Shown here piece by piece: positions 1-54,165 of a stretch of 54,165 bases of DNA. Position 1 is the first letter of the stretch. Each line of letters starts with the position of its first letter. The stretch is from Archangiaceae bacterium (lineage in GTDB: Bacteria; Myxococcota; Myxococcia; Myxococcales; Myxococcaceae). The position numbers and the translations under genes were made by a program. The stretch lies in assembly GCA_043750125.1 (NCBI GenBank), contig JAYVCD010000051.1, positions 1 to 54,165 of the forward strand, in the 5' to 3' direction. The notes below the pieces were generated by a model. It searched no databases, was not told the DNA's origin, and was given only the letters and a program-made list of their open reading frames with translations.

Positions 1-1633
1 CCTGCCACTGTCCGTAGACCCGCTCGAGGTCGGCCAACGTCCGCGCGCGATCGCGCCCCTCGACCAGCGCCTGGAACCCGTCGGTGGCGTGGTTTCGGGG
101 GTCGACGCCGCGCAGCTCGAAGCGCGCCACCAGATCGGGGCGCAGCGCCTGGTGGGCGAAGAGCAGGTGGCTGTCGTCGAAGAAGATGGGCCGATACACC
201 TTCTGCGCGGCGACCTTGGCGAGCAGGGCCGTGTTGTTGAGCTCGACGATGATGAACTCGGGCTCGTACTGGGCGAGGAACTGCGAGAGGTCGCCCTGCG
301 TGCCGTGGATGACCGAGGACAAAAAGAGGTCCTCTTCGGTGAAGAAGAACGGGACCTCCATATCCATGAAGGTCAGGTAGGTGGAGGGCAGTGCCCAGTG
401 CAGGTACCCTCCGTAGTCGGGGCGATGGAGCACCTTGCCGCCCCCACCGTGCTGGCCCAGGAACAAGCTGACGCCCACCGGCAGCGGTGACGCAGAAAAG
501 GGAAATTTGGATCGCGAGGTCCAGGTCTGCGCGGCGCTCGAGCCCAGCAGCACTCCTGCCAATGCCACCACCAGGAAGCGACCGCGCTGCACCGGCGTCC
601 ATCGGGTGCGCAGCTCGACCAGCAAAGCGTGGGTGTACGGCAGCCCCAGCAGCGCGAGCTCGGCGAGGAAGCGGTTGCCCTTCGTCATCAGGAAAAAACC
701 TGCGAGCAGCAGCAACAGGTGGCTCGAGCGCACCTGCCTTCGCACCGCGCTGACAACCGCCATCAAGGCGTTGAGCCCGAAGAGCACGGGCGTCACCAGG
801 TTCGACAGCGGGCTGCTCCGGTCGAACGACGAATCCCACAGCACCCAGTCGAGCTGCTTCAGCTCGCGGATGTACTCGGCCGCCCGGGGCGTGAGCATGA
901 AGGGCACGGGCAAAAGCTCGGCGCCATGCGGCGTCATCCACACCGCCACCAATGAGAGCAACAACCAGGGCGCTGGCCCGACTGGCGATCGCGGGCCTTC
1001 GACGCGTCGCTCGCGCCACCGCGTGAGGGCGATTTCGGCGAGGTACGCGAAGCACACCACGTAGAGCACCGGCCACGAGATGCCGTGGAAGTTCATCCAT
1101 GCCACGGCGATCGGGGGGAGCACCCACGCCTTCGCCGGGTGCACCTCGATCACGTAGATGAAGAGCGCAAGGAACAGGTACCCGAAGGCGTGCGGCCGCA
1201 GGTTCGAGTCGCGGTAGAGCAGAACCTCGCTGAGCATCCACAGCACAACGCCCAGCGTCGCCAGCGAGCGCCAGTCTCCGCGCTTGTCGCCCGAGCGCAG
1301 CACCCCGGCAGCCGCCAATAGAGTGCCCACCCCGAGTGCGCAGCGCAGCGCTGCCAGCCCCGCGTAACCGACGACGTCATAGAAGCGGAATGCGACCCAC
1401 TGGAAGAGCCAGAAGTAGTCGACGAAGGTGCGCGTGGGAAAGAGGAACGAGAAGGCGCTGGTGCCCTGCAGCGCGCCCGTTTCCACCAGCAAGCGCCCGC
1501 CGGCAAGGTGGTACCAGAGGTCGGTGTCACCCCTGAAGAGGGGCCGCACCAGCAGGGGCCAGCCGAGGCTCGCCGCGAGCAACGCGACCAGCACGAGCGC
1601 CGTGCCGCGCTGACTGGCGAAAAAGACGCGCAA
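1..1633 (-). CDS. Polytopic membrane protein, GT-C-fold glycosyltransferase-like; runs off the left edge of the window
   Basis: Not in the ORF track because no stop lies in the window. Manual translation from TTG at 1633 (in-frame TGA just upstream) is open to the edge: LRVFFASQRG...GDTDLWYHLAGGR...LRPHAFGYLF...WMNFHG...YGGYLHW, with many hydrophobic segments. Confidence 0.8.
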   Translation of the reverse strand, partial: MRVFFASQRGTALVLVALLAASLGWPLLVRPLFRGDTDLWYHLAGGRLLVETGALQGTSAFSFLFPTRTFVDYFWLFQWVAFRFYDVVGYAGLAALRCALGVGTLLAAAGVLRSGDKRGDWRSLATLGVVLWMLSEVLLYRDSNLRPHAFGYLFLALFIYVIEVHPAKAWVLPPIAVAWMNFHGISWPVLYVVCFAYLAEIALTRWRERRVEGPRSPVGPAPWLLLSLVAVWMTPHGAELLPVPFMLTPRAAEYIRELKQLDWVLWDSSFDRSSPLSNLVTPVLFGLNALMAVVSAVRRQVRSSHLLLLLAGFFLMTKGNRFLAELALLGLPYTHALLVELRTRWTPVQRGRFLVVALAGVLLGSSAAQTWTSRSKFPFSASPLPVGVSLFLGQHGGGGKVLHRPDYGGYLHWALPSTYLTFMDMEVPFFFTEEDLFLSSVIHGTQGDLSQFLAQYEPEFIIVELNNTALLAKVAAQKVYRPIFFDDSHLLFAHQALRPDLVARFELRGVDPRNHATDGFQALVEGRDRARTLADLERVYGQWQ

Positions 1634-1756
1634 TCAAACCCGGATCAACTTCTGCCCGCCCAAATCCGGTCCAGCAGCGACATGCGGTCGGTCGTCGACG
1701 AGGTCCACCATGGGGTGCGGCTTTCTACTGCTCCTCTGCGCGTCTTTCACCCTCAA

Positions 1757-2296
1757 TCAAGTGGCCCACCCCGGGGTGAAATCCACTGAGGGTGATCGGA
1801 CTGCCCCCAGTTTTGCGTTCGAACCGCGCCAGCCCCCGAGGACGAAGGCCAGGTCTTCGTGCTCGAGGTACCCTCCGATGGGCGAATGGTGACCGCTGCC
1901 CCGACCAAACAGCGATGAGCGCGCGAAGTTGGTCACAAAGCGTCGATTCGCATCGTTCGAAGTCCTGAGCTCCGCTCGCAGCTCGTCGACGGTGTGCGGC
2001 CGCACCGCGCGGGCGCGCCACGGAGCGGGCACCACTTAGGCTGCTTCGCTCGCGAGTTGATCGAGGCTCATCGGCCTGAGCCCGAAACCTCGAAGCAGAT
2101 TCCGGGCAGCGCGCACGCCCATCGAGCGAAAGACATTGGCGACGCTGGTGGGACCGCAGATGGACGTGAAGCTCTGGGACAGGAGCGGCGAATACAATTG
2201 GGTCACCGGCAGTGCCCAGGCCTGTTGGAGCAAGTCAGGCCGTTGCCACGTGGGGTTCGACTTGACGGAGGACAACCCAATGGAAGAGCGAAGCAA
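1757..2296 (-). pseudogene. Phytochelatin synthase-family protein, disrupted
   Basis: Two same-frame ORFs (2036-2296, 1757-2035) split by one TAA. Motifs SICGPTSVANV (catalytic Cys) and GHHSPIGGY (catalytic His). Similarity ends at LAFVL, before the expected catalytic Asp. Confidence 0.75.
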
Positions 2297-2493
2297 GGTG
2301 AGGGAGTAACAGCCACCACTCGAGGGCTACGTCGTGGATCCCCGCGCTGCCCCTGATCACCGCGCGCGACATCACCAGCCCCAGCACCCCGCAGCCCACG
2401 GTGACGAAGAAGCGGGGCGCAGTGGATGTTTAACGAAGCGAGGGCCGGGATGAGAGCCATGCAGGTTCAAAGTCCCGCTGGTAGAAGCGGTCG

Positions 2494-3060
2494 GTGAACA
2501 CGATTGAGCTGCGCAGTGACAACGCCGCAGGAGTCGCGCCGGAAATCATGACCGCGATCGTTGCGGCCAACACCGGTTCGGCACTCGCGTACGGAGCAGA
2601 CGCGTGGAGCGAACGACTTCGGGCGCGGGTTGCAGCGGTGTTCGAGAATCCGAAAGTCGCGGTCTTTCCCGTCAGCAGCGGAACTGCCGCGAACGCACTT
2701 TCCCTTTCGGCCCTGTGCCCGCCCTGGGGTTCGGTGCTCTGCCATGAGTCGGCGCACATCATCGTGAACGAAGCCGGCGCCACGTCGATGTTTACCGGCG
2801 GCGCCGTGATGAAGGGGTTGCCCGGTGCTGGATACCGGATCAGCCCGGAGAGCCTCGAGCAGGCCTTCGGCTCGACGCACTGGGGAGATCCCCACCATTC
2901 GCAGCCGGCGGTGCTCTCACTGACCCAGACCACCGATGGAGGAAGTCTGTTGTTTTACCGGACGGGCAGCGACGAAGTCCGGTTCGTGACCAGCTTTCAG
3001 ACCACCCACGCCGATGTCGATGAGGCGCTGAAGAGAATTGCGGCTGGACTCGGTCGATGA
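2494..3060 (+). pseudogene. ltaE: Low-specificity threonine aldolase family, large in-frame internal deletion
   Basis: N-terminus LRSDN...YGAD...SGTAAN...HESAHI..E.GA and C-terminal VRFVTSF.T..ADVD are present, but the ORF is only 188 aa and lacks the HxDGAR/PLP-Lys region. Confidence 0.8.
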
Positions 3061-3388
3061 TCTGCCGCCGCGCAGCAACGAACGCGTCGCTGTTGCTGCT
3101 CGCAGTCGACACGAGCCGAAGGGGTCCCCCGCTCCGTGCGTTGCAGCGATGGACGCGATGCTTCAGGCCAGCGGCACGCGCTACACGATGCTGCTCGTCG
3201 GCCACGTCCACAACTGCGCCCCTTCGGGCAAACAACTGCTCGAAGGGTGCGGGGGTGCCCCGCTGACTGGAAGTGCGAACTTCGGATTCGCCACGGTTGA
3301 GCAGAGCCTGGCCGGAGGGGTTCGCGTTCGCCAATACGACAGCACCACGAAAAAGGTCGTGAGCCCCTACCCCCTGCCTGCCAATTGA
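3057..3388 (+). pseudogene. Metallophosphoesterase remnant (signal-like start joined out of frame to a C-terminal part)
   Basis: The 3038 frame carries RHEP...LLVGHVHN...GGAPL (GHxH motif); the 3057 frame carries only a short hydrophobic start. Confidence 0.45.
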
Positions 3389-3395
3389 GACGGCG

Positions 3396-3707
3396 ATGAC
3401 CCGCGGTCGTGTTCGGTGGAGCGTGGTGATCTTGTTCGGACTGGCCGGCTGCAAGTGTCCGAGCCCGACCGTGGCGTCTTCGGTGCCAGGCTGTGTGCCG
3501 AAGATCCTGGTTGCGCATCGGGGAACACCGACGGTCGATGGGGAAGACGAAGAGTGGGCGGTCGAGCTGAAGGTGCCGTGGAAACGGTTGGGGTCCACCG
3601 GCAGACCCACTCAGCTTCCGGTGAACTTCAGCCGACTGGAAACGCTGGACGGCGAGCGCTTGAGAGAAGTCTGGAGCCGAACCTGCGGCGCCATTCACCT
3701 CGAGTAG
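3396..3707 (+). pseudogene. Short lipoprotein with a CBM9/DOMON-like fragment, probably internally deleted
   Basis: Lipobox LAGC; PTVDG joined directly to WAVELKVPW...VNFSR, much shorter than a full domain. Confidence 0.4.
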
Positions 3708-3713
3708 CGTGGG

Positions 3714-4088
3714 TCAATGTGCCGAGGCTGCAAGCATTTTCTTCAGCTCGCCCGTCTCGTGCAGTTTCCTCAGGTCGCTGCCTCCGCCGATGAAGGTGCC
3801 GTTGATGAAGATCAACGGAAAGGTGGACCAGCCGACCCAGATCTTCAGGGCCAGCCGGCGTCGCCACCCCGACAGGTAGCTGCCGTACTCGAGGTATTGA
3901 TAGGGAATCTTCTGCGCATCGAGCAGCTCGCAGGCGCGCTTGCCGGCGGTCAACCAGGCGACTCCGACCACCACCACCTTGTGGGTTGCGACCGCCTTTG
4001 CGACTTCCTCGACCAGGTCGGCCTGGTAGGCCTGCTGCGCTGAGATGATCGCGGGGTGAATGGGCGGGCGGGGTGGGAGCTGGAGCAT
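3714..4088 (-). CDS. Glutaredoxin-like protein
   Basis: WSTFPLIFINGTFIGGGSDL glutaredoxin motif; YLEYGSYLSGWRRRLALK; ATG at 4088 chosen as start. Confidence 0.8.
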   Translation of the reverse strand: MLQLPPRPPIHPAIISAQQAYQADLVEEVAKAVATHKVVVVGVAWLTAGKRACELLDAQKIPYQYLEYGSYLSGWRRRLALKIWVGWSTFPLIFINGTFIGGGSDLRKLHETGELKKMLAASAH

Positions 4089-4211
4089 GGGTGGGCGCAA
4101 GGTAGCGCCGCGGACCTGGCCGCGCACAACGATTTGCGAAAGGTCAGCGGGTGCCAACCGTGTCAGCAGGACGGTTCCCCGCGGCCGCCCGGGACAGATA
4201 TCTTCCCGGGT

Positions 4212-5279
4212 ATGAGCCCACCTCTGGGATCCACGGCGGCCCGAGCGCAGGTGGGCGCGAATGCGAAAGCTCCCGAGGGCTCGGTCGCCACGGTGCTGGT
4301 CGCGTTGATGTCGAACTGCTTCGTGACCGCGATCAAGTTCTGCGCCTTTTTCGTCTCTGGGTCCGGCTCGATGCTTTCAGAAGCGGTTCACAGCCTTGCT
4401 GACACGGGAAATCAGCTGCTGCTCTTCATCGGGCTCAAGCGCGCTGAGCGGGCGCGTGACGACGAGTTTCAGTACGGCTACGGGGGCGAGCGCTTCATCT
4501 TCGGAATGCTCTCGGCCGCCGGAATCTTCTTCGTTGGTTCCGGCGTCACCATCTACCACGGGGCCCGCGGTTTGATGGCTCCCCACCTGCCCGAGATTGG
4601 GCTCGTCACCTTCGTGGTGTTGGGCCTGTCGTTCCTCGTCGAAGGCAGCTCGCTGCTCTACGCACTGATTCCCGCTCTGAAGAAGAGCAAGGGAATGTCC
4701 TTGGGGAAATACCTCAAGGTGAAGGCCGACCCCGCGACGTTAGCGGTGCTGTTGGAAGACGGAGCTGCCGTCCTCGGGCTGCTGGTCGCGACCGCCGGAG
4801 TCACCCTCGCCTACTACACCCAGAGCGGGATCTGGGACGCCGTCGGTTCCATTCTGATCGGCGCGTTGCTGGGCGTAGTGGCGGTGGTGCTGGTCATTCA
4901 AAACCGGGATCATCTGCTCGGGAAAGCGGTGCCCGAAGGCGTAGAGGACAAGTTTGCTGAAATCCTCCGAGCCCGCCCGAGCATCAAGAACGTGCGCGAC
5001 ATCAAGACGCGACAGATCACTCCCGAGGTCTTTCAGCTCAAAGCAGAGATCGTCTTCTCGGAAGTTTTCCTGGCTCAGAAGCTGGACTCGGCGCTTCCGC
5101 ACGAGGCCGCGACGTTCGACGGCGCCGGGCGCGAACGGGTGCTCCTGCTGTTGGCCGCTTGTGCGGCGCGCAGCATCGGAGAGGAAATCGATGCGATCGA
5201 GGCCGTGGTGCGCGCCGTCATTCCAGAGGCCAGGCACATCGACCTCGAAGTCGACCGGGGCGTCGTCCGAGGGATGTAG
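4212..5279 (+). CDS. Cation diffusion facilitator (CDF) family transporter
   Basis: SEAVHSLADTGNQ, YGYGGERF, LLEDGAA motifs; TM helices plus a C-terminal cytosolic domain. Confidence 0.92.
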   Translation: MSPPLGSTAARAQVGANAKAPEGSVATVLVALMSNCFVTAIKFCAFFVSGSGSMLSEAVHSLADTGNQLLLFIGLKRAERARDDEFQYGYGGERFIFGMLSAAGIFFVGSGVTIYHGARGLMAPHLPEIGLVTFVVLGLSFLVEGSSLLYALIPALKKSKGMSLGKYLKVKADPATLAVLLEDGAAVLGLLVATAGVTLAYYTQSGIWDAVGSILIGALLGVVAVVLVIQNRDHLLGKAVPEGVEDKFAEILRARPSIKNVRDIKTRQITPEVFQLKAEIVFSEVFLAQKLDSALPHEAATFDGAGRERVLLLLAACAARSIGEEIDAIEAVVRAVIPEARHIDLEVDRGVVRGM

Positions 5280-5292
5280 ATATCTTGCCGGC

Positions 5293-5835
5293 GTGACCAA
5301 ACAACGGCTCGAAGCTTTCAGCGACGGAGTCGTCGCGATCCTGATCACGATCATGGTGTTGGAGCTGAAGGTTCCCCACGGCGATGGCTGGAATGATCTG
5401 CGGCCGGTGGTCCCCGTCTTCCTCTCGTATGTCCTGAGCTTCGTGTTCCTGGGGATCTACTGGAACAACCACCACCACATGCTGCACGCGACCAGGTCGA
5501 TCAACGGCACCATCCTCTGGGCGAACCTGCACTTGATGTTCTGGCTGTCGCTGGTCCCGTTCGTCACCCAGTGGTCCGGCGAGAATCACTTCTCGGCCTT
5601 GCCGCTGGCTGCATACGGCGCGGTGCTGCTGCTGGCGGCCATTGCCTACACATTGCTGCAGAAGGCGATCATCGCCCACGAAGGGCCGCACTCGCCGCTG
5701 AAGAAGGCGGTGGGAAAGGACACCAAGGGCAAGATTTCCGGGCTGCTGTACGCGATTGCGATCCCGATGGCCTGGTGCCGGACCGCCGCATCGAGCGCGG
5801 AACCGTTACCGGCCCACCCCATTGAGAATGGGTAA
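5293..5835 (+). CDS. TMEM175 (DUF1211) family K+ channel, C-terminus apparently damaged
   Basis: RLEAFSDGVVAILITIMVLELKVP and YWNNHHH signatures; the family-like tail LVPDRRIER lies in another frame near 5772-5800. Confidence 0.85.
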   Translation: MTKQRLEAFSDGVVAILITIMVLELKVPHGDGWNDLRPVVPVFLSYVLSFVFLGIYWNNHHHMLHATRSINGTILWANLHLMFWLSLVPFVTQWSGENHFSALPLAAYGAVLLLAAIAYTLLQKAIIAHEGPHSPLKKAVGKDTKGKISGLLYAIAIPMAWCRTAASSAEPLPAHPIENG

Positions 5836-5980
5836 CCGTGTGCCAGTGCCACGTGCGAACCAGCCATTGACGCCCGCGGGCCCTTCGAATACGAACACTG
5901 CAGAAAGGTAGAGGTGTTTGGGCCGGTTGGAATTTTCCGACCGGCCATTTTTTTTCTGGGCTCTTTTTCCAATAGGGCGA

Positions 5981-6124
5981 ATGACTCCTCGAAAGTTCTC
6001 GAGCGACGTGGCCTTCACCCCTGCCGTGAAAGAGGTTCAGCTTCGCAAGGGCTCTCGGGCGATTTACGCGCGGGTCGAAGCAGGCGGAGAGTGGCAGACC
6101 CGGTTGGGGCGCCTGCCCCGCTGA
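5981..6124 (+). pseudogene. N-terminal remnant of a pyridoxamine 5'-phosphate oxidase-family protein
   Basis: MTPRKFSSDVAFTPAVKEVQLRKGSRAIYARVE resembles that family's N-terminus; stops after 47 aa. Confidence 0.6.
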
Positions 6125-6132
6125 ACCGTTTT

Positions 6133-8592
6133 TCAGCTTTTGATCTTCTTGCTCAGCGGGTCGTAGAGGGGCTTGAGCGAGGCGATCGCCGGGAACAGCT
6201 TGCCGCCGATGTCGACTTCCCAGCGACCGGCGTCGAGGTAGGCCTGATCCACCGGCTCGCCCGCCTCGACCATCATCAAGCCGACGGCTCCACCGAGGCT
6301 GAAGCCGTAGGACGCCGCGCGAATGTAGCCGACCGGCTTGCCGTTTCGTCGGACGACTTCGGCGTGGAACAGCAGCGGCTGCGGATCCTTGACGAGGATC
6401 TGAACGATTCGACGGGTGAGCGGGCCGAGGGCTTTTTTGGCTACCACCGCATCCTTCCCGAGGAACCCGCCGGGCTTCTGCAGATCGACGGCGAACCCCA
6501 ACCCTGCTTCGAGCACCGAGTCGGTGTTGTCGATGTCGTGTCCGTAGTCGCGGTAGCCCTTTTCCATGCGAAGGCTGGCCAGCGCCTTGAGCCCGGCGTG
6601 GCGCATTCCCACTTTCTGCCCTGCTTCGGTCAGGCGCTCGTAGACGTGAAGGCTCTGCTCGGTGGGGACATACAGCTCGTAGCCGAGCTCGCCCAGGTAG
6701 GTGATTCGAATGCAGAGGGCGCGGGCGAAGCCGATGTCGAGCTCACGCGCGGTTCGAAACGGAAAGGCCTCGTTCGACAAGTCGGCGCTGGTGATCGACT
6801 GCATCAGCTCGCGCGAGCGCGGCCCCTGGACGTTGATCTGCGCGAAGCCCGACGTCACATCGGTGACAAACGCGTGAGCGTCATCGGGAATGTGTCGCTT
6901 CATCCACGTCTCGACGTGTCGGTGCATCGTGTCGGTCGCGACCACCCAGTACTTCTCGTCGTTCAATTTGGTGACGGTGAGATCGGCCTCCAGCTTTCCG
7001 CCCTCGTTGAGCCATTGGGTGTAGGTGATGATTCCAGAGGGCCCATCGACGTTGTTGGCCGACAAGTGGTTGAGCAGCCGGCCCGCATCTCGGCCCTGCA
7101 CGATGAACTTCGACATGAAGGACATGTCCATCAAGATGACGCCTGATCGCGCAGCCTCATGCTCGGCCTGCCAGTAGGCAAACCAGCTCTGCCGGCCCCA
7201 CGAGAGCGCCTCGGCCTTCGGCTCGATTCCACGCGGCGCATACCAGTCGGCGCCTTCCCACCCGCTCACGTCTTTGAAGAACGCGCCGTGGGCCGCCAGC
7301 CGTTCGTGCAGCGCAGAGCGTTTCGCGCCTCGGGCGGTGAGCATCGAGCGGTTGGGGTAATGGCACATGTAGACCATGCCCAGAGACTCGACGGTGCGGG
7401 TGCGGCGGTACTCGGGGTTGGCCTGGTAGGTATGAAGCCTGTCGATGTTGAAGCCCGTGACGTCTACGTCCGGGCGGCCGTTGATGATCCAGTGCGCCAT
7501 GACCCGACCGAGCCCGCCTCCGGTGAGAATGCCGACTGAATTGAGGCCGGCGGCGACGAAGTAGTTCTTCAGCTCAGGTGCCTCGCCGACGATGGGCTGA
7601 AGGTCCGGGGTGAAGCTCTCGGGGCCGCAGAAGAACTTTCGAACCCCGGCGTCGATCGAGATCGGCACCCGCTTCATCGCCTTCTCGACGTACGGCCCCA
7701 TCCGGTCCCAGTCTGGAGTGATCTCTCCAAAGGAAAAGTCGTCGGGCACCCCTCCGACTTTCCACGGGGCGCAGATCGGCTCGAACAGCCCCAGCATCAG
7801 CCCGCCGCCTTCTTCGCGGAAGTACCCGTGGGACTCGGGGTCCTCGAGCACCGGCAACGCCGAGGTGAGCCCCGCGATCTTGTCGGTGATGAGGTAGTAG
7901 TGCTCGGCGGACTGCAGCGGAATGTTGACCCCCGCCTTCGCGCCGAACTGCCGGGCCCACATTCCCGCGCAGTTGACGACGACCTCGGCCTCGATGTTTC
8001 CGTGGTCGGTGGTGACTCCGGTGACGATGCCGCGCTTTTGCAGGACGCCGGTGACGGCGACGCCTTCGATCAGGGTCGCTCCCTTCAGGCGGGCGCCTTT
8101 GGCCATCGACATCGTCACGTCCACCGGGTTCACCCGGCCGTCTTCCTTCACGTAGAAGCCGGCGAGGACGTCGTCGGTGCGCGCCAGCGGGAACAGGTCT
8201 TTGACCTGCGCCGCTGAGATCTCGTGAACGTCGACGCCGCAGTAGCGATTGAACGCCGAGACGCGCCGGTATTCCTCGAGCCGGTCGGGCTCGGCGGCGA
8301 GCTCGATGAAGCCCACCGGCATGAAGCCCGTCGCAAGCCCGGTCTCGGCCTCGAGCCGGCTGTAGAGATCTCGGGTGTACTTGCGCATCTCGGTCGAGGT
8401 TTCCGACGTCGAGCCGAACGTCACCATCAGCCCCGCGGCGTGCCAGGTGGTGCCCGAGGTGAGGCGATCGCGCTCGAGCAGCACGACGTCTTTCCAACCC
8501 ATGTGAGCCAGGTGGTAGGCGACCGAGGTGCCGATGATGCCGCCCCCGACGACGACGACGCGGGTTCGCTTGGGGAGGACCGGTGGTGACAT
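6133..8592 (-). CDS. GcvT-family FAD-dependent oxidoreductase (dimethylglycine/sarcosine dehydrogenase-like)
   Basis: VVVVGGGIIG FAD motif, TSGTTWHAAG, GPESFTPD, C-terminal GcvT folate-binding domain (ITYLGELGYELY, SLRMEKGYR). Confidence 0.95.
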   Translation of the reverse strand: MSPPVLPKRTRVVVVGGGIIGTSVAYHLAHMGWKDVVLLERDRLTSGTTWHAAGLMVTFGSTSETSTEMRKYTRDLYSRLEAETGLATGFMPVGFIELAAEPDRLEEYRRVSAFNRYCGVDVHEISAAQVKDLFPLARTDDVLAGFYVKEDGRVNPVDVTMSMAKGARLKGATLIEGVAVTGVLQKRGIVTGVTTDHGNIEAEVVVNCAGMWARQFGAKAGVNIPLQSAEHYYLITDKIAGLTSALPVLEDPESHGYFREEGGGLMLGLFEPICAPWKVGGVPDDFSFGEITPDWDRMGPYVEKAMKRVPISIDAGVRKFFCGPESFTPDLQPIVGEAPELKNYFVAAGLNSVGILTGGGLGRVMAHWIINGRPDVDVTGFNIDRLHTYQANPEYRRTRTVESLGMVYMCHYPNRSMLTARGAKRSALHERLAAHGAFFKDVSGWEGADWYAPRGIEPKAEALSWGRQSWFAYWQAEHEAARSGVILMDMSFMSKFIVQGRDAGRLLNHLSANNVDGPSGIITYTQWLNEGGKLEADLTVTKLNDEKYWVVATDTMHRHVETWMKRHIPDDAHAFVTDVTSGFAQINVQGPRSRELMQSITSADLSNEAFPFRTARELDIGFARALCIRITYLGELGYELYVPTEQSLHVYERLTEAGQKVGMRHAGLKALASLRMEKGYRDYGHDIDNTDSVLEAGLGFAVDLQKPGGFLGKDAVVAKKALGPLTRRIVQILVKDPQPLLFHAEVVRRNGKPVGYIRAASYGFSLGGAVGLMMVEAGEPVDQAYLDAGRWEVDIGGKLFPAIASLKPLYDPLSKKIKS

Positions 8593-8670
8593 GGCGCCAA
8601 GATATCCAAAGCGCACAGTTCTGGGGTCTGCGCTGACGCTTCAGCCCCGTCTGCCGAGCTCAGCGCAGCA

Positions 8671-9276
8671 CTACTTCGAGCCGCCTTTCGGGTACTGAAG
8701 TTTTGCCCGCTGGAAGGTGGCGAAGAACCCAAAACCCTTTTGTCCGGCTAGGGTCGCGACGAACGCGGCGAGTTTTTCAGACGAGTCGGTCAGCATCAAC
8801 GGCGAATCCTTCGAGCTGAATCCGAGGAGCGTGCCGGCCTTGACCGCGACCCCCGCTGCGCTGTCGTCCATCTCCCAGAGGGCAAGTGAGCCGTCTTTGG
8901 CGATCTCGTAACGCACGAAAATGTAGGTGTCCGAGAGCTTGGGGCGTTCGGCATATTCGCCCTCGAAGGACTTGGCGCGCAGGTTCCAGTACTTCTTCCC
9001 GTCGATCGCGGAAGGAAATCCTTCGAAGGTGAGCACCACCGCGCCCTGCTTCTCGTCGTGGCCGACCAACACCACGTCGAAGACGGCACGCTCGCGCGGG
9101 AAGATTGAGAGCGTCGCTTCCGTGCCTTCGGTGCCCACCCGCCCCGTCCACACGCCGGCGAGGCGGGAATCGACGAGGGCGGTGTTTGGATCTGTCAGCG
9201 GGTTCTTCGACTTCGGAGGGTCACACGACGCGAGGACCGCCAGGCCACCGAACAACGCGAGAGAACGGAGGTTCAT
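8671..9276 (-). CDS. Hypothetical lipoprotein
   Basis: MNLRSLALFGGLAVLAS-C lipoprotein signal; co-oriented with its neighbours. Confidence 0.7.
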   Translation of the reverse strand: MNLRSLALFGGLAVLASCDPPKSKNPLTDPNTALVDSRLAGVWTGRVGTEGTEATLSIFPRERAVFDVVLVGHDEKQGAVVLTFEGFPSAIDGKKYWNLRAKSFEGEYAERPKLSDTYIFVRYEIAKDGSLALWEMDDSAAGVAVKAGTLLGFSSKDSPLMLTDSSEKLAAFVATLAGQKGFGFFATFQRAKLQYPKGGSK

Positions 9277-9292
9277 TGGGGCGCTCGTAACA

Positions 9293-11314
9293 TCATTCGC
9301 TGCAGGCCGAATTGGCGCTCGGAGCCGGGACGCGGGGAATCCCCTGGGCAAAGCTCTGCAGAAAGCAGCGGTATTCCCGCCGAGCCGCTTCGGTCTGGTA
9401 GACGATTTCGTGGCCGTCCTCGAGGCCGTCTTCGGGGTGTTGGACGACGACGGCGGTGGTCGGCCCGACGATGTTTCCGCTGGCGGGCAGCGCAATTCGG
9501 GCGCGGCCGACGTAGCCGAGCACCTCGGCCAGAGGGGTCTGAAGCGGCAGCCCCGTTTGCGCGACGGCATCGAAGTTGTCTCCGGCGAGATCGAGCCCGA
9601 GGGAAAGGCTCATCGCGTTGGCGATTCTCGGAAGAATGTAGTGATCAACGAGGCCCTGAAACATCAGCACGTGACGGGGTGACTCGCCGGCGACCGGGTC
9701 CTGGACGATGCGCCGCGCGTAGACCTGCGGGTCTGCTGGCTCGGCCGCCCACTGGACCAACGACATCACCGGATCTTCGGCAGTGAGAATTCGCCCCTCC
9801 CCGGAATAGCCAATCAACACCTCGGCCAGGGGCCGCACCTCGAGCGGCTTGATCTTGTAGAGAATGTTTTCGATCCAGCTCGCGCCGGCACCGCTGAGGA
9901 CCGCGGCCCGAAACCGCGGCTCGTTGGCAAGAACCAGCGGCCCAATCGTAGAGCCCATCGAATGCCCCATCAGCGCCATCTTGTTGATGTCGAAAGAGAC
10001 CGTCGCCGAGCCGGATGGGGTCCGCGCGCCGGGGCAGCTCGTCGCATCGAACGACACGCCTTCGAGCACGTGCGCCATCACCACGATTTCGAGCGCCGAC
10101 TGGCGAATGTTGTCACGCAGCGCTCCGGCGTTGAACATGTTGAACATCAGCAATTGCTCGTCCCCGCCCGTGACATTGCGGGGGCCGCCATGGGGGCCGT
10201 CGACCATCACTCCGGCAAAACCCGCCCGGGCAAATTGGAGCGCGGGACCCGAGCCCGGGACGATCGCCGCACCGCCCGCTACTGCGTGTCGTCCGCGGTC
10301 GACCAGCGGGCGATCTCCGCCGCCCCCAGTCCTCAAGAAGACGGTGACGGGCAGCCCCGAAGAGGGAATCGTCGCGCGCGGAACGCTGACCACCACGCGC
10401 GCGGTCTGGGTCTGCTGCACCTGGGGGATCCCCTGTCGGTCGACCACCCAACGGCCTCCGCTGCTGAGGTAGGGCGGCACCCCGGCCTGGTAGACCGGCA
10501 TCGGAATCGTGCTCGAGAACACGCAGAACTCATCGAAGGTGTCGGTGAGAGTGAACGGCCCGGGCACCGGCAGCGGTCGCGACAGGACATCGTCCTTCAC
10601 GCGCTTGAAAGAAGCGGTCGGGTCGTCGGTGGTGAACACCGCCATACCGGCGAGATCCGTCGTGCCGGACCGGGTCAGCTCGAGCAGCGCGATCGAATAC
10701 TCCGCGAACGCCTCTTCCGTCATTCCTTCGGGCCTGATTCCCGCGGCCAGCTTCGCCATTTCCAACGACACCCCCAGGGGCCTGGCCTGCGCGTCGTTCA
10801 GTTTTCGCAACACGACCGCCGCGTAGCGGGTGTTGGGAAGCAACGGCCGGCCCTGCAAGGGAAGCAACGAGAGCAGGTTCGGACCGCCAAACGGACCGCC
10901 GTCCTCGTGAAACGCGACCTCGATCGGAAGGTGAACCCGGAAGTCCCTGGAGGTGGGATCGACCGAGGTCAGAAAGATCGCCGCGTCTTTTTCCACGGTC
11001 CCCTTCAGGTCGGGCAACGACGGCCCGGCCAACGGGCCTGAAAGCTGAAAGAACACGCCGCCGGTCGTCGAGAACCCGTGGGCATCACGCCCGAGCAGCG
11101 TGAGCGCCTGGGCAATCAGCTCGACTTTTTTCGGATTGGGAAACAGCTCGAGCGCGACGGTCCCATCGGCCCGCCTCAAATCGTCGCTGGGAAAAGGCGC
11201 GTCATACAGGCCGGCGCGGGCGAATCTCATCTTGACCTGGGTGCCCGGCACGGCCTCGACCCCGCGGCAGCCGACCGCGAGCAGAGCGCACCAGGCTGCG
11301 AGCACCGTTCTCAT
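9293..11314 (-). CDS. Lipoprotein alpha/beta hydrolase (lipase-like)
   Basis: Lipobox AVGC, PFPSD N-terminal motif, GHSMG nucleophile elbow, C-terminal DGHE. Confidence 0.85.
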   Translation of the reverse strand: MRTVLAAWCALLAVGCRGVEAVPGTQVKMRFARAGLYDAPFPSDDLRRADGTVALELFPNPKKVELIAQALTLLGRDAHGFSTTGGVFFQLSGPLAGPSLPDLKGTVEKDAAIFLTSVDPTSRDFRVHLPIEVAFHEDGGPFGGPNLLSLLPLQGRPLLPNTRYAAVVLRKLNDAQARPLGVSLEMAKLAAGIRPEGMTEEAFAEYSIALLELTRSGTTDLAGMAVFTTDDPTASFKRVKDDVLSRPLPVPGPFTLTDTFDEFCVFSSTIPMPVYQAGVPPYLSSGGRWVVDRQGIPQVQQTQTARVVVSVPRATIPSSGLPVTVFLRTGGGGDRPLVDRGRHAVAGGAAIVPGSGPALQFARAGFAGVMVDGPHGGPRNVTGGDEQLLMFNMFNAGALRDNIRQSALEIVVMAHVLEGVSFDATSCPGARTPSGSATVSFDINKMALMGHSMGSTIGPLVLANEPRFRAAVLSGAGASWIENILYKIKPLEVRPLAEVLIGYSGEGRILTAEDPVMSLVQWAAEPADPQVYARRIVQDPVAGESPRHVLMFQGLVDHYILPRIANAMSLSLGLDLAGDNFDAVAQTGLPLQTPLAEVLGYVGRARIALPASGNIVGPTTAVVVQHPEDGLEDGHEIVYQTEAARREYRCFLQSFAQGIPRVPAPSANSACSE

Positions 11315-11339
11315 CGCGGGTGCACCTTAGCCGAGGCGG

Positions 11340-12518
11340 TCAACCGAGAAAGCTTCGGCCCAGGCCGCGGTAGGTCGCCGCCCGCGACTCGATGCGACCG
11401 TTGCGAAGCAGCAAGTATTCGTTGAAGTGCTCGGCCAGTTCTCCGGCCTTGGCGTGGCGGAAGAAGACCGGGTCGCCCAGTTGCAGCCGGGTGCCTTGTG
11501 GGACCCGCAGCGGGGTCTGCACTTCTCCGGCTCCCTCGAGAGGCAACAACTGCAGTCCCGGGGGCAGCGCAGGCACGGGCAGGCGATCGGGGCCGGAAGA
11601 TCCCGAAGCGAGAAGGCCTCCGCCGTGACAGGTGACCAGGCTTGCGCTCGGGTGGCGCACGACCTGAAGCGCGAAGTACGCCGCCGGCTCGAGCTGAAGA
11701 TCTCGATAGTGGTCGAACAGGTGGCTGGCCAGAAATGCCGAGCCGACGGTGACTTCGGTCAAGGCCGGGTCGCGCGCGGCCCAGCTCAAACTGCCGGAGC
11801 CTCCGCCATTGAAGATCGGAATCGGAATTTTCGCGGCCGCCAGGGTGGCAGCCAACTGCGCGCGTCGCTGTTCAACCTGCGGGCGGGAGAGCAACTTCAG
11901 CATTCGCCGCAACGGGTTGTCGTCGGTCAGGCCCGCGATCTGCGCCTCGTAGGCCTGCAGTCCGTGAAGGCCCAGCGACGGCGAGCCCAGAATTTTGCGA
12001 GCCAGGGCCACCACGTCGGCGTCGGTTCGCAGCGGGCTGCGGCGAACTCCGAGGTGAAGCCAGGGAACAGGGCGGTAGGCCATGTCGATGTCGATCACCA
12101 CCGGGACGATGAGCCCCGCGGCGGCAGCAGCTGCAATCAACGCGTCGATCTGATCCACCGAATCGACCGCGACTGCCGCGAGGCTGCGCTGGTTGGCCCG
12201 CAACAACGACTGCAGGTCCGAGGGCTGCACCGTCGGGTAGGCGAGCAACAAATTGCCAAAGCCTTCGCCGGCGAGGAACTCGGTCTCGGCCGCGCTGTAC
12301 GTCATCACCCCCACCACCGCGGCCCCCCCACGATCGACGAGATGGCGCAGCAGCGCGGGGCACCGAACGGACTTGGATGCAATTCGCATCGGCTTGCCCT
12401 GGGCGGTTGCGACCAGGCGATCGAAGTTTCGATCCATCGCGTCGAGGTCGACCACCGCCGTGGGCAACCGCTCGCCCGCGATGGCGTCTTTCAAGCGCTG
12501 ATAACCGTCGGGGACCAT
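11340..12518 (-). CDS. Fold-type III PLP enzyme (alanine racemase N-domain; amino acid deaminase/aldolase, DSD1-like)
   Basis: RIASKSVRC PLP-Lys motif, GVRRSP, NGGGSGS, EGAGEVQTP, FFRHAKAGE; start set at ATG 12518. Confidence 0.88.
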   Translation of the reverse strand: MVPDGYQRLKDAIAGERLPTAVVDLDAMDRNFDRLVATAQGKPMRIASKSVRCPALLRHLVDRGGAAVVGVMTYSAAETEFLAGEGFGNLLLAYPTVQPSDLQSLLRANQRSLAAVAVDSVDQIDALIAAAAAAGLIVPVVIDIDMAYRPVPWLHLGVRRSPLRTDADVVALARKILGSPSLGLHGLQAYEAQIAGLTDDNPLRRMLKLLSRPQVEQRRAQLAATLAAAKIPIPIFNGGGSGSLSWAARDPALTEVTVGSAFLASHLFDHYRDLQLEPAAYFALQVVRHPSASLVTCHGGGLLASGSSGPDRLPVPALPPGLQLLPLEGAGEVQTPLRVPQGTRLQLGDPVFFRHAKAGELAEHFNEYLLLRNGRIESRAATYRGLGRSFLG

Positions 12519-12600
12519 TCGCCTCGAAAGGTAACAGACGGGGTTGCGCGCGCGGCCCCGGCGAGGTGTTTCGGGGTCCAAGCCGTGGTATCGCAGCTCC

Positions 12601-14649
12601 ATGCCCGCCATCAGCAACCTCAGCCCCGTCGACATCAGAAAGCTTCCGCCGATCGCGGTGAGCACCGAGGGGGAAGTTCGCACTGCCGTCGCCCAGGCAC
12701 GAGCCGCGCAAGCCGGTTGGGCTGCGCTCGGGTTTCCCAAGCGGGCGAAGCTGATGAAGCAGGCCGGGCGAATCATGCTCGAGCGTCGCCAGGAGCTGCT
12801 CGAGCTGCTCCATGACGAGGCCGGCAAGCCACCGGGCGAAGTGTTGATGGGCGAGGCGCTGGGGGCGCTGCAGTTCATCTCGGACTGGATCAAGGTGGCG
12901 CGTCCTTTCCTCAAGCAGAAGAAGGTGCCCATTTCTGCTCTCGCGTTTCCGGGCAAGAGCGCGGTGGTCGAATCGGTGCCGCGGGGCGTGGTGGGGATCA
13001 TCGCTCCCTGGAATTTTCCGCTCGCGAACTTCTTCAAGCCGGTCTTCGCCGCGCTGCTGTGCGGCAACACGGTGGTGCTCAAGCCAAGCGAGTTTGCTCC
13101 TCGCACCGGCGCCTGGTTCGCGCGGGTGATGGGCGAGGTGCTTCCGGCCCACGTGCTCCACTGCGTGCAGGGCGACCGGGGGGTCGGCACCGCGCTGATC
13201 AAAGCCGGAATCGACGCGCTGACGTTCACCGGGTCTTCAGCCTCGGGCCGCATCGTCGCGGCGCTCGCGGGTGAGCTGCTCATTCCCTGCAGCGTCGAGC
13301 TGGGTGGAAAGGACGCGGCGATTGTCCTGAACGATTGCGACCTCGATCGCACCGTCGCCGGGGTGATGCACTGGTCGCTCACCAACGCCGGCCAGGCGTG
13401 CGGAGACATCGAGCGCGTCTACGTCGAAGAGGCGATCGCGGATCGCTTCGTCGAGCAGTTGGCCAATGCCGTGTCACGCCTTCGGGTCGGTTCCGGATCG
13501 CCGCAGAGCTCGGACCTGGGTCCGTTGATGACCCGCCCCCAACTGCAAATCGTCGAAGAGCACGTGGGCGATGCGATTGCCCGCGGCGCGAAGGTGGTCT
13601 GCGGAGGCAAGCGCACCGGCAAGGGGTTGTGGTTCGAGCCCACCGTGATTGATCACTGCGCAGATCCGGAAATGTTGGTGCTCACCGAGCCGACCTTCGG
13701 GCCGGTGATTCCCATCGTTCGGGTCGCCGATGCCGACGAGGCAGTGAAGCTCTCGAACGCCTGCGAGTACGGGCTCAACGCGTCGGTCTGGTCGAAGGAC
13801 CTCGAGCGGGCCGAGCAGATTGCCCGCCGCCTGGAAGTGGGCACCGCGTTCATCAACAACCACGCCTTTACCGGAGCCATCCCCGCGGCGGCGTGGGGGG
13901 GGGTGAAGAAGACCGGCTCGGGCATCGCCAACAGCACGTTCGCGCTGCACCACTACACCCGGCCGCGCACGGTGGTGATCGACAAGAACAGCAAGGCCGA
14001 TGCGTGGTGGTTCCCGATGGACAGTGTCCTCGAGGAGCTGGGCAACCGACTGGCCGAGGCCCAGGTGGGGAACATTCTCGCGGCGGTGAAGGTGCCGCTG
14101 TTGATTGCCAGGCGTCAGCGCACGGTGATGCAGTTCGCGCGCCCGTCGGCGCCGCCGGTGACCCAGCTGCCGCGGGCAACCCAGCCCAGCAGTTCCCGGC
14201 CCTTCGCGGCGCTGCGGGTTCAGGTGCGGTCGGCGCTGGGGAGGCTTGCGGTGCGGGCCCAGCCTCCGCTGTCGAACGCGGAACGAAAGTGGGGCCAGGC
14301 CGCGATGAGCGCGGTGTTCTCGGGGGCGTCGGCCTCTGCGCTTCCTCCGCTGCCGAAACACCAGGCCGAAGATGCGGTGGACGAGGTGTACGACGCCCTC
14401 CCCTTCCCCGCCAACGTCGGTCTGCGCGCGAGCATCTGGACGGTCGGGCTGGCTCCGATGGTGCTTCGCCGAAAATGGCTGACCCTCGACCAGCTCGCGA
14501 CCGATGAGCAGGTGAAGATTCTCTCGGATTTTGCGAAAGGAAATTCCTACATCCTGCGCCAGGTGGCGCTGCTGATTAAGACTACCGGCGCGTTGACCCA
14601 CGTCAGCACGACCCGTTTCCACGCCGCCGTTCCTTCCGTCCGAGGCTAA
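12601..14649 (+). CDS. Aldehyde dehydrogenase with an extra C-terminal domain
   Basis: IAPWNFP, LKPSE, FTGS, ELGGKD, NAGQAC, EPTFGP, YGLNASVW; roughly 200 aa remain after the ALDH fold. Confidence 0.92.
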   Translation: MPAISNLSPVDIRKLPPIAVSTEGEVRTAVAQARAAQAGWAALGFPKRAKLMKQAGRIMLERRQELLELLHDEAGKPPGEVLMGEALGALQFISDWIKVARPFLKQKKVPISALAFPGKSAVVESVPRGVVGIIAPWNFPLANFFKPVFAALLCGNTVVLKPSEFAPRTGAWFARVMGEVLPAHVLHCVQGDRGVGTALIKAGIDALTFTGSSASGRIVAALAGELLIPCSVELGGKDAAIVLNDCDLDRTVAGVMHWSLTNAGQACGDIERVYVEEAIADRFVEQLANAVSRLRVGSGSPQSSDLGPLMTRPQLQIVEEHVGDAIARGAKVVCGGKRTGKGLWFEPTVIDHCADPEMLVLTEPTFGPVIPIVRVADADEAVKLSNACEYGLNASVWSKDLERAEQIARRLEVGTAFINNHAFTGAIPAAAWGGVKKTGSGIANSTFALHHYTRPRTVVIDKNSKADAWWFPMDSVLEELGNRLAEAQVGNILAAVKVPLLIARRQRTVMQFARPSAPPVTQLPRATQPSSSRPFAALRVQVRSALGRLAVRAQPPLSNAERKWGQAAMSAVFSGASASALPPLPKHQAEDAVDEVYDALPFPANVGLRASIWTVGLAPMVLRRKWLTLDQLATDEQVKILSDFAKGNSYILRQVALLIKTTGALTHVSTTRFHAAVPSVRG

Positions 14650-14655
14650 GAATTC

Positions 14656-16230
14656 ATGTCCGCTCAGCGCAAGCTCAGTACGCCCACCTACCCCGACGAC
14701 TGGCAGATGTTGCCCGAAGGCTCGGTCGTCGACGGCTCTCGGGCCACGCACGATGTAACCGACGTTGCCGACTACGTGATCATCGGCTCAGGGGCGGCCG
14801 GAGCGACCGCGGCCTTGTCCCTGGCGAGCAGTGGCTACTCGGTGATCATCCTCGAAGAAGGCCCGTGGATTCGAACCCGGCAATTCGGCGCCGACATGTT
14901 CGGAGCGATGAAGACGATGTTCCGCGAAATGGGCGGGACCATGACGGTCGGGAAGGCGATGTTCCCGGTGATCCAGGGACGGTGCGTGGGAGGCAGCACG
15001 ACCATCAACTCGGCGATCGCCTGGCGCGCTCCAGAGAAGATCGTCGACAGCTGGACGAGCCATTTCGGGCTCGATGGAACCATCACCAACGCCGACCTCG
15101 AGCAGCACTACGTCGAGCTCGAGCGCTCGCTGTCGGTCAAACCGGTAGATGAGGCGGTGCTCGGGGTGCAGAACCAGCTGTTCGCCGAAGCGGCAATGAA
15201 GCTCGGAATTCGTGCCGAGCGGATTCAACGTTACGACGGCGGCTGCGAAGCCAGCGCCAGCTGCATCAGCGGCTGCCGCACGGGAAAGAAGCTGTCGATG
15301 AACGTCACCTACGTGCCGCAATCGCTCCACAAGGGAGCGCGGATGTACACGTCGGCGAAGGCGCTGAAGGTCGAGTCTGAGTACGGCCGGGCGACGGCGG
15401 TGCGGGCGCGACTGCTGGCTCCGGGGGGGCCCCAGCTGAGGGTGATCGCCCGCCGGGGTGTCATCGTCGCGGCGAGCGCAGTGCAGACTCCGGGAATCCT
15501 CGGGCGCAGCGGCGTGAAGTCGAAGGCGCTGGGTAAGCACTTTCAGGTTCACCTCGTCTCGAGCCTCACCGCGGGCTTCCACCAGGTCGTCAACATGGAC
15601 CAGGGCGCGACCCAGGGGTTCAACAGCACCCACTTCGGAGAGAGCGAGCGGTTCAAGACCGAGGTGGTCTCACTTCCGCCCGAGCTGCTCGCGGTCCGGC
15701 TGCCGGGGGTAGGGCCGGAGCTGATGGCCAACCTGCTCGACTACCGCCACGCGCTCAACTGGGGAGTGGTGGTCCGGGCCGAATCGGAAGGCAAGATCCA
15801 CTCGATCCTGGGAACGGACGTCATTGCCTACAGCCCCAGCCCCACCGACATGGCGCGCATTCGCCGCGGCCTGCGGGTGCTGAGCGAGATGATGTTCGCC
15901 TCGGGCGCCAAAGAGATCTGGCCCTCGGTTCAGGGGATGCCGACGATGAAGTCCGCGGACGATCTGAAGGCCTGGGACTCGGCGTCGCTGGACCCCAAGG
16001 ACTACGGGCTGATGGCATCTCACCTGTTTGGATCCGCACGCATGGGGCCAGACCCGTCCACCAGCGTGGTGGGTCTGGACTTCCAGGTGCATGGGCTGCG
16101 CGGCCTTTACGTGCTCGACAGCAGCCTCTTTCCGACCAACCTCGGGATCAACCCGCAACACACCATCATGGCCGTCGCCCGCCTGGCTTCCACCCGCATC
16201 GCCGAGCTGCCGCTGCCTTCCCGCGGCTGA
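14656..16230 (+). CDS. GMC family oxidoreductase
   Basis: IIGSGAAG, GRCVGGSTTINS, SHLFGSARMG, DSSLFPTNLGINPQHTIMA. Confidence 0.93.
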   Translation: MSAQRKLSTPTYPDDWQMLPEGSVVDGSRATHDVTDVADYVIIGSGAAGATAALSLASSGYSVIILEEGPWIRTRQFGADMFGAMKTMFREMGGTMTVGKAMFPVIQGRCVGGSTTINSAIAWRAPEKIVDSWTSHFGLDGTITNADLEQHYVELERSLSVKPVDEAVLGVQNQLFAEAAMKLGIRAERIQRYDGGCEASASCISGCRTGKKLSMNVTYVPQSLHKGARMYTSAKALKVESEYGRATAVRARLLAPGGPQLRVIARRGVIVAASAVQTPGILGRSGVKSKALGKHFQVHLVSSLTAGFHQVVNMDQGATQGFNSTHFGESERFKTEVVSLPPELLAVRLPGVGPELMANLLDYRHALNWGVVVRAESEGKIHSILGTDVIAYSPSPTDMARIRRGLRVLSEMMFASGAKEIWPSVQGMPTMKSADDLKAWDSASLDPKDYGLMASHLFGSARMGPDPSTSVVGLDFQVHGLRGLYVLDSSLFPTNLGINPQHTIMAVARLASTRIAELPLPSRG

Positions 16231-16398
16231 AGCTCGGCCCTGATCCCGAAAACGTCGGATCTGAAGTCTGAAGTGTGAGCTTGTCCCTCCCGCCACATCA
16301 GGGTGTGGTTGGACGGACAAACCCGTCGAAGCGCATTGCGAGCCGGGCGAAGGTCCGCAACTGCCCCAGATAAATCCAGGGCTGCGGCGCGCCAGCAA

Positions 16399-18270
16399 TC
16401 ACATCGAAATCTGACCGTCGATGACGCGGCCGGTGTGAATCTTATCGGCGGCGCGTGAGGCGGCCAGCGCTTCGGCGACCTCGGGGCGCTTGACGATGAC
16501 TACGTCGTTGAGGACCAGCATGTCGATTTGGGTATTGAGGAAGCAGCGCACGGCGTCGGCCGGAGTGTTGACGATCGGCTCACCCTTGACGTTGAAGCTG
16601 GTGTTCATCAGCACGGGAACGCCGGTACGTTTGTGAAACGCGGTGAGCAGCTTGTGGAACTTCGGGTTCTGGTCCGCGGTGACGGTCTGAACGCGCGCGC
16701 TGCCGTCGACGTGGGTGACGGCGGGGATCTTCCCCTTCTTGTCCGCCTTCACCTGCATCACGAACAGCATGTACGGGCTGTCGGGCAGGCCGGTCATGTC
16801 GAACCACTTGTCGGCCTCTTCGGCCAGACAGGCGGGAGCGAACGGGCGGAAACCCTCGCGCAGCTTCACCGCGTGGTTGACCACGTCCTTCATGTCGTCT
16901 CGCCGGGCGTCTGCGAGAATGCTGCGGTTCCCGAGGGCGCGAGGGCCCCATTCCATACGGTCCTGGTACCAGCCGATCACTTTTCCAGCCGCGAGCGCGG
17001 CCGAGACCTCTTCGTAGAGATCTTTGGGCTGGGTGTGTTTGATCTTCGCGTCGAATTCCACCAACGCGCTTTGAACCGCGGTTTCCGGGTGGCCCGGCCC
17101 GAGGTAGACCTGAGGGCTCTTGTTCACCGTCCGCGGCTGCTTGAGCAGGTTGTGGTACCCGTACAACGCGGCGCCGACCGACGTTCCGGAATCGTGCGCG
17201 GCGGGGTGGATCCAGATCTGATCGAACAGGCCGCTGCGAGCGATCTTCCCGTTCATGCTGCAGTTGAGTGACACCCCGCCGGCCATGCACAGGTGCCGTT
17301 CCCCGGTCTCTTTGCGCAGCTGGGTCAGCAGGTGCAGCACGGTGTCTTCGAGCGCCTCTTGCAGCGACGAGGCGATGTCCATGTGCCGCTGGGTCACCGG
17401 CTCGTCTTTCTTGCGCGCCGGCCCCAGGCCCTTGGTCATGCTGGGCGGATACATCGCCTGGTTCTCGCGACCGAACAGGCCGTCGCGGGCCATCAGGTAG
17501 GTGATCAGCCCGGGGCTGACCGAGAAGCTGCCGTCGGGCTTCTTGTGAATGATGCTGCGAAAGTACTCGCGGTACGGAGCCGGGTTTCCATACGGCGCCA
17601 GCCCCATCACCTTGTACTCATCGTGCTTGTCGAAGCCGAGAAACAGGGTGGTGAACGCGTAGAGGTAGCCCAGGCTGTTGGGCGCGTAGGTCTGGCGGAG
17701 GATCTTGATGTCGGTGCCGTTGGCGACGGCCATCATTCCCGAGACGCTCTCGCCTTCCGCATCGAGGGTGACGCACAGGGCGCGCTCGAAGGGCGAGTCG
17801 TAGAAGGTGCTCGAGACGTGGCACATGTGGTGGTTGACGGCCTTGAACTTGCCCTCGCCCAGCCGCATGCCCATGTTCCGCTCGAAGGCGCGGCGGCTGC
17901 GATCGTTGTCGTAGCCTGCGACGCGATTGAAGAGCTTCATCGCGGTGTTGGGAATCCAAAGCGCGGGACGGGCGAGCAGGTTCATCGCCGAGCTGTTGTC
18001 GCTGTACTTCCCCGAGTGAAACATCTGGGGGTACGAGAAATAGTACGAGACGAGGTCGAGCTCGGAAACGTCCTTCAGCCCGGCCTCTTTGAGACAGAAC
18101 TCGATCGCGGCGCGCGGAAATTTTGCGCTGTGCTTCTCGCGGGTGAACCGCTCTTCCTCGCAGGCGGCGACCACCCGCCCGTCAACGACGATTGCGGCGG
18201 CGGCATCGTGGCCCGTGTCGAACTTCGCCGGATAGCCATCGAGGCCACCGTTGTATCCAAGTACCTTCAT
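16399..18270 (-). CDS. Carbamoyltransferase, NodU/CmcH/TobZ family
   Basis: HDAAAA...EEERFTREKH, HHMCH, EYKVMGLAPYG, GPRALGNRSILAD, KLREGFRPFAP, HVDGSARVQTV, NTSFNVKGEPIV. Confidence 0.95.
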   Translation of the reverse strand: MKVLGYNGGLDGYPAKFDTGHDAAAAIVVDGRVVAACEEERFTREKHSAKFPRAAIEFCLKEAGLKDVSELDLVSYYFSYPQMFHSGKYSDNSSAMNLLARPALWIPNTAMKLFNRVAGYDNDRSRRAFERNMGMRLGEGKFKAVNHHMCHVSSTFYDSPFERALCVTLDAEGESVSGMMAVANGTDIKILRQTYAPNSLGYLYAFTTLFLGFDKHDEYKVMGLAPYGNPAPYREYFRSIIHKKPDGSFSVSPGLITYLMARDGLFGRENQAMYPPSMTKGLGPARKKDEPVTQRHMDIASSLQEALEDTVLHLLTQLRKETGERHLCMAGGVSLNCSMNGKIARSGLFDQIWIHPAAHDSGTSVGAALYGYHNLLKQPRTVNKSPQVYLGPGHPETAVQSALVEFDAKIKHTQPKDLYEEVSAALAAGKVIGWYQDRMEWGPRALGNRSILADARRDDMKDVVNHAVKLREGFRPFAPACLAEEADKWFDMTGLPDSPYMLFVMQVKADKKGKIPAVTHVDGSARVQTVTADQNPKFHKLLTAFHKRTGVPVLMNTSFNVKGEPIVNTPADAVRCFLNTQIDMLVLNDVVIVKRPEVAEALAASRAADKIHTGRVIDGQISM

Positions 18271-18411
18271 GGGGCGTGCGAAGAACCCAAATCCGCACAA
18301 GGGTCAAGGGGGGCCCGGCGATCGCCGCAAAATCGTCGGTCGCCCAAGTTGACCCCACGCCCGAAGGTCGAATACGTCCCACCGCCTTGCCCAAAGGGGA
18401 GCCGCGCCACG

Positions 18412-19281
18412 ATGTATTACAAAGTGAAATACAACGAGATCTCCGTCAACTACCTGCCCGAGCTGGACGGCGGGGGGATGACGTTCGGACAGCAGTACCT
18501 GAGCGTCATTCGCGAGAAGATCGGCCGGGTGGGCCACGTGTTCGAGTACTGCGCGGGGCCTGGGTTCATCGGCTTCTCGCTGCTCGCCCACGGACTCTGC
18601 GACCGCCTCACCCTCGCGGACATCAACCCGGCGGCGGTGAAGGCCGTGCAGGCGACCATTCTCGAAAATGGCCTTCAAGATCGGGTCACCGTCTACCAAT
18701 CGGACTGCCTCGACCACATCCCCGCCACTGAGCGCTGGGATCTGGTGGTGAGCAACCCTCCCCACTGGGACGGCACGGAAGAGAGCTACCGCGAAGCGAT
18801 TCGACTCGTGGATCCAGGCTGGGTCATTCACAAACGCTTCTACCGGGACATTCCGAAGTTCTTGAACCCCGATGCTTCGATTCTCTTTCAGGAAAGCTCG
18901 CACGCGACGAAGCGCGATGACTTCGAGCCGATGATCAAAGACAACGGCCTGACTCTGGTCGAGGTGTTCGAAGCCAGCGAGGCCGAGCGAAGGGTTGCAT
19001 TCACCGCTCCGAAGTGGCTCGCGCGCCTGACCCGGGCAGTCGCCCACCGCACGATGCTGCCGATCGAGAAGTTGCTGATGGTGCCCGGCGTCGAGAAGCT
19101 GCTGAAGGACAACAACCTGTACCGGACCATCAGCGCGCTGCCGGGCCTGGCGCCGACTCAGTTCTATTTCATGTGGAGTCGCGCCCAACCGGTCGAGATG
19201 AAGACGACGAGCGCAGCTGCGGCCCCGTTCCTTCGTCCGCCCGTCGAAGCGGCCCGCGTTCCTCCGGCCGAGCTGAACTGA
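18412..19281 (+). CDS. Class I SAM-dependent methyltransferase (NPPx type)
   Basis: FEYCAGPGFIG motif I, LADIN, DLVVSNPPHW; ATG at 18412. Confidence 0.85.
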   Translation: MYYKVKYNEISVNYLPELDGGGMTFGQQYLSVIREKIGRVGHVFEYCAGPGFIGFSLLAHGLCDRLTLADINPAAVKAVQATILENGLQDRVTVYQSDCLDHIPATERWDLVVSNPPHWDGTEESYREAIRLVDPGWVIHKRFYRDIPKFLNPDASILFQESSHATKRDDFEPMIKDNGLTLVEVFEASEAERRVAFTAPKWLARLTRAVAHRTMLPIEKLLMVPGVEKLLKDNNLYRTISALPGLAPTQFYFMWSRAQPVEMKTTSAAAAPFLRPPVEAARVPPAELN

Positions 19282-19289
19282 CCTTAAGC

Positions 19290-21794
19290 TCAGGTCCCTT
19301 CACCGGCGGGCTCGATGCGGCGGGCCATCAACACCGGCAGCACGAGCAACACCGCGGCGACCGCCATCAGCTCTCCGCAGATGGCGGCCCAGCCGAAGCT
19401 GCGCAGCGCTCCGGACTGAGCCATCAGCAAGGACGCATACCCAATCGTGGTCGTGAGCGAGCAAAGGAAGATAGCTCCTCCCATGCGGGCGCACGCCCGG
19501 CGGGCGTCGGTCTTGAACGCGTCCATCGCGCCCAGCAGGTTGACGACGTAGTCCGACCCGATTCCGATCGTGATCGGCAGGGCGGCGAAGTCGAGCATGT
19601 TGAGCTGCACTCCGACGGCGAGCAGGTTCGCCTGAGCGAGCAGCGCGACGACTCCCACGGTGCCGACGACGAGGAAGATTCGCAGCGGCCGGCGAACCAG
19701 CAGGGGGGTGAGCACCAGCGCGACCAGCAAGGCGACGACCAGAATGATCTTCGGGCCCTCGTCGTGCACCAGTCGAATGATCTCGGCCATGAAGAGAAAG
19801 CCACCGCCGATCACCGCGTCGTTCGGCCGTTCGACTTTCTGAAGCTCATCGACGAACGCGAGCACGTTGCGCGAGTCGTTGTAGTCAATCTTCAGCGACG
19901 GAAAGAGCAGCACCACGCGATCGGTGCGCCCATCGATTTCGGTGAAGTTCGCCTTCAGCGTCGCGGGAAGATTCGAAACGGTGATGGTTTCCAGGGCCGC
20001 AGGGGCAAAGAGGCGGTCGAGCCACGGCCGCGCCTTCGCAGGAACCTTCTCGGGCGGAACGGTCTTCAGGACCTTCGAGAGCTTCTTCAGCTTCTCGATG
20101 CGCCGCTGCTGCTCGGCCAGGGGCAGCACCCATTGGTCCACCGTTTCGATTCGTTCGGCCAGTCGGCGCGGACCTTCGACCATCGTCTTGCGCAGCCCCG
20201 CGGCCAGCGGCTCTCGATGCGCGGGGTCGTCGACCAGCACCGCGACGGGGTTCAGCCACATGCCCATCACCTCGGCCAGCCGGGCGTCCCACGAGGCGCT
20301 GCCGTGCTTCAGCGAGTCGCGGTTTCTCAAACCCAGCAGGTCGGTCTCGTAGACCCCGTGCTTGAGCGCGTAGCGAACCCCGAATGCGGCCCCCAGCAGC
20401 GCCAGCAGGACAAAGCCCCCGGCGACCCACCCCGGCAACTTCGGCCGGCTGAAGAAAGACAGGACGAGGCGCTGGGTCTTGCTCTGGCCGCTGCTGCGGG
20501 GCGGGTTGAAGAGCGCGATCGCGACTGGCATCGAAACCATCGTGAAGGCCCAGGTGGTGATCATTCCCAGGCCGCCGATCCACCCGAACTGGGAAAAGCC
20601 CTTGAAGTTCGAGACCGCGAGCCCGCCATACGCCGCCGACGCCGCCAGCGACGCGGCCAGGGTGCCGAAGAAGGCCTGCCGCGAGGCGCTGAGCACCGCG
20701 TGGGGCCGGGGCTCGTCGGCGGCGCGCGAGCGGTAATAGGCGAGGACCAGCAGGGGAAAGTTGATTCCGTTGCCCGCGATGATCGACCCCAGAAACGCGG
20801 TGTTCGAGTTGAGGTGGTGGACGGTGAGCCGACCGATCGCGAAGGTGAAGATCAACCCCGGGGCGAGCGCGAACAGCACGGTGAACAGCCCCCGCAACGA
20901 CCGGAAGTAAAGGAGGATCACCGCGCCCACCAGCAGGAAGACGACCAGCGACGAGAGCGCAATGTCCGCCACGATGGCGTCGTGTTCCTCGATCAGGTTC
21001 GCCAGCTCTCCGTTGAAGGCGACGACCAGCCCGGGCGGGTAGTGGGGTCGCATCACGGCGACTTCCTGTTGAACAGCGGTGAGCAGCCGCAGCGCCGGGT
21101 CGAACTCGGTCTCAGAGCCCGAGAGCTGAATCATCATCACCACCCGCTTTCCTCCCGGGGTCTCGAAGAAGCCGGTGGGGAAACGATCGTTTTGCTGAAT
21201 CTCGCGGGAAAGCTGGTCTTCGAGCTCTTTTGGGTCGGGAGCCGCCTCGTCCTCGAGGTCGACGAACAGCGGGTTGGCCTCGAGCTTGGCTCGGTTGATC
21301 GACTTTTCGGCCTGGGCCATCGCCTGGTCGAACTTCTCGGTGGGCAGCAGCAGCAGCAGGTGCGCTCGCGCCCACTCACACTCTTCGTGACAGCCGACCT
21401 GAATCAACTTCGTTTCGGGCAGCTTGCGCGCCTCGACCCGCTGTCCCAGCTCGCGAATGAAGCGGCGGTTGGCCTCGCCGTCGGGCGACTCGACGATCAC
21501 CACCAGGCGCGTCTGGGAACCGAGGCGCTTTTGAATCGCTTCGATCGCGCGCACTGCGGGAGCGTCGGGCGGCAGCAGCTCGGTAAAGCCCGCCCGAACG
21601 TCCGAGAAGAATTGCGCGGTCAACACCAACGGGTAGACGCACAGCAGAGCCAGCAGCAGGGCCGCAGTTTTTGGGCGGGCGTCGACCCACTGCAACAAGC
21701 GCAGCAGCACAGAAGATGAAGGGCTGGCCGGGGTCAATGCCGTCACCCGCCGACAAATACCATCTGGGTCCCGACCGCAGTTCTCAAAATCCAC
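19290..21794 (-). CDS. MMPL/RND family lipid transporter
   Basis: Two repeats of a periplasmic domain plus TM bundle; GIGSDY, SLTTTIGYASL; start uncertain. Confidence 0.9.
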   Translation of the reverse strand: MDFENCGRDPDGICRRVTALTPASPSSSVLLRLLQWVDARPKTAALLLALLCVYPLVLTAQFFSDVRAGFTELLPPDAPAVRAIEAIQKRLGSQTRLVVIVESPDGEANRRFIRELGQRVEARKLPETKLIQVGCHEECEWARAHLLLLLPTEKFDQAMAQAEKSINRAKLEANPLFVDLEDEAAPDPKELEDQLSREIQQNDRFPTGFFETPGGKRVVMMIQLSGSETEFDPALRLLTAVQQEVAVMRPHYPPGLVVAFNGELANLIEEHDAIVADIALSSLVVFLLVGAVILLYFRSLRGLFTVLFALAPGLIFTFAIGRLTVHHLNSNTAFLGSIIAGNGINFPLLVLAYYRSRAADEPRPHAVLSASRQAFFGTLAASLAASAAYGGLAVSNFKGFSQFGWIGGLGMITTWAFTMVSMPVAIALFNPPRSSGQSKTQRLVLSFFSRPKLPGWVAGGFVLLALLGAAFGVRYALKHGVYETDLLGLRNRDSLKHGSASWDARLAEVMGMWLNPVAVLVDDPAHREPLAAGLRKTMVEGPRRLAERIETVDQWVLPLAEQQRRIEKLKKLSKVLKTVPPEKVPAKARPWLDRLFAPAALETITVSNLPATLKANFTEIDGRTDRVVLLFPSLKIDYNDSRNVLAFVDELQKVERPNDAVIGGGFLFMAEIIRLVHDEGPKIILVVALLVALVLTPLLVRRPLRIFLVVGTVGVVALLAQANLLAVGVQLNMLDFAALPITIGIGSDYVVNLLGAMDAFKTDARRACARMGGAIFLCSLTTTIGYASLLMAQSGALRSFGWAAICGELMAVAAVLLVLPVLMARRIEPAGEGT

Positions 21795-21809
21795 CCGCAG
21801 ACAACGAAG

Positions 21810-22814
21810 TCAGGGACTGTGCCGTTCGGGGTGGGCCAACAGGGTCTCGGGCGAGGCTTCCACCGGCTGCGCAGGCGACATGATCAGCGCGGCCAGGAAT
21901 CCCAGGCCGACCCAGAGCAACACCGCCAGGTGGAACAACACCCCCATCGCGATCGCGTTGCCGCGCGACAGATTGAGCACTTCGGCGGCCAGGGAGTACC
22001 CCATCTCGATGACCCCGACCTGCCCGGGAATGGCATCGCCCGCAGACGAGGCGACGAGATTGATGCCTTGCGACCCAAAGCCTTCGACGATTCCAAAAGT
22101 CCCGCCCACGGCAACCAGCAGCACCATCCGTTGAAGGGTGTCGACGACTCGGCTGAGCACGATGAAGAACAGGGGCCGTCCGATGTTTTGCTGCTCGTTC
22201 CTCAAGTGCTGGTCGACCTTCGAGCCCCAGGCCGCGCCACCCGGAAAAAAACGGCCGAGCTTCGCGACGAAGCCCGCGTGGCGACCGGCGACGATCATCG
22301 CCGAGGCGAGCAGCGCGCTGATCGCGAAGTGACCGAGCACCGCCCAGAAGAGCCAGCCGGTGCCCACCAGCAGCCAGGCGGCGATCAGGCAGGGCACCGA
22401 AATGATCGCGTTGCCCAGCAACGTGACCGCTTGAATCTGCGCAGCCGCAGCAGCCGCGCGCGCAGAGCCGACATAGCGCGAGAGCATCGCCGCCCGCGCC
22501 GCTTCGCCCACGGCGCGCCCAAACGGGAACACCACCACCACCGCGAAGCTGAACATGCTCGAGCGCCAGATTTCGCGCGCAGGAATCCCGCGACGAAGAG
22601 GTCCGTACAGCAACAGCAGCGCCCACGACTCGAAGCCCACCACCAACGCCTGCAGCAGCACCACCAGCGGGAACATCAGCGGGGCATGCGTCACTGCGTC
22701 CCAGACCGACCGGGGGTCCGAATGGTAGACGAGCAAAGCGAGGCAGCCAAAGCCCAGAATCGCCGCCGAGGCGCGACCCAGGCTCGAGCGCGCGAAGGCA
22801 GAGAGCTTCTTCAT
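21810..22814 (-). CDS. Lysylphosphatidylglycerol synthase TM-domain (flippase-like) membrane protein
   Basis: Multiple TM helices; P.GRAVGEAAR and IPGQVGVIE motifs; 4-bp overlap with the upstream gene. Confidence 0.8.
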   Translation of the reverse strand: MKKLSAFARSSLGRASAAILGFGCLALLVYHSDPRSVWDAVTHAPLMFPLVVLLQALVVGFESWALLLLYGPLRRGIPAREIWRSSMFSFAVVVVFPFGRAVGEAARAAMLSRYVGSARAAAAAAQIQAVTLLGNAIISVPCLIAAWLLVGTGWLFWAVLGHFAISALLASAMIVAGRHAGFVAKLGRFFPGGAAWGSKVDQHLRNEQQNIGRPLFFIVLSRVVDTLQRMVLLVAVGGTFGIVEGFGSQGINLVASSAGDAIPGQVGVIEMGYSLAAEVLNLSRGNAIAMGVLFHLAVLLWVGLGFLAALIMSPAQPVEASPETLLAHPERHSP

Positions 22815-24139
22815 CCGGCGATGGCCGAACCGCTTTTCTTCGCCAGCGCGAGGACGTCTCCCAGGCTGCGCCAGACCGTCTCGAAGGCATCGGCGTAGGC
22901 TTCACAGAGCGCCATCGACTGCGCGACCAGAGGGTAGCTTTGCGAAAACAACACCACCGAGCTTGCGAGCAGGGCCGTCGTCTCGGGGTACTGGTCCAGC
23001 GCGTAGCTCACCGGTGCGCCCAGCGCCCACGGAATGCCCTTCCCGTAACCCACCTGGTCGCGGAACAGCTTTTGAGCGGGCACCGGCATCGTCTGCCACA
23101 GCACCGCGTCGACCCCTTCGGCCTTCAACGCGATCAGCACCGCGTCGCGCACCACCTGGGGAGCCTCGTCGATGCCGAGCTTCGTCGCGTCGAGACGAAC
23201 GCGGTACTTGTGAAAGCAGCTGGTGTCGCCGGGGCTCAGCTGCGGAGCCGTGACGCCCGGCAGCTGCGAGAGCCTGGCATTCAAGTACGCCGCGTTGGCC
23301 TGAGCATTGGCGACCCGCGCGTCGAGCCACTGCAGTTGGCTGCGGGCCACCGCCGCCGACAGCTCGGTGATGCGGTACATCCACCCCATCGAGGTCGAGT
23401 CGTAGGCGCGGTTGCCATCGAGGGGACGATCGAGCCGGTAGCTCTGCGCATCGCCCGGCTGCAGGTCCTCGCCGAACATCCGGGTCCGGTTGGCGCGCTC
23501 GAACATCTGATCGTCGTTGGTGACGAACAGGCCTCCCTCGCCACAGGCGAGCGTCTTGGACGATTGCAGGCTGAAGCAGCCGCTGGCTCCGAATGAGCCG
23601 ACCTTTCGGCCTGCGTGGGTGCTGCCGTGCGCCTGGGCCGCGTCTTCGATCATCACCAGGTTGTGCCGGGTGGCAATCGCAGTCAGCGCGTCGAGATCGC
23701 AGGGGGTGCCGTGAATGTGCACCGGGATGATCGCTTTGGTCCGCGCAGTGATCGCCCGCTCGACCAGCGCCGGGTTGAGACCCAACGTCTTCGGCTCGAC
23801 ATCGACGAAGACGGGAATCGCGTTGTGGTGCAGCACCGAGAGCGCAGTCGCGACGAAGCTGAAGGCCGGCATCAAGACTTCATCGCCAGGCCCGACGCCC
23901 GCCGCAGCGACCGCCACGTGCAGCGCTGCCGTGCCGCTGTTGGTGGCAAGGCAATGCTTCACTCCGAGGTACTGCGCGAACTCGCGTTCGAGAGCTCGCA
24001 CTTCAGGCGCGTGCGGGCCAGAGAGCACTCCGCGTTCAATCACGCGGAGCACCGCTTCCCGTTCGGCGGCACCGAGTACAGGCCAGCGAACGTGTGCCCC
24101 GGAAGAAACTCGGGGCGTCCCACCGTTCACCGCAAGCAT
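22811..24139 (-). CDS. DegT/DnrJ/EryC1/StrS PLP aminotransferase
   Basis: NSGTAALH, IPVHIHG, IEDAAQAHG, FSLQSSKTLACGEGG. Confidence 0.93.
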   Translation of the reverse strand: MLAVNGGTPRVSSGAHVRWPVLGAAEREAVLRVIERGVLSGPHAPEVRALEREFAQYLGVKHCLATNSGTAALHVAVAAAGVGPGDEVLMPAFSFVATALSVLHHNAIPVFVDVEPKTLGLNPALVERAITARTKAIIPVHIHGTPCDLDALTAIATRHNLVMIEDAAQAHGSTHAGRKVGSFGASGCFSLQSSKTLACGEGGLFVTNDDQMFERANRTRMFGEDLQPGDAQSYRLDRPLDGNRAYDSTSMGWMYRITELSAAVARSQLQWLDARVANAQANAAYLNARLSQLPGVTAPQLSPGDTSCFHKYRVRLDATKLGIDEAPQVVRDAVLIALKAEGVDAVLWQTMPVPAQKLFRDQVGYGKGIPWALGAPVSYALDQYPETTALLASSVVLFSQSYPLVAQSMALCEAYADAFETVWRSLGDVLALAKKSGSAIAG

Positions 24140-24149
24140 GGCCGAGCCG

Positions 24150-25403
24150 TTACCCAGTCGCCAGGCGACCGCCCGAGACTGCCGCTTTCACGGCGACCGG
24201 CTGGTCTTTGCCCACGACGCGGGTGCCCACGGTCTTCGCCCATTTCTCGAGCAGGCCGTACTGCTTGAACAGGTCGTGCATCGGGCGTTCGCCTTCGCTC
24301 GCGTACGGCGACTTGAAGAACAAAGACATCTGCCGCTGGATCCCGGCATCGCCATTGCGCATCGCCACGTCCATCAAGCGGAAGAGGTCGATGACCAACG
24401 GAGCGGCAAGAATCGAATCTTTGCAGAGGAAGTTGACCTTGATCTGCATCCGCTCGCCGAGGAAGCCTTCGATGTCGATGTTGTCCCACGCTTCCTTCGC
24501 GTCGCCGCGCGGCGGGTAGTAGTGGATGTGGACCTGGTGGTTGGGCACCTTGTACCCAAGGATGTCGTCGATGACGCCGATCTTGCTCTGGATCTTGGTC
24601 TTGTTCGACTCGGGGTCGTTGAGCACCAGCCCGTCGTTGTTGCCGAGGATGTTGGTGGAGTACCAGCCTTCGACCTTGAACTCGCGAATCGCAAAGGCGG
24701 GCGCGAGGACGGTCTTCATCATCGTCTGACCGGTCTTCCCGTCTTCGCCGCAGATCGGAATGCCCGACATCTCAGAGAGCTTCTCGAGCGCGGGAATCTT
24801 GGTCAGGCTGGGAGTGAAGTTGACGTGGGGCACGCCCATCTTGCACGAGACGTAGAGGTACTTCATCGCCGGCGAGATGCGCGCGTCCGAGGCGTTGAGC
24901 GCGGCTTCGAAGGCCGGCACCGTCTTGTGAATGTCGCTGACCTCGGTGAACTTTTCGGTCGAGGCGAGGTTGACCATCACCACCCGGTCGAGATTGTGCA
25001 GCTTCTTGAACGAGGTGATGTTGTCCGAGAGGATCTTGATTTCGTCGCGGAAGGTGTCCGCGCCGACCAGGTGCTTGCCGGCCATGCTGTGAAGAAACTT
25101 CGACGACACCACGCCCGGCCAGGGCTTGATGTTGATCAGGTCTTCCTTCACCTGGTCGAGCATGTGCTTGGGAACCACCCCGTGGGTCAACGCCGCGTCG
25201 TAGACGCTGTCGGCGCGCAGATCCCAACCGCCGAACACCAGCTTCTCGAGCGGAACCACGTCCAGCATCTTCGCCAGGGGTCCATCGGTGAGCATTCCGT
25301 TTCGGGGAGACAGCCCCTTCTTCATCAGGGCCACGCCCGCAACGATGGTGCTGGTAACTGCGCCGTTCAAACCGACAAAGACCACTCCAAGAGATTCGTT
25401 CAC
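24150..25403 (-). CDS. ino1: myo-inositol-1-phosphate synthase
   Basis: GLNGAV, FGGWD, NLASTE, DGKTGQT, NILGNNDG, GDAKEAWD, CKDSILAAPL, FFKSP; GTG start at 25403. Confidence 0.95.
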   Translation of the reverse strand: MNESLGVVFVGLNGAVTSTIVAGVALMKKGLSPRNGMLTDGPLAKMLDVVPLEKLVFGGWDLRADSVYDAALTHGVVPKHMLDQVKEDLINIKPWPGVVSSKFLHSMAGKHLVGADTFRDEIKILSDNITSFKKLHNLDRVVMVNLASTEKFTEVSDIHKTVPAFEAALNASDARISPAMKYLYVSCKMGVPHVNFTPSLTKIPALEKLSEMSGIPICGEDGKTGQTMMKTVLAPAFAIREFKVEGWYSTNILGNNDGLVLNDPESNKTKIQSKIGVIDDILGYKVPNHQVHIHYYPPRGDAKEAWDNIDIEGFLGERMQIKVNFLCKDSILAAPLVIDLFRLMDVAMRNGDAGIQRQMSLFFKSPYASEGERPMHDLFKQYGLLEKWAKTVGTRVVGKDQPVAVKAAVSGGRLATG

Positions 25404-25425
25404 GTTTTTGTCCCCAAAGAAAAAG

Positions 25426-26997
25426 TTACTGGCCCCGCAGGACCATCGCCTGCAGAAGTTCTCGACGGCTCTGATCAATGATGCGCGGAAACTTGTTCTG
25501 AACGCTGTTCATCCCCATCTCTTGCATGAAGCGCCCGGTGGACCCCTTCGGCAGCGCTATCACGACAGGTGACAAAATCGCCACGTCCTTGATCCGGTGT
25601 TCCCGGTAGACCCGGTTCTGCAGACAGAGCTCCTTATCGACCGAAGTCGTGAAGGACTGCAAGTCGGCGGGGGCGCGGTCGAACTCGACGAAGAAAAGGT
25701 ATCGGCCCTTGGCGGTGCCATCGATTCCCACTTCCGAGGACGCGGTGAAGTCGACCAGCGAGCAGGGGTTGACCCGGGTGGCTTCGCTGACGGCGCGCTC
25801 GAGCTCGATGAATGAGGTGAGCTCCTGGGTGACCGAGAGGACGCCTCCGGTGCGGCCGGCGAACTCCATGCGGTGCGGGAAGACCGAGCTGAAGCGAATC
25901 ACATCGCCCATGAAGTAGCTGTACAGCCCGGACGAGGTAGTGACCGCGATCGAGTAGTCGACCCCGGGCTCGACCGCCCACATCGGAACCCGCTTCGCGT
26001 CGCTCTTCCCATGGTCGGCGCGGAGCACGAACTCGAAGAACACCCCACGGTCGGGGATCATCAACATTCCGTTGTCGTCGCTGCGATCGGTCGCGGCGAA
26101 CAGCCCGCCTTCGGTCGCGTTGTAGTTGTCGATCAACGTGGTCTGCCGACCCATGCGTTCGTTGATGATCTGACGGTAGGGGCCGGCGTGAACGCCCCCG
26201 CCGAACAGCGCGGTGAGGTTGGGCCAGATCTCGGCGACGGTCGACACGTTGCGGCCGCGCTTGTTGGCGGTCGCGATCAAACGATCGAAGAAAATCGAGA
26301 ACCAGCAGGTGGTGCCGGTGATGCCGCGGACGTCGTGGTCGAGGTAGGCCTCGGCCATCGCGTCGAGCTTCTGGTCGTAGACTTCGATGTCACGCACCGG
26401 CGGCTGCGGAAGCTGAATCAACCGGGCCGCGCGCGGCATGTGCAGCTGCATCAACCCGGGGTTCGACGAGATCCCGACCGGGCCGTCTTTGCGGATCAGC
26501 GCCGGAGGCAACAGCCCCAGCATGTAGCCGCCGGTCAGCCGCTTGTCGCCGCTGAGGTCCAGGTAGCGGGCGATGATGTCGAAGCCCGCGCGCTGCTGCC
26601 AACGAATCTGCTCGTTGGAAATCGGCAGGTACTTGTGGGCCGCGGTGGTGTTCGAGCTGCCTGACGAGTGCCCGTAATATTCGATGAAGCCCGGGTAGAG
26701 GATGTTGCGCTCGCCCTTGCGCATTCGCTCGAGGTACGGCTCGAAGTCGGCGTAGATCCGCAGCGGAACGCGAGCGGCGTATTCCGCGTACGACGAGATG
26801 GTGTCGAACTTGTGGGCGCGACCGAACTCGGTTTGCGCCGCGCCCCGCACGTGCGCCAACAGCGTCTGTTCCTGCACCTTGCGCAGCCGGGAAGGAGAAG
26901 CCGCGCGGCGGTTCCACTGAAGCACCCGAACTTTTGCGGCGGCCCAAAGGGCAGAACCGGTCGCAAAGTCGGCGCGTGCAATGAGGGGTCGCTTCAT
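25426..26997 (-). CDS. GH3-family acyl-adenylate/amide synthetase
   Basis: TEFGRAH, SSGSS P-loop, IWPNL, YNATEG, TTSSGLYSYFMGD, FAGRT, QNKFPRI. Confidence 0.9.
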   Translation of the reverse strand: MKRPLIARADFATGSALWAAAKVRVLQWNRRAASPSRLRKVQEQTLLAHVRGAAQTEFGRAHKFDTISSYAEYAARVPLRIYADFEPYLERMRKGERNILYPGFIEYYGHSSGSSNTTAAHKYLPISNEQIRWQQRAGFDIIARYLDLSGDKRLTGGYMLGLLPPALIRKDGPVGISSNPGLMQLHMPRAARLIQLPQPPVRDIEVYDQKLDAMAEAYLDHDVRGITGTTCWFSIFFDRLIATANKRGRNVSTVAEIWPNLTALFGGGVHAGPYRQIINERMGRQTTLIDNYNATEGGLFAATDRSDDNGMLMIPDRGVFFEFVLRADHGKSDAKRVPMWAVEPGVDYSIAVTTSSGLYSYFMGDVIRFSSVFPHRMEFAGRTGGVLSVTQELTSFIELERAVSEATRVNPCSLVDFTASSEVGIDGTAKGRYLFFVEFDRAPADLQSFTTSVDKELCLQNRVYREHRIKDVAILSPVVIALPKGSTGRFMQEMGMNSVQNKFPRIIDQSRRELLQAMVLRGQ

Positions 26998-27280
26998 GGG
27001 GGTCAAGGGCGCGGACTAAGTACAGCCCGGCGCGAGAGTCAATGGGGCCTGCCCATCGGGAAAGAGAGAGACGATTCGAAGCGGAAAACAGACGCGCACC
27101 GACGTTCCGGATCGCACGTGCCACGCCACACCCAACCCCTGAAAATCGGGTGCGCAGTCCGCCCAACTGCGCAGCAGTCTGCGCAGTGCAACCCGGGCTG
27201 TCAGTCGAAGCTGCAGTGCAAAGCAGAAATTGTGATACCAACCCGCGCACCCCGCCTGATCGAAATCGAAGCGAAAAACG

Positions 27281-28231
27281 ATGACGAAAACTGAGTATCG
27301 AATTGCGAATGCGCCCTGCTCCTGGGGGATTCTAGATTTTGATCCGACCCATCAGATCGGGTTTTCCAAGCTGCTGGACGAGATTTCTGCGACCGGTTAC
27401 GCCGGCACCGAGCTGGGCGCGTGGGGCTTCATGCCCACCGACGCCGCCAAGCTGCACAGCGAGCTGACCCAGCGCGCCCTGGCGATGGTCGGAGCCTTCG
27501 TCCAGGTGAGCCTCACCGACGAGAAAGCCCACGCCTCGGGCATCGAGACGGCGGTTCGCACCGCGGCGCTGCTGGCGGCCGTTCATCGGATGCAGCCTGA
27601 TGCGCCGGCGCCTCCGCTGGTGCTCTCGGACACCATCGGTGGCAATCCGATGCGAGCCCAGCGCGCCGGCCGCATTCGCCGCGAAGACGGGCTGAAGCCC
27701 GCCCAGTGGGACGTGTTTGCCCGGGGCGCGAATCGAATCGCAGCTGCCGTGCGCGAAGCCACCGGAGTGCGAACGGTCTTTCATCACCACTGCGCAGGCT
27801 TCGTCGAGACGCCAGAAGAAGTCAGCGCCCTGATGGATCGCACCGACCCGACACTGCTGGGGCTGTGCCTCGACACCGGGCACTACACGGTCGGGGGCGG
27901 AGACCAGCTGGGCGACCCGCTGGAAGCGCTGCGCCGCTTTGGCAATCGGGTCTGGCACGTGCATTTCAAGGACTGTCAGCCGGCGGTGGCCGAGATTCGC
28001 GATGGGAACGGCAAGATCACCGGGCACCGTCCGTACTCGGAAGCCGTGAGCAACGACCTGTTTTGCGAGCTGGGAAAAGGAGTGGTCGAGTTTCCAGCGC
28101 TGCTCGCTGAGCTCGATGCCCGCACCTACCAGGGGTGGGTGGTCGTCGAGCAGGACATCTTGCCCGGCGCAGGCGACCCGAAAGCGAGCGCCGGCCGCAA
28201 CCGCGAATACCTGAAGTCTCTGGGGCGCTAA
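27281..28231 (+). CDS. iolE: IolE-like inosose dehydratase (xylose isomerase-like TIM barrel)
   Basis: ANAPCSWG, GYAGTELG, FHHHCAGFVET, LCLDTGH, HVHFKD, FCELGKG, GWVVVEQD. Confidence 0.8.
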   Translation: MTKTEYRIANAPCSWGILDFDPTHQIGFSKLLDEISATGYAGTELGAWGFMPTDAAKLHSELTQRALAMVGAFVQVSLTDEKAHASGIETAVRTAALLAAVHRMQPDAPAPPLVLSDTIGGNPMRAQRAGRIRREDGLKPAQWDVFARGANRIAAAVREATGVRTVFHHHCAGFVETPEEVSALMDRTDPTLLGLCLDTGHYTVGGGDQLGDPLEALRRFGNRVWHVHFKDCQPAVAEIRDGNGKITGHRPYSEAVSNDLFCELGKGVVEFPALLAELDARTYQGWVVVEQDILPGAGDPKASAGRNREYLKSLGR

Positions 28232-28233
28232 CC

Positions 28234-29475
28234 ATGACCACCCCTCTGAAATGGCCCACCTGGCCGGTCGCCGATGAGAACACCTATGCCCGCGTGCGCG
28301 AGGTGCTCGAGAGCGGTCGCTGGGCGATCAGCGGAGCCTCGACGGGCGAGCCGTCGCAAGAGCAGCGGTTCGCCGCCGAGTTTGCGAAGTGGAACGGGGT
28401 GAAGCACTGCGTGACGATGGATCACGGCTCGTCGGCGCTGGTCTCGGCGCTCGAGGCGCTCGACCTGGGTTACGGAGATGAAGTGATCGTCCCCGGGATG
28501 ACGTGGGTGGCCCCGGTGCTGGCGGTGCTGTCGGTGAACGCGACGCCGGTGATCGTCGATGTCGAGCCCGACACCTACTGTCTGTCGGCCGAACGCGCCG
28601 CAGAGGCGGTGACCAAGAAGACCCGCGCGATCCTCCCGGTGCACCTCTACGGCTGCATGGTGGACATGGACGCGATTGAAGCGCTGGCCGCGAAGCACGA
28701 TTTGTGGGTCGTCGAAGACTCGGCCCACAGCCACGGCTCGAAGTGGAAAGGCCGAAACGCCGGCACGATGGGCGACATCGGAATCTTTTCGATGCAGCAG
28801 GGAAAGGTTCTCACCTCGGGCGAGGGCGGAGCGGCAGTCACCGACGACGACACCTTTGCCGAACGGCTCGAGCTGTCGGCGTGGAACTCGCGCCGCCGAT
28901 TGGACCCGAACACCGTCAAGCCGGGCAACCTGCAGCTGGTCGAGACCACGACCCGGTACGGCACCAACCGCTGCCTCTCTGAATTCCAGGCTGCGATTCT
29001 GCTCGACCAGCTTCCGCGGCTCGAAGCGCAGAACCGCAAGCGCGAGAAGAATGCCCATTGGCTCGACGCCAGGCTTTCGGCGATCGAAGGGCTCGAGCCG
29101 ATGCGCAGGCTGCCGCAGATCACCGCTCAGACCTATTACGGCTACGTCATCCGGGTGAAGGCGGCGGCGTTCGGCCAGCCCGCGCTGCCGATGATTCCCC
29201 GACTGCGCGAGCTGCTGGGCATGGGCGATTTTCTGCTGCACGGGGCCTACAAGCCGCTGTCGAACAACCCGCTGTACGCGCCCCACCCGAAGATGCACGC
29301 GCTCGAGCCGGCGTACCGCGCGGCCCTGAAAGTTGCGCATCTGAAGCTGCCAAACTCAGAAGCCGGCTACACGGGCTCGATCGTCTTCCACCACTCGGTG
29401 CTGCTGGGCGACGAGGTGCACATGCAGGCCATCGTCGACGCGTTCACCACTCTTCAGCGCGCCACGAGGTCCTGA
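28234..29475 (+). CDS. Inosose aminotransferase, BtrR/StsC-like (DegT family)
   Basis: WPTWP, GRWAISG, FSMQQGKVLTSGEGG, CLSEFQAAILLDQL, QTYYGYV, IVFHHSVLL match my recollection of BtrR-type aminocyclitol aminotransferases along the full length. Confidence 0.88.
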   Translation: MTTPLKWPTWPVADENTYARVREVLESGRWAISGASTGEPSQEQRFAAEFAKWNGVKHCVTMDHGSSALVSALEALDLGYGDEVIVPGMTWVAPVLAVLSVNATPVIVDVEPDTYCLSAERAAEAVTKKTRAILPVHLYGCMVDMDAIEALAAKHDLWVVEDSAHSHGSKWKGRNAGTMGDIGIFSMQQGKVLTSGEGGAAVTDDDTFAERLELSAWNSRRRLDPNTVKPGNLQLVETTTRYGTNRCLSEFQAAILLDQLPRLEAQNRKREKNAHWLDARLSAIEGLEPMRRLPQITAQTYYGYVIRVKAAAFGQPALPMIPRLRELLGMGDFLLHGAYKPLSNNPLYAPHPKMHALEPAYRAALKVAHLKLPNSEAGYTGSIVFHHSVLLGDEVHMQAIVDAFTTLQRATRS

Positions 29476-29481
29476 GCCGCG

Positions 29482-30033
29482 ATGGGAAAGGTGCTGGTGC
29501 TGTTTCATTCGAACACCGGAAACACCCGGAAGATGGGCGAGCAGGTCGGGGTAGGCGCGGCGGAAGTCCCGGGCACGGAAGTGCGGGTCCGCTCGATCGA
29601 CGAGGCCAACCGCGAAGACCTTTCGTGGTGCGACGGGATCGCGCTCGGCTCGGCCACCAACCTGGGCACCGTGCCCTGGCAGATGAAGAAGTGGTGGGAC
29701 ACCCTGCCCGGCGACGTCTGGCAGTCGCTCGATGGAAAGCTCGGCTGTGCGTTCTCTTCTTCGGGCGGTTGGGGCGGGGGCACCGAGCTGGCGTGCCTCG
29801 AGATGTTGATCGTCCTGATGAACCACGGGCTGGTGGTGTTCGGAGTGACCGACTACGTCGAGAAGCACCACACCCTGCACTACGGAGCGGTGCAGGCGGG
29901 CGAGCCGCGCTCGGAAGAAGAGATCGCTTCGTGCCGGCGGCTGGGTCAGCGAATGGCAGAATGGATCGCGGTATTCGTCGACGGGCGCAAAGACCTGCAC
30001 CCCATCGCCCGCGGGTACAAGCGGCAGTTCTAG
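29482..30033 (+). CDS. Flavodoxin-like WrbA-family oxidoreductase
   Basis: HSNTGNT FMN loop, DGIALGSAT, GKLGCAFSSSGGWGGG. Confidence 0.88.
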   Translation: MGKVLVLFHSNTGNTRKMGEQVGVGAAEVPGTEVRVRSIDEANREDLSWCDGIALGSATNLGTVPWQMKKWWDTLPGDVWQSLDGKLGCAFSSSGGWGGGTELACLEMLIVLMNHGLVVFGVTDYVEKHHTLHYGAVQAGEPRSEEEIASCRRLGQRMAEWIAVFVDGRKDLHPIARGYKRQF

Positions 30034-30722
30034 CGGCTGCCCGCGTCGGCGGCGGCTCGTTTCCCAGCGTCGGACGAAGCGGCGGCAAGCCGGGCAGTGG
30101 CACGAAGGGCGGCCTCACGCTCGACTGCGGCGAACGTCTCGACCGGACCTTTGACGTTGTTCATGTTGGTGAACACCGAGGGAATCATCCCTCCCGGGTC
30201 GGCGCTGAAGCGGTAGATGAGGTGCGCTTTGCCGTTGGCGGCCGGGGTGACCGACCAGGAGCCTTCGGAAATCATCAGCCGGACGACGCCGCTGCGCTGG
30301 GGAATCTTGTCGGGCATCGCGTGCCAGTGGCTGGCGTAGATGCCCTGGGTCCAGGGCTTCCGTGCGTCCTTGTCGATGTAGACCTTGTGGATGAAGTCCC
30401 GAGGCGAGAGCACGGGCATGTCGAGGCGAAGGTAGATGTAGATCGCGCCATCGGGGTCCCGGGGGGCGATCTCTTTGGCTTCGGTCATGTACGGCATGTA
30501 CCGGGTGAAGCGGGACGTGTCGGTGAGGACGTCCTGGATGTCGACGACGTCGCCTTTGATCTCGCCTTCCGCCCAGATTTCTTTGACCCCTCCGTTGGCC
30601 CGGTTGCGCGCCTTGACCACAATCGGCTCGGACTGCAGCGTTTCCCACGCCTGTTCCCCGGCCTTTGCGGCGGCAGCGACGAGTAACGCGACGCAACACA
30701 TCAAGCGGGGAATTCGGGGCAC
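30030..30722 (-). CDS. Secreted START-domain lipid-binding protein
   Basis: Signal peptide; YLRLDMPVLSPRDF, GSW, ADPGGMIP; start at 30722 or 30701. Confidence 0.8.
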   Translation of the reverse strand: MPRIPRLMCCVALLVAAAAKAGEQAWETLQSEPIVVKARNRANGGVKEIWAEGEIKGDVVDIQDVLTDTSRFTRYMPYMTEAKEIAPRDPDGAIYIYLRLDMPVLSPRDFIHKVYIDKDARKPWTQGIYASHWHAMPDKIPQRSGVVRLMISEGSWSVTPAANGKAHLIYRFSADPGGMIPSVFTNMNNVKGPVETFAAVEREAALRATARLAAASSDAGKRAAADAGSR

Positions 30723-30905
30723 GGTTCTTTTTATAACGCGTTCCTTCGAATTCAAATTCAGCACCGCCGGCCGCTGAACCCACGCGCTCGACCGACTTCT
30801 GGGTTGCGCCTCGCTTGTTCGCTGACCGAACGGCCCTCTCGGTGATGCCGAGGGGCGCCGGCAAATTGAGTCTCGCCCGCACCCGAGCGCGTTAATGTCG
30901 GGCGG

Positions 30906-31346
30906 ATGCCACGTTCCAAGAACCCCACCGATGCCGTGTTGAAGCAGCTGCGCGACTTCGGGCTTGCGTACCCCGGCGCTCACACCAAGAGCCCGTGGCC
31001 GGGGCACCTGGACCTGGCGGTCAAAGACAAGACGTTTGCCTACCTGAGCATCGAGGGCGAACCGTTTGGCATCTCGTGCAAGCTTCCCCAGTCGAGCTCG
31101 ATGGCGCTGATGCTGCCCTTCACCGAACCCACCGGCTACGGGCTGGGAAAGAGCGGCTGGGTGTCTGCAAAATTTCCGGAAGGAAAGGCGCCGCCAATCG
31201 AAATGCTCAAAGCGTGGATCGACGAAAGCGACCGAGCGCAGGCTCCGAAGCGGTTGGTCGCCACTTTGACTGGGGAACGTCCGGTCGGGGTGGTTACGGT
31301 TCGAGCGACGAAAAAGAAGGCAGCGCGATCGGCTGCCAAACGATGA
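30906..31346 (+). CDS. MmcQ/YjbR family protein
   Basis: PW..H...VKDKTF, PTGYGLGKSGWV, WIDES...APKRL. Confidence 0.88.
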   Translation: MPRSKNPTDAVLKQLRDFGLAYPGAHTKSPWPGHLDLAVKDKTFAYLSIEGEPFGISCKLPQSSSMALMLPFTEPTGYGLGKSGWVSAKFPEGKAPPIEMLKAWIDESDRAQAPKRLVATLTGERPVGVVTVRATKKKAARSAAKR

Positions 31347-31356
31347 AGGGGCCAAG

Positions 31357-31605
31357 ATGAGTGCTTCGATTCCGCTTGAACCGGACCCCGCGCCGAACCC
31401 CCAGCCGCTTCCTGCGCCTGTCCCCCAACCCGAGCTTCCGCCGATTCCGGCGCCGCCGCTGATTCCGGTGCCGGTGCCGCCGCCGCAGATTCCCGAGCCG
31501 CCGCCGACGCGACCGGAAAGACCGCCCGAGCCGACCTACGACCCACCGGGAGACCCTCCGCCGGCCTCCCCGCCGCGCCCCGCGTTTGATCCGCCGGTTG
31601 CCTGA
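31357..31605 (+). CDS. Small proline-rich hypothetical protein
   Basis: 82 aa, 38 Pro by my count; purine-rich RBS-like stretch upstream; fits between two co-oriented genes. Confidence 0.55.
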   Translation: MSASIPLEPDPAPNPQPLPAPVPQPELPPIPAPPLIPVPVPPPQIPEPPPTRPERPPEPTYDPPGDPPPASPPRPAFDPPVA

Positions 31606-31662
31606 CTTCCCAACGTTGCGGGAGAAGTTGATCGCCCCCGGGGACGATGAGATGCAGCCTCG

Positions 31663-32502
31663 ATGGCGCATCGAGAGCTGCTCGTGGTCGGCAACTATGC
31701 CCACGACGAGATCATCACCCAACGGGGCGAAACGTTTTCGGCGTTAGGCGGTGCCACCGCGTACATGTGCAGCGTGCTGGAGGCGCTGGACGCGGATTAC
31801 GAAGTGGTGGCGAAGGTGGGAAAGGATTTTCAGTACGCCGCCGAGGTCATTCGCGCTCCGATTGTCGATGACGCGTGCCCGACGACCCGCTTTCTGGACG
31901 ACTTCACCAGCGGGCGAAGGGAAGGAACGGTGCGCTCGTTGTGCGCTCCGATTCGGGCCGAAGACCTGACCTGCACCGCCCGAATTGCGATCGCCAACGG
32001 GTGCGCCGGGGAAGTGCTGCCGCAGACCGTCGCTCGGCTGCGAGCCATTTCGGAGGTCGTCGTCTGCGATCTGCAGAGCTTGATTCGGGTGCTGGGCCCG
32101 GGAGGAAAGATCGAGCTGATCCCCCTTTCGAAAACCGGTCATCCGATTTCATCGATCGACTTTCTCAAGGGCAGTGAAGAGGAGTCCGAGTATGTCGACC
32201 TGCGCGGACCTGGAAAGCGGCCCATTTTGATCATCACCCGCGGAGCGCAAGGCTGCGAAATCGTCGAAGGCTCGAATCGAACCGTGGTGCCCGGCTTCCC
32301 GGCCGAAGAGATCGACGCCAGTGGAGCGGGCGACTCGTTCATCGCCGGCTTCGCCTACGGGCTGTCCAAAGGCTTCAGCGTTCTCACGTCCGCGCGGCTC
32401 GCCAACCATTGCGGCAGCCTCGCGGTTCAGAAGACGGGAATTCCCCGTCTGACCCGGGAAGACTTCACCGCGGTGCTCAACTCACTCCGCCCTTCGCACT
32501 GA
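31663..32502 (+). CDS. PfkB-family carbohydrate kinase
   Basis: LGGATAY, ITRGAQG, IDASGAGDSFIAGF PfkB signature. Confidence 0.9.
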   Translation: MAHRELLVVGNYAHDEIITQRGETFSALGGATAYMCSVLEALDADYEVVAKVGKDFQYAAEVIRAPIVDDACPTTRFLDDFTSGRREGTVRSLCAPIRAEDLTCTARIAIANGCAGEVLPQTVARLRAISEVVVCDLQSLIRVLGPGGKIELIPLSKTGHPISSIDFLKGSEEESEYVDLRGPGKRPILIITRGAQGCEIVEGSNRTVVPGFPAEEIDASGAGDSFIAGFAYGLSKGFSVLTSARLANHCGSLAVQKTGIPRLTREDFTAVLNSLRPSH

Positions 32503-32617
32503 TGCGGTCCACGAAGGCCTTCTTTGTAAAGCAATCGATTGTTCTTCCACGCAACTTCAAATCGCGATGTACGACAATGTCGCATCATTTGCTGAATCCC
32601 ACCTGCCCAGGACCCCA

Positions 32618-33037
32618 ATGAAACTTCGCCCGACTCCGACTGCAAGCCGCCCCGTCTCTGGTGGCGTTGCCCGCCCCACTCCTACGGCCACGCGCCCGGT
32701 CAAAGGAGGTGGAGTGAAGCCCACCGCGACCGCGACTCGCCCGGTGAAAGGCGGAGGCTTCGCCAAGCCCACTGCGACTGCAACGCGCCCGGTCAGTGGC
32801 CACGGCGTCGCGCGCCCGACTCCGACTGCGACCCGCCCGGTGGACGGCGGAGGTTTTCGCCCGACTCCGACTGCGACCCGCCCCGTAGACGGCGGTGGCT
32901 TTATTCCCACCCCGACTGCGACCCGCCCGGTGAAAGGCGGAGGTGTCGCCCGTCCCACCCCGACCGCGACTCGCCCGGTGAAAGGCGGGGGTTTCGCGCG
33001 TCCGACTCCGACCGCGACCCGGTCGACCAAGGCCTGA
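32618..33037 (+). CDS. Thr/Pro-rich tandem-repeat peptide, putative multi-core RiPP precursor
   Basis: ATG 32618 preceded by AGGA; 139 aa = MKL plus 9 repeat units; synonymous variation between units; 10 bp upstream of the kinase. Alternative start at 32567. Confidence 0.75.
   Translation: MKLRPTPTASRPVSGGVARPTPTATRPVKGGGVKPTATATRPVKGGGFAKPTATATRPVSGHGVARPTPTATRPVDGGGFRPTPTATRPVDGGGFIPTPTATRPVKGGGVARPTPTATRPVKGGGFARPTPTATRSTKA
32627..33034 (+). repeat. Coding tandem repeat: 8 full units of 45-48 bp plus 1 truncated unit
   Basis: Units RPTPTASRPVSGGVA, RPTPTATRPVKGGGV, KPTATATRPVKGGGFA, KPTATATRPVSGHGVA, RPTPTATRPVDGGGF (x2), IPTPTATRPVKGGGVA, RPTPTATRPVKGGGFA, RPTPTATRSTKA. Confidence 0.95.
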
Positions 33038-33047
33038 TCTTCGAGCG

Positions 33048-34025
33048 ATGGCAGTGAAACCCGAACAGGCGCTGCGCCGCTGCATGCGGTCGTGGCGCCT
33101 TTCGTCGTTTGTAAAACAGCCGGCGAGCGGCTCGAAAAACCTGCTCCATTTGACGCGCGACCGGGCCGGCAAAGCCGTGCTGCTCAAGTGTGCGCCGAAC
33201 CCCTTCGACGCGGGAGTGACACGAGAGGCCAATGTCCTGCAGGCGCTCGCACCCGTGATGGGACGCGGCTTGCTGCTTCCCAAACGGCTTGCCTTCGACC
33301 CGAGCGCGCAGGTGCTGGCGCTGGAATGGCTTCGTTCTGCGCCGACGCTGCACGATTCGCTTTGCACGACGCGAAGGCTCGCGGTTCGTCTGCTTCTCGA
33401 GCTCGGCCGTTCGCTCGCGCAGCTGCATCTGCGCTCGGCCCGCGCGCAACCGCTTTTCGATTGGGCGACGGCACCCGACGAGACCCTGCTCGACTGCTTC
33501 ATCTGGACGCGGCCCGCCTTCGCCTCGAGGTTGAGCATCGATGGGACCTTGTTGATCGGCTCGGTGCAAAGCGACCTGCGCGCGCGCGCCGGGTTGATCG
33601 AGCTGTCGGGAAATGCGCACGCCCGCTGCCTCATTCACGGCGATGTGAAGTTGCCAAACCTGTTGGTGACGCGGCGTGGGCCGGTGTTGATCGATTGGGA
33701 ACTGGCGCAGTGGGGAGACCCCGCCCAGGACCTCGGGTCCCTGACCGCAGATTTGATGCGTCGGCAGATCGCGCCCGACTCGGCACGCGAGGCCCTCGAC
33801 CCTCGTGCGCTCGCGCAGGCCCTGGCTGCCATTCGCCGCGGCTACGCGTCGGTGGGCGGTCCCCTGGGGCTCGCTTTGCGTCGTCGGGTTCGGCTCTGGT
33901 CGGGGGCTCATCTGCTCTTCTACGCCCACGCCCTGGTGCTCGCAGAAGGAGCTTTGAGCTGGGCTTCGCAGGCGCTGGCGTTGCGCGCGCGCAGCTTGTT
34001 GTCCGAGGTGCCGCGTGCCGATTGA
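33048..34025 (+). CDS. APH-family phosphotransferase, LanK/TvaC-like peptide kinase
   Basis: LIHGDVKLPNLL catalytic loop and LIDWELAQWGDPAQDLG; overlaps the HopA1 gene. Confidence 0.85.
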   Translation: MAVKPEQALRRCMRSWRLSSFVKQPASGSKNLLHLTRDRAGKAVLLKCAPNPFDAGVTREANVLQALAPVMGRGLLLPKRLAFDPSAQVLALEWLRSAPTLHDSLCTTRRLAVRLLLELGRSLAQLHLRSARAQPLFDWATAPDETLLDCFIWTRPAFASRLSIDGTLLIGSVQSDLRARAGLIELSGNAHARCLIHGDVKLPNLLVTRRGPVLIDWELAQWGDPAQDLGSLTADLMRRQIAPDSAREALDPRALAQALAAIRRGYASVGGPLGLALRRRVRLWSGAHLLFYAHALVLAEGALSWASQALALRARSLLSEVPRAD

Positions 34026-34938
34026 ACGATTGCCCGCGCGCTGGACTCAACTGCTGACCCGGCTCGAGCGAACCGCGACGGGACGAACGCAACTGAAGCC
34101 CTTGAGTCAATCGCTGTACGAGAACCACTTCGCTCGGTGGACCCCGACTGCAAACGCTCACCTGAATGATCCTGCGTTTGTCGAACAGCTCGCACTTTCG
34201 ACCCATCGGGCGGCGATGTGGGAACAGGGCTGGGAGCTCATTCAGCGCGAGGGCCCCTGGAGCTTCGTGCACAGCGGCTTCATTCAGTTGTTCGTCCGCA
34301 CCGCCGACGAAATCCGATCGCGGCGAGCCCGGGTCGGACAACAGGTCGAAGTGCGAATGCCGTGCCTTCGGGAAGGATTGATGCCCGGTTTTCTGTATGC
34401 CTTTGCACGCGCGGGCGGCATTGACCCCGCTGCCGCCCACGTGCGGATCTACCTCAACGTCCAGGCCGAGACAGCGGCGAGGATTTTCCAGACACTGCTC
34501 ACCGCGGAACCCTTCGAGCGACTTCGCTTCGAGATGAAAATGCCTTCGACCCGCGCCGCTTTCTCGCGCTGCGACACGATGGTCGTCTACGCCGAGCCTT
34601 CGAATGCGCACCGACTGCTGCGTCAGCTTCGCGCGCTCAAACGAACTTTTCCGCGAGGGTGGCGCTCGCCCACCCCTTTTGCCGCGTGGGAAATCGAGCC
34701 GGGAATCGCGCTCGCCGAGTCTCCTCCCCTCGCGGCGGGTGCAGCCCAGAGCTTCGGCCAGCATCGCTCGGGCCTGGTGGCGCGCGCGGTGGTCGAAGGC
34801 CTGGCCTTCAAAGAACGCACCGCCGCACTCTGGGCGGCGAGGTTGTGCGCGCTGCTGCAGACCGAAGGCATCGACCCCCAGAGGCCCCATCGACAACGAC
34901 TGGAGCCCGCCTTCTGGGACCGGCTGATCAGGTCGTGA
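34015..34938 (+). CDS. HopA1-family protein, LanY/TvaD-like phospho-Ser/Thr lyase
   Basis: MPGFLYA, VRIYLNV, FEMK...RCDTMVVY, PGIALAESP, SFGQHRSGLVA motifs of the HopA1 family. Confidence 0.85.
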   Translation: MPIERLPARWTQLLTRLERTATGRTQLKPLSQSLYENHFARWTPTANAHLNDPAFVEQLALSTHRAAMWEQGWELIQREGPWSFVHSGFIQLFVRTADEIRSRRARVGQQVEVRMPCLREGLMPGFLYAFARAGGIDPAAAHVRIYLNVQAETAARIFQTLLTAEPFERLRFEMKMPSTRAAFSRCDTMVVYAEPSNAHRLLRQLRALKRTFPRGWRSPTPFAAWEIEPGIALAESPPLAAGAAQSFGQHRSGLVARAVVEGLAFKERTAALWAARLCALLQTEGIDPQRPHRQRLEPAFWDRLIRS

Positions 34939-36304
34939 GGCTGACCACCCCGTTGCTGTCTCCGAAGCTGGTCGCCGGCACACCCAGCGCGCCCAGCACG
35001 CCCATGTAGACATTGGACAGGCGGGTGGCGGCGGTGTTGACGATCAACCGGCCCGGCTTGACGCCCAGCGCCGCTCCGCCCACCAGCAGCGGCATCATGT
35101 TCGCGTGGTTATGCGCCTGATCTCCCATGTCCGAGACGCCGACCATGATCGTGTTGTCCAGCAGCGTGGTTCCATCGGGCAGAATCACGGCTTTGAGCTG
35201 TTTGGCGAGATCTGCGAACTGACTGACCAGCCAGGTGTTCACCGCCTGCTGTTCAGCGATCTTGAACGGGTCGCCGTTGTGATGGGTGATGCCAATGTGC
35301 CAGCCGTCGGTCACCTTGGCGCCGGCGGCCGTGTTCAGAAACGTGTGTTGCATCTCGCTCACCGTGTTCGCGTAGCTGAAGCTCACGACCGGAGTGACCC
35401 CGCACTGCAGCCCGAGCACCATCAGGTTCTTTTCCAGATTGAGATGATCGCGAATGTCGGCCGGAATTCCAGCGGGAGCCGTCCCGGGAACACACTGCGC
35501 CGCGGGGGGCGGAGTCACCGGAACCTGCGCGAGCCGAGTCTCGAAATCTCGAATGTTGGTCTGCAGCTGGTCGACCTTCGCGGCATCTCGCGGGTTGAGT
35601 TTTGCCTTCAGCCGCGCGGATTCGTCGATCGAATGGTCGAGAATGCTCTTCTGGTACAAGAGCCGTTTCCGGGCGATCGCAATCTCGGGGGGCGTGACGG
35701 GAGCCGTGGTCCCGCTGAACATCGCGGTGAAAGCGGTGCGGGGGTTGCGTTCGGGGGGCAGCGGCTGGCCCGGCGCGGCCCACGACGTCGAATAGCAGTC
35801 GGGGTACGGGTAGCTGCCGTCTTCGCACTGGGTCGTCCCGGCGGTTCCCAATTGCATCGCGGGAATTCGTTTCCCCACGCCCAGAATCTTCGAAGCCACG
35901 ATGTCCATCGACGGGCCGACGTTGAGCATTCCCGTCACCGGATGCATGCAGGTGAGCAGAGCGGCGACGCCGCGGGCATGGTCCCCAGCGATCGAATCTT
36001 GCGCACCCGGGTTGGTGATGTTGGTGACGATGGTCAGCTCATTGAGCAGGTTGGCGGCCGCAAAGGGCGCGAACACCGGGCCCAGCTTGGCGGCGGTCAT
36101 GGTGCCACTTCCGGCTCCGACGGCCAGTCGCGCACCCGCGGTGGGCGTCCACGAGGTGGGAAAGTGCCAGACAATCAAATTGGGGCTGCGGGGGCTGGCC
36201 GCAAAAGCCGAACCTGAGACCATCATCTGCTCGAGCAGCGGCAGCCCGATCAGCGAACCACTGCCGGCCAGAAAGCCGCGGCGGGAAATCTGCCATCGCT
36301 TCAA
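34928..36304 (-). CDS. DUF1552 domain protein
   Basis: Tat-like ISRRGFL.G...LPLLEQM, PPERNPRTAF, KSILD, TLLDNT, FGDSNG; TTG start overlaps the upstream stop. Confidence 0.9.
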   Translation of the reverse strand: MKRWQISRRGFLAGSGSLIGLPLLEQMMVSGSAFAASPRSPNLIVWHFPTSWTPTAGARLAVGAGSGTMTAAKLGPVFAPFAAANLLNELTIVTNITNPGAQDSIAGDHARGVAALLTCMHPVTGMLNVGPSMDIVASKILGVGKRIPAMQLGTAGTTQCEDGSYPYPDCYSTSWAAPGQPLPPERNPRTAFTAMFSGTTAPVTPPEIAIARKRLLYQKSILDHSIDESARLKAKLNPRDAAKVDQLQTNIRDFETRLAQVPVTPPPAAQCVPGTAPAGIPADIRDHLNLEKNLMVLGLQCGVTPVVSFSYANTVSEMQHTFLNTAAGAKVTDGWHIGITHHNGDPFKIAEQQAVNTWLVSQFADLAKQLKAVILPDGTTLLDNTIMVGVSDMGDQAHNHANMMPLLVGGAALGVKPGRLIVNTAATRLSNVYMGVLGALGVPATSFGDSNGVVSLTT

Positions 36305-37983
36305 TTGACACCTCCCCTGCGTGAGCTGAACAAGTCGCTGGCGACGATCGACTGCACCAGGTCTTTGAGGTGATTGCCTTTCGCATCCACCTCTTTTGAA
36401 ATTGCGAGAACGAAGGGCCGTTCCTGGGTCGCCAGGTTTCGCCCCAGCGCGTAGTTCATCATCTGGCCGGTGACACAAGACTCGAAAGCAGGGTTCGCTT
36501 TCAGCGCCTTTGCTTCTCCCAGGTGGCCATCGAAGGTCGTGCCGTTGGGCAGCTTCCCCGAGGCATCGACCGCCAGGCCGTTGTCGAGATCGCGATAGGC
36601 CCCGATGCCATCGAAGTGGCCCAGACCGCCGCCCAGTGGGTTGAGCATCTGATGGCACCCTTTGCAGACCCCGTTCGCGGTGACCCTTTCCAGCTGCTGG
36701 CGGTACGTCTCACCTGCGGGCACAACGTCCGGAAGGACGGGGACGTCGACGGGAGGCTCCCCCGGGGGCTGACACAGCAGCTGAGTCAGAACGAATTTTC
36801 CCCGCTTCGCAATCGACGAGCGGACCGGGGTCGAGGTCACCGTGAGGATGCTGGCTTTTCCCAGCAGGCCGCTGCGGTTGGTGTTGCCGACCGCGACGCG
36901 AGTGAACGCAGACCCGGTGACGCCCGGAATTCCGTACAGCGTGGCCAGCGGAGCGTTGACGAACGTGAAGTCCGAATCGAGCATCCCCCGGTAGTCCAGA
37001 CCCGAGGTGAGGTATTCGCTGAAGAAGCGGCGGGTCTCTTCAGCCATCGCCAGCCGCAGCGGCTCGTTGAACCCCGGGTACACATCGGCCGAGGGCGCCG
37101 CGGTGGCGAGGTCGTTGATCCGCAGCCATTGAGTCCCGAACCCATCGACCAGCGCGGTGGCTTTGGGGTCGCTCAAGATCCGTTCGACCTGGCTCTTCAG
37201 CACGACGGGGTCTTTGAGCGTTCCGGACCCGGCGGCGGCGAACAAAGCCGAATCGGGCATGCTGCCCAGAAGGAAGTACGACACCCGCGAGGCCAGCTCG
37301 TAGTCATTGAGCCGGTGCAGAACCGGGGAATTGATGTCCGGGTCGAGCTCAACCCGGAAGACAAAATTGGGGTCGACCAGTGCGGCCTGAAGCGCGAGCG
37401 AGATTCCGGTCTCGAAGTTGTCTCCCTGGCCCTCGGCGATCGCGACCAGCGCGAACAAGCGGTCGACTTCGTCAGCGAGCAGAGGTCGCCGCCAGGCGCG
37501 AAGCCCGAACTCGCCGATGATTTTCCGGGCACACGGGTCATGACCCGTAATCGCCGGGGTACAGCTGAGGATCTTCGCGCGGGCAGGATTCGTGGCACCC
37601 AGCGCGGCGGTGATCAGGCTCTCGGCCGTGCTGACGTATTTTTCGGCGAGCGTCGGCGAGATGGTCAAAACGTCGGCGTTGTTGTCGAAGCTGCCGATGT
37701 TGTCGGTCGGAAAGGTGTCGGCCGGCAGCGTCAGATCGCCCAGCAAGTCGCGCACGGTGTTGTTGTACTCGCCCCGGTTGAGGCGCCGAATCGTGCCCGC
37801 CGCAGCGACGCCCACTCCGGGAACTTCGGGAACGACCGGAATCACGTCCGGCGGGTTCGGAGTGCCGGGCGCCCCGGGGACGACGGGGTTGCTGGACAGA
37901 ATCGAACCGTCACAGCCCACGAGGGCGGCGCAGACCGCCAGAACCAACCACCCGCAGTTGAAGACAAAGGTGCGCTGTTGCAT
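36301..37983 (-). CDS. DUF1592/DUF1588 (PSD-domain) lipoprotein with one CxxCH
   Basis: RRLNRGEYNNTVRDLLG, RAWRRPL, YELASRVSYFL, RSGLLG, KRGKFV, CKGCH, YALGR. Confidence 0.92.
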   Translation of the reverse strand: MQQRTFVFNCGWLVLAVCAALVGCDGSILSSNPVVPGAPGTPNPPDVIPVVPEVPGVGVAAAGTIRRLNRGEYNNTVRDLLGDLTLPADTFPTDNIGSFDNNADVLTISPTLAEKYVSTAESLITAALGATNPARAKILSCTPAITGHDPCARKIIGEFGLRAWRRPLLADEVDRLFALVAIAEGQGDNFETGISLALQAALVDPNFVFRVELDPDINSPVLHRLNDYELASRVSYFLLGSMPDSALFAAAGSGTLKDPVVLKSQVERILSDPKATALVDGFGTQWLRINDLATAAPSADVYPGFNEPLRLAMAEETRRFFSEYLTSGLDYRGMLDSDFTFVNAPLATLYGIPGVTGSAFTRVAVGNTNRSGLLGKASILTVTSTPVRSSIAKRGKFVLTQLLCQPPGEPPVDVPVLPDVVPAGETYRQQLERVTANGVCKGCHQMLNPLGGGLGHFDGIGAYRDLDNGLAVDASGKLPNGTTFDGHLGEAKALKANPAFESCVTGQMMNYALGRNLATQERPFVLAISKEVDAKGNHLKDLVQSIVASDLFSSRRGGVN

Positions 37984-38162
37984 GGACCCCGGCAGAGCAA
38001 TTTCGGGACCGAAACCATCGAGTTTCAGTGGTTCCCAACGTGCTGCGATTCTTCAGTAAACTCCGAGAGGTCGCACCTTGCGCCCGAACGATTCTGCCCA
38101 CTTCTGTGCTCGGTGGACTGAGGAAGCTTCACCTCGTTTCGGACAGGGCCAAATCGGGGACT

Positions 38163-38552
38163 TCAATCGGTCAGTGCGACGGCGTCGATCTCGAGCAGGA
38201 ACGCGGGGTCGGCGAGGCTGGAAACGACCAGCAGGGTGGTCGCGGGGGGCGCGGCCGAGAAGTACTTGTCGCGCCCGTCGCGAATGTGGGGCCGGTAGTG
38301 CTTGAGGTCGGTGGTGTAGATGTTGAGCTTCACCACGTCGGCCAGGCTCGCGCCGGACCCTTCGACCACCGCCTTCAAGTTTCGGAACACCTGGTCCACC
38401 TGGGCGACGATGTCCCCCGGGCCGACCAATGTCCCGTCGAGGCCTTTGGACACCTGCCCGGCGATGAACACGATGTTCCCGCGCCGCACCGCGTGGCTGT
38501 AGCCCTTGGCTTCATAGACCCCCTTCGGCTTGATCCGCTCGAGCGGGGCCAC
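38163..38552 (-). CDS. RidA/YjgF/UK114 family protein
   Basis: YSHAVR, FIAGQV, DVVKLNIY, PATTLLVVSSL...LEIDAVA; GTG start at 38552. Confidence 0.9.
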   Translation of the reverse strand: MAPLERIKPKGVYEAKGYSHAVRRGNIVFIAGQVSKGLDGTLVGPGDIVAQVDQVFRNLKAVVEGSGASLADVVKLNIYTTDLKHYRPHIRDGRDKYFSAAPPATTLLVVSSLADPAFLLEIDAVALTD

Positions 38553-38553
38553 G

Positions 38554-39927
38554 TCAGGCCCGGGCCATGCGCACGCTCTGGCGCAGCAGCACTTTCTTGA
38601 TGATCGCGATCCCGTTGAGCGCAATCTGCCGGTCGATGTTCAAAGGCGGGTACAGCCGCATGCTGTTGCCCGAGCCGCTCGAGCCGAACATCACCAGGAC
38701 TCCGCTGCGCAGCAGGTCCATGAAGATTTCTTCCATCACTTTCGAAGACACCGGCCGCAGCGACTTCTTGTCTTCGACCAGCTCGAACCCGAGCATCAGC
38801 CCGAGCCCGCGGGCCTCACCCATGATCGGAATTTCAATTTCCATCTTCTTCAGTTCTGCGAGCAGCTCGGCGCCGAGCGCGTGGGCCCGGGCGGGCAGCT
38901 CTTCGGCCTTGGTGATTGCGATCGTCGCACCCACCGCCGCGCAGGCCATCGGAAATGCCGCGAAGCTCGACGAATTGAAGCTCGGGTCCGAGAACGGAGT
39001 GCTCTTCATGATCTCGGCGGTCGACAGAACAGCCGTCACCGGGTAGCCCGAGCCCAGCCCTTTTCCCACGATCACGATGTCTGGAATGACATCGTCATAC
39101 TCAAAGGCAAACATCTTCCCTGTCCTACCCATACAGGTCATCGTCTCGTCCACGATCAACAGCGCCCCGAACTCGCGGGCCACCGCTTTCAATTCTTTCA
39201 GATAGCCGGGCGGTGGGGTGATGTTTCCGGCCCGACCCTGAATCGGCTCGACGATGATCCCCGCCAGCGACCCCGCGGACGAGTTCTTGATTTCTTGCCG
39301 CACGTGGTCCACGCAGGCGAACTTGCACGAGGGAAACGTCTGCTTCAGCGGGCAGCGAAAACAGTAGGCGTACGGGGCGGTGAGGGCTCCAGGCGGCATC
39401 GGGCCCAGCCCCTTTCGCGCCCCGTCGGTGAGCGCCAAAGCCCCCATCGTCTTCCCATGGTAGCCATTCCAGAAGCCGAGAAATTCGTATTTCCCGGTGT
39501 GAGACTTGGCGAGCCGAAGCGCACCTTCGACCGCTTCCGTGCCTCCGCTGAAGAACTGCACCCGATCGAGGCCCTTGGGAAAAATCGATTGAAATTCCTC
39601 GAGCATGCTCACCCGCGCGGGGGTGTTGAATGAGCCGATCGCCAGCGATGAGAGCTGTTGGGACATCGCTTCGATGTACTTCGGGTGCGAGTGGCCGATG
39701 CTGTTGACCCCGCTGCCCCCCATGAAATCGAGGAACACGTTTCCGTCGGCGTCCTCGAGAAAGGGACCCTGACCGCGCACCAGACTCAGTCTTGCCCACT
39801 GCACGACCCGCTGAAGACCCGGGCCGATGACTGTGTTCTGCTTTTCCCAGCTGGCCAGCGACTTCGGGCCGGGAATTTCAGTTGTAAGAATTGGCTGTTT
39901 TGTCTGAAACGCGATACCTAAACTCAT
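38554..39927 (-). CDS. Class III PLP aminotransferase (4-aminobutyrate aminotransferase-like)
   Basis: GTEAVEGALRLAK, YHGKT, IVEPIQG, LIVDE...MGRTG, GKGLGSG. Confidence 0.93.
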   Translation of the reverse strand: MSLGIAFQTKQPILTTEIPGPKSLASWEKQNTVIGPGLQRVVQWARLSLVRGQGPFLEDADGNVFLDFMGGSGVNSIGHSHPKYIEAMSQQLSSLAIGSFNTPARVSMLEEFQSIFPKGLDRVQFFSGGTEAVEGALRLAKSHTGKYEFLGFWNGYHGKTMGALALTDGARKGLGPMPPGALTAPYAYCFRCPLKQTFPSCKFACVDHVRQEIKNSSAGSLAGIIVEPIQGRAGNITPPPGYLKELKAVAREFGALLIVDETMTCMGRTGKMFAFEYDDVIPDIVIVGKGLGSGYPVTAVLSTAEIMKSTPFSDPSFNSSSFAAFPMACAAVGATIAITKAEELPARAHALGAELLAELKKMEIEIPIMGEARGLGLMLGFELVEDKKSLRPVSSKVMEEIFMDLLRSGVLVMFGSSGSGNSMRLYPPLNIDRQIALNGIAIIKKVLLRQSVRMARA

Positions 39928-39974
39928 TGGGCGCGGTCGTATGAGCCGCCTAAAATACTGTCAAGGAGTTTTGC

Positions 39975-41363
39975 ATGGGACGCACCCCCGAGCGGAAAAT
40001 CAGCCAACCAGAGAATCAAAAGCCACACCTGGTGACCGAAATTCCGGGGCCGAAGAGCAAGGCGCAGCGGGCGCGCGAAGAGGCGCACTACGCGCCGGGT
40101 CATCAGCGCTATTCGGCGATGGCTGGAATCGTGGTCGACCAGGCCCGAGGCAACGCGGTCACCGACATCGACGGCAACACCTTGCTCGACATCGTGGGCG
40201 CGATTGGAGTCAATGGGCTGGGGCACTCGCACCCGAAGTGGACCGCGGCGATCGTGAACCAGGTGCAGAACGTCTCGGCGGGAAGCTTCTCGTCCAACGC
40301 GCGGGTCGAGCTGATGGAAAGGGTCGCGATGCACGCGCCTTCCCCGGGCGTTCACCGGTTGCAGCTGTACTCGGGGGGCGCAGAAGCCGTCGAATCTGCA
40401 CTGCGATTGGCCAAATGCTACACAGGCAAGAGCGAATTCGTGAGCTTCTGGGGAGGGTTTCACGGGAAAACCATGGGTGTATTGAGCTTGATGGGCTCTG
40501 ATTTCAAGAAGGGCCTCGGCCCTCTGGTGCCTGGAAACCACCTCGTCCCGTACGCCAATTGCTACCGCTGCCCGTTGAAGCTCAAGTACCCGTCGTGTGG
40601 AATGGCGTGTGTCGAGCTCGCCGAGAGCCAGGTGCGCTCGAGCTCGTCGGGGTCGATCGCGGCGTTCCTGGTCGAGCCGATGCTGGGCGCGGGAGGCAAT
40701 AATCCTCCGCCCAAAGAGTTTCTTCCGGCGGTCAAGGCGATGGCGAAGAAGTTCGACGCGCTGCTGATCGTGGACGAAATGATCACCGGGTTTGGCCGCA
40801 CCGGAAAATATTGGGGCTCGGAACACACCGGCACCGCGCCGGACATCGTGACCATCGGGAAGCAGTTCGGCGGAGGTCTTCCCGTCACCGGGCTCATCTC
40901 GCGCGACGACATCGTGCAGTCCAAGCCATGGGCCAACCCGTCGGGGTCTTCTTCCAGTTATGGCGGCAACCCGCTGGCATCGGCAGCGGCCGCGGCCTCG
41001 TTGCGGATCATCGATGAAGAAGAGCTGGTCGAGAACGCGCGCCGCATGGGGGAATACTTCCTCGGCAAGCTCAGGCCGTTCCTCGACGACTATCCGTTCG
41101 TCGGCGACGTGCGTGGGCAGGGGCTGCTGTTGGCGCTCGAGCTGGTGAAGAACAAAGAGACCAAAGAGCTGCTGCCCCGGTCGGTCTGCAAAGTGATGTT
41201 CGAGGAATGTCTGAAGCGAGGGCTGATCTGTCTGACTTTTGACCCCGTCTTTCGGATTCAGCCCGCGATGACCATCGACGAGGCGACCATCGACACGGTG
41301 GTGGCGATTCTCAGAGAAGTGTTCGACCACGTGAAGAAGCACGCGCTGTGGTCGGCGGCCTGA
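39975..41363 (+). CDS. Class III PLP aminotransferase, paralog of the divergent gene
   Basis: GAEAVESALRLAK, FHGKT, LVEPMLG, LIVDEMITGFGRTG, GKQFGGG. Confidence 0.93.
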   Translation: MGRTPERKISQPENQKPHLVTEIPGPKSKAQRAREEAHYAPGHQRYSAMAGIVVDQARGNAVTDIDGNTLLDIVGAIGVNGLGHSHPKWTAAIVNQVQNVSAGSFSSNARVELMERVAMHAPSPGVHRLQLYSGGAEAVESALRLAKCYTGKSEFVSFWGGFHGKTMGVLSLMGSDFKKGLGPLVPGNHLVPYANCYRCPLKLKYPSCGMACVELAESQVRSSSSGSIAAFLVEPMLGAGGNNPPPKEFLPAVKAMAKKFDALLIVDEMITGFGRTGKYWGSEHTGTAPDIVTIGKQFGGGLPVTGLISRDDIVQSKPWANPSGSSSSYGGNPLASAAAAASLRIIDEEELVENARRMGEYFLGKLRPFLDDYPFVGDVRGQGLLLALELVKNKETKELLPRSVCKVMFEECLKRGLICLTFDPVFRIQPAMTIDEATIDTVVAILREVFDHVKKHALWSAA

Positions 41364-41376
41364 TCCACTGGGGCGC

Positions 41377-43173
41377 GTGACCTTCCGCCGAAAAATCAGT
41401 GTCATTCTTCTGGCGGTGGGCCTGGTGCCGGTCACCGTGATTGGAGCGCTCGCCTACCGCGCGAGCCGCGACGAGGTGACGGCGCTCGTCCGCAGGGCGC
41501 AAGAGCAGACCGCCGAGGATCTCGCCCGGCAGACCGAGGCGACCGTGGGCCACGCAGCCGAAGCCCTGGCGCTTTCCGCGCAGGCGCTGCCGTTGGACAC
41601 CTTCTCGACCGAAGAGCTTTCCGAGGTGTTGCGCATTCCGTACCGCCAGGTGGCCGAGGTGACGGCGGTCGCGCTGCTCGATGGCAAAGGCGATGCGGTG
41701 GTCGCTCCGGTGTTCGAGCGTGACGCGAAGCGCGAAGCTCCTGCCCTCGCAGCGATGGCCTCGCACGTGCCTCTCGAGCAGGCGCTGGCGCTGGGCGCGG
41801 CGATCGGCCCCCCCTATCGGGTCGAGACCGGGTCCCCGCGGGTGGTGATCGCGGTTCGCAGTGGCCACCACATCGTCGCTGCCGAGCTGTCGCTGCGGCC
41901 GATTTCGAGCCGGCTCGACGAGCTGAACGCCCGCGGGACGAGGGCGGTGTTGATCGACGCCCGGGGGGCGCCCCTGGCCGGCGCGAAGGCGTTGTCCCCC
42001 AGTGAGCAGGCGCTGGTCGCAGCCGGCGCGCTGCAAAGTGGAACGGTCGAGCGGGAAGGCGCCGAGGCGGCGCTGGCGGCGTTTGCTCCGGTGAAGGTTC
42101 TCAACTGGGGCGTGCTCGCCGAGCAGCCTCAAAGCCTGGCGCTGCGGGCGGCGGTCCGGGTGCGCAACTACACGTTGTTCTGGGCGAGCATCGGTCTGGC
42201 GCTGGCGGCGGCGTTGAGCGTCTGGCTGGCCCGGGGGCTCTCGCGGCCGATTGCCGAGTTGTCGGTCGCGGCCCGGGCGCTGTCGGAAGGGCGGTACGAC
42301 GCGGTGGCGCCCAATGTGGAGGGAAACGACGAGCTGGCAGAATTCTCAGGCACGTTTCGCCAGATGGCCACCGAGATTCGTCGGCGCGATGAAGAGATCG
42401 GCGGCTGGAACCGCGAACTGCAGGCCCGGGTCGAGGCGCGCACTGCCGAGCTGAAGGCCGCGCAGGACCAAATCTTACGGACGCGACGGCTGGCCGCGCT
42501 GGGCACGATGGGGGCGGGAATCGCCCACGAGCTCAACAACCCGCTGACCGCCGTTCTCGGGCTGGCAGGGCTGGTGAAGATGAGCCTGGGAAAAGACTCG
42601 CCCGAGATCGAATCGCTGACGGGGATCGTGGATCAAGCCAAGCGAATGAGCACGATCGTCGCCCGGCTGCGCGAGCTCACCGACACCGAGCGCGAGGGCA
42701 GTGGCTCTCGCTTCAAGCTCGCAGAGCCGGTGAGCGCGGCCCTCACCCACTTCAAGCCCAGGCTGGCCGAGCACCAGATCCTCTTGTCGACCGAGCTGGG
42801 TCTGGAAGTCCCGGACATCCAGGGGGACTCGGCGCAGCTGCAGGAGCTCGTCAGCCACCTGGTCGACAACGCGATTCACGCGATGCCCGGTGGAGGTCGG
42901 CTGGACGTGAAGATCTGCGCAGTCGACGGCCAGGCCTTGAAGCTCACCGTGGCGGACACCGGCCGTGGAATTTCCGCGGCGATGCAGGAAAGAATCTTCG
43001 ACCCGTTCTTCACCACCAAAGACGACCCCACCGGGGTGGGCCTGGGTCTCTCTACATCCCACCAAATTGTACAGCGGCACCACGGGAAGCTGACCGTCGA
43101 AAGCCAGACCGGCAAGGGCTCGAAGTTCACCGTGCTGCTGCCTGCTGCGGGCGAAGCTCCTCACCTGGTGTAG
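41377..43173 (+). CDS. Membrane sensor histidine kinase (Cache-like, HAMP, HisKA, HATPase)
   Basis: Two TM helices, HAMP, AHELNNPL, DTGRG, FDPFFTTK, GLGL. Confidence 0.93.
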   Translation: MTFRRKISVILLAVGLVPVTVIGALAYRASRDEVTALVRRAQEQTAEDLARQTEATVGHAAEALALSAQALPLDTFSTEELSEVLRIPYRQVAEVTAVALLDGKGDAVVAPVFERDAKREAPALAAMASHVPLEQALALGAAIGPPYRVETGSPRVVIAVRSGHHIVAAELSLRPISSRLDELNARGTRAVLIDARGAPLAGAKALSPSEQALVAAGALQSGTVEREGAEAALAAFAPVKVLNWGVLAEQPQSLALRAAVRVRNYTLFWASIGLALAAALSVWLARGLSRPIAELSVAARALSEGRYDAVAPNVEGNDELAEFSGTFRQMATEIRRRDEEIGGWNRELQARVEARTAELKAAQDQILRTRRLAALGTMGAGIAHELNNPLTAVLGLAGLVKMSLGKDSPEIESLTGIVDQAKRMSTIVARLRELTDTEREGSGSRFKLAEPVSAALTHFKPRLAEHQILLSTELGLEVPDIQGDSAQLQELVSHLVDNAIHAMPGGGRLDVKICAVDGQALKLTVADTGRGISAAMQERIFDPFFTTKDDPTGVGLGLSTSHQIVQRHHGKLTVESQTGKGSKFTVLLPAAGEAPHLV

Positions 43174-43226
43174 GCGAGAAAATCTCGAGTCAGGCTTCGA
43201 AGCCAACAGGTTAGATTTGTCTGCTC

Positions 43227-44780
43227 GTGAACAAGGGACAATCCGCCGCTGAGCTGTTGACCGCAGGGTTGATCCACGAAATTCGCCACCCGCTGATGGG
43301 AATCAAGCTGGGGCTGCAGCTGATTCAACGTGCGGCGGGCCCCCAGGTGGCCGGCCAGGCCGAATGGCCGATGGTGCTCTCGCAGGTGGCGCGGCTCGAA
43401 GAGCTGCTGCACTCGTACCAGCGATTTCTTTCGCCCGAGATTGAAGGCCCCGGAGTGTTCGAGCTGGGTCCGGTGCTGCAGCAGGCGATTGGGCTGTGCA
43501 TGATCCGCCTGGGCACCCTGGGGGACCGCTTCAGCTATCTGCCGCCTCCCAAAGGAGTCTTCGCCCACGGGACGTCCGACGCGTTGACCCACGCGGTGAC
43601 CAACGTGATCTTCAATGCGCTCGACGCAGTCGAGGAGAAAGGTTCGACCGGCCGAATCGAAGTGCGGGTGATGCCGAGCGTGAACAACGACGGGCGCATC
43701 GAAGTGCGGGTCAGCGACGAAGGGATCGGAATCGCGCCGAAAATCTTCGATCAGATCTTCGAGCCCCGCTTCACCACCAAGCCGCGCGACAAGGGCAGCG
43801 GGCTGGGACTGTCGATCGCGCGCCGAATGATGGAAGCGGCCGGCGGCGAAGTGGTGGTCGCCGAGCCGAACGATGTCTTCCGCCAACCGTGGGCCACCAC
43901 CGAGTTCCGGATCACGCTCTGGGCGAAAGTGCCGCCCGCGGAAGTCGTCGAAAGCGCGCCGACGGCGGTGACCCCGACCGTGATGACGGCGCCGGCGCGG
44001 CGGGCGGTGCTGTTTGTGGAAGACGACACCGTCATCTGCGCGATGCTCAAACGCGGGTTGGAAATGAGTGGCTATGCGGTGACGACCGCCCACACCGCAG
44101 AGAAGGCAATCGCCCTGCTCGAGACCCTGCACTTCGACGCGGTAATCACCGACAAGAATCTGCCTGGGAAAAGCGGCGAAGACGTGGCGCGCGCGGTGCG
44201 GGCGAAGAGCCAACAGATCGCCCTGGTGATGATGACCGGGTACGCCTCAAAAGAGTCCGCCCGCGAAATGCAGCTGCTGCGCGCGGACGCGTACCTCACC
44301 AAGCCCTTCGAGGTTGTCGACCTCACCCGCCTGCTCGGCCACGCGATTGGCCGCCGCCTCGGACAGGCGACGGTGCTCGCGCGAATCAAGCTCCACCCTC
44401 CCCCCACCCTGCTCGAGCAAATCGCGTTGGTCGAGCCCAACCCCGCCGACTGCGCTCGGCTCGAAAAGCTGCTCCGAGACCAAAAGCTGAGCCCGCGGGT
44501 GCGGGACGACGTGCTCGCCGCGCTCGACGAAACGCCGGGGCCCGATGCGTTGGTAGTGAACAGCGCCTGCCTGACTGAACCGGTGAAGCAGCGGTTGCTC
44601 GATCTGCAGGTCGCCCGGCCTGAATTCCGCGTCATTCTCATTTCGCCGGCCGAGAGCCTGATGGAATCGATCACCGCGATCCTCGTCAACGCCTCGGCTC
44701 AGCTGATTCAGCCGTGGACCGATGCCCACGCCGCGGCCGAATTGCGCCGGGGGCTGGACCCCAGGGAAGTCTTGCGTTGA
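43227..44780 (+). CDS. Cytoplasmic hybrid histidine kinase/response regulator
   Basis: HEIRHPL, DEGIG, FEPRFTTK, GLGL; receiver VEDD...TDKNLPG...YLTKPF; second degenerate receiver at the C-terminus. Confidence 0.9.
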   Translation: MNKGQSAAELLTAGLIHEIRHPLMGIKLGLQLIQRAAGPQVAGQAEWPMVLSQVARLEELLHSYQRFLSPEIEGPGVFELGPVLQQAIGLCMIRLGTLGDRFSYLPPPKGVFAHGTSDALTHAVTNVIFNALDAVEEKGSTGRIEVRVMPSVNNDGRIEVRVSDEGIGIAPKIFDQIFEPRFTTKPRDKGSGLGLSIARRMMEAAGGEVVVAEPNDVFRQPWATTEFRITLWAKVPPAEVVESAPTAVTPTVMTAPARRAVLFVEDDTVICAMLKRGLEMSGYAVTTAHTAEKAIALLETLHFDAVITDKNLPGKSGEDVARAVRAKSQQIALVMMTGYASKESAREMQLLRADAYLTKPFEVVDLTRLLGHAIGRRLGQATVLARIKLHPPPTLLEQIALVEPNPADCARLEKLLRDQKLSPRVRDDVLAALDETPGPDALVVNSACLTEPVKQRLLDLQVARPEFRVILISPAESLMESITAILVNASAQLIQPWTDAHAAAELRRGLDPREVLR

Positions 44781-45733
44781 GCGCGCCGCGTTCGGGAATG
44801 CGACTGGTTCTGGGCGCGATCGCTATCGTGCTCGTCATCGGGCTGCTCGGATTCTTCGGGGCCCACTGGCTCTTCGCCGAAGCCCCGATCCAGACGGCGA
44901 CTCAGGTCGCGCAGCCTATTCCCGGCGCGCGGGCGAGCGTCGACCCCGAGAAAGAGGAAGCGGTCGTCGTGTCGGTCGAAGGAAAGGTCGAGAAGGTGGC
45001 GGTCGACGGCCGGTGGGTCGAGGTGGCGGCCGGCGACCGGTTGGTGGCGGACGACGCGCTGCGAACGGACAAGACGGGCCGGGCCGAGCTGGCGATCGGC
45101 GAGAAGTCGCGGTTGACCGTGACCGAAGACACCCAGCTGAAGGTGCGCGAGCTGACCCGGGCGGTTCACCAGGTTCAGCTGACGCGGGGCCGGTTGGTGG
45201 CGAGCTACGACGCGGACGGCGAGCGCGTGCTGCGAATCGAAGACGAGAAAGGGTCTGCGGTGGCCGAGACGCGGGCGGCCCGATTTTCAATTCTGTCCAA
45301 CGGTCAGGCGCTCGCGGTCGCCACCGAGACGGGAACCGTGAACCTCGAAGCGGCGGGCAAAGCGGTAGAAGTCAAAGCCGGGCAGCAGGCGTTCGCGAAC
45401 GTGGGACAAGCGCCGTCGGCGGCGACTCCGATTCACGCCGACGTGCTGTTGAAGATCGCGCGTGCGCTGCGCGCGGACCCTTCGCTGTGTGCAGTGATTG
45501 AAGGCACCGTCGACCCCGGCTCGCAGCTCGATGTCGATCGGACGATCATTCCGGTCGGGGCCAATGGCCGGTTTCGGGCCGAGGTGGCGCGCCGGCCGGG
45601 GCGGTCGGCGGCAGAAGTCACGGCGCAGGACCCGATCGGGCACCTGATGAAGAAGACGGTGCAGTGCAGCGCCCAGGCCCGCGCCCCGCCGGTGAAGTTG
45701 CAGATGAACTGGGAAGCGACCGATGCGGGTTGA
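44777..45733 (+). CDS. FecR-domain membrane-anchored protein
   Basis: N-terminal TM; GDRL...DALRT...RAEL..GE.S...V.EDTQL...LTRGRL pattern; start 44777 (TTG) or 44798 (ATG). Confidence 0.8.
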   Translation: MSAPRSGMRLVLGAIAIVLVIGLLGFFGAHWLFAEAPIQTATQVAQPIPGARASVDPEKEEAVVVSVEGKVEKVAVDGRWVEVAAGDRLVADDALRTDKTGRAELAIGEKSRLTVTEDTQLKVRELTRAVHQVQLTRGRLVASYDADGERVLRIEDEKGSAVAETRAARFSILSNGQALAVATETGTVNLEAAGKAVEVKAGQQAFANVGQAPSAATPIHADVLLKIARALRADPSLCAVIEGTVDPGSQLDVDRTIIPVGANGRFRAEVARRPGRSAAEVTAQDPIGHLMKKTVQCSAQARAPPVKLQMNWEATDAG

Positions 45734-47615
45734 GCCCGCGGCAGCGGCACTCGCGTTTTTCTTTTCGGTGGTCGCCAGCGCCGCGGACCTGACCGTCAAT
45801 GTCGTGCCCGCCTACCTTCAGCTGGGCTCCCAACCCGAAGCGCAGGTGGTCATCGCGGGCCCCGAGGATCTCGACGCGCTCTCCTTGAGCGTGAACCACG
45901 GGTCGCTGGGCCCGGCCAGGCGGGTGAGCCCCGGTCGCTTTGTCGCCATCTACCGCGCGCCGGGGCAGACGTTTCCCCGCGTTGCAATCATCGTCGCAGT
46001 CGGAACTTCAAAGGGCGCGCGGATCCAGGCGTGGACCGCGCTTCCGCTGTGGGGCAGCGCGGAAGCGGTGCTGCAGACGCTCCCGAACGCGAACGTCACG
46101 GTTCGCATCGGAGATCGAACCTACGGCCCGTTGAAGGCGGATTCCAAAGGCGTGGGCAAGGTCGCGGTGGTGGTTCCGCCAGGCATCCGGTCGGGATTTT
46201 ACGGACCCAAGGTCCTCGATCTCGGGCTGCCCCGCGTCTCGCTGAACCACCTGGTCCTGGACACTGCCGAGGTCCAGTCCGATCGCGAGCAGGCCGTGAC
46301 CGCACGCTTCTACAGCGTGACCGAAGACGGGAAGCCCCGCAGCGGGCTGGCCCTTCGGGCACGGTCGACTTCGGGGACCCTCACCGACTTCAGGCCAGAG
46401 ACGCCGGGGGTGTATGTCGCCACCTGGAAAGTTCCTGCCAGCGCCCCCGGCGAAGTCGAGCTGTCCGCGTATGCGCCGGCCGACGCGAACAGCACCACGA
46501 CCGCTCGATTGCGGCTGGTGGCGGGCCCGCCCAGCCGGGTCGTGATTGTGGCGAACCCCGGACAATTGGTCGCGGGGACGACCCATCAGACGAGGCTGAC
46601 CGCCCGGGTGACCGACGGTCGGGGGTACACCAGCACTGCCCCGGTGGCATTCGTCAGCTCACTGGGCGTGATCGGGCCTTCGGAGCTCGATGCGGAAAAC
46701 CATTGGACGGTGACCTTGCTGGCCCCCAGAGGCTTCGGCGGCGCGTCGTCGATCAAAGTGCGGGCCGAGGTTCCGGGGGTTGCCCCCGCGCAGGTAGAAG
46801 TCTCGGTGCGGCCGGGTCGGGCGCAGCTGATCCAGGTCGAACCCGAACGGCTGCGCCTGGTCAGCGATGGCTCTTCGACGGTGGAAGTCCACGCCCAGTT
46901 GCTGGATGCCGAACGCAACGTGACCGAAGGCACCGTCGCCGCGGTTGTGCCGGTCGGCGAGCTGACCGTGGTTCCCGAAAATTCGTCGCCCGGCGTCCAG
47001 TACCGGTATCGCCCGGCGCGATCGCTTCAGGCCGGTGCCACCGAGCTGCAGTTTTCCTCGAACGGGCTGAGCGTGAAGGTTCCCGTCGAGCTGCTGGCGG
47101 CGCCCTCGCGGCTGAGCTTCGGGCCGAAGGTCGGCTTCTTGACCAACCTGGGAAACGCCAACGCGCTGGCCACCGCGCTCAACCTCGCACTGTGGCTGGG
47201 AGAGCACCTGGGACTGGGCCTCGAGGCCGGCTACCTCTTCGTGGCGCGCAACAGCACACTGACCTCAGGGCCGCTGGCCGGTTCAAGGGTGTTGCTCCGG
47301 GTCCATGCCGTACCGCTGCTGGGGACTTTTTCCTGGCGCGGCCGGCTGTCGAGCTCGGTGCCGTTTCAAGCCACCGCGTCGGGCGGAGCCGTCGTGATCA
47401 GCTCGACCCTCAAAGTCCAGGACCAGCAAGACGTCAAAGAAACCCAGGTGGTGCCTTCGGCGCAGCTGACGGCGAGCGTCGGCTACCAGTTCGGGGGGTG
47501 GGCTCCCTTCCTCGAGGCCGGGGTAAGATGGCTGGGCGACGCGCGAGGAAACAACCTCACCGGTTCGCTCTTCTCGGTCGGGGTTTCAGTGGGGTGCCGG
47601 TTTGATCTTCTCTGA
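45723..47615 (+). CDS. Secreted protein with Ig-like repeats and a C-terminal outer-membrane beta-barrel
   Basis: Signal peptide, beta-rich Ig-like segments, amphipathic strands ending in GCRFDLL. Confidence 0.7.
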   Translation: MRVEPAAAALAFFFSVVASAADLTVNVVPAYLQLGSQPEAQVVIAGPEDLDALSLSVNHGSLGPARRVSPGRFVAIYRAPGQTFPRVAIIVAVGTSKGARIQAWTALPLWGSAEAVLQTLPNANVTVRIGDRTYGPLKADSKGVGKVAVVVPPGIRSGFYGPKVLDLGLPRVSLNHLVLDTAEVQSDREQAVTARFYSVTEDGKPRSGLALRARSTSGTLTDFRPETPGVYVATWKVPASAPGEVELSAYAPADANSTTTARLRLVAGPPSRVVIVANPGQLVAGTTHQTRLTARVTDGRGYTSTAPVAFVSSLGVIGPSELDAENHWTVTLLAPRGFGGASSIKVRAEVPGVAPAQVEVSVRPGRAQLIQVEPERLRLVSDGSSTVEVHAQLLDAERNVTEGTVAAVVPVGELTVVPENSSPGVQYRYRPARSLQAGATELQFSSNGLSVKVPVELLAAPSRLSFGPKVGFLTNLGNANALATALNLALWLGEHLGLGLEAGYLFVARNSTLTSGPLAGSRVLLRVHAVPLLGTFSWRGRLSSSVPFQATASGGAVVISSTLKVQDQQDVKETQVVPSAQLTASVGYQFGGWAPFLEAGVRWLGDARGNNLTGSLFSVGVSVGCRFDLL

Positions 47616-48578
47616 ACGACGCGGCTGGCTTTTGCTGTTGGCCCTCGCTGGCTGTACGTCGTCCGGCAAGCCCGCGGTCGCCCCTTTCCTCACCGATGTG
47701 GATCCAGCGGCGGTCTTCGTCGAGGAAGAGACGCAGGTGCGTCTGACGGGCGAAGCCTTCACTCCCAAAGCGACTGCGCGCTGGGGCGGAACAGTGGGCG
47801 AGGTGCAGCTCGACACGGCGTTCAAGGTCTTCGTGGACGACCAGCAGCTGAACTCAGTCACCTGGGTCGATGCCCAGACGTTGAGCGCGCGGATGCCGAT
47901 CGGACTTCCGCTGGGGAAACACACGGTGCGTATCGTCGACCCCTATGGGGTGTCGACCTCGCGGGCGGACGCGCTCGAAGTCAGGCCACACAAGGGAGCG
48001 ATTCTCACCGCGTCGCTCAGCGTCGAGTCGAGCTCGGTACCCGTGCTCAAAGAAGTGAACGACCACCTCGACGTGACGAACGTTGGAGATTCCCCTGCCG
48101 ATGCGACCGGAGCCGCCCACGCCAACACGTCTGCCGCGCCCTACCCTTCGGTCGGTTGTACGTGGCGCGCAACACCGTCCTGGGCCCCCAGCTGTGGGTC
48201 TGCACCCCGGGCCTCGACGCCTTTTGCGCTCCGTCAGAATGGTCGCTGGTCGCGCCGAACAACGTGGGCGACGGGCAGCTTTCGCAATTCAACAGCCTGG
48301 GCAACCAGACGATCGGGTTGTTGGCGGCCTCGGCCACGACGCTCTTCATCGGGTTCAACAACCCGGCCGGGGTGCAGATTTTCAAGACCACCGCCGCCGT
48401 CCCCGCGAGCCGCACTGACTTCACCGGCACCGCGGGCTGCGTCGCCGGCTCGGCCGGGTGCCAGGGGCTGGGCACCGACGGGCTGGGTGCGCCTGCGGTC
48501 AATCGGCAGATTTTTGACGCCCGGGTGATGACATTTGCACTGTCTTCCTGGCTGTACCTGGTCACGGAAATGGCGTGA
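47602..48578 (+). pseudogene. Lipoprotein with an IPT/TIG-like domain, frameshifted or internally deleted
   Basis: Lipobox LAGC and an Ig-like domain in the 47602 frame; protein-like sequence switches to the 48156-48578 frame (LYVARN...LFIGFNN..GVQIFKT). Confidence 0.55.
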
Positions 48579-48613
48579 GCGGCGTGCAGGTGTGGAGAAT
48601 CGGGGGCTGAGCG

Positions 48614-49324
48614 ATGTTCCACCGCAAGGGCCCCACGCTGGTCGAGCTGCTGAGGCAGGCGCTGTCGTCGACGGACGCCGGCTATGACCTGCTGGCGCCC
48701 AAGTTCGAGTTCACCCCGTTTCGGACTCCCGACATTTTGCTCGAGGCCGCGGCGGCCACGCTGGGCGGCCCGGTCGGGCGGGTGCTCGACCTGTGCTGTG
48801 GAACCGGGGCGGCGATGCGCGCCTTTCGGCCTCACTGCAGCGGGCAGATGGTGGGAATCGATCGCAGCGCAGGGATGCTCGCCCAGGCCCGCACAGAGCT
48901 CGGTTCCCAGCCTGGCGTGCCGTTCTCCACCGTTCAGGGCGACGCGCTCCACCTTCCTTTTCGTCCCAGCTTTGATCTGGTCACCTGCTTCGGGGCGTTC
49001 GGCCACATTCTCGAGCCCGACGAGCCGCGGTTGGTGGCGCAAATTGCCCGCGCGCTGCGCCCGAATGGCCGCTTCCTCTTCATCACCTCGGACGTTCTGC
49101 CGCTGTTCCACCCGGGGCGACTGGCGGCCGAAGGGTTCAACGCGGCGATGAGGCTTCGCAACCTGCTGATCAAGCCTCAGTTCGTCATGTACTACCTCAC
49201 TTTTCTGCTGCCCCGGGCCCGCGCCCTGCTCGAGGCCAAGGGGTTTTCCGTCGAAGCGCCCGAAAACTTGCTGCCCCCCCCGTTTCATGGGCTGCGTTTG
49301 GTCCTCGCCACGCTCACTCGCTGA
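48614..49324 (+). CDS. Class I SAM-dependent methyltransferase
   Basis: VLDLCCGTG, GIDRSAGML, GDALHLPF, LRPNGRF. Confidence 0.9.
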   Translation: MFHRKGPTLVELLRQALSSTDAGYDLLAPKFEFTPFRTPDILLEAAAATLGGPVGRVLDLCCGTGAAMRAFRPHCSGQMVGIDRSAGMLAQARTELGSQPGVPFSTVQGDALHLPFRPSFDLVTCFGAFGHILEPDEPRLVAQIARALRPNGRFLFITSDVLPLFHPGRLAAEGFNAAMRLRNLLIKPQFVMYYLTFLLPRARALLEAKGFSVEAPENLLPPPFHGLRLVLATLTR

Positions 49325-49397
49325 CAATTGCCACGCACCTTTCTTGACGTCCCCCTCGGGCGAGCGGGTGGCACGTTGCGTGCTCAGGTACCCCGGC

Positions 49398-49721
49398 ATG
49401 AACCTCTTCCCCTTCCTCGTCCTCGGCCTGCTGAACGGAATGCTGGTTGGATTGACGGCCGCGCTGGTGGCGCGGGGGCTCGCGCCGGGAAGCGACTCGC
49501 TGCGGTTTCGCGACGCCGCCTTCCTGGGAATGTCGGGTTCGGTCGTCGGGAACATCGTCGCGACGATCATCAACTCGCAAGACAACTACCTGGCGAACGG
49601 ACCTTCCTCGCTGCTCTTCTCGGTGGTCGGCGCCGCACTCGCGATTGGAGCCGTCAGCCTCGCGCACAGCTCGAGCCGCCCCGCGCATTCTTCGCAGTCG
49701 TTCGGCTCGAACCAGAGCTGA
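49398..49721 (+). CDS. GlsB/YeaQ/YmgE-like small membrane protein
   Basis: Three TM helices; LG..GSVVG and SLLFSVVGA patterns. Confidence 0.7.
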   Translation: MNLFPFLVLGLLNGMLVGLTAALVARGLAPGSDSLRFRDAAFLGMSGSVVGNIVATIINSQDNYLANGPSSLLFSVVGAALAIGAVSLAHSSSRPAHSSQSFGSNQS

Positions 49722-49776
49722 GCCCCCTTCGCGCCAGAGCAGTGAAGATTGAATTGTCGGTGCGGCCCGTCACAAT

Positions 49777-51600
49777 GTGAGCGTGCTGGAGTTCGTCGTC
49801 GGCGACCGCGTGTTGCCCTTTCCCTCAGACACTTTTCTGCTCGGCTCGGGCGCCGGCTGCGCGGTGCGTTTCTCGGGTCTCGAGCCCCGACACGCCGAGG
49901 TCTTCTTCGAAGCCGAGTGCTGGCAGGTGCGCGACATCTCGGGCACCGCGACGCTTCGGGTCGATGGAATGTTGACCCTGGAAGCGAAGATCGAGCACGG
50001 CAGTCAGATAAAACTCGGAGCGCTGATCCTGACGGTGCGGACCCGCCCCCAGGCAGAGCGGGTCGAGGACCAGACGTTCATTCCCACCGGCGGCAGCGTG
50101 CTGGCCAACGGGCTGATGATTGACGGTCGCTACCAGGTGCTGGGGAAGATCGCGGCCGGAGGAATGGGCGCGGTCTACCTGGTCGAGCATCTCGAGCTGA
50201 CCAAGAAATTCGCGATGAAGGTGATGCTGCCCGAGCTGTCCAGAGACCCGGACTTCGTCAGCCGGTTCAAGCGCGAGGCGATGGCGAGCAGTCGAATCGG
50301 GCACCAGAACATCGTCGCGATCTCGGACTTCGGCCGCACCCAGGACGGGCGATTTTACTTCGTGATGGAATACCTCGAGGGCACCACCCTCGCCGAGCTG
50401 GTGCGCAACGAAGGACCTCAACCGGGTGAGCGGGTGATCTCGATTGCCCTTCAGATGGGGCGGGCGCTGGCCACCGCGCATCAGACGGGGATCATTCACC
50501 GCGACTTGAAGCCCGAGAACATCATGCTGACCCAGCAGGTGGGGCGGCCGGACTTCGTGAAGGTGCTCGACTTCGGGGTCGCGAAGGTGAGCTCCGCGGG
50601 CGGTTCGGAAGGAAAGACGGCGATCGGAATGGTGATCGGCACTCCGCAATACATGTCCCCCGAACAGGCCTCGGGGCTGTCGGTCGATGCACGCTCAGAT
50701 GTCTACGCGATGGGCCTCATTCTCTACGAGCTCGTCACCGGGCGGCCGGCGTTCACCGCCCAGACACCTTCGCTGTTGCTGGCCCAGCAGATCCACGCGA
50801 AGCCGCAGCCCTTTGCGCCCGGCCCGCTCGAAGAGACACCCGAGCTCGAAGAGCTGGTGCACGCGATGTTGGCGAAGAAGCCCTCGGGGCGGCCCGATTC
50901 GATGGACGTGGTGCTCGACCGGCTCGAGGCGCTGCCGCTGGGAGGTTCGGCGAAGAAGGGGTCGACGACCCGACTGGCTCCGCCGACGACCCAAGCGCCG
51001 GCGATGACGCTCGTGGCTCCGCAAACCCGGGTCGAGCCGCGCCCCGCGACGACCGACGTGAGCCCGCTGCCCGAGCTCGAAGAGCCCACCCCCGAAGAGC
51101 GGTTCATTCCAGCGCGCTCGCATGGTCTGTGGGTGGTGGTGCTGGCGGTGCTGGTCGGACTCGGGGGCGGCTACGCGTGGATGTCGCTGCGCCCCACCGC
51201 GGCTCCGACTGTCATTGCGCAGCGGCCGACAGCGGTGAAGCCGGTTCCCGTCGCGCCCGCGGGGGTGGCGAAGGTCGACGTTCCCGCGGTGTTTCCGGTG
51301 ATGGCGGCCCTGACCTTTGACACTCAGCCCGCGGGGGCCGAGGTCTACGACGGCGATTTTCTGCTCGGGGTCACTCCATTCACGCTGCAGCGCCAACAGG
51401 GCCAGGTGGTCGAGCTTCGGTTCGTGCTCAAAGATTATCTGCCCCAGCTTCGAAAGGTGCGCTTCGAAGACACGGCGCGGGTGAACATCGAGCTCGAGAA
51501 AAAGCAGCCGGTCGCCGCGCAGCCGGTGGCTCCCCGGCCGCCTCTTAAAGAGAGAGTGAAGAAGCCTTCTTCGTCAGAGCTGAAGGACTTGCCGTTCTGA
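49777..51600 (+). CDS. Ser/Thr protein kinase with N-terminal FHA-like domain, TM helix and PEGA domain
   Basis: GGMGAVY, AMK, HRDLKPEN, DFG, GTPQYMSPEQ; TQPAGAEVY...LGVTP PEGA motif. Confidence 0.95.
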   Translation: MSVLEFVVGDRVLPFPSDTFLLGSGAGCAVRFSGLEPRHAEVFFEAECWQVRDISGTATLRVDGMLTLEAKIEHGSQIKLGALILTVRTRPQAERVEDQTFIPTGGSVLANGLMIDGRYQVLGKIAAGGMGAVYLVEHLELTKKFAMKVMLPELSRDPDFVSRFKREAMASSRIGHQNIVAISDFGRTQDGRFYFVMEYLEGTTLAELVRNEGPQPGERVISIALQMGRALATAHQTGIIHRDLKPENIMLTQQVGRPDFVKVLDFGVAKVSSAGGSEGKTAIGMVIGTPQYMSPEQASGLSVDARSDVYAMGLILYELVTGRPAFTAQTPSLLLAQQIHAKPQPFAPGPLEETPELEELVHAMLAKKPSGRPDSMDVVLDRLEALPLGGSAKKGSTTRLAPPTTQAPAMTLVAPQTRVEPRPATTDVSPLPELEEPTPEERFIPARSHGLWVVVLAVLVGLGGGYAWMSLRPTAAPTVIAQRPTAVKPVPVAPAGVAKVDVPAVFPVMAALTFDTQPAGAEVYDGDFLLGVTPFTLQRQQGQVVELRFVLKDYLPQLRKVRFEDTARVNIELEKKQPVAAQPVAPRPPLKERVKKPSSSELKDLPF

Positions 51601-51646
51601 CCACTTCTTGACCCGCGGCCCGGCATCGTCGAATCTGTTTGGGCAG

Positions 51647-52057
51647 ATGCGTCTTTCGAGCTCCAGCAGTCGCCGTCGGGTCCTGGGGGTCATCGCGCTC
51701 GCGACCCTCTTCGTCGCAGCCCAGGCCTCGAGCTTCACCCACCGACTTCTGGTGCAGCACGCCGTCTGCGCCGAGCATGGCGAGCTGGTTCATCTCGAAG
51801 GTGGCCACGCTGCGGCGCTGGCGGCATCGGCCGTCGACCGGGAAGTTTCAGCCGCCCCCAGCCCGACCAAAGACCACGATCACGAGCACTGCCTGGTCAC
51901 CCTTCCCCGGCGCGAAGACTTCTTCGTTCAGGTGCCTGCGGCCGTCGTCGTCCTTCGCCCGATTTCGCTGCCGATCTTCGACCGGGATTGGGCCGACTGT
52001 GCGGTGACGAGCCTCGAGCTGCTGTTGCGCGCCCCGAAGAGCTCGCCGCCCGCGTAG
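51647..52057 (+). CDS. His/Cys-rich DUF2946-like protein, possible metal-responsive leader ORF
   Basis: N-terminal hydrophobic helix, HAVCAEHGELVH, DHDHEHC, C-terminal RAPKSSPPA. Confidence 0.65.
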   Translation: MRLSSSSSRRRVLGVIALATLFVAAQASSFTHRLLVQHAVCAEHGELVHLEGGHAAALAASAVDREVSAAPSPTKDHDHEHCLVTLPRREDFFVQVPAAVVVLRPISLPIFDRDWADCAVTSLELLLRAPKSSPPA

Positions 52058-52167
52058 TCGTCGCAGGCGTTTTGCTTTTTCATTGAAAACTTTTGCGTGC
52101 GCCCGCCCGGGCCCTCACCGGCCGCGCCGCAACCCCCTTCAAACCCCATTGCTGTGCGGAGCCTGAC

Positions 52168-52950
52168 GTGACGGAACTCCTACGACTGCAGGAAGTGTCG
52201 ATCGGCTATCGCCGAGACAAGCCGCTGCTGCCTCCCATTTCGTTCGCAATTCAGAGCGGAGATTTGGTCGGCATTCTCGGCCCCAACGGCGCGGGGAAGA
52301 GCACGTTCTTGAAGACGCTGCTCGGCCTGATGGACCCGCTCTCGGGCGCGGTGAAGTTTCCTCAAGGGCGGCCGCCGCGGCTTGGGTACGTTCCCCAGGG
52401 CTCGCGTCCAGACTTCGCGTACCCGCTGTCGGTGTTGCAGGTGGCGTTGATGGGTCGCGACTCTCACCTCGGGCTGGTCCGGCGCCCGGGGAAGGCCGAC
52501 CGGGACATCGCGCTGGCGCAGCTGAAGGCCGTCGGGCTCGAGCACCTGGCGGGGAACCCGTTTCGATCGCTCTCGGGAGGACAGCAGCAGCGGGTGTTGG
52601 TCGCGCGGGCGCTGACCTCGCAGCCCGAGCTGCTGGTGCTCGATGAGCCCACGAGCGAGATGGACCCCGCGGCCGAGCATTCACTGTTGTCGTTGGTGAG
52701 CGCGCTGGTCGCCTCGCGCAACATCGCAGTGGTCTTCGTCACCCACGAGATCTCGGCCGCGGCCGGCTTCGCGCGCAGCGTGATCCTCGTCGACACCGTC
52801 AGCCAGTACTTCGAGACCGGCCCCGCGAGCGAGCTCGTCAGCTCACAGAAGATGAGCAAGCTGTACCGACGTCCGGTCGAGGTGCGGCACGAGAACGGGC
52901 GGGTGCTGGTGTGGCTGTCCGCGAACGAGGCCGAGGCGGTGGCGCAATGA
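52168..52950 (+). CDS. znuC: Zn/Mn ABC transporter ATP-binding protein
   Basis: GPNGAGKST, GYVPQ, LSGGQQQRV, LDEPT, VTHE. Confidence 0.9.
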   Translation: MTELLRLQEVSIGYRRDKPLLPPISFAIQSGDLVGILGPNGAGKSTFLKTLLGLMDPLSGAVKFPQGRPPRLGYVPQGSRPDFAYPLSVLQVALMGRDSHLGLVRRPGKADRDIALAQLKAVGLEHLAGNPFRSLSGGQQQRVLVARALTSQPELLVLDEPTSEMDPAAEHSLLSLVSALVASRNIAVVFVTHEISAAAGFARSVILVDTVSQYFETGPASELVSSQKMSKLYRRPVEVRHENGRVLVWLSANEAEAVAQ

Positions 52951-53804
52951 CTTTCTGGGACGCGCGCTTCCTTTGGCAGGAACCGATGATCGCCGCGGTG
53001 ATCGGCGGGGGCGTGCTGGGCTACCTGGGCTTCTTCGTCCTGTTGCGGCGCATCGCCTTCATGAGCGCGGCGCTCAGCCAGGTCTCAGGGCTGGGCGTGG
53101 CTGTCGCCTTCTGGGTCGGCAGCTTCGCGGGCATCGCGCCGCACAGCTCGGCTCCGTGGTGGGCGTCGCCGGGCACGTATGCCTACGCCTTCGCCGGGCT
53201 GGGCGCCGCCTTGATGGCGCTGCCGGCCCGATCGCGGCGGGTGACGCCCGAGAGCGTGGTCGCGTTGGCGTACCTGGCCTCGAGCGCCTACGTGATGGTG
53301 GTCCTCTCGAGCCAGCGAATCGCGCAAGAGGCCCACGAAGTGACCGACCTGCTGTTCGGCAACGCGGTGGTGGTGCGTCGCGACGACCTGATCGAGCTGG
53401 GCCTGGCCGCGGTGCTGACGATTCTTCTTCATTCGTTGCTGTTCAAAGCATTCTTGTTCAGCTCATTCGACCCCGACACCGCGCGTGTCTCTGGAATGCC
53501 GGTGAAGCGGTTGGACCTGCTGCTGCACGTCTCGCTCGCGCTGTGCATCGCCGTCGCCACCCGTGCGCTGGGAGCGTTGCCGGTGTTCTCGTTTCTGGTT
53601 CTACCCGCCGGCGCGGCGCTGTTGTTCTCCGAGCGGCTGAAGGTGGTGCTCGTGCTGTGTGTGGCGATTGGGATTTTCTGCGGAGCGGTCGGCTACTACT
53701 TGTCGTGGACGCTCTCGCTGCCCACCGGGTCAGTGATGGTGGGGGTCGCCGTTCTGTTTTGGGGCGCGGCTGGAATCAAGCGACTGATCGAAAGGAGGTC
53801 CTGA
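52947..53804 (+). CDS. znuB: Zn/Mn ABC transporter permease
   Basis: LG.FVLLRRIAF..AALSQ, LLFG, SFDPDTA, LPTG; 4-bp overlap with the ATPase gene. Confidence 0.9.
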   Translation: MTFWDARFLWQEPMIAAVIGGGVLGYLGFFVLLRRIAFMSAALSQVSGLGVAVAFWVGSFAGIAPHSSAPWWASPGTYAYAFAGLGAALMALPARSRRVTPESVVALAYLASSAYVMVVLSSQRIAQEAHEVTDLLFGNAVVVRRDDLIELGLAAVLTILLHSLLFKAFLFSSFDPDTARVSGMPVKRLDLLLHVSLALCIAVATRALGALPVFSFLVLPAGAALLFSERLKVVLVLCVAIGIFCGAVGYYLSWTLSLPTGSVMVGVAVLFWGAAGIKRLIERRS

Positions 53805-53806
53805 AA

Positions 53807-53872
53807 ATGAATCGAACCTGGGCAGTTGGGGTTGTGCAGCGCAACGGTAATGCGGCGGGTCGACGAAATTGA
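53807..53872 (+). pseudogene. 21-codon stub with a strong RBS, possible remnant of the substrate-binding protein gene
   Basis: AAAGGAGG precedes ATG 53807, 2 bp after the permease stop; the ORF ends after 21 aa. Confidence 0.35.
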
Positions 53873-53989
53873 CGCAGCCGCTCAGATAAATCGATCGCAA
53901 GGGGACATTCACCCAATGGGCAGCCGCACTATTGGATTCCTCCGGTGAACGCGGTGCGAATCGCCGGTGCCCCACGCCACGATCAAGAC

Positions 53990-54164
53990 CTACGGTGGCG
54001 GAGCCCTTGGCGATCTCGAACTTTTCCTTCCCCTTCATCACGACGATCACGTCGTCCCGCATCTCGAGGACGTCGCCGGTCACCTGGTAGGACTTCGGCC
54101 CAGCCCAGGCGACAGAAGCAAGCAATCCCAACGTGGCCCCAACGATTTTGGTGAATCGGTTCAT
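53990..54164 (-). pseudogene. Small secreted OB-fold-like protein, apparently truncated
   Basis: Signal peptide then SYQVTGDVLEMRDDVIVVMKGKEKFEIAKG; the rest of the ORF looks non-coding and overlaps znuB. Confidence 0.45.
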
Positions 54165-54165
54165 G

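Follow-up and report, generated by a model that had tools for sequence, protein, structure and literature searches.

GH3-like enzymes have a described part in bacterial lipid synthesis: in Singulisphaera acidiphila, ornithine lipids are made through the OlsH/OlsI pathway (PMC12493201; review PMC12971839). According to the accessible parts of that paper, OlsH is a proven ATP-dependent fatty-acyl amide synthetase that uses ATP and a free fatty acid to make N-acyl ornithine, joining the acyl chain to an amine head group by an amide and giving a phosphorus-free lipid. The word inositol does not appear (0 occurrences) in the available text of either source. In the inositol-lipid cluster BT_1522-BT_1526 of Bacteroides thetaiotaomicron, as far as its available description goes, a MIPS (myo-inositol-phosphate synthase) stands in a lipid head-group cluster next to BT_1521, annotated as lysylphosphatidylglycerol synthase (PMC9246714). 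Amination of an inosose is represented by the aminoglycoside enzymes BtrR (2C7T/2C81) and 5W70/5W71. The IolG and MosB route leads to scyllo-inosamine (rhizopine), the hopanoid proteins HpnL and HpnN accompany a lipid with an aminocyclitol-type head group (bacteriohopanetetrol cyclitol ether), and hygromycin A is an N-acyl aminocyclitol natural product. The nabscessins, N-aroyl 2-deoxy-scyllo-inosamines from Nocardia, also carry their acyl group on the aminocyclitol nitrogen via an amide bond, in the part of the source available (PMC11364655).

The locus studied here lies within 54,165 nucleotides from an Archangiaceae bacterium (the whole stretch analysed, hereafter the window). All ten genes named by a sequence-only reading of this DNA were recovered at or near their assigned positions, with Pfam and NCBIfam matches as it had described, and the cluster frames had coding-type GC3 values of 0.78-0.86. 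The minus-strand operon opens with a GH3-family acyl acid amido synthetase (25426-27006), in which the N, M, and C domains of the Pfam GH3 family all scored above their cut-offs. Its nearest characterised relative was OlsH (NCBIfam NF052613, 243.9 bits, below the cut-off of 620), while plant GH3 enzymes matched at about 58 bits, with the SSGSS and Y..GD motifs aligned. Given that the OlsH score was far under its cut-off (244 versus 620) and that no OlsI-type O-acyltransferase was found in the cluster, the product might be single-chain. In contrast to OlsH/OlsI, the partners of GH3 in this operon are MIPS and an aminotransferase instead of OlsI, flippase-like and RND genes are attached, and the amine would be an aminocyclitol and not an amino acid. 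MIPS (24150-25403, minus strand; PF07994 214 bits, PF01658 124 bits) was present in a single copy in the genome and had the Bacteroides BT_1526 enzyme 7NWR as its best solved relative (311 bits), making it of the same type as in the Bacteroides cluster; its open reading frame extends to 25478, and its true start is likely GTG 25403, behind GGGGA. The window's cluster differs from that of Bacteroides in lacking a CDP-alcohol phosphatidyltransferase, a PIP phosphatase, and an IPC synthase. Since an aminotransferase and GH3 replace head-group enzymes of that kind, the lipid would be linked through an amide instead of a phosphodiester.

We surveyed 401 Myxococcota genomes from 154 genera and, at E ≤ 1e-40, found GH3 matches in 41 genomes and 17 genera. 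MIPS also occurred in 28 of the 40 other GH3-positive genomes, and in 26 of these it followed GH3 immediately, in the same orientation; one exception was split by contig ends, and the other had a non-adjacent GH3 of 30% identity. An aminotransferase lay beside GH3/MIPS in 28 of the 30 other genomes with a GH3 ortholog. As the sampled genomes are mutually related, these counts suggest more independent observations than there are. The GH3-MIPS adjacency (26/28) and the accompanying aminotransferase (28/30) indicate that this gene grouping is more than chance, and co-occurrence of the cluster genes extended across at least 13 genera. The conserved order was GH3, MIPS, DegT aminotransferase, LPG_synthase_TM protein, an inositol monophosphatase (IMPase) in some genera, and an HpnN-like RND exporter. 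In a small-genome variant (three loci) with GH3-MIPS-DegT1, neither a flippase-like nor an MMPL gene was found beside these genes. In two loci of another family, GH3, LPG_synthase_TM, and MMPL genes occurred without head-group genes, so that the parts of the cluster look modular.

Two types of PLP-dependent DegT/DnrJ/EryC1-family aminotransferase are encoded in the window, DegT1 in the operon (22811-24139, minus strand; PF01041 317 bits) and the BtrR-like DegT2 on the opposite side of GH3 (28234-29475, plus strand; PF01041 279 bits), whose open reading frame opens at 28135 and whose true start is likely ATG 28234, right after the stop codon of the preceding IolE-like gene. The widely conserved form of the operon carries DegT1, which was present in 24 of the 30 other GH3-ortholog genomes and directly after MIPS in 23 of these. 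The DegT2 type occurred in the remaining six, exactly those without DegT1, and lay beside GH3 in five. The types were thus mutually exclusive in 30/30 other genomes and found together only in the window's genome; the three other genomes of its genus lacked DegT1 and had DegT2 as sole aminotransferase beside GH3-MIPS. Given this distribution, DegT1 and DegT2 look like alternatives, which leaves the previously suggested diaminocyclitol, made by two aminotransferases, unsupported: it is not conserved, since only the window's genome carries both. The switch between types may have taken place just two times. The best solved relative of DegT1 was Fic25 (8GYH, 342 bits; next 206), whose substrate is a keto amino acid bound to a carrier protein, neither a sugar nor an inosose (PMC11726168). 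DegT2 instead matched 5W71 (399 bits), 2C7T (398), and 5W70 (319; next match 163), all L-glutamine:2-deoxy-scyllo-inosose aminotransferases. The sequence-only reading had named two findings that would speak against it, absence of co-occurrence in other genomes and aminotransferases acting only on NDP-sugars; neither refutes it.

In a sister variant, MIPS is replaced by an IolG inositol dehydrogenase (430.8 bits, above the equivalog cut-off of 355) and a BtrR-like aminotransferase, in the order IolG-DegT-GH3, resembling the IolG and MosB route in its two steps from inositol to inosose to inosamine. Both this aminotransferase and DegT2 scored 375-399 bits against 2-deoxy-scyllo-inosose aminotransferases, with next matches at 163-188 bits. 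The IolG/DegT2-like variant fell inside the MIPS/DegT1 group on the GH3 tree, which fits one common type of amine substrate. These loci differ from aminoglycoside pathways in having no 2-deoxy-scyllo-inosose synthase, glycosyltransferase, or amidinotransferase, and the amine is proposed to go to an amide ligase and lipid-export proteins, not to glycosylation. Nor did the conserved core contain a nucleotidyltransferase, NDP-sugar dehydratase, or glycosyltransferase.

The window's cluster was correctly described as having no glycosyltransferase, inositol dehydrogenase, or phosphatase within it, and the pathway had been called incomplete on that account. For the phosphatase, this gap closes in relatives, where an Inositol_P monophosphatase gene sits between the flippase-like and MMPL genes (L023, L024, L027). 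For the dehydrogenase it stands: an IolG equivalog was present in three of 31 genomes and absent from 28, the window's included. A GMC flavin oxidoreductase (14656-16230, plus strand; GMC_oxred_N 145 bits, GMC_oxred_C 81 bits) is a possible accessory enzyme and a putative candidate for cyclitol oxidation. It had no close solved relative (≤49 bits), and the GMC genes next to or within the operon in L003, L009, L020, and L024-L028 were of two types (31-33% versus 65-85% identity). Upstream of it, a 701-aa aldehyde dehydrogenase with a C-terminal extension (12544-14649, plus strand; PF00171 416 bits) is possibly another accessory enzyme, its link to the cluster being uncertain: it adjoins the GH3 operon in four genera, and its matches covered 81 of 401 genomes (GH3: 41), including GH3-less ones.

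The remaining operon genes point to lipid handling. A stand-alone LPG_synthase_TM membrane protein of the MprF flippase-domain family (21810-22814, minus strand; PF03706 52 bits, cut-off 33.4) overlaps DegT1 by 4 bp; an overlapping frame, 21784-22905, was rejected for this gene. The protein has about five hydrophobic stretches, is a proposed flippase, and was kept after the aminotransferase in L003, L013, L020, and L023-L028. The MMPL/HAE3-type RND transporter (19290-21794, minus strand; PF03176 74.5 bits), which is proposed to carry the lipid to the outer membrane, had orthologs of 49-78% identity within the operon in L003, L013, L020, L023, L024, L027, and L028. HpnL (20 bits) was the sole NCBIfam match of the former, and HpnN (TIGR03480, 149 bits) the best of the latter, ahead of BstA (79 bits), but both scores are far under the hopanoid cut-offs (196 and 752), and the window showed neither a squalene-hopene cyclase nor HpnI/J/K homologs. 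A secreted 223-aa protein bearing a signal peptide (30030-30701, minus strand), weakly assigned as START-like (PF01852 19.4 bits, cut-off 22), is proposed as a periplasmic lipid carrier. Its homologs, one directly upstream of GH3 in L020, align solely to residues 234-408 of a long open reading frame extending to 31355, which is probably not coding throughout. The AlphaFold model of this protein was of poor quality.

Other genes were restricted to the window's genus. The NodU/CmcH/TobZ-family O-carbamoyltransferase (16399-18300, minus strand; Carbam_trans_N 180 bits, Carbam_trans_C 249 bits) is a genus-specific enzyme with a predicted tailoring activity; its orthologs in L003 and L013 share 90-92% identity, and its solved relatives were NovN (399 bits), GdmN (385), and TobZ (290). 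An MTS-type SAM methyltransferase with an NPPH motif (18412-19281; PF05175 46.5 bits) was found in this genus only (L003 and L013 orthologs, 82-84% identity) and is probably an N-methyltransferase, its best NCBIfam matches being PrmC and RsmC, both under cut-off. The earlier reading had the gene right but the strand wrong, as it lies on the plus strand; a minus-strand frame, 18304-19188, was rejected given its non-coding codon-position GC and lack of a family match. Divergent from GH3, an IolE-like xylose-isomerase-fold TIM barrel (27281-28231, plus strand; PF01261 80 bits) precedes DegT2 and is limited to the genus-level loci L001-L003. It matched IolE (TIGR04379) at 161.7 bits, below the cut-off of 290, had only IolE proteins as solved relatives (3CNY 95 bits, 9ZMU 72), and is possibly an inosose dehydratase or isomerase. 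After DegT2 comes a flavodoxin-fold/WrbA-like FMN protein (29482-30033, plus strand; PF00258 26 bits; WrbA models 74 and 68 bits, both under cut-offs) with orthologs of 85-88% identity in L002 and L003. Between GH3 and the IolE-like gene, the divergent control region (27007-27280) contains a palindromic CTGCGCAG-N5-TGCGCA repeat (27167-27186) along with a minus-strand TGGC-N8-TGC element directed toward GH3 (27114-27128), possibly of the sigma-54 type. Both elements were kept in 4/4 genus-level loci while their flanks varied, and each was commoner than in shuffled sequences.

From the gene families, their conserved order, and the gene replacements, we infer the substrates, product, and membrane destination as follows, and give a probability of about 0.55 that what the cluster makes and exports is an amide lipid free of phosphorus, with an amino-inositol (inosamine) head group. 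MIPS would cyclise glucose-6-phosphate to inositol phosphate, and a monophosphatase, in-operon in relatives and unlinked here, would release free myo-inositol. An oxidoreductase would then yield an inosose, with IolG as the enzyme in the sister variant and the neighbouring GMC flavoenzyme as no more than a candidate here, and a DegT aminotransferase, usually DegT1 and alternatively the BtrR-like DegT2, would convert it to an inosamine. The OlsH-like GH3 would adenylate a free fatty acid and join it to this amine. In the window's genus, the product would also be O-carbamoylated and probably N-methylated, and the IolE-like/DegT2/flavodoxin unit may rework it further. Finally, the LPG_synthase_TM protein would flip the lipid across the inner membrane, and the HpnN-like pump, perhaps with the secreted START-like protein, would move it outward.

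We also weighed the possibility, doubtful in our view but deserving attention, that the operon yields an N-acyl aminocyclitol whose acyl group is short or aromatic and which is secreted as an antibiotic or signal, and not a membrane lipid. GH3 would then activate a non-fatty acid, as plant GH3 enzymes conjugate hormone-type acids, perhaps supplied by the GMC enzyme and aldehyde dehydrogenase (alcohol to aldehyde to acid), whose genes lie near the operon in several genera, and the RND pump and LPG_synthase_TM protein would serve efflux only. Nabscessins are a precedent, NovN, GdmN, and TobZ are all antibiotic-tailoring enzymes, and MMPL-family pumps also export secondary metabolites (actII, TIGR00833, matched at 47 bits). 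However, fatty acids are the substrates of the closest GH3 relative with a known function, the pump's best models are the hopanoid carrier HpnN and the sterol carrier BstA, it is not obvious what an MprF-type flippase domain would do in the export of a soluble molecule, and polyketide, NRPS, and aromatic-acid genes are absent from the conserved core. The nabscessins and hygromycin A, unlike the lipid proposed here, are secreted actinomycete antibiotics with aromatic acyl groups. Their clusters are not known to us to include a GH3 ligase, a flippase-like protein, or an RND lipid carrier.

It is unlikely that the amine used by GH3 is something other than an aminocyclitol, with DegT1 aminating a keto acid, keto lipid, or NDP-sugar and inositol serving separately, for example as a solute or another lipid's head group. 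While the substrate of Fic25, the scarcity of IolG equivalogs, and the breadth of the IMPase family, which also covers histidinol-phosphatase and CysQ-type enzymes, would fit this scheme, MIPS stands between GH3 and DegT1 in 23 genomes, an inosose-type aminotransferase occurs in exactly the DegT1-less genomes, in one lineage with IolG, and the core has no carrier protein, nucleotidyltransferase, or transferase that would attach inositol another way. We find it very improbable that the genes do not form one functional unit and that the IolE-like/DegT2/flavodoxin genes are a catabolic set, for inositol or a rhizopine-like inosamine, neighbouring an unrelated lipid operon by chance. IolE is catabolic, rhizopine catabolism uses an IolE-like protein, the TIM barrel has no solved relatives beyond IolE proteins, and the unit is restricted to one genus; yet DegT2 is the sole aminotransferase beside GH3-MIPS in the other genomes of that genus, the divergent control region is conserved, and the unit contains no transporter or regulator of the kind usual in catabolic loci.

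The proposed inosamine amide lipid draws its support from co-occurrence in at least 13 genera, the OlsH-like GH3, the inosose-type DegT2, and the IolG gene beside the sister aminotransferase and GH3. The centre of the aminocyclitol membrane-lipid idea is upheld by comparative genomics and published precedent, and its diaminocyclitol part is not. Our literature searches found no amide lipid of this kind with an amino-inositol head group. We group the cluster with the OlsH-type aminolipid pathway, and its product is probably a previously undescribed membrane lipid with an amino-inositol head group.

The candidate aminocyclitol lipid genes lie on either side of a 274-bp divergent control region (27007–27280) in a metagenome-assembled genome of 6.17 Mb and 460 contigs (∼65% GC, 89% complete), and the nearest public loci come from MAGs labelled Myxococcaceae or Archangiaceae. 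To one side, on the minus strand, follow a GH3 ligase (25426–27006), MIPS (myo-inositol-phosphate synthase; 24150–25403), a DegT aminotransferase (DegT1; 22811–24139), an LPG_synthase_TM protein (21810–22814), and an MMPL/HpnN-like RND transporter (19290–21794), and beyond these an MTS-type methyltransferase (18412–19281, plus strand) and an O-carbamoyltransferase (16399–18300, minus strand). To the other side, on the plus strand, are an IolE-like TIM barrel (27281–28231), a second DegT (DegT2; 28234–29475), and a flavodoxin/WrbA-like protein (29482–30033), on which a secreted START-like protein converges (30030–30701, minus strand). An aldehyde dehydrogenase (12544–14649) and a GMC oxidoreductase (14656–16230) flank the cluster at the carbamoyltransferase end. 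We picked reading frames by codon-position GC and took gene names from Pfam and NCBIfam. The sequence-only reading had named the genes from the carbamoyltransferase to the flavodoxin-like protein in the same way, but its methyltransferase strand and its flippase-like frame had to be corrected: the minus-strand ORF 18304–19188 and ORF 21784–22905 had no Pfam or NCBIfam family match and the wrong codon-position GC, and in each case the correct frame matched its family.

The core of the cluster is a compact operon of five to six genes. At least 13 of 154 Myxococcota genera in the sample carry it, in some cases in genomes of few contigs. A one-genome-per-species scan returned 15 loci, 13 from Myxococcota at 55–93% identity and two distant. 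With a six-frame search, GH3 was found at E ≤ 1e-40 in 41 of 401 Myxococcota genomes, including the one studied here, and in 17 of 154 genera. MIPS was matched in 28 of the 40 other GH3-bearing genomes and in 26 of these lay immediately downstream of GH3 and on its strand, no more than 65 bp away, which bears out the expectation that these genes co-occur in other genomes. In genome G384, GH3 and MIPS sit at facing contig ends, and in G003, a GH3 just 30% identical does not adjoin MIPS. The 12 GH3 genomes without MIPS comprised three of genus g36, eight of family f14, with a GH3 that is ∼50% identical and belongs to a paralog class, and one distant match. The order GH3–MIPS–DegT1–LPG_synthase_TM was observed in seven loci (L020 and L023–L028) from genera g6, g7, g24, g59, and g66, after which five of these loci have an MMPL ortholog (49–64% identity). 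Between the flippase-like gene and MMPL, an inositol monophosphatase family gene (174–202 bits) is present in three loci (L023, L024, L027), and genus g7 (L025 and L026, only the former family-scanned) has an aldo-keto reductase and a GMC oxidoreductase at this position. A small-genome lineage (L008, L011, L030) has GH3–MIPS–DegT1 alone, then genes for an AAA_28 protein and for a secreted protein without a recognised family. In the single-contig 9-Mb genome G248, the match to the operon MIPS is split between two frames, with the junction of the two pieces at residue 148 (C1:869356–870544; L020 11297–12542), reflecting either a frameshift or an assembly error.

The GH3 ligase exceeded the Pfam cut-off of 23.6 bits for all of its domains (N-terminal PF03321, 99 bits; central PF23571, 52 bits; C-terminal PF23572, 56 bits). 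A HMMER alignment with rice GH3.8 paired SSGSS with SSGTS and YSYFMGDV with YRVGDV, and we take this Ser/Gly-rich loop and Y..GD to be the GH3 nucleotide-binding motifs. The sole NCBIfam match was to NF052613, the model of the ornithine-lipid amide synthetase OlsH, at 243.9 bits against a curated cut-off of 620; orthologs in other genera scored 220–279 bits on the same model. Pfam and NCBIfam revealed no alpha/beta-hydrolase O-acyltransferase partner of the OlsI type in the window cluster. OlsH was shown in 2025 to use ATP to join ornithine and free fatty acids into N-acyl ornithine, and its authors expect non-planctomycete homologs to take other amino acids (PMC12493201; review PMC12971839); inositol is not mentioned in either paper. 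Relative to an OlsH-type aminolipid pathway, the pathway proposed here would differ in a new head-group class and in having its own export module. On contig C22 (L019 7783–11439), the same genome has a second GH3 paralog of 50% identity, truncated by the end of the contig. Next come a small VapB-like ORF and an esterase of 505 aa, with three GT4 glycosyltransferases and two ATP-grasp genes nearby; this GH3 and the esterase may be the genome's OlsH/OlsI-like aminolipid pair.

MIPS carried the NAD_binding_5 (214 bits) and Inos-1-P_synth (124 bits) domains and was most similar to BT_1526, the MIPS of a Bacteroides inositol-lipid cluster (PDB 7NWR, 311 bits), scoring 26 bits on the actinobacterial model TIGR03450, which has a cut-off of 638. 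It had been remarked from the sequence that the cluster holds neither a phosphatase nor an inositol dehydrogenase. For the dehydrogenase this stands: in this 89% complete genome, for which absence is unproven, a family search returned no IolG at E ≤ 1e-30, and the best tblastn match to the IolG of the g36 variant was 28% identical and beside an unrelated DegT paralog on contig C49. The phosphatase, on the other hand, belongs to the operon in the three relatives with a monophosphatase gene, and a homolog is present, unlinked, on contig C141 of the genome studied here. IolG equivalogs scored above cut-off in three of the 31 genomes with the operon, all of genus g36. Because the other 28 lack IolG, MIPS-type operons may turn inositol into inosose in a new way, for example with a GMC flavoenzyme. 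Several genera have GMC oxidoreductases, of two different types, within the operon or next to it, but no substrate is assignable to the one in the window, since its solved relatives score at most 49 bits and its NCBIfam matches fall far below cut-off. An aldehyde dehydrogenase often adjoins the operon as well; 81 of the 401 genomes carry a homolog of it, many of them without GH3, which rules it out as a system-specific gene, and we therefore keep it as a possible accessory only. At 6133–8640 the window also encodes an 835-aa protein of the dimethylglycine/sarcosine dehydrogenase type, in which a DAO-type FAD oxidoreductase is fused to an aminomethyltransferase (GCV_T) domain and which together with the aldehyde dehydrogenase and GMC genes could instead point to choline/betaine metabolism.

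The inositol 2-dehydrogenase IolG is found in a sister variant of the operon. In genus g36 (L004, L005, L006, L012), MIPS was present in none of three genomes, and in L005 and L012 a GFO/IDH/MocA oxidoreductase, which in L005 scored 430.8 bits on the IolG model (curated cut-off 355), is followed by DegT and then GH3. Upstream of this variant are an outer-membrane efflux protein, an LPG_synthase_TM protein, and a secreted DUF4833 protein, and downstream a CrtI-like flavoprotein and a methyltransferase. In L006 (2663–6581), the genes upstream of DegT–GH3 encode an FGE-sulfatase/DinB protein, a 3-dehydroquinate-synthase-like protein, and a LuxS-like protein; the second of these may be a sugar-phosphate cyclase feeding the aminotransferase, which would be another cyclitol route. 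A maximum-likelihood tree of 28 GH3 sequences (quick search, SH-aLRT support only) nested the g36 GH3 within the MIPS-linked group as sister to the window's clade, and the variant points to the same chemistry as that of the MIPS-type operons. The f14 sequences branched first on this tree. In the f14 loci L034 (9411–14445) and L035 (9513–14622), the two genes directly after the ∼50% identical GH3 are of the LPG_synthase_TM-like and MMPL types, with no MIPS or aminotransferase beside them, so that this arrangement looks like a bare ligase–flippase–pump module.

The two aminotransferases of the window are alternatives elsewhere. Of the 30 other genomes with a GH3 ortholog, 24 had the DegT1 type (E ≤ 1e-60), directly after MIPS in 23 and at a contig break in one, and exactly the remaining six had the DegT2 type (E ≤ 1e-70), namely three of the window's own genus (84–89% identity) and three of g36 (43–45%), with the gene beside GH3 in five of these six. 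None of the 30 carried both types, and the window's double set is exceptional; in L003 and L013, both from the window's genus, MIPS is directly followed by the flippase-like gene with no DegT1 between. The counted genomes are mutually related, and only two events may account for the switch in aminotransferase type. Because the double set occurs in the window genome alone, a diaminocyclitol, which the sequence-only reading had derived from the two aminotransferases, is not a conserved feature.

On solved structures, DegT2 scored 399, 398, and 319 bits to the L-glutamine:2-deoxy-scyllo-inosose aminotransferases 5W71, 2C7T, and 5W70, which include BtrR, followed by AHBA synthase (163 bits) and ArnB (143 bits). 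Likewise, the g36 DegT scored 381, 376, and 375 bits to 2-deoxy-scyllo-inosose aminotransferases against 188 bits for the next match. DegT1 was closest to 8GYH (Fic25; 342 bits), ahead of perosamine synthetase (206 bits) and 5W70 (205 bits), so that its best solved match is not one of the proven inosose aminotransferases. A study citing the sister entry 8GYJ names this protein as Fic25, which as an enzyme of ficellomycin aminates a keto amino acid bound to a carrier protein (PMC11726168). By these scores neither DegT1 nor DegT2 is closest to an NDP-sugar aminotransferase, and the link of DegT1 to an inosose is purely one of gene context. The window also has a divergent pair of class-III aminotransferases (38554–39960, minus strand; 39954–41363, plus strand), with a RidA/L-PSP protein at 38163–38639 and, after the pair, a histidine kinase plus a hybrid kinase.

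The carbamoyltransferase, methyltransferase, IolE-like, DegT2, and flavodoxin-like genes turned up in no loci other than those of the window's genus (L001–L003 and L013). The carbamoyltransferase (Carbam_trans_N 180 bits, Carbam_trans_C 249 bits) has NovN (399 bits), GdmN (385 bits), and TobZ (290 bits) as its nearest solved relatives and scored 197 bits on the NodU equivalog, against a cut-off of 1000; from its family, we presume that it performs O-carbamoylation. For the methyltransferase, with PrmC and RsmC as nearest models and an NPPH motif, family membership presumably indicates methylation on nitrogen. IolE proteins were the sole solved relatives of the IolE-like protein (95 and 72 bits), which scored 161.7 bits on the IolE model TIGR04379 against a cut-off of 290. 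We speculate that the IolE-like and flavodoxin-like pair might dehydrate an inosose before a second amination or provide DegT2 with its keto substrate. Within the control region are a palindromic CTGCGCAG-N5-TGCGCA repeat (27167–27186) and a TGGC-N8-TGC element (27114–27128, minus strand), the latter ∼110 nt upstream from where GH3 starts. The two elements are kept in all four genus-level loci and are rarer in shuffled sequences. The sigma-54 pattern had one match, and we take the TGGC-N8-TGC element to fit the GG-N10-GC spacing of sigma-54 promoters. Elsewhere in the window, at a distance of 3 kb from the cluster, the genes of a 325-aa APH-family phosphotransferase and a 307-aa HopA1-effector-family protein overlap on the plus strand (33048–34938), and at 34928–38052 a DUF1552 (HXXSHH) protein adjoins a DUF1587/DUF1592/DUF1595/DUF1588/DUF1585 protein, a planctomycete-type domain set.

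Several genes of the cluster may handle lipids. The RND protein (PF03176, 74.5 bits) had the hopanoid carrier HpnN (TIGR03480; 149 bits, cut-off 751.85) and the sterol carrier BstA (79 bits, cut-off 1400) among its best models, both far below cut-off, as well as NF052374 (83 bits, cut-off 1100). The flippase-like protein (334 aa) matched PF03706 alone in Pfam (52 bits) and HpnL alone in NCBIfam (20 bits), and it lacks the C-terminal aminoacyl-PG synthase domain of MprF; judged from its domains, it would at most act as the flippase half of MprF. Both types of inositol-lipid cluster in Bacteroides repeatedly have a neighbour annotated as lysylphosphatidylglycerol synthase (PMC9246714). The START-like protein has a signal peptide, a Pfam score below cut-off, and a homolog directly upstream of GH3 in L020; its AlphaFold model, from a four-sequence alignment, was too poor for a fold search (mean pLDDT 54.9). 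The surrounding ORF (30030–31355, minus strand) starts with 218 arginine-rich residues, to most of which homologs do not align, and L003 has a separate weaker match to residues 33–156. The gene probably starts at 30701, with its signal peptide, leaving 30702–31355 outside it.

We consider an N-acyl-inosamine moved to the cell envelope to be the most economical predicted product of a core of MIPS, phosphatase, aminotransferase, amide ligase, flippase-like protein, and RND pump, with a probability of roughly 55%. Somewhat short of even odds, we propose that many soil and sediment Myxococcota would make N-acyl-inosamine as a new class of phosphorus-free envelope lipid, in which GH3 joins the aminocyclitol directly to a fatty acid and which is taken outward by a flippase, an RND pump, and a periplasmic carrier of its own; the window's genus would add a carbamoyl group, an N-methyl group, and possibly a second amino group, and MIPS-type operons may oxidise inositol by a new route, for example with a GMC flavoenzyme. 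A classic aminoglycoside/aminocyclitol antibiotic cluster has cyclitol glycosyltransferases, whereas no glycosyltransferase domain was detected with Pfam and NCBIfam in 12544–31355 or in the conserved core of the relatives.

The acyl group might instead be non-fatty and the product a secreted N-acyl aminocyclitol, which we regard as unlikely, since OlsH uses free fatty acids and the best models of the RND pump are the hopanoid and sterol carriers HpnN and BstA. It is more doubtful still that the amine joined by GH3 is not a cyclitol: DegT1 is nearest to Fic25, but MIPS separates GH3 from DegT1 in 23 genomes, and genomes without DegT1 have an inosose-type aminotransferase in its place, in g36 together with IolG. 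That the neighbouring units are unrelated seems improbable, since DegT2 is the sole aminotransferase next to GH3–MIPS in the three other genomes of the genus and the elements of the divergent control region are conserved. An N-acyl-inosamine lipid would be without a described counterpart in the accessible portions of the literature on inosamines, myxobacterial aminocyclitols, and bacterial GH3 aminolipids, in which we found no inosamine or aminocyclitol amide lipid and no amide-aminolipid head groups other than amino acids. A 2019 survey of myxobacterial gene clusters reports three saccharide-class clusters, including aminoglycoside/aminocyclitol subtypes, without sequence similarity to clusters of known product.

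If these predictions hold, aminocyclitols would become a second proven class of substrate for the GH3/OlsH homologs that are widespread in bacteria, and stand-alone LPG_synthase_TM proteins, which recur beside Bacteroides inositol-lipid genes, would gain a function. Non-phosphate head groups of bacterial membrane lipids influence stress tolerance, antibiotic resistance, and cell recognition. An aminocyclitol head group in Myxococcota would join aminoglycoside-type cyclitol chemistry with membrane-lipid synthesis, which have so far been separate fields.

Follow-up and report, generated by a model that had tools for sequence, protein, structure and literature searches.

A three-gene cassette in a myxobacterial-type genome

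The cassette lies in a contig of 54,165 nucleotides from an Archangiaceae bacterium (hereafter the window, meaning this whole stretch) and consists of three genes, all on the plus strand. Its features are given below, where L004 and G001 denote two closely related loci.

32609 to 32612, plus strand: Shine-Dalgarno-like AGGA, 5 nt ahead of the ATG of the repeat gene; the AGGA core lies at 5 to 6 nt in the window, L004, and G001
32618 to 33037, plus strand: repeat-protein gene, 139 aa plus stop, proposed substrate (ORF, tandem repeats, same gene before the kinase in L004 and G001)
33048 to 34025, plus strand: LxmK-like APH-fold Ser/Thr kinase, 325 aa, ATG start (Pfam, NCBIfam, PDB profile match, catalytic residues)
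34015 to 34938, plus strand: predicted LxmY-like HopA1-family phospho-Ser/Thr lyase, 307 aa, GTG start overlapping the kinase stop (Pfam, 9dk1_B profile match, catalytic residues)

The ORF coordinates confirm the tight coupling described in the initial annotation, with a gap of 10 bp between the repeat gene and the kinase gene and an overlap of 11 bp between the kinase and HopA1 genes. According to Pfam, the genes from 27281 to 41363 encode sugar/amino-transfer enzymes, a flavodoxin-like protein, a PfkB kinase, DUF1552/DUF1592 proteins, and RidA. As the same annotation had claimed for decarboxylase, cyclase, YcaO, protease, and exporter genes, the roughly 5 kb of DNA flanking the cassette on each side encode no LanD, LanX, LanC, YcaO, protease, or exporter, and thioamidation (YcaO-type) families are absent from the Pfam tables of the flanking genes. 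No sigma-70-like promoter was found at the locus, terminator-like sites were not above shuffled sequence (4 versus 3.2), and Rfam gave no match across 31000 to 36000.

The kinase and lyase are homologues of LxmK and LxmY

The kinase matches the Pfam family APH (PF01636) with an E value of 2.4e-18 and 67 bits (cut-off 23.2), and the lyase matches HopA1 (PF17914) with 5.2e-28 and 98.5 bits (cut-off 22.7). Both assignments had been made from the letters of the DNA, with an HMM search suggested as the check for both enzymes and a missing HopA1 match for 34015 to 34938 named beforehand as grounds for refutation, and both hold. The best PDB match of the kinase profile is 9dk1_A (LxmK) at 3.3e-16, with the runner-up at 2e-8; searching the PDB with the single kinase sequence returned nothing, and the match emerged with the profile. 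The best NCBIfam match is the LxmK model NF038156, with 63 bits (E value of 2.5e-17) against an equivalog cut-off of 315 bits, which makes the kinase a relative and not an equivalog. The lyase profile matches 9dk1_B (LxmY) at 1e-25 over query residues 10 to 292, which is nearly full length.

Catalytic residues are conserved in both enzymes. In 12 of 12 kinase sequences, K47, E60, H197-G-D199, N204, D216, and E218 are invariant, so that the catalytic Lys, the Glu, the HGD...N loop, and the metal-binding Asp are all kept and the kinase looks intact, as previously thought. Similarly, R144, K175, R185, and Y192 are shared by all nine lyase sequences compared, and the K, R, and Y align with ...AKV... 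and ...RRDAVVLY... of LxmY (9dk1_B). The R/K/R/Y residues are spaced 31/10/7, compared to 32/10/7 for R187/K219/R229/Y236 of CaoY, to which they were mapped by spacing only. The long start of the HopA1 gene (GTG at 34015) is backed by homologues whose alignments begin at about residue 4. A public gene call shortened the lyase to 240 aa, and its nearest named relative is labelled "Deltaproteobacteria bacterium." Further relatives of the lyase, P0010 to P0012, are 38 to 47% identical to it. Among 80 metagenome loci, a kinase match is present in 61, upstream of the lyase in 60 of these, and 17 of the 19 loci with no kinase match have <750 bp of upstream DNA. A complex prediction for kinase, lyase, and residues 1 to 64 of the repeat protein, run without controls, gave ipSAE values of 0.01 and 0.01, which count neither for nor against an interaction.

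Judged from profiles and catalytic residues, the kinase and lyase are homologous to LxmK/LxmY, the lexapeptide dehydratase whose structure has been solved (9DK1), as had been proposed, with the corresponding activity being predicted.

The repeat protein is leaderless and devoid of cysteine

Translated from the ATG at 32618, the first gene encodes 139 aa with a composition of T27 P24 G22 A17 R15 V12 K8 S4 F4, no Cys, and a pI of 12.0, and this residue count agrees with the 27 Thr, 4 Ser, and absence of Cys reported at the outset. The pattern PT[PA]TA[TS]R has nine matches between residues 5 and 129. These correspond to nine units of ~15 to 16 aa, each composed of a core x-P-T-(P/A)-T-A-(T/S)-R-P-V and a spacer x-G-G-G-x(-A), with no Pfam family matching the protein. 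In the DNA, Tandem Repeats Finder detected a period of 48 with 7.4 copies and a period of 45 with 4.5 copies; gain or loss of one 45-nt unit keeps the frame. Contigs from short reads (four runs of one study) match the array at every letter, and since none of them spans 32813 to 32883, the count of nine units rests on the original assembly.

There is no N-terminal leader: in the window and in G001, three residues precede the first repeat (MKL-RPTPTA), which thus begins at residue 4, and in L004 it begins at residue 5. The ORF is also open from 32567, but the ATG at 32618 is favoured and is backed both by MKLRPTPTA, common to the window and G001, and by the AGGA at 5 to 6 nt before the ATG in 3/3 loci. 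Because the protein is leaderless and has nine units, the term "peptide" may undersell a product that may work as a whole 13.8-kDa protein.

Is this ORF a genuine gene? Public gene callers omit it, so the case for its translation is a comparative one. We compared 23 core units and found variation of 0.052, 0.057, and 0.348 at codon positions 1, 2, and 3, respectively, and the start codon, Shine-Dalgarno box, and stop enclose the repeat array exactly. The antisense frame that has a common wobble position contains a stop in L004 and is open in the window and G001. On this comparison of substitutions, the sense frame of the repeat ORF is under purifying selection. GC3 was rejected as an argument for the sense frame, which it cannot tell from the antisense frame with the same wobble position. 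Several frames stay open in these high-GC repeats.

Database searches returned no relatives. An exact look-up of seven repeat ORFs in a collection of 15 billion proteins found none of them (0/7), and querying a word index with the repeat protein gave nothing at E <= 0.01, the query itself not being returned either. A protein atlas yielded Thr-rich look-alikes at chance level only, with scores of 0.76 and 0.75.

The repeat gene is co-inherited with the enzyme pair

The same repeat gene lies upstream of the pair in 3/3 close loci with enough upstream DNA, that is, the window, L004 (149 aa, nine units), and G001 (93 aa, six units); L003 and L005, whose upstream DNA is too short, are not in this count. 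A Thr-repeat ORF upstream of close homologues of the pair had been named beforehand as a test of the proposed system, and all three evaluable loci have it. Cys is absent from the orthologous ORFs of L004 and G001 as well. The flanks differ: the window has PfkB and DUF1552, G001 has enoyl-CoA hydratase and RR-GGDEF, and L004 has PNP_UDP_1. The repeat gene is the sole conserved neighbour of the pair in 3/3 loci. The repeat gene is strictly co-inherited with this enzyme clade.

In 401 genomes sampled from the phylum, a DNA pattern for PTPTATRPV matched in only two (G000 and G001), with five matches each, all within the cassette, and a reversed control pattern gave five single matches in five genomes. 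A profile search of genome contigs returned one spurious match at 29%. The cassette is missing from three genomes of the same genus and is thus dispensable.

We found a second type of repeat protein in a sister clade from the same bacterial family, in which lyases are 30 to 36% identical and kinase-lyase pairs lie behind a different repeat protein. In 10/12 evaluable loci of this clade, a leaderless, Cys-free repeat ORF with a conserved Ser motif directly precedes the kinase, nine of the 10 being of the PLKSxxP type and one a variant. Purine-rich boxes (GGAG/GGGAA) stand ahead of 8/8 PLKS-type ORFs compared. A PLKS-type cassette is also present in G332, a culturable relative with a closed 9-Mb chromosome, whose lyase sits on a long branch. 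When L125 was compared to L128, there were 6, 2, and 20 nucleotide differences at codon positions 1, 2, and 3, amounting to five amino acid changes in the sense frame and 14 to 24 in the other five. For L117 and L119, no repeat ORF was seen upstream of the pair, and in L120 the visible 214 bp upstream encode a Pro-rich repeat with neither Ser nor Thr. The PLKS-type arrangement of the sister clade is new here. A quick IQ-TREE placed these lyases in a clade of 25 rows (SH-aLRT of 99), none of them labelled as having a Cys-containing precursor; rows in which the lyase match spanned less than ~200 residues of the query were left out of the tree, as were duplicate loci from the same place, and L003 is labelled PTPTAT-type in it by lyase similarity alone, its upstream DNA being missing.

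These observations bear on whether the repeat ORF might be a bystander, or untranslated, with the substrate of the pair encoded elsewhere. Its omission from public gene calls, the several open frames, and the two sister loci in which the pair has no visible repeat ORF would all fit this explanation. It is nevertheless at odds with the repeat gene being the only neighbour kept in all three loci, with the confinement of the PTPTATRPV motif to the cassette among 401 genomes, with a start codon, Shine-Dalgarno box, and stop that frame the array, with substitutions that gather at the third codon position, and with an unrelated repeat protein bearing a conserved Ser in the same slot of 10/12 sister loci. 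We consider it improbable.

The predicted product departs from class V lanthipeptides and thioamitides

As in the present cassette, LxmK/LxmY (lexapeptide) and CaoK/CaoY (cacaoidin) are separate APH-fold kinases and HopA1-fold lyases encoded side by side, and homology to LxmKY is full-length, with the lyase R/K/R/Y and kinase K/E/HGD/N/D residues kept. Unlike the class V lanthipeptide systems, however, the substrate here is leaderless and Cys-free and consists of nine tandem units, and the cassette comes from an environmental MAG of the deltaproteobacterial type, whereas LxmKY/CaoKY come from actinobacteria. Class V lanthipeptides are defined in PMC12291118 by LanD and LanX for class Va and by LanC for class Vb. 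None of these is encoded near our cassette. Moreover, (Me)Lan and AviMeCys cross-links need a core Cys, of which there is none in 139 aa, so the cassette falls outside class V. The predicted product, as read from its sequence and gene neighbourhood, cannot be a lanthipeptide, which upholds the original statement to that effect.

Could the locus still be a conventional class V lanthipeptide or thioamitide cluster in which a precursor containing Cys escaped notice? The enzymes do belong to the same superfamilies. This explanation is countered by the lack of Cys in the upstream protein and its two orthologous ORFs, by the lack of LanD, LanX, LanC, and YcaO in genes 27281 to 41363 (Pfam), and by a lyase clade with no row labelled as a Cys-precursor locus. 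It is also countered by a genome whose sole PF02441 match is on another contig (C214) and which has no match to LanC-like PF05147 at 89% completeness, the latter being a weak search since its control matched in no genome. We regard such a cluster as extremely improbable.

Thioamitides need YcaO/TfuA-type thioamidation and AviCys formation. In contrast, our cassette has no YcaO/TfuA-type or AviCys genes alongside, and its substrate has no Cys. What it has in common with TvaC/TvaD (ThoC/ThoD) is the combination of a kinase and a HopA1-like lyase, which in those systems dehydrate Ser/Thr of a ribosomal peptide (PMC9486802). A further parallel is the "eliminylation" by OspF/SpvC/HopAI1, in which the phosphate of pThr on a protein is removed by beta-elimination to give dehydrobutyrine (Dhb), using a base Lys and a Tyr that LanY-type lyases also have (PMC9486802). 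The targets of those enzymes are MAP kinases of the host, which host enzymes have phosphorylated and which the lyases inactivate, whereas here the kinase and proposed substrate are co-encoded with the lyase in an operon of a free-living bacterium. Multi-core RiPPs and linaridins share ideas with this system, namely repeated cores and a linear Dhb-rich peptide. Multi-core RiPP precursors carry repeated cores in one precursor, still with leader/recognition sequences and flanking protease sites, and linaridins are linear Dhb-rich RiPPs with no lanthionine, whose Dhb is made by unrelated enzymes.

A model for dehydration of the repeat protein

The operon would be self-contained, joining a leaderless, Cys-free, very basic Pro/Thr/Gly/Arg-rich substrate with a LanK/LanY-type two-component dehydratase. 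Our preferred model is that the kinase probably phosphorylates Thr in each unit and that the lyase eliminates the phosphate to leave Dhb. In a first step, the kinase would use ATP to phosphorylate each x-P-T-P-T-A-T-R-P-V core on at least one of its three Thr. Since a leader peptide is absent, the kinase would recognize the repeat unit itself, and recognition would have to differ from that by the LanK enzymes described in PMC9486802, which require a leader peptide. In a second step, the lyase would take the alpha-proton (K175/Y192), and the phosphate would be eliminated to leave (Z)-dehydrobutyrine. The predicted product is either a protein or cleavage peptides of the repeat protein, bearing as many as 27 dehydrobutyrines and free of thioether rings. 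Since no protease, exporter, or cleavage motif for the repeat protein was identified at the cassette, it may equally be a modified protein and not a released RiPP.

Biochemical precedent exists for both steps. CaoK/CaoY rebuilt in vitro performed eight dehydrations, a K219A change leaving only phosphorylated peptide (PMC9486802), and LxmKY forms a heterodimer that contains a cavity for the substrate (PMC12141560). This two-step action of CaoKY and LxmKY speaks against a multiply phosphorylated repeat protein as the end-point, in which case the lyase would only erase phosphorylation irreversibly or regulate it, and a stable dehydro-protein would not build up. So do the kinase/lyase overlap of 11 bp, which implies translational coupling, and the near-universal pairing of the enzymes, both arguing for a single two-step machine. 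An apparently intact kinase, and the erasure of regulatory phosphorylation on host kinases by OspF/SpvC/HopAI1-type lyases, to which PMC9486802 compares CaoY, would be compatible with such an end-point, which we find quite improbable.

Alternatively, Dhb could be an intermediate only, reacting with the abundant Lys or other nucleophiles to give a protein cross-linked intra- or intermolecularly, or adducted. Since the repeat protein is Cys-free, Lys is the best internal nucleophile; Lys is kept beside or near the hydroxyl residue in V-K-G-G-G spacers and P-L-K-S units, there are eight in the window protein, and Dha/Dhb undergo Michael addition (PMC13577452). However, there is no conserved candidate cross-linking enzyme beside the cassette, and K is replaced by D, S, or M in several spacers of the window and L004. 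Dhb is also a poor Michael acceptor relative to Dha, which counts against cross-linking through Lys. We view this fate as unlikely.

Discussion

Genome mining has used LanK/LanY pairs to find class V lanthipeptides and thioamitides. Its targets were short, leader-bearing, Cys-containing precursors; PMC9486802 gathered ORFs of <110 residues that contain Cys and Ser/Thr. Our findings suggest that the cassette and its PLKS-type relatives apply the same chemistry to a different kind of substrate, which is missed by current gene callers and mining rules. In our literature searches, no paper described a LanK/LanY substrate that is a repeat protein or that lacks both leader and Cys, and none joined HopA1 with myxobacteria; such contexts may appear in Figures S5/S6 of PMC9486802 (genome neighbourhood network and precursor alignment) and Table S1 of PMC12291118, which were outside the search. 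With the exception of this supplementary material, the initial impression that no system with this layout has been described still stands.

As a tentative and somewhat doubtful generalization, this deltaproteobacterial/myxobacterial-type lineage might possess an unannotated class of leaderless, Cys-free, Pro-rich repeat proteins (PTPTATRPV type and PLKSxxP type), each with a dedicated LanK/LanY-like pair that would turn it into a poly-dehydroamino-acid protein. This would be an endogenous, programmed "eliminylation" at many sites, in which the repeat unit is recognized instead of a leader, and the product would be an electrophilic cross-linking material or would be cut into many short proline-rich dehydropeptides.

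The enzymes may thus modify a whole repeat protein instead of a classical antibiotic peptide. If so, they would constitute a leader-independent dehydratase with a short, portable recognition motif, useful for putting Dha/Dhb into proteins, and this would be, to our knowledge, the first known case of a bacterium dehydrating its own repeat protein at many sites.

The cassette includes an unannotated repeat-protein gene

As the initial annotation had proposed, three genes make up the cassette (ORFs 32567..33037, 33048..34025, and 34015..34938, all on the forward strand), with a 10-bp gap between the repeat-protein gene and the kinase and an 11-bp overlap between kinase and lyase. The Pfam search it suggested for both enzymes returned the E values listed here.

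32618..33037, +, repeat-protein gene, unannotated, within ORF 32567..33037; internal ATG at 32618, 139 aa
33048..34025, +, APH kinase, 325 aa; Pfam APH 2.4e-18
34015..34938, +, HopA1 lyase, GTG start, 307 aa; Pfam HopA1 5.2e-28

The Thr, Ser, and Cys counts of the repeat protein (T27 P24 G22 A17 R15 V12 K8 S4 F4, 0 Cys; pI 12.0) and its nine PT[PA]TA[TS]R matches were also as first described. It matches no Pfam family, and its array has periods of 45 and 48 nt (Tandem Repeats Finder). The count of nine is that of the original assembly; contigs assembled from short reads (four runs, one study) tile the array and agree with it letter for letter, but no contig crosses 32813-32883, where two units are nearly identical.

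The repeat ORF is missing from public gene calls, and therefore the case for its translation is comparative. None of 7 repeat ORFs, this one and its relatives, was found by exact look-up among about 15 billion proteins, and a word search with the repeat protein returned nothing, the query itself included. When upstream Thr-repeat ORFs were sought beside homologous enzyme pairs, as had been suggested, orthologs were present directly upstream of the kinase in another kinase–HopA1 locus, L004, where the lyase is 51% identical and the ortholog has 149 aa and 9 units, and in G001, a genome of the same order but another family, with a lyase 58% identical and an ortholog of 93 aa and 6 units. In all three loci, AGGA lies 5-6 nt before an ATG that is itself 3-4 codons before the first unit, with the stop reached 1-4 codons after the last unit. 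Core-unit variation is 0.052, 0.057, and 0.348 at codon positions 1, 2, and 3 (23 of 24 units, omitting the window's last, which ends RST and is not matched by the pattern). Neither codon-position variation nor GC3 can rule out one antisense frame, since its wobble position coincides with that of the sense frame; this antisense frame has a stop in L004, while no stop interrupts the sense frame at any of the three loci.

A sister clade extends the layout

Sister-clade loci, all from the window's bacterial family, encode lyases 30-36% identical to that of the window. Nine (L097, L121-L128) have an ATG-initiated, Cys-free ORF of 115-204 aa directly upstream of the kinase, with Pro-rich units sharing a P-L-K-S-x-x-P core (PLKS-type). 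These ORFs start with MPRI(N/P)KPLTSANPF or, in two of them, MPRVTNKPLTS or MPRTSNKPLTT. L118 carries a variant repeat (PTSIRP / PLKSIRP), no upstream repeat ORF was found in L117 or L119, and L120 is a partial counter-example, since the 214 bp available upstream encode a Pro-rich repeat devoid of Ser and Thr; L098 lacks upstream DNA. Overall, 10 of the 12 evaluable loci have a repeat ORF upstream of the kinase. The 28 nucleotide differences between L125 and L128 fall 6/2/20 by codon position and produce 5 amino acid changes in the sense frame versus 14-24 in each other frame. This wider occurrence of the layout within a bacterial family is our main addition to the initial annotation.

Relatives of the lyase number 1818 at E <= 0.001 but only 19 at <= 1e-30 in a set of 1.84 billion cluster representatives; a word-index search gave 5 relatives with 51-58% identity. 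Lyase matches at E <= 1e-10 occur in 54 of 401 phylum genomes sampled, 51 of them from the window's own family. A degenerate DNA pattern for PTPTATRPV is found in only 2 of the 401, the window's genome and G001, with five matches each, every one within the cassette (the reversed pattern, used as control, gave five single matches). The repeat motif is thus co-inherited with this enzyme subclade, and its distribution is patchy. Three same-genus genomes have only a distant second lyase type. The window's genome also has a pair of this type (contig C449, L102; kinase 4139-5026, HopA1-like 5251-6003), whose lyase is 28% identical with one TGA within the match. In L102, L099, and L130, all of this type, the upstream protein is about 390-480 aa and ends ...FLEE..ELKRP(T/N/S)F; that of L130, printed whole, is Ala/Pro-rich.

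A quick maximum-likelihood tree, built from 82 lyase segments, places PTPTAT-type and sister lyases in one 25-row clade (SH-aLRT 99), within which PTPTAT-type rows (support 100) group with PLKS-type rows at 89. Rows labelled as having Cys-containing precursors all fall outside it; these precursors are short peptides rich in Cys at the C terminus, or else large repeat ORFs rich in Cys, Thr, and Pro. Labels were set by eye, except that L003 was counted as PTPTAT-type by lyase similarity alone. Large Cys/Thr/Pro-rich tandem-repeat ORFs lie just upstream of kinase–HopA1 pairs in metagenomic loci (L044, L070, L080, L061, L020, L081); examples have 508 aa (70 Thr, 35 Cys), 449 aa (52 Cys), and 400 aa (40 Cys), far exceeding the under-110-residue precursors collected when class V systems were mined before. 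They could be lanthipeptide substrates of protein size with many rings. Separately, a putative 426-aa Cys-free ORF with 74 Ser and SKRSGxSPKxKGP-like repeats (L006:3521-4799, +) ends 58 nt before a pair whose lyase branches basally in the 25-row clade.

Kinase and lyase resemble LanK/LanY dehydratases

The structure 9DK1 is that of the lexapeptide dehydratase, a heterodimer of LxmK and LxmY (PMC12141560). Its chain B is hit at 1e-25, over query positions 10-292, by a profile built from the window's lyase and 8 relatives. For a 12-sequence kinase profile, the best solved relative is 9dk1_A (LxmK; 3.3e-16, next 2e-8), and the best NCBIfam model for the window kinase is LxmK, at 63 bits, below its 315-bit equivalog cut-off. 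In CaoY, mutagenesis found R187 and K219 essential and R229 important, and Y236 is conserved (PMC9486802). Lyase residues R144, K175, R185, and Y192, invariant in 9/9 sequences, match that spacing (31-32/10/7), and three of them (K, R, and Y) have aligned counterparts in LxmY. Kinase K47, E60, H197-G-D199, N204, and D216 are kept in 12/12. Because these catalytic residues are conserved, both enzymes look competent. The public entry for the lyase, P0001, is 240 aa, 78% of ORF 34015-34938 (+), and lacks an N-terminal region that homologs conserve and that aligns to LxmY.

The best-supported reading of our analysis is a two-step dehydration, in which the kinase would phosphorylate Thr in each unit using ATP and the lyase would then beta-eliminate the phosphate to give dehydrobutyrine (Dhb). 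These two steps were demonstrated in vitro for CaoKY (PMC9486802) and proposed from structure for LxmKY (PMC12141560). At least the first two Thr per unit are likely targets because they are invariant in 23/23; the third is replaced by Ser in one unit and by Ile in one, and Ala takes the place of the Pro between the first two Thr in two units. CaoA/CaoK and LxmA/LxmK make a hydrophobic leader–LanK contact (PMC9486802, PMC12141560), whereas the window's substrate is leaderless, so recognition would have to use the unit or its spacer. The product might be a linear poly-Dhb protein, carry Lys adducts or cross-links, or be released proteolytically as units of about 15 residues.

The cassette stands alone in its genomic context

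No neighbors beyond the cassette are conserved among the window, G001, and L004. The flanks are a PfkB kinase upstream and opposite-strand DUF1552 and DUF1592-family genes downstream in the window, an enoyl-CoA hydratase and a response-regulator–GGDEF protein in G001, and a nucleoside phosphorylase-family gene in L004. Window positions 27281-41363 also hold a TIM-barrel isomerase-like gene, a DegT aminotransferase, a flavodoxin-like gene, RidA, and two class-III aminotransferases. Consistent with the missing partners first reported, LanD, LanX, LanC, YcaO, protease, and transporter are all absent around the cassette. In the window's genome, PF02441 has a single match, on another contig, and LanC-like matches number none, in a search whose control also matched nothing.

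About 1 kb upstream of the cassette, between a YjbR-like gene and the PfkB gene, lies an extremely Pro-rich 82-aa ORF (31357-31605, +; PxP runs) with no Pfam match. The long ORFs 30030-31355 (-) and 30906-31346 (+) overlap each other, one weakly matching a START domain (E 7.6e-4, below cut-off) and the other YjbR, above cut-off; likely just one is real.

Discussion

The cassette enzymes pass the sequence tests of the LanK/LanY family, and the cassette would work like a LanK/LanY dehydratase. It lacks the features that define class V lanthipeptides (Cys, LanD/LanX for Va or LanC for Vb, and a leader; PMC12291118), which upholds the initial view that its product is not a lanthipeptide; it also falls short of the definition of a thioamitide. 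The literature searched, supplements aside, described no leaderless, Cys-free, or tandem-repeat LanK/LanY substrate, in line with the earlier statement that no described system with this layout was known. Earlier mining, as reported in PMC9486802, limited candidates to Cys-containing ORFs under 110 residues. The enzymology itself holds no surprise; what was not expected is the class of substrate, along with the fact that annotation overlooks it and that it is spread over a bacterial family.
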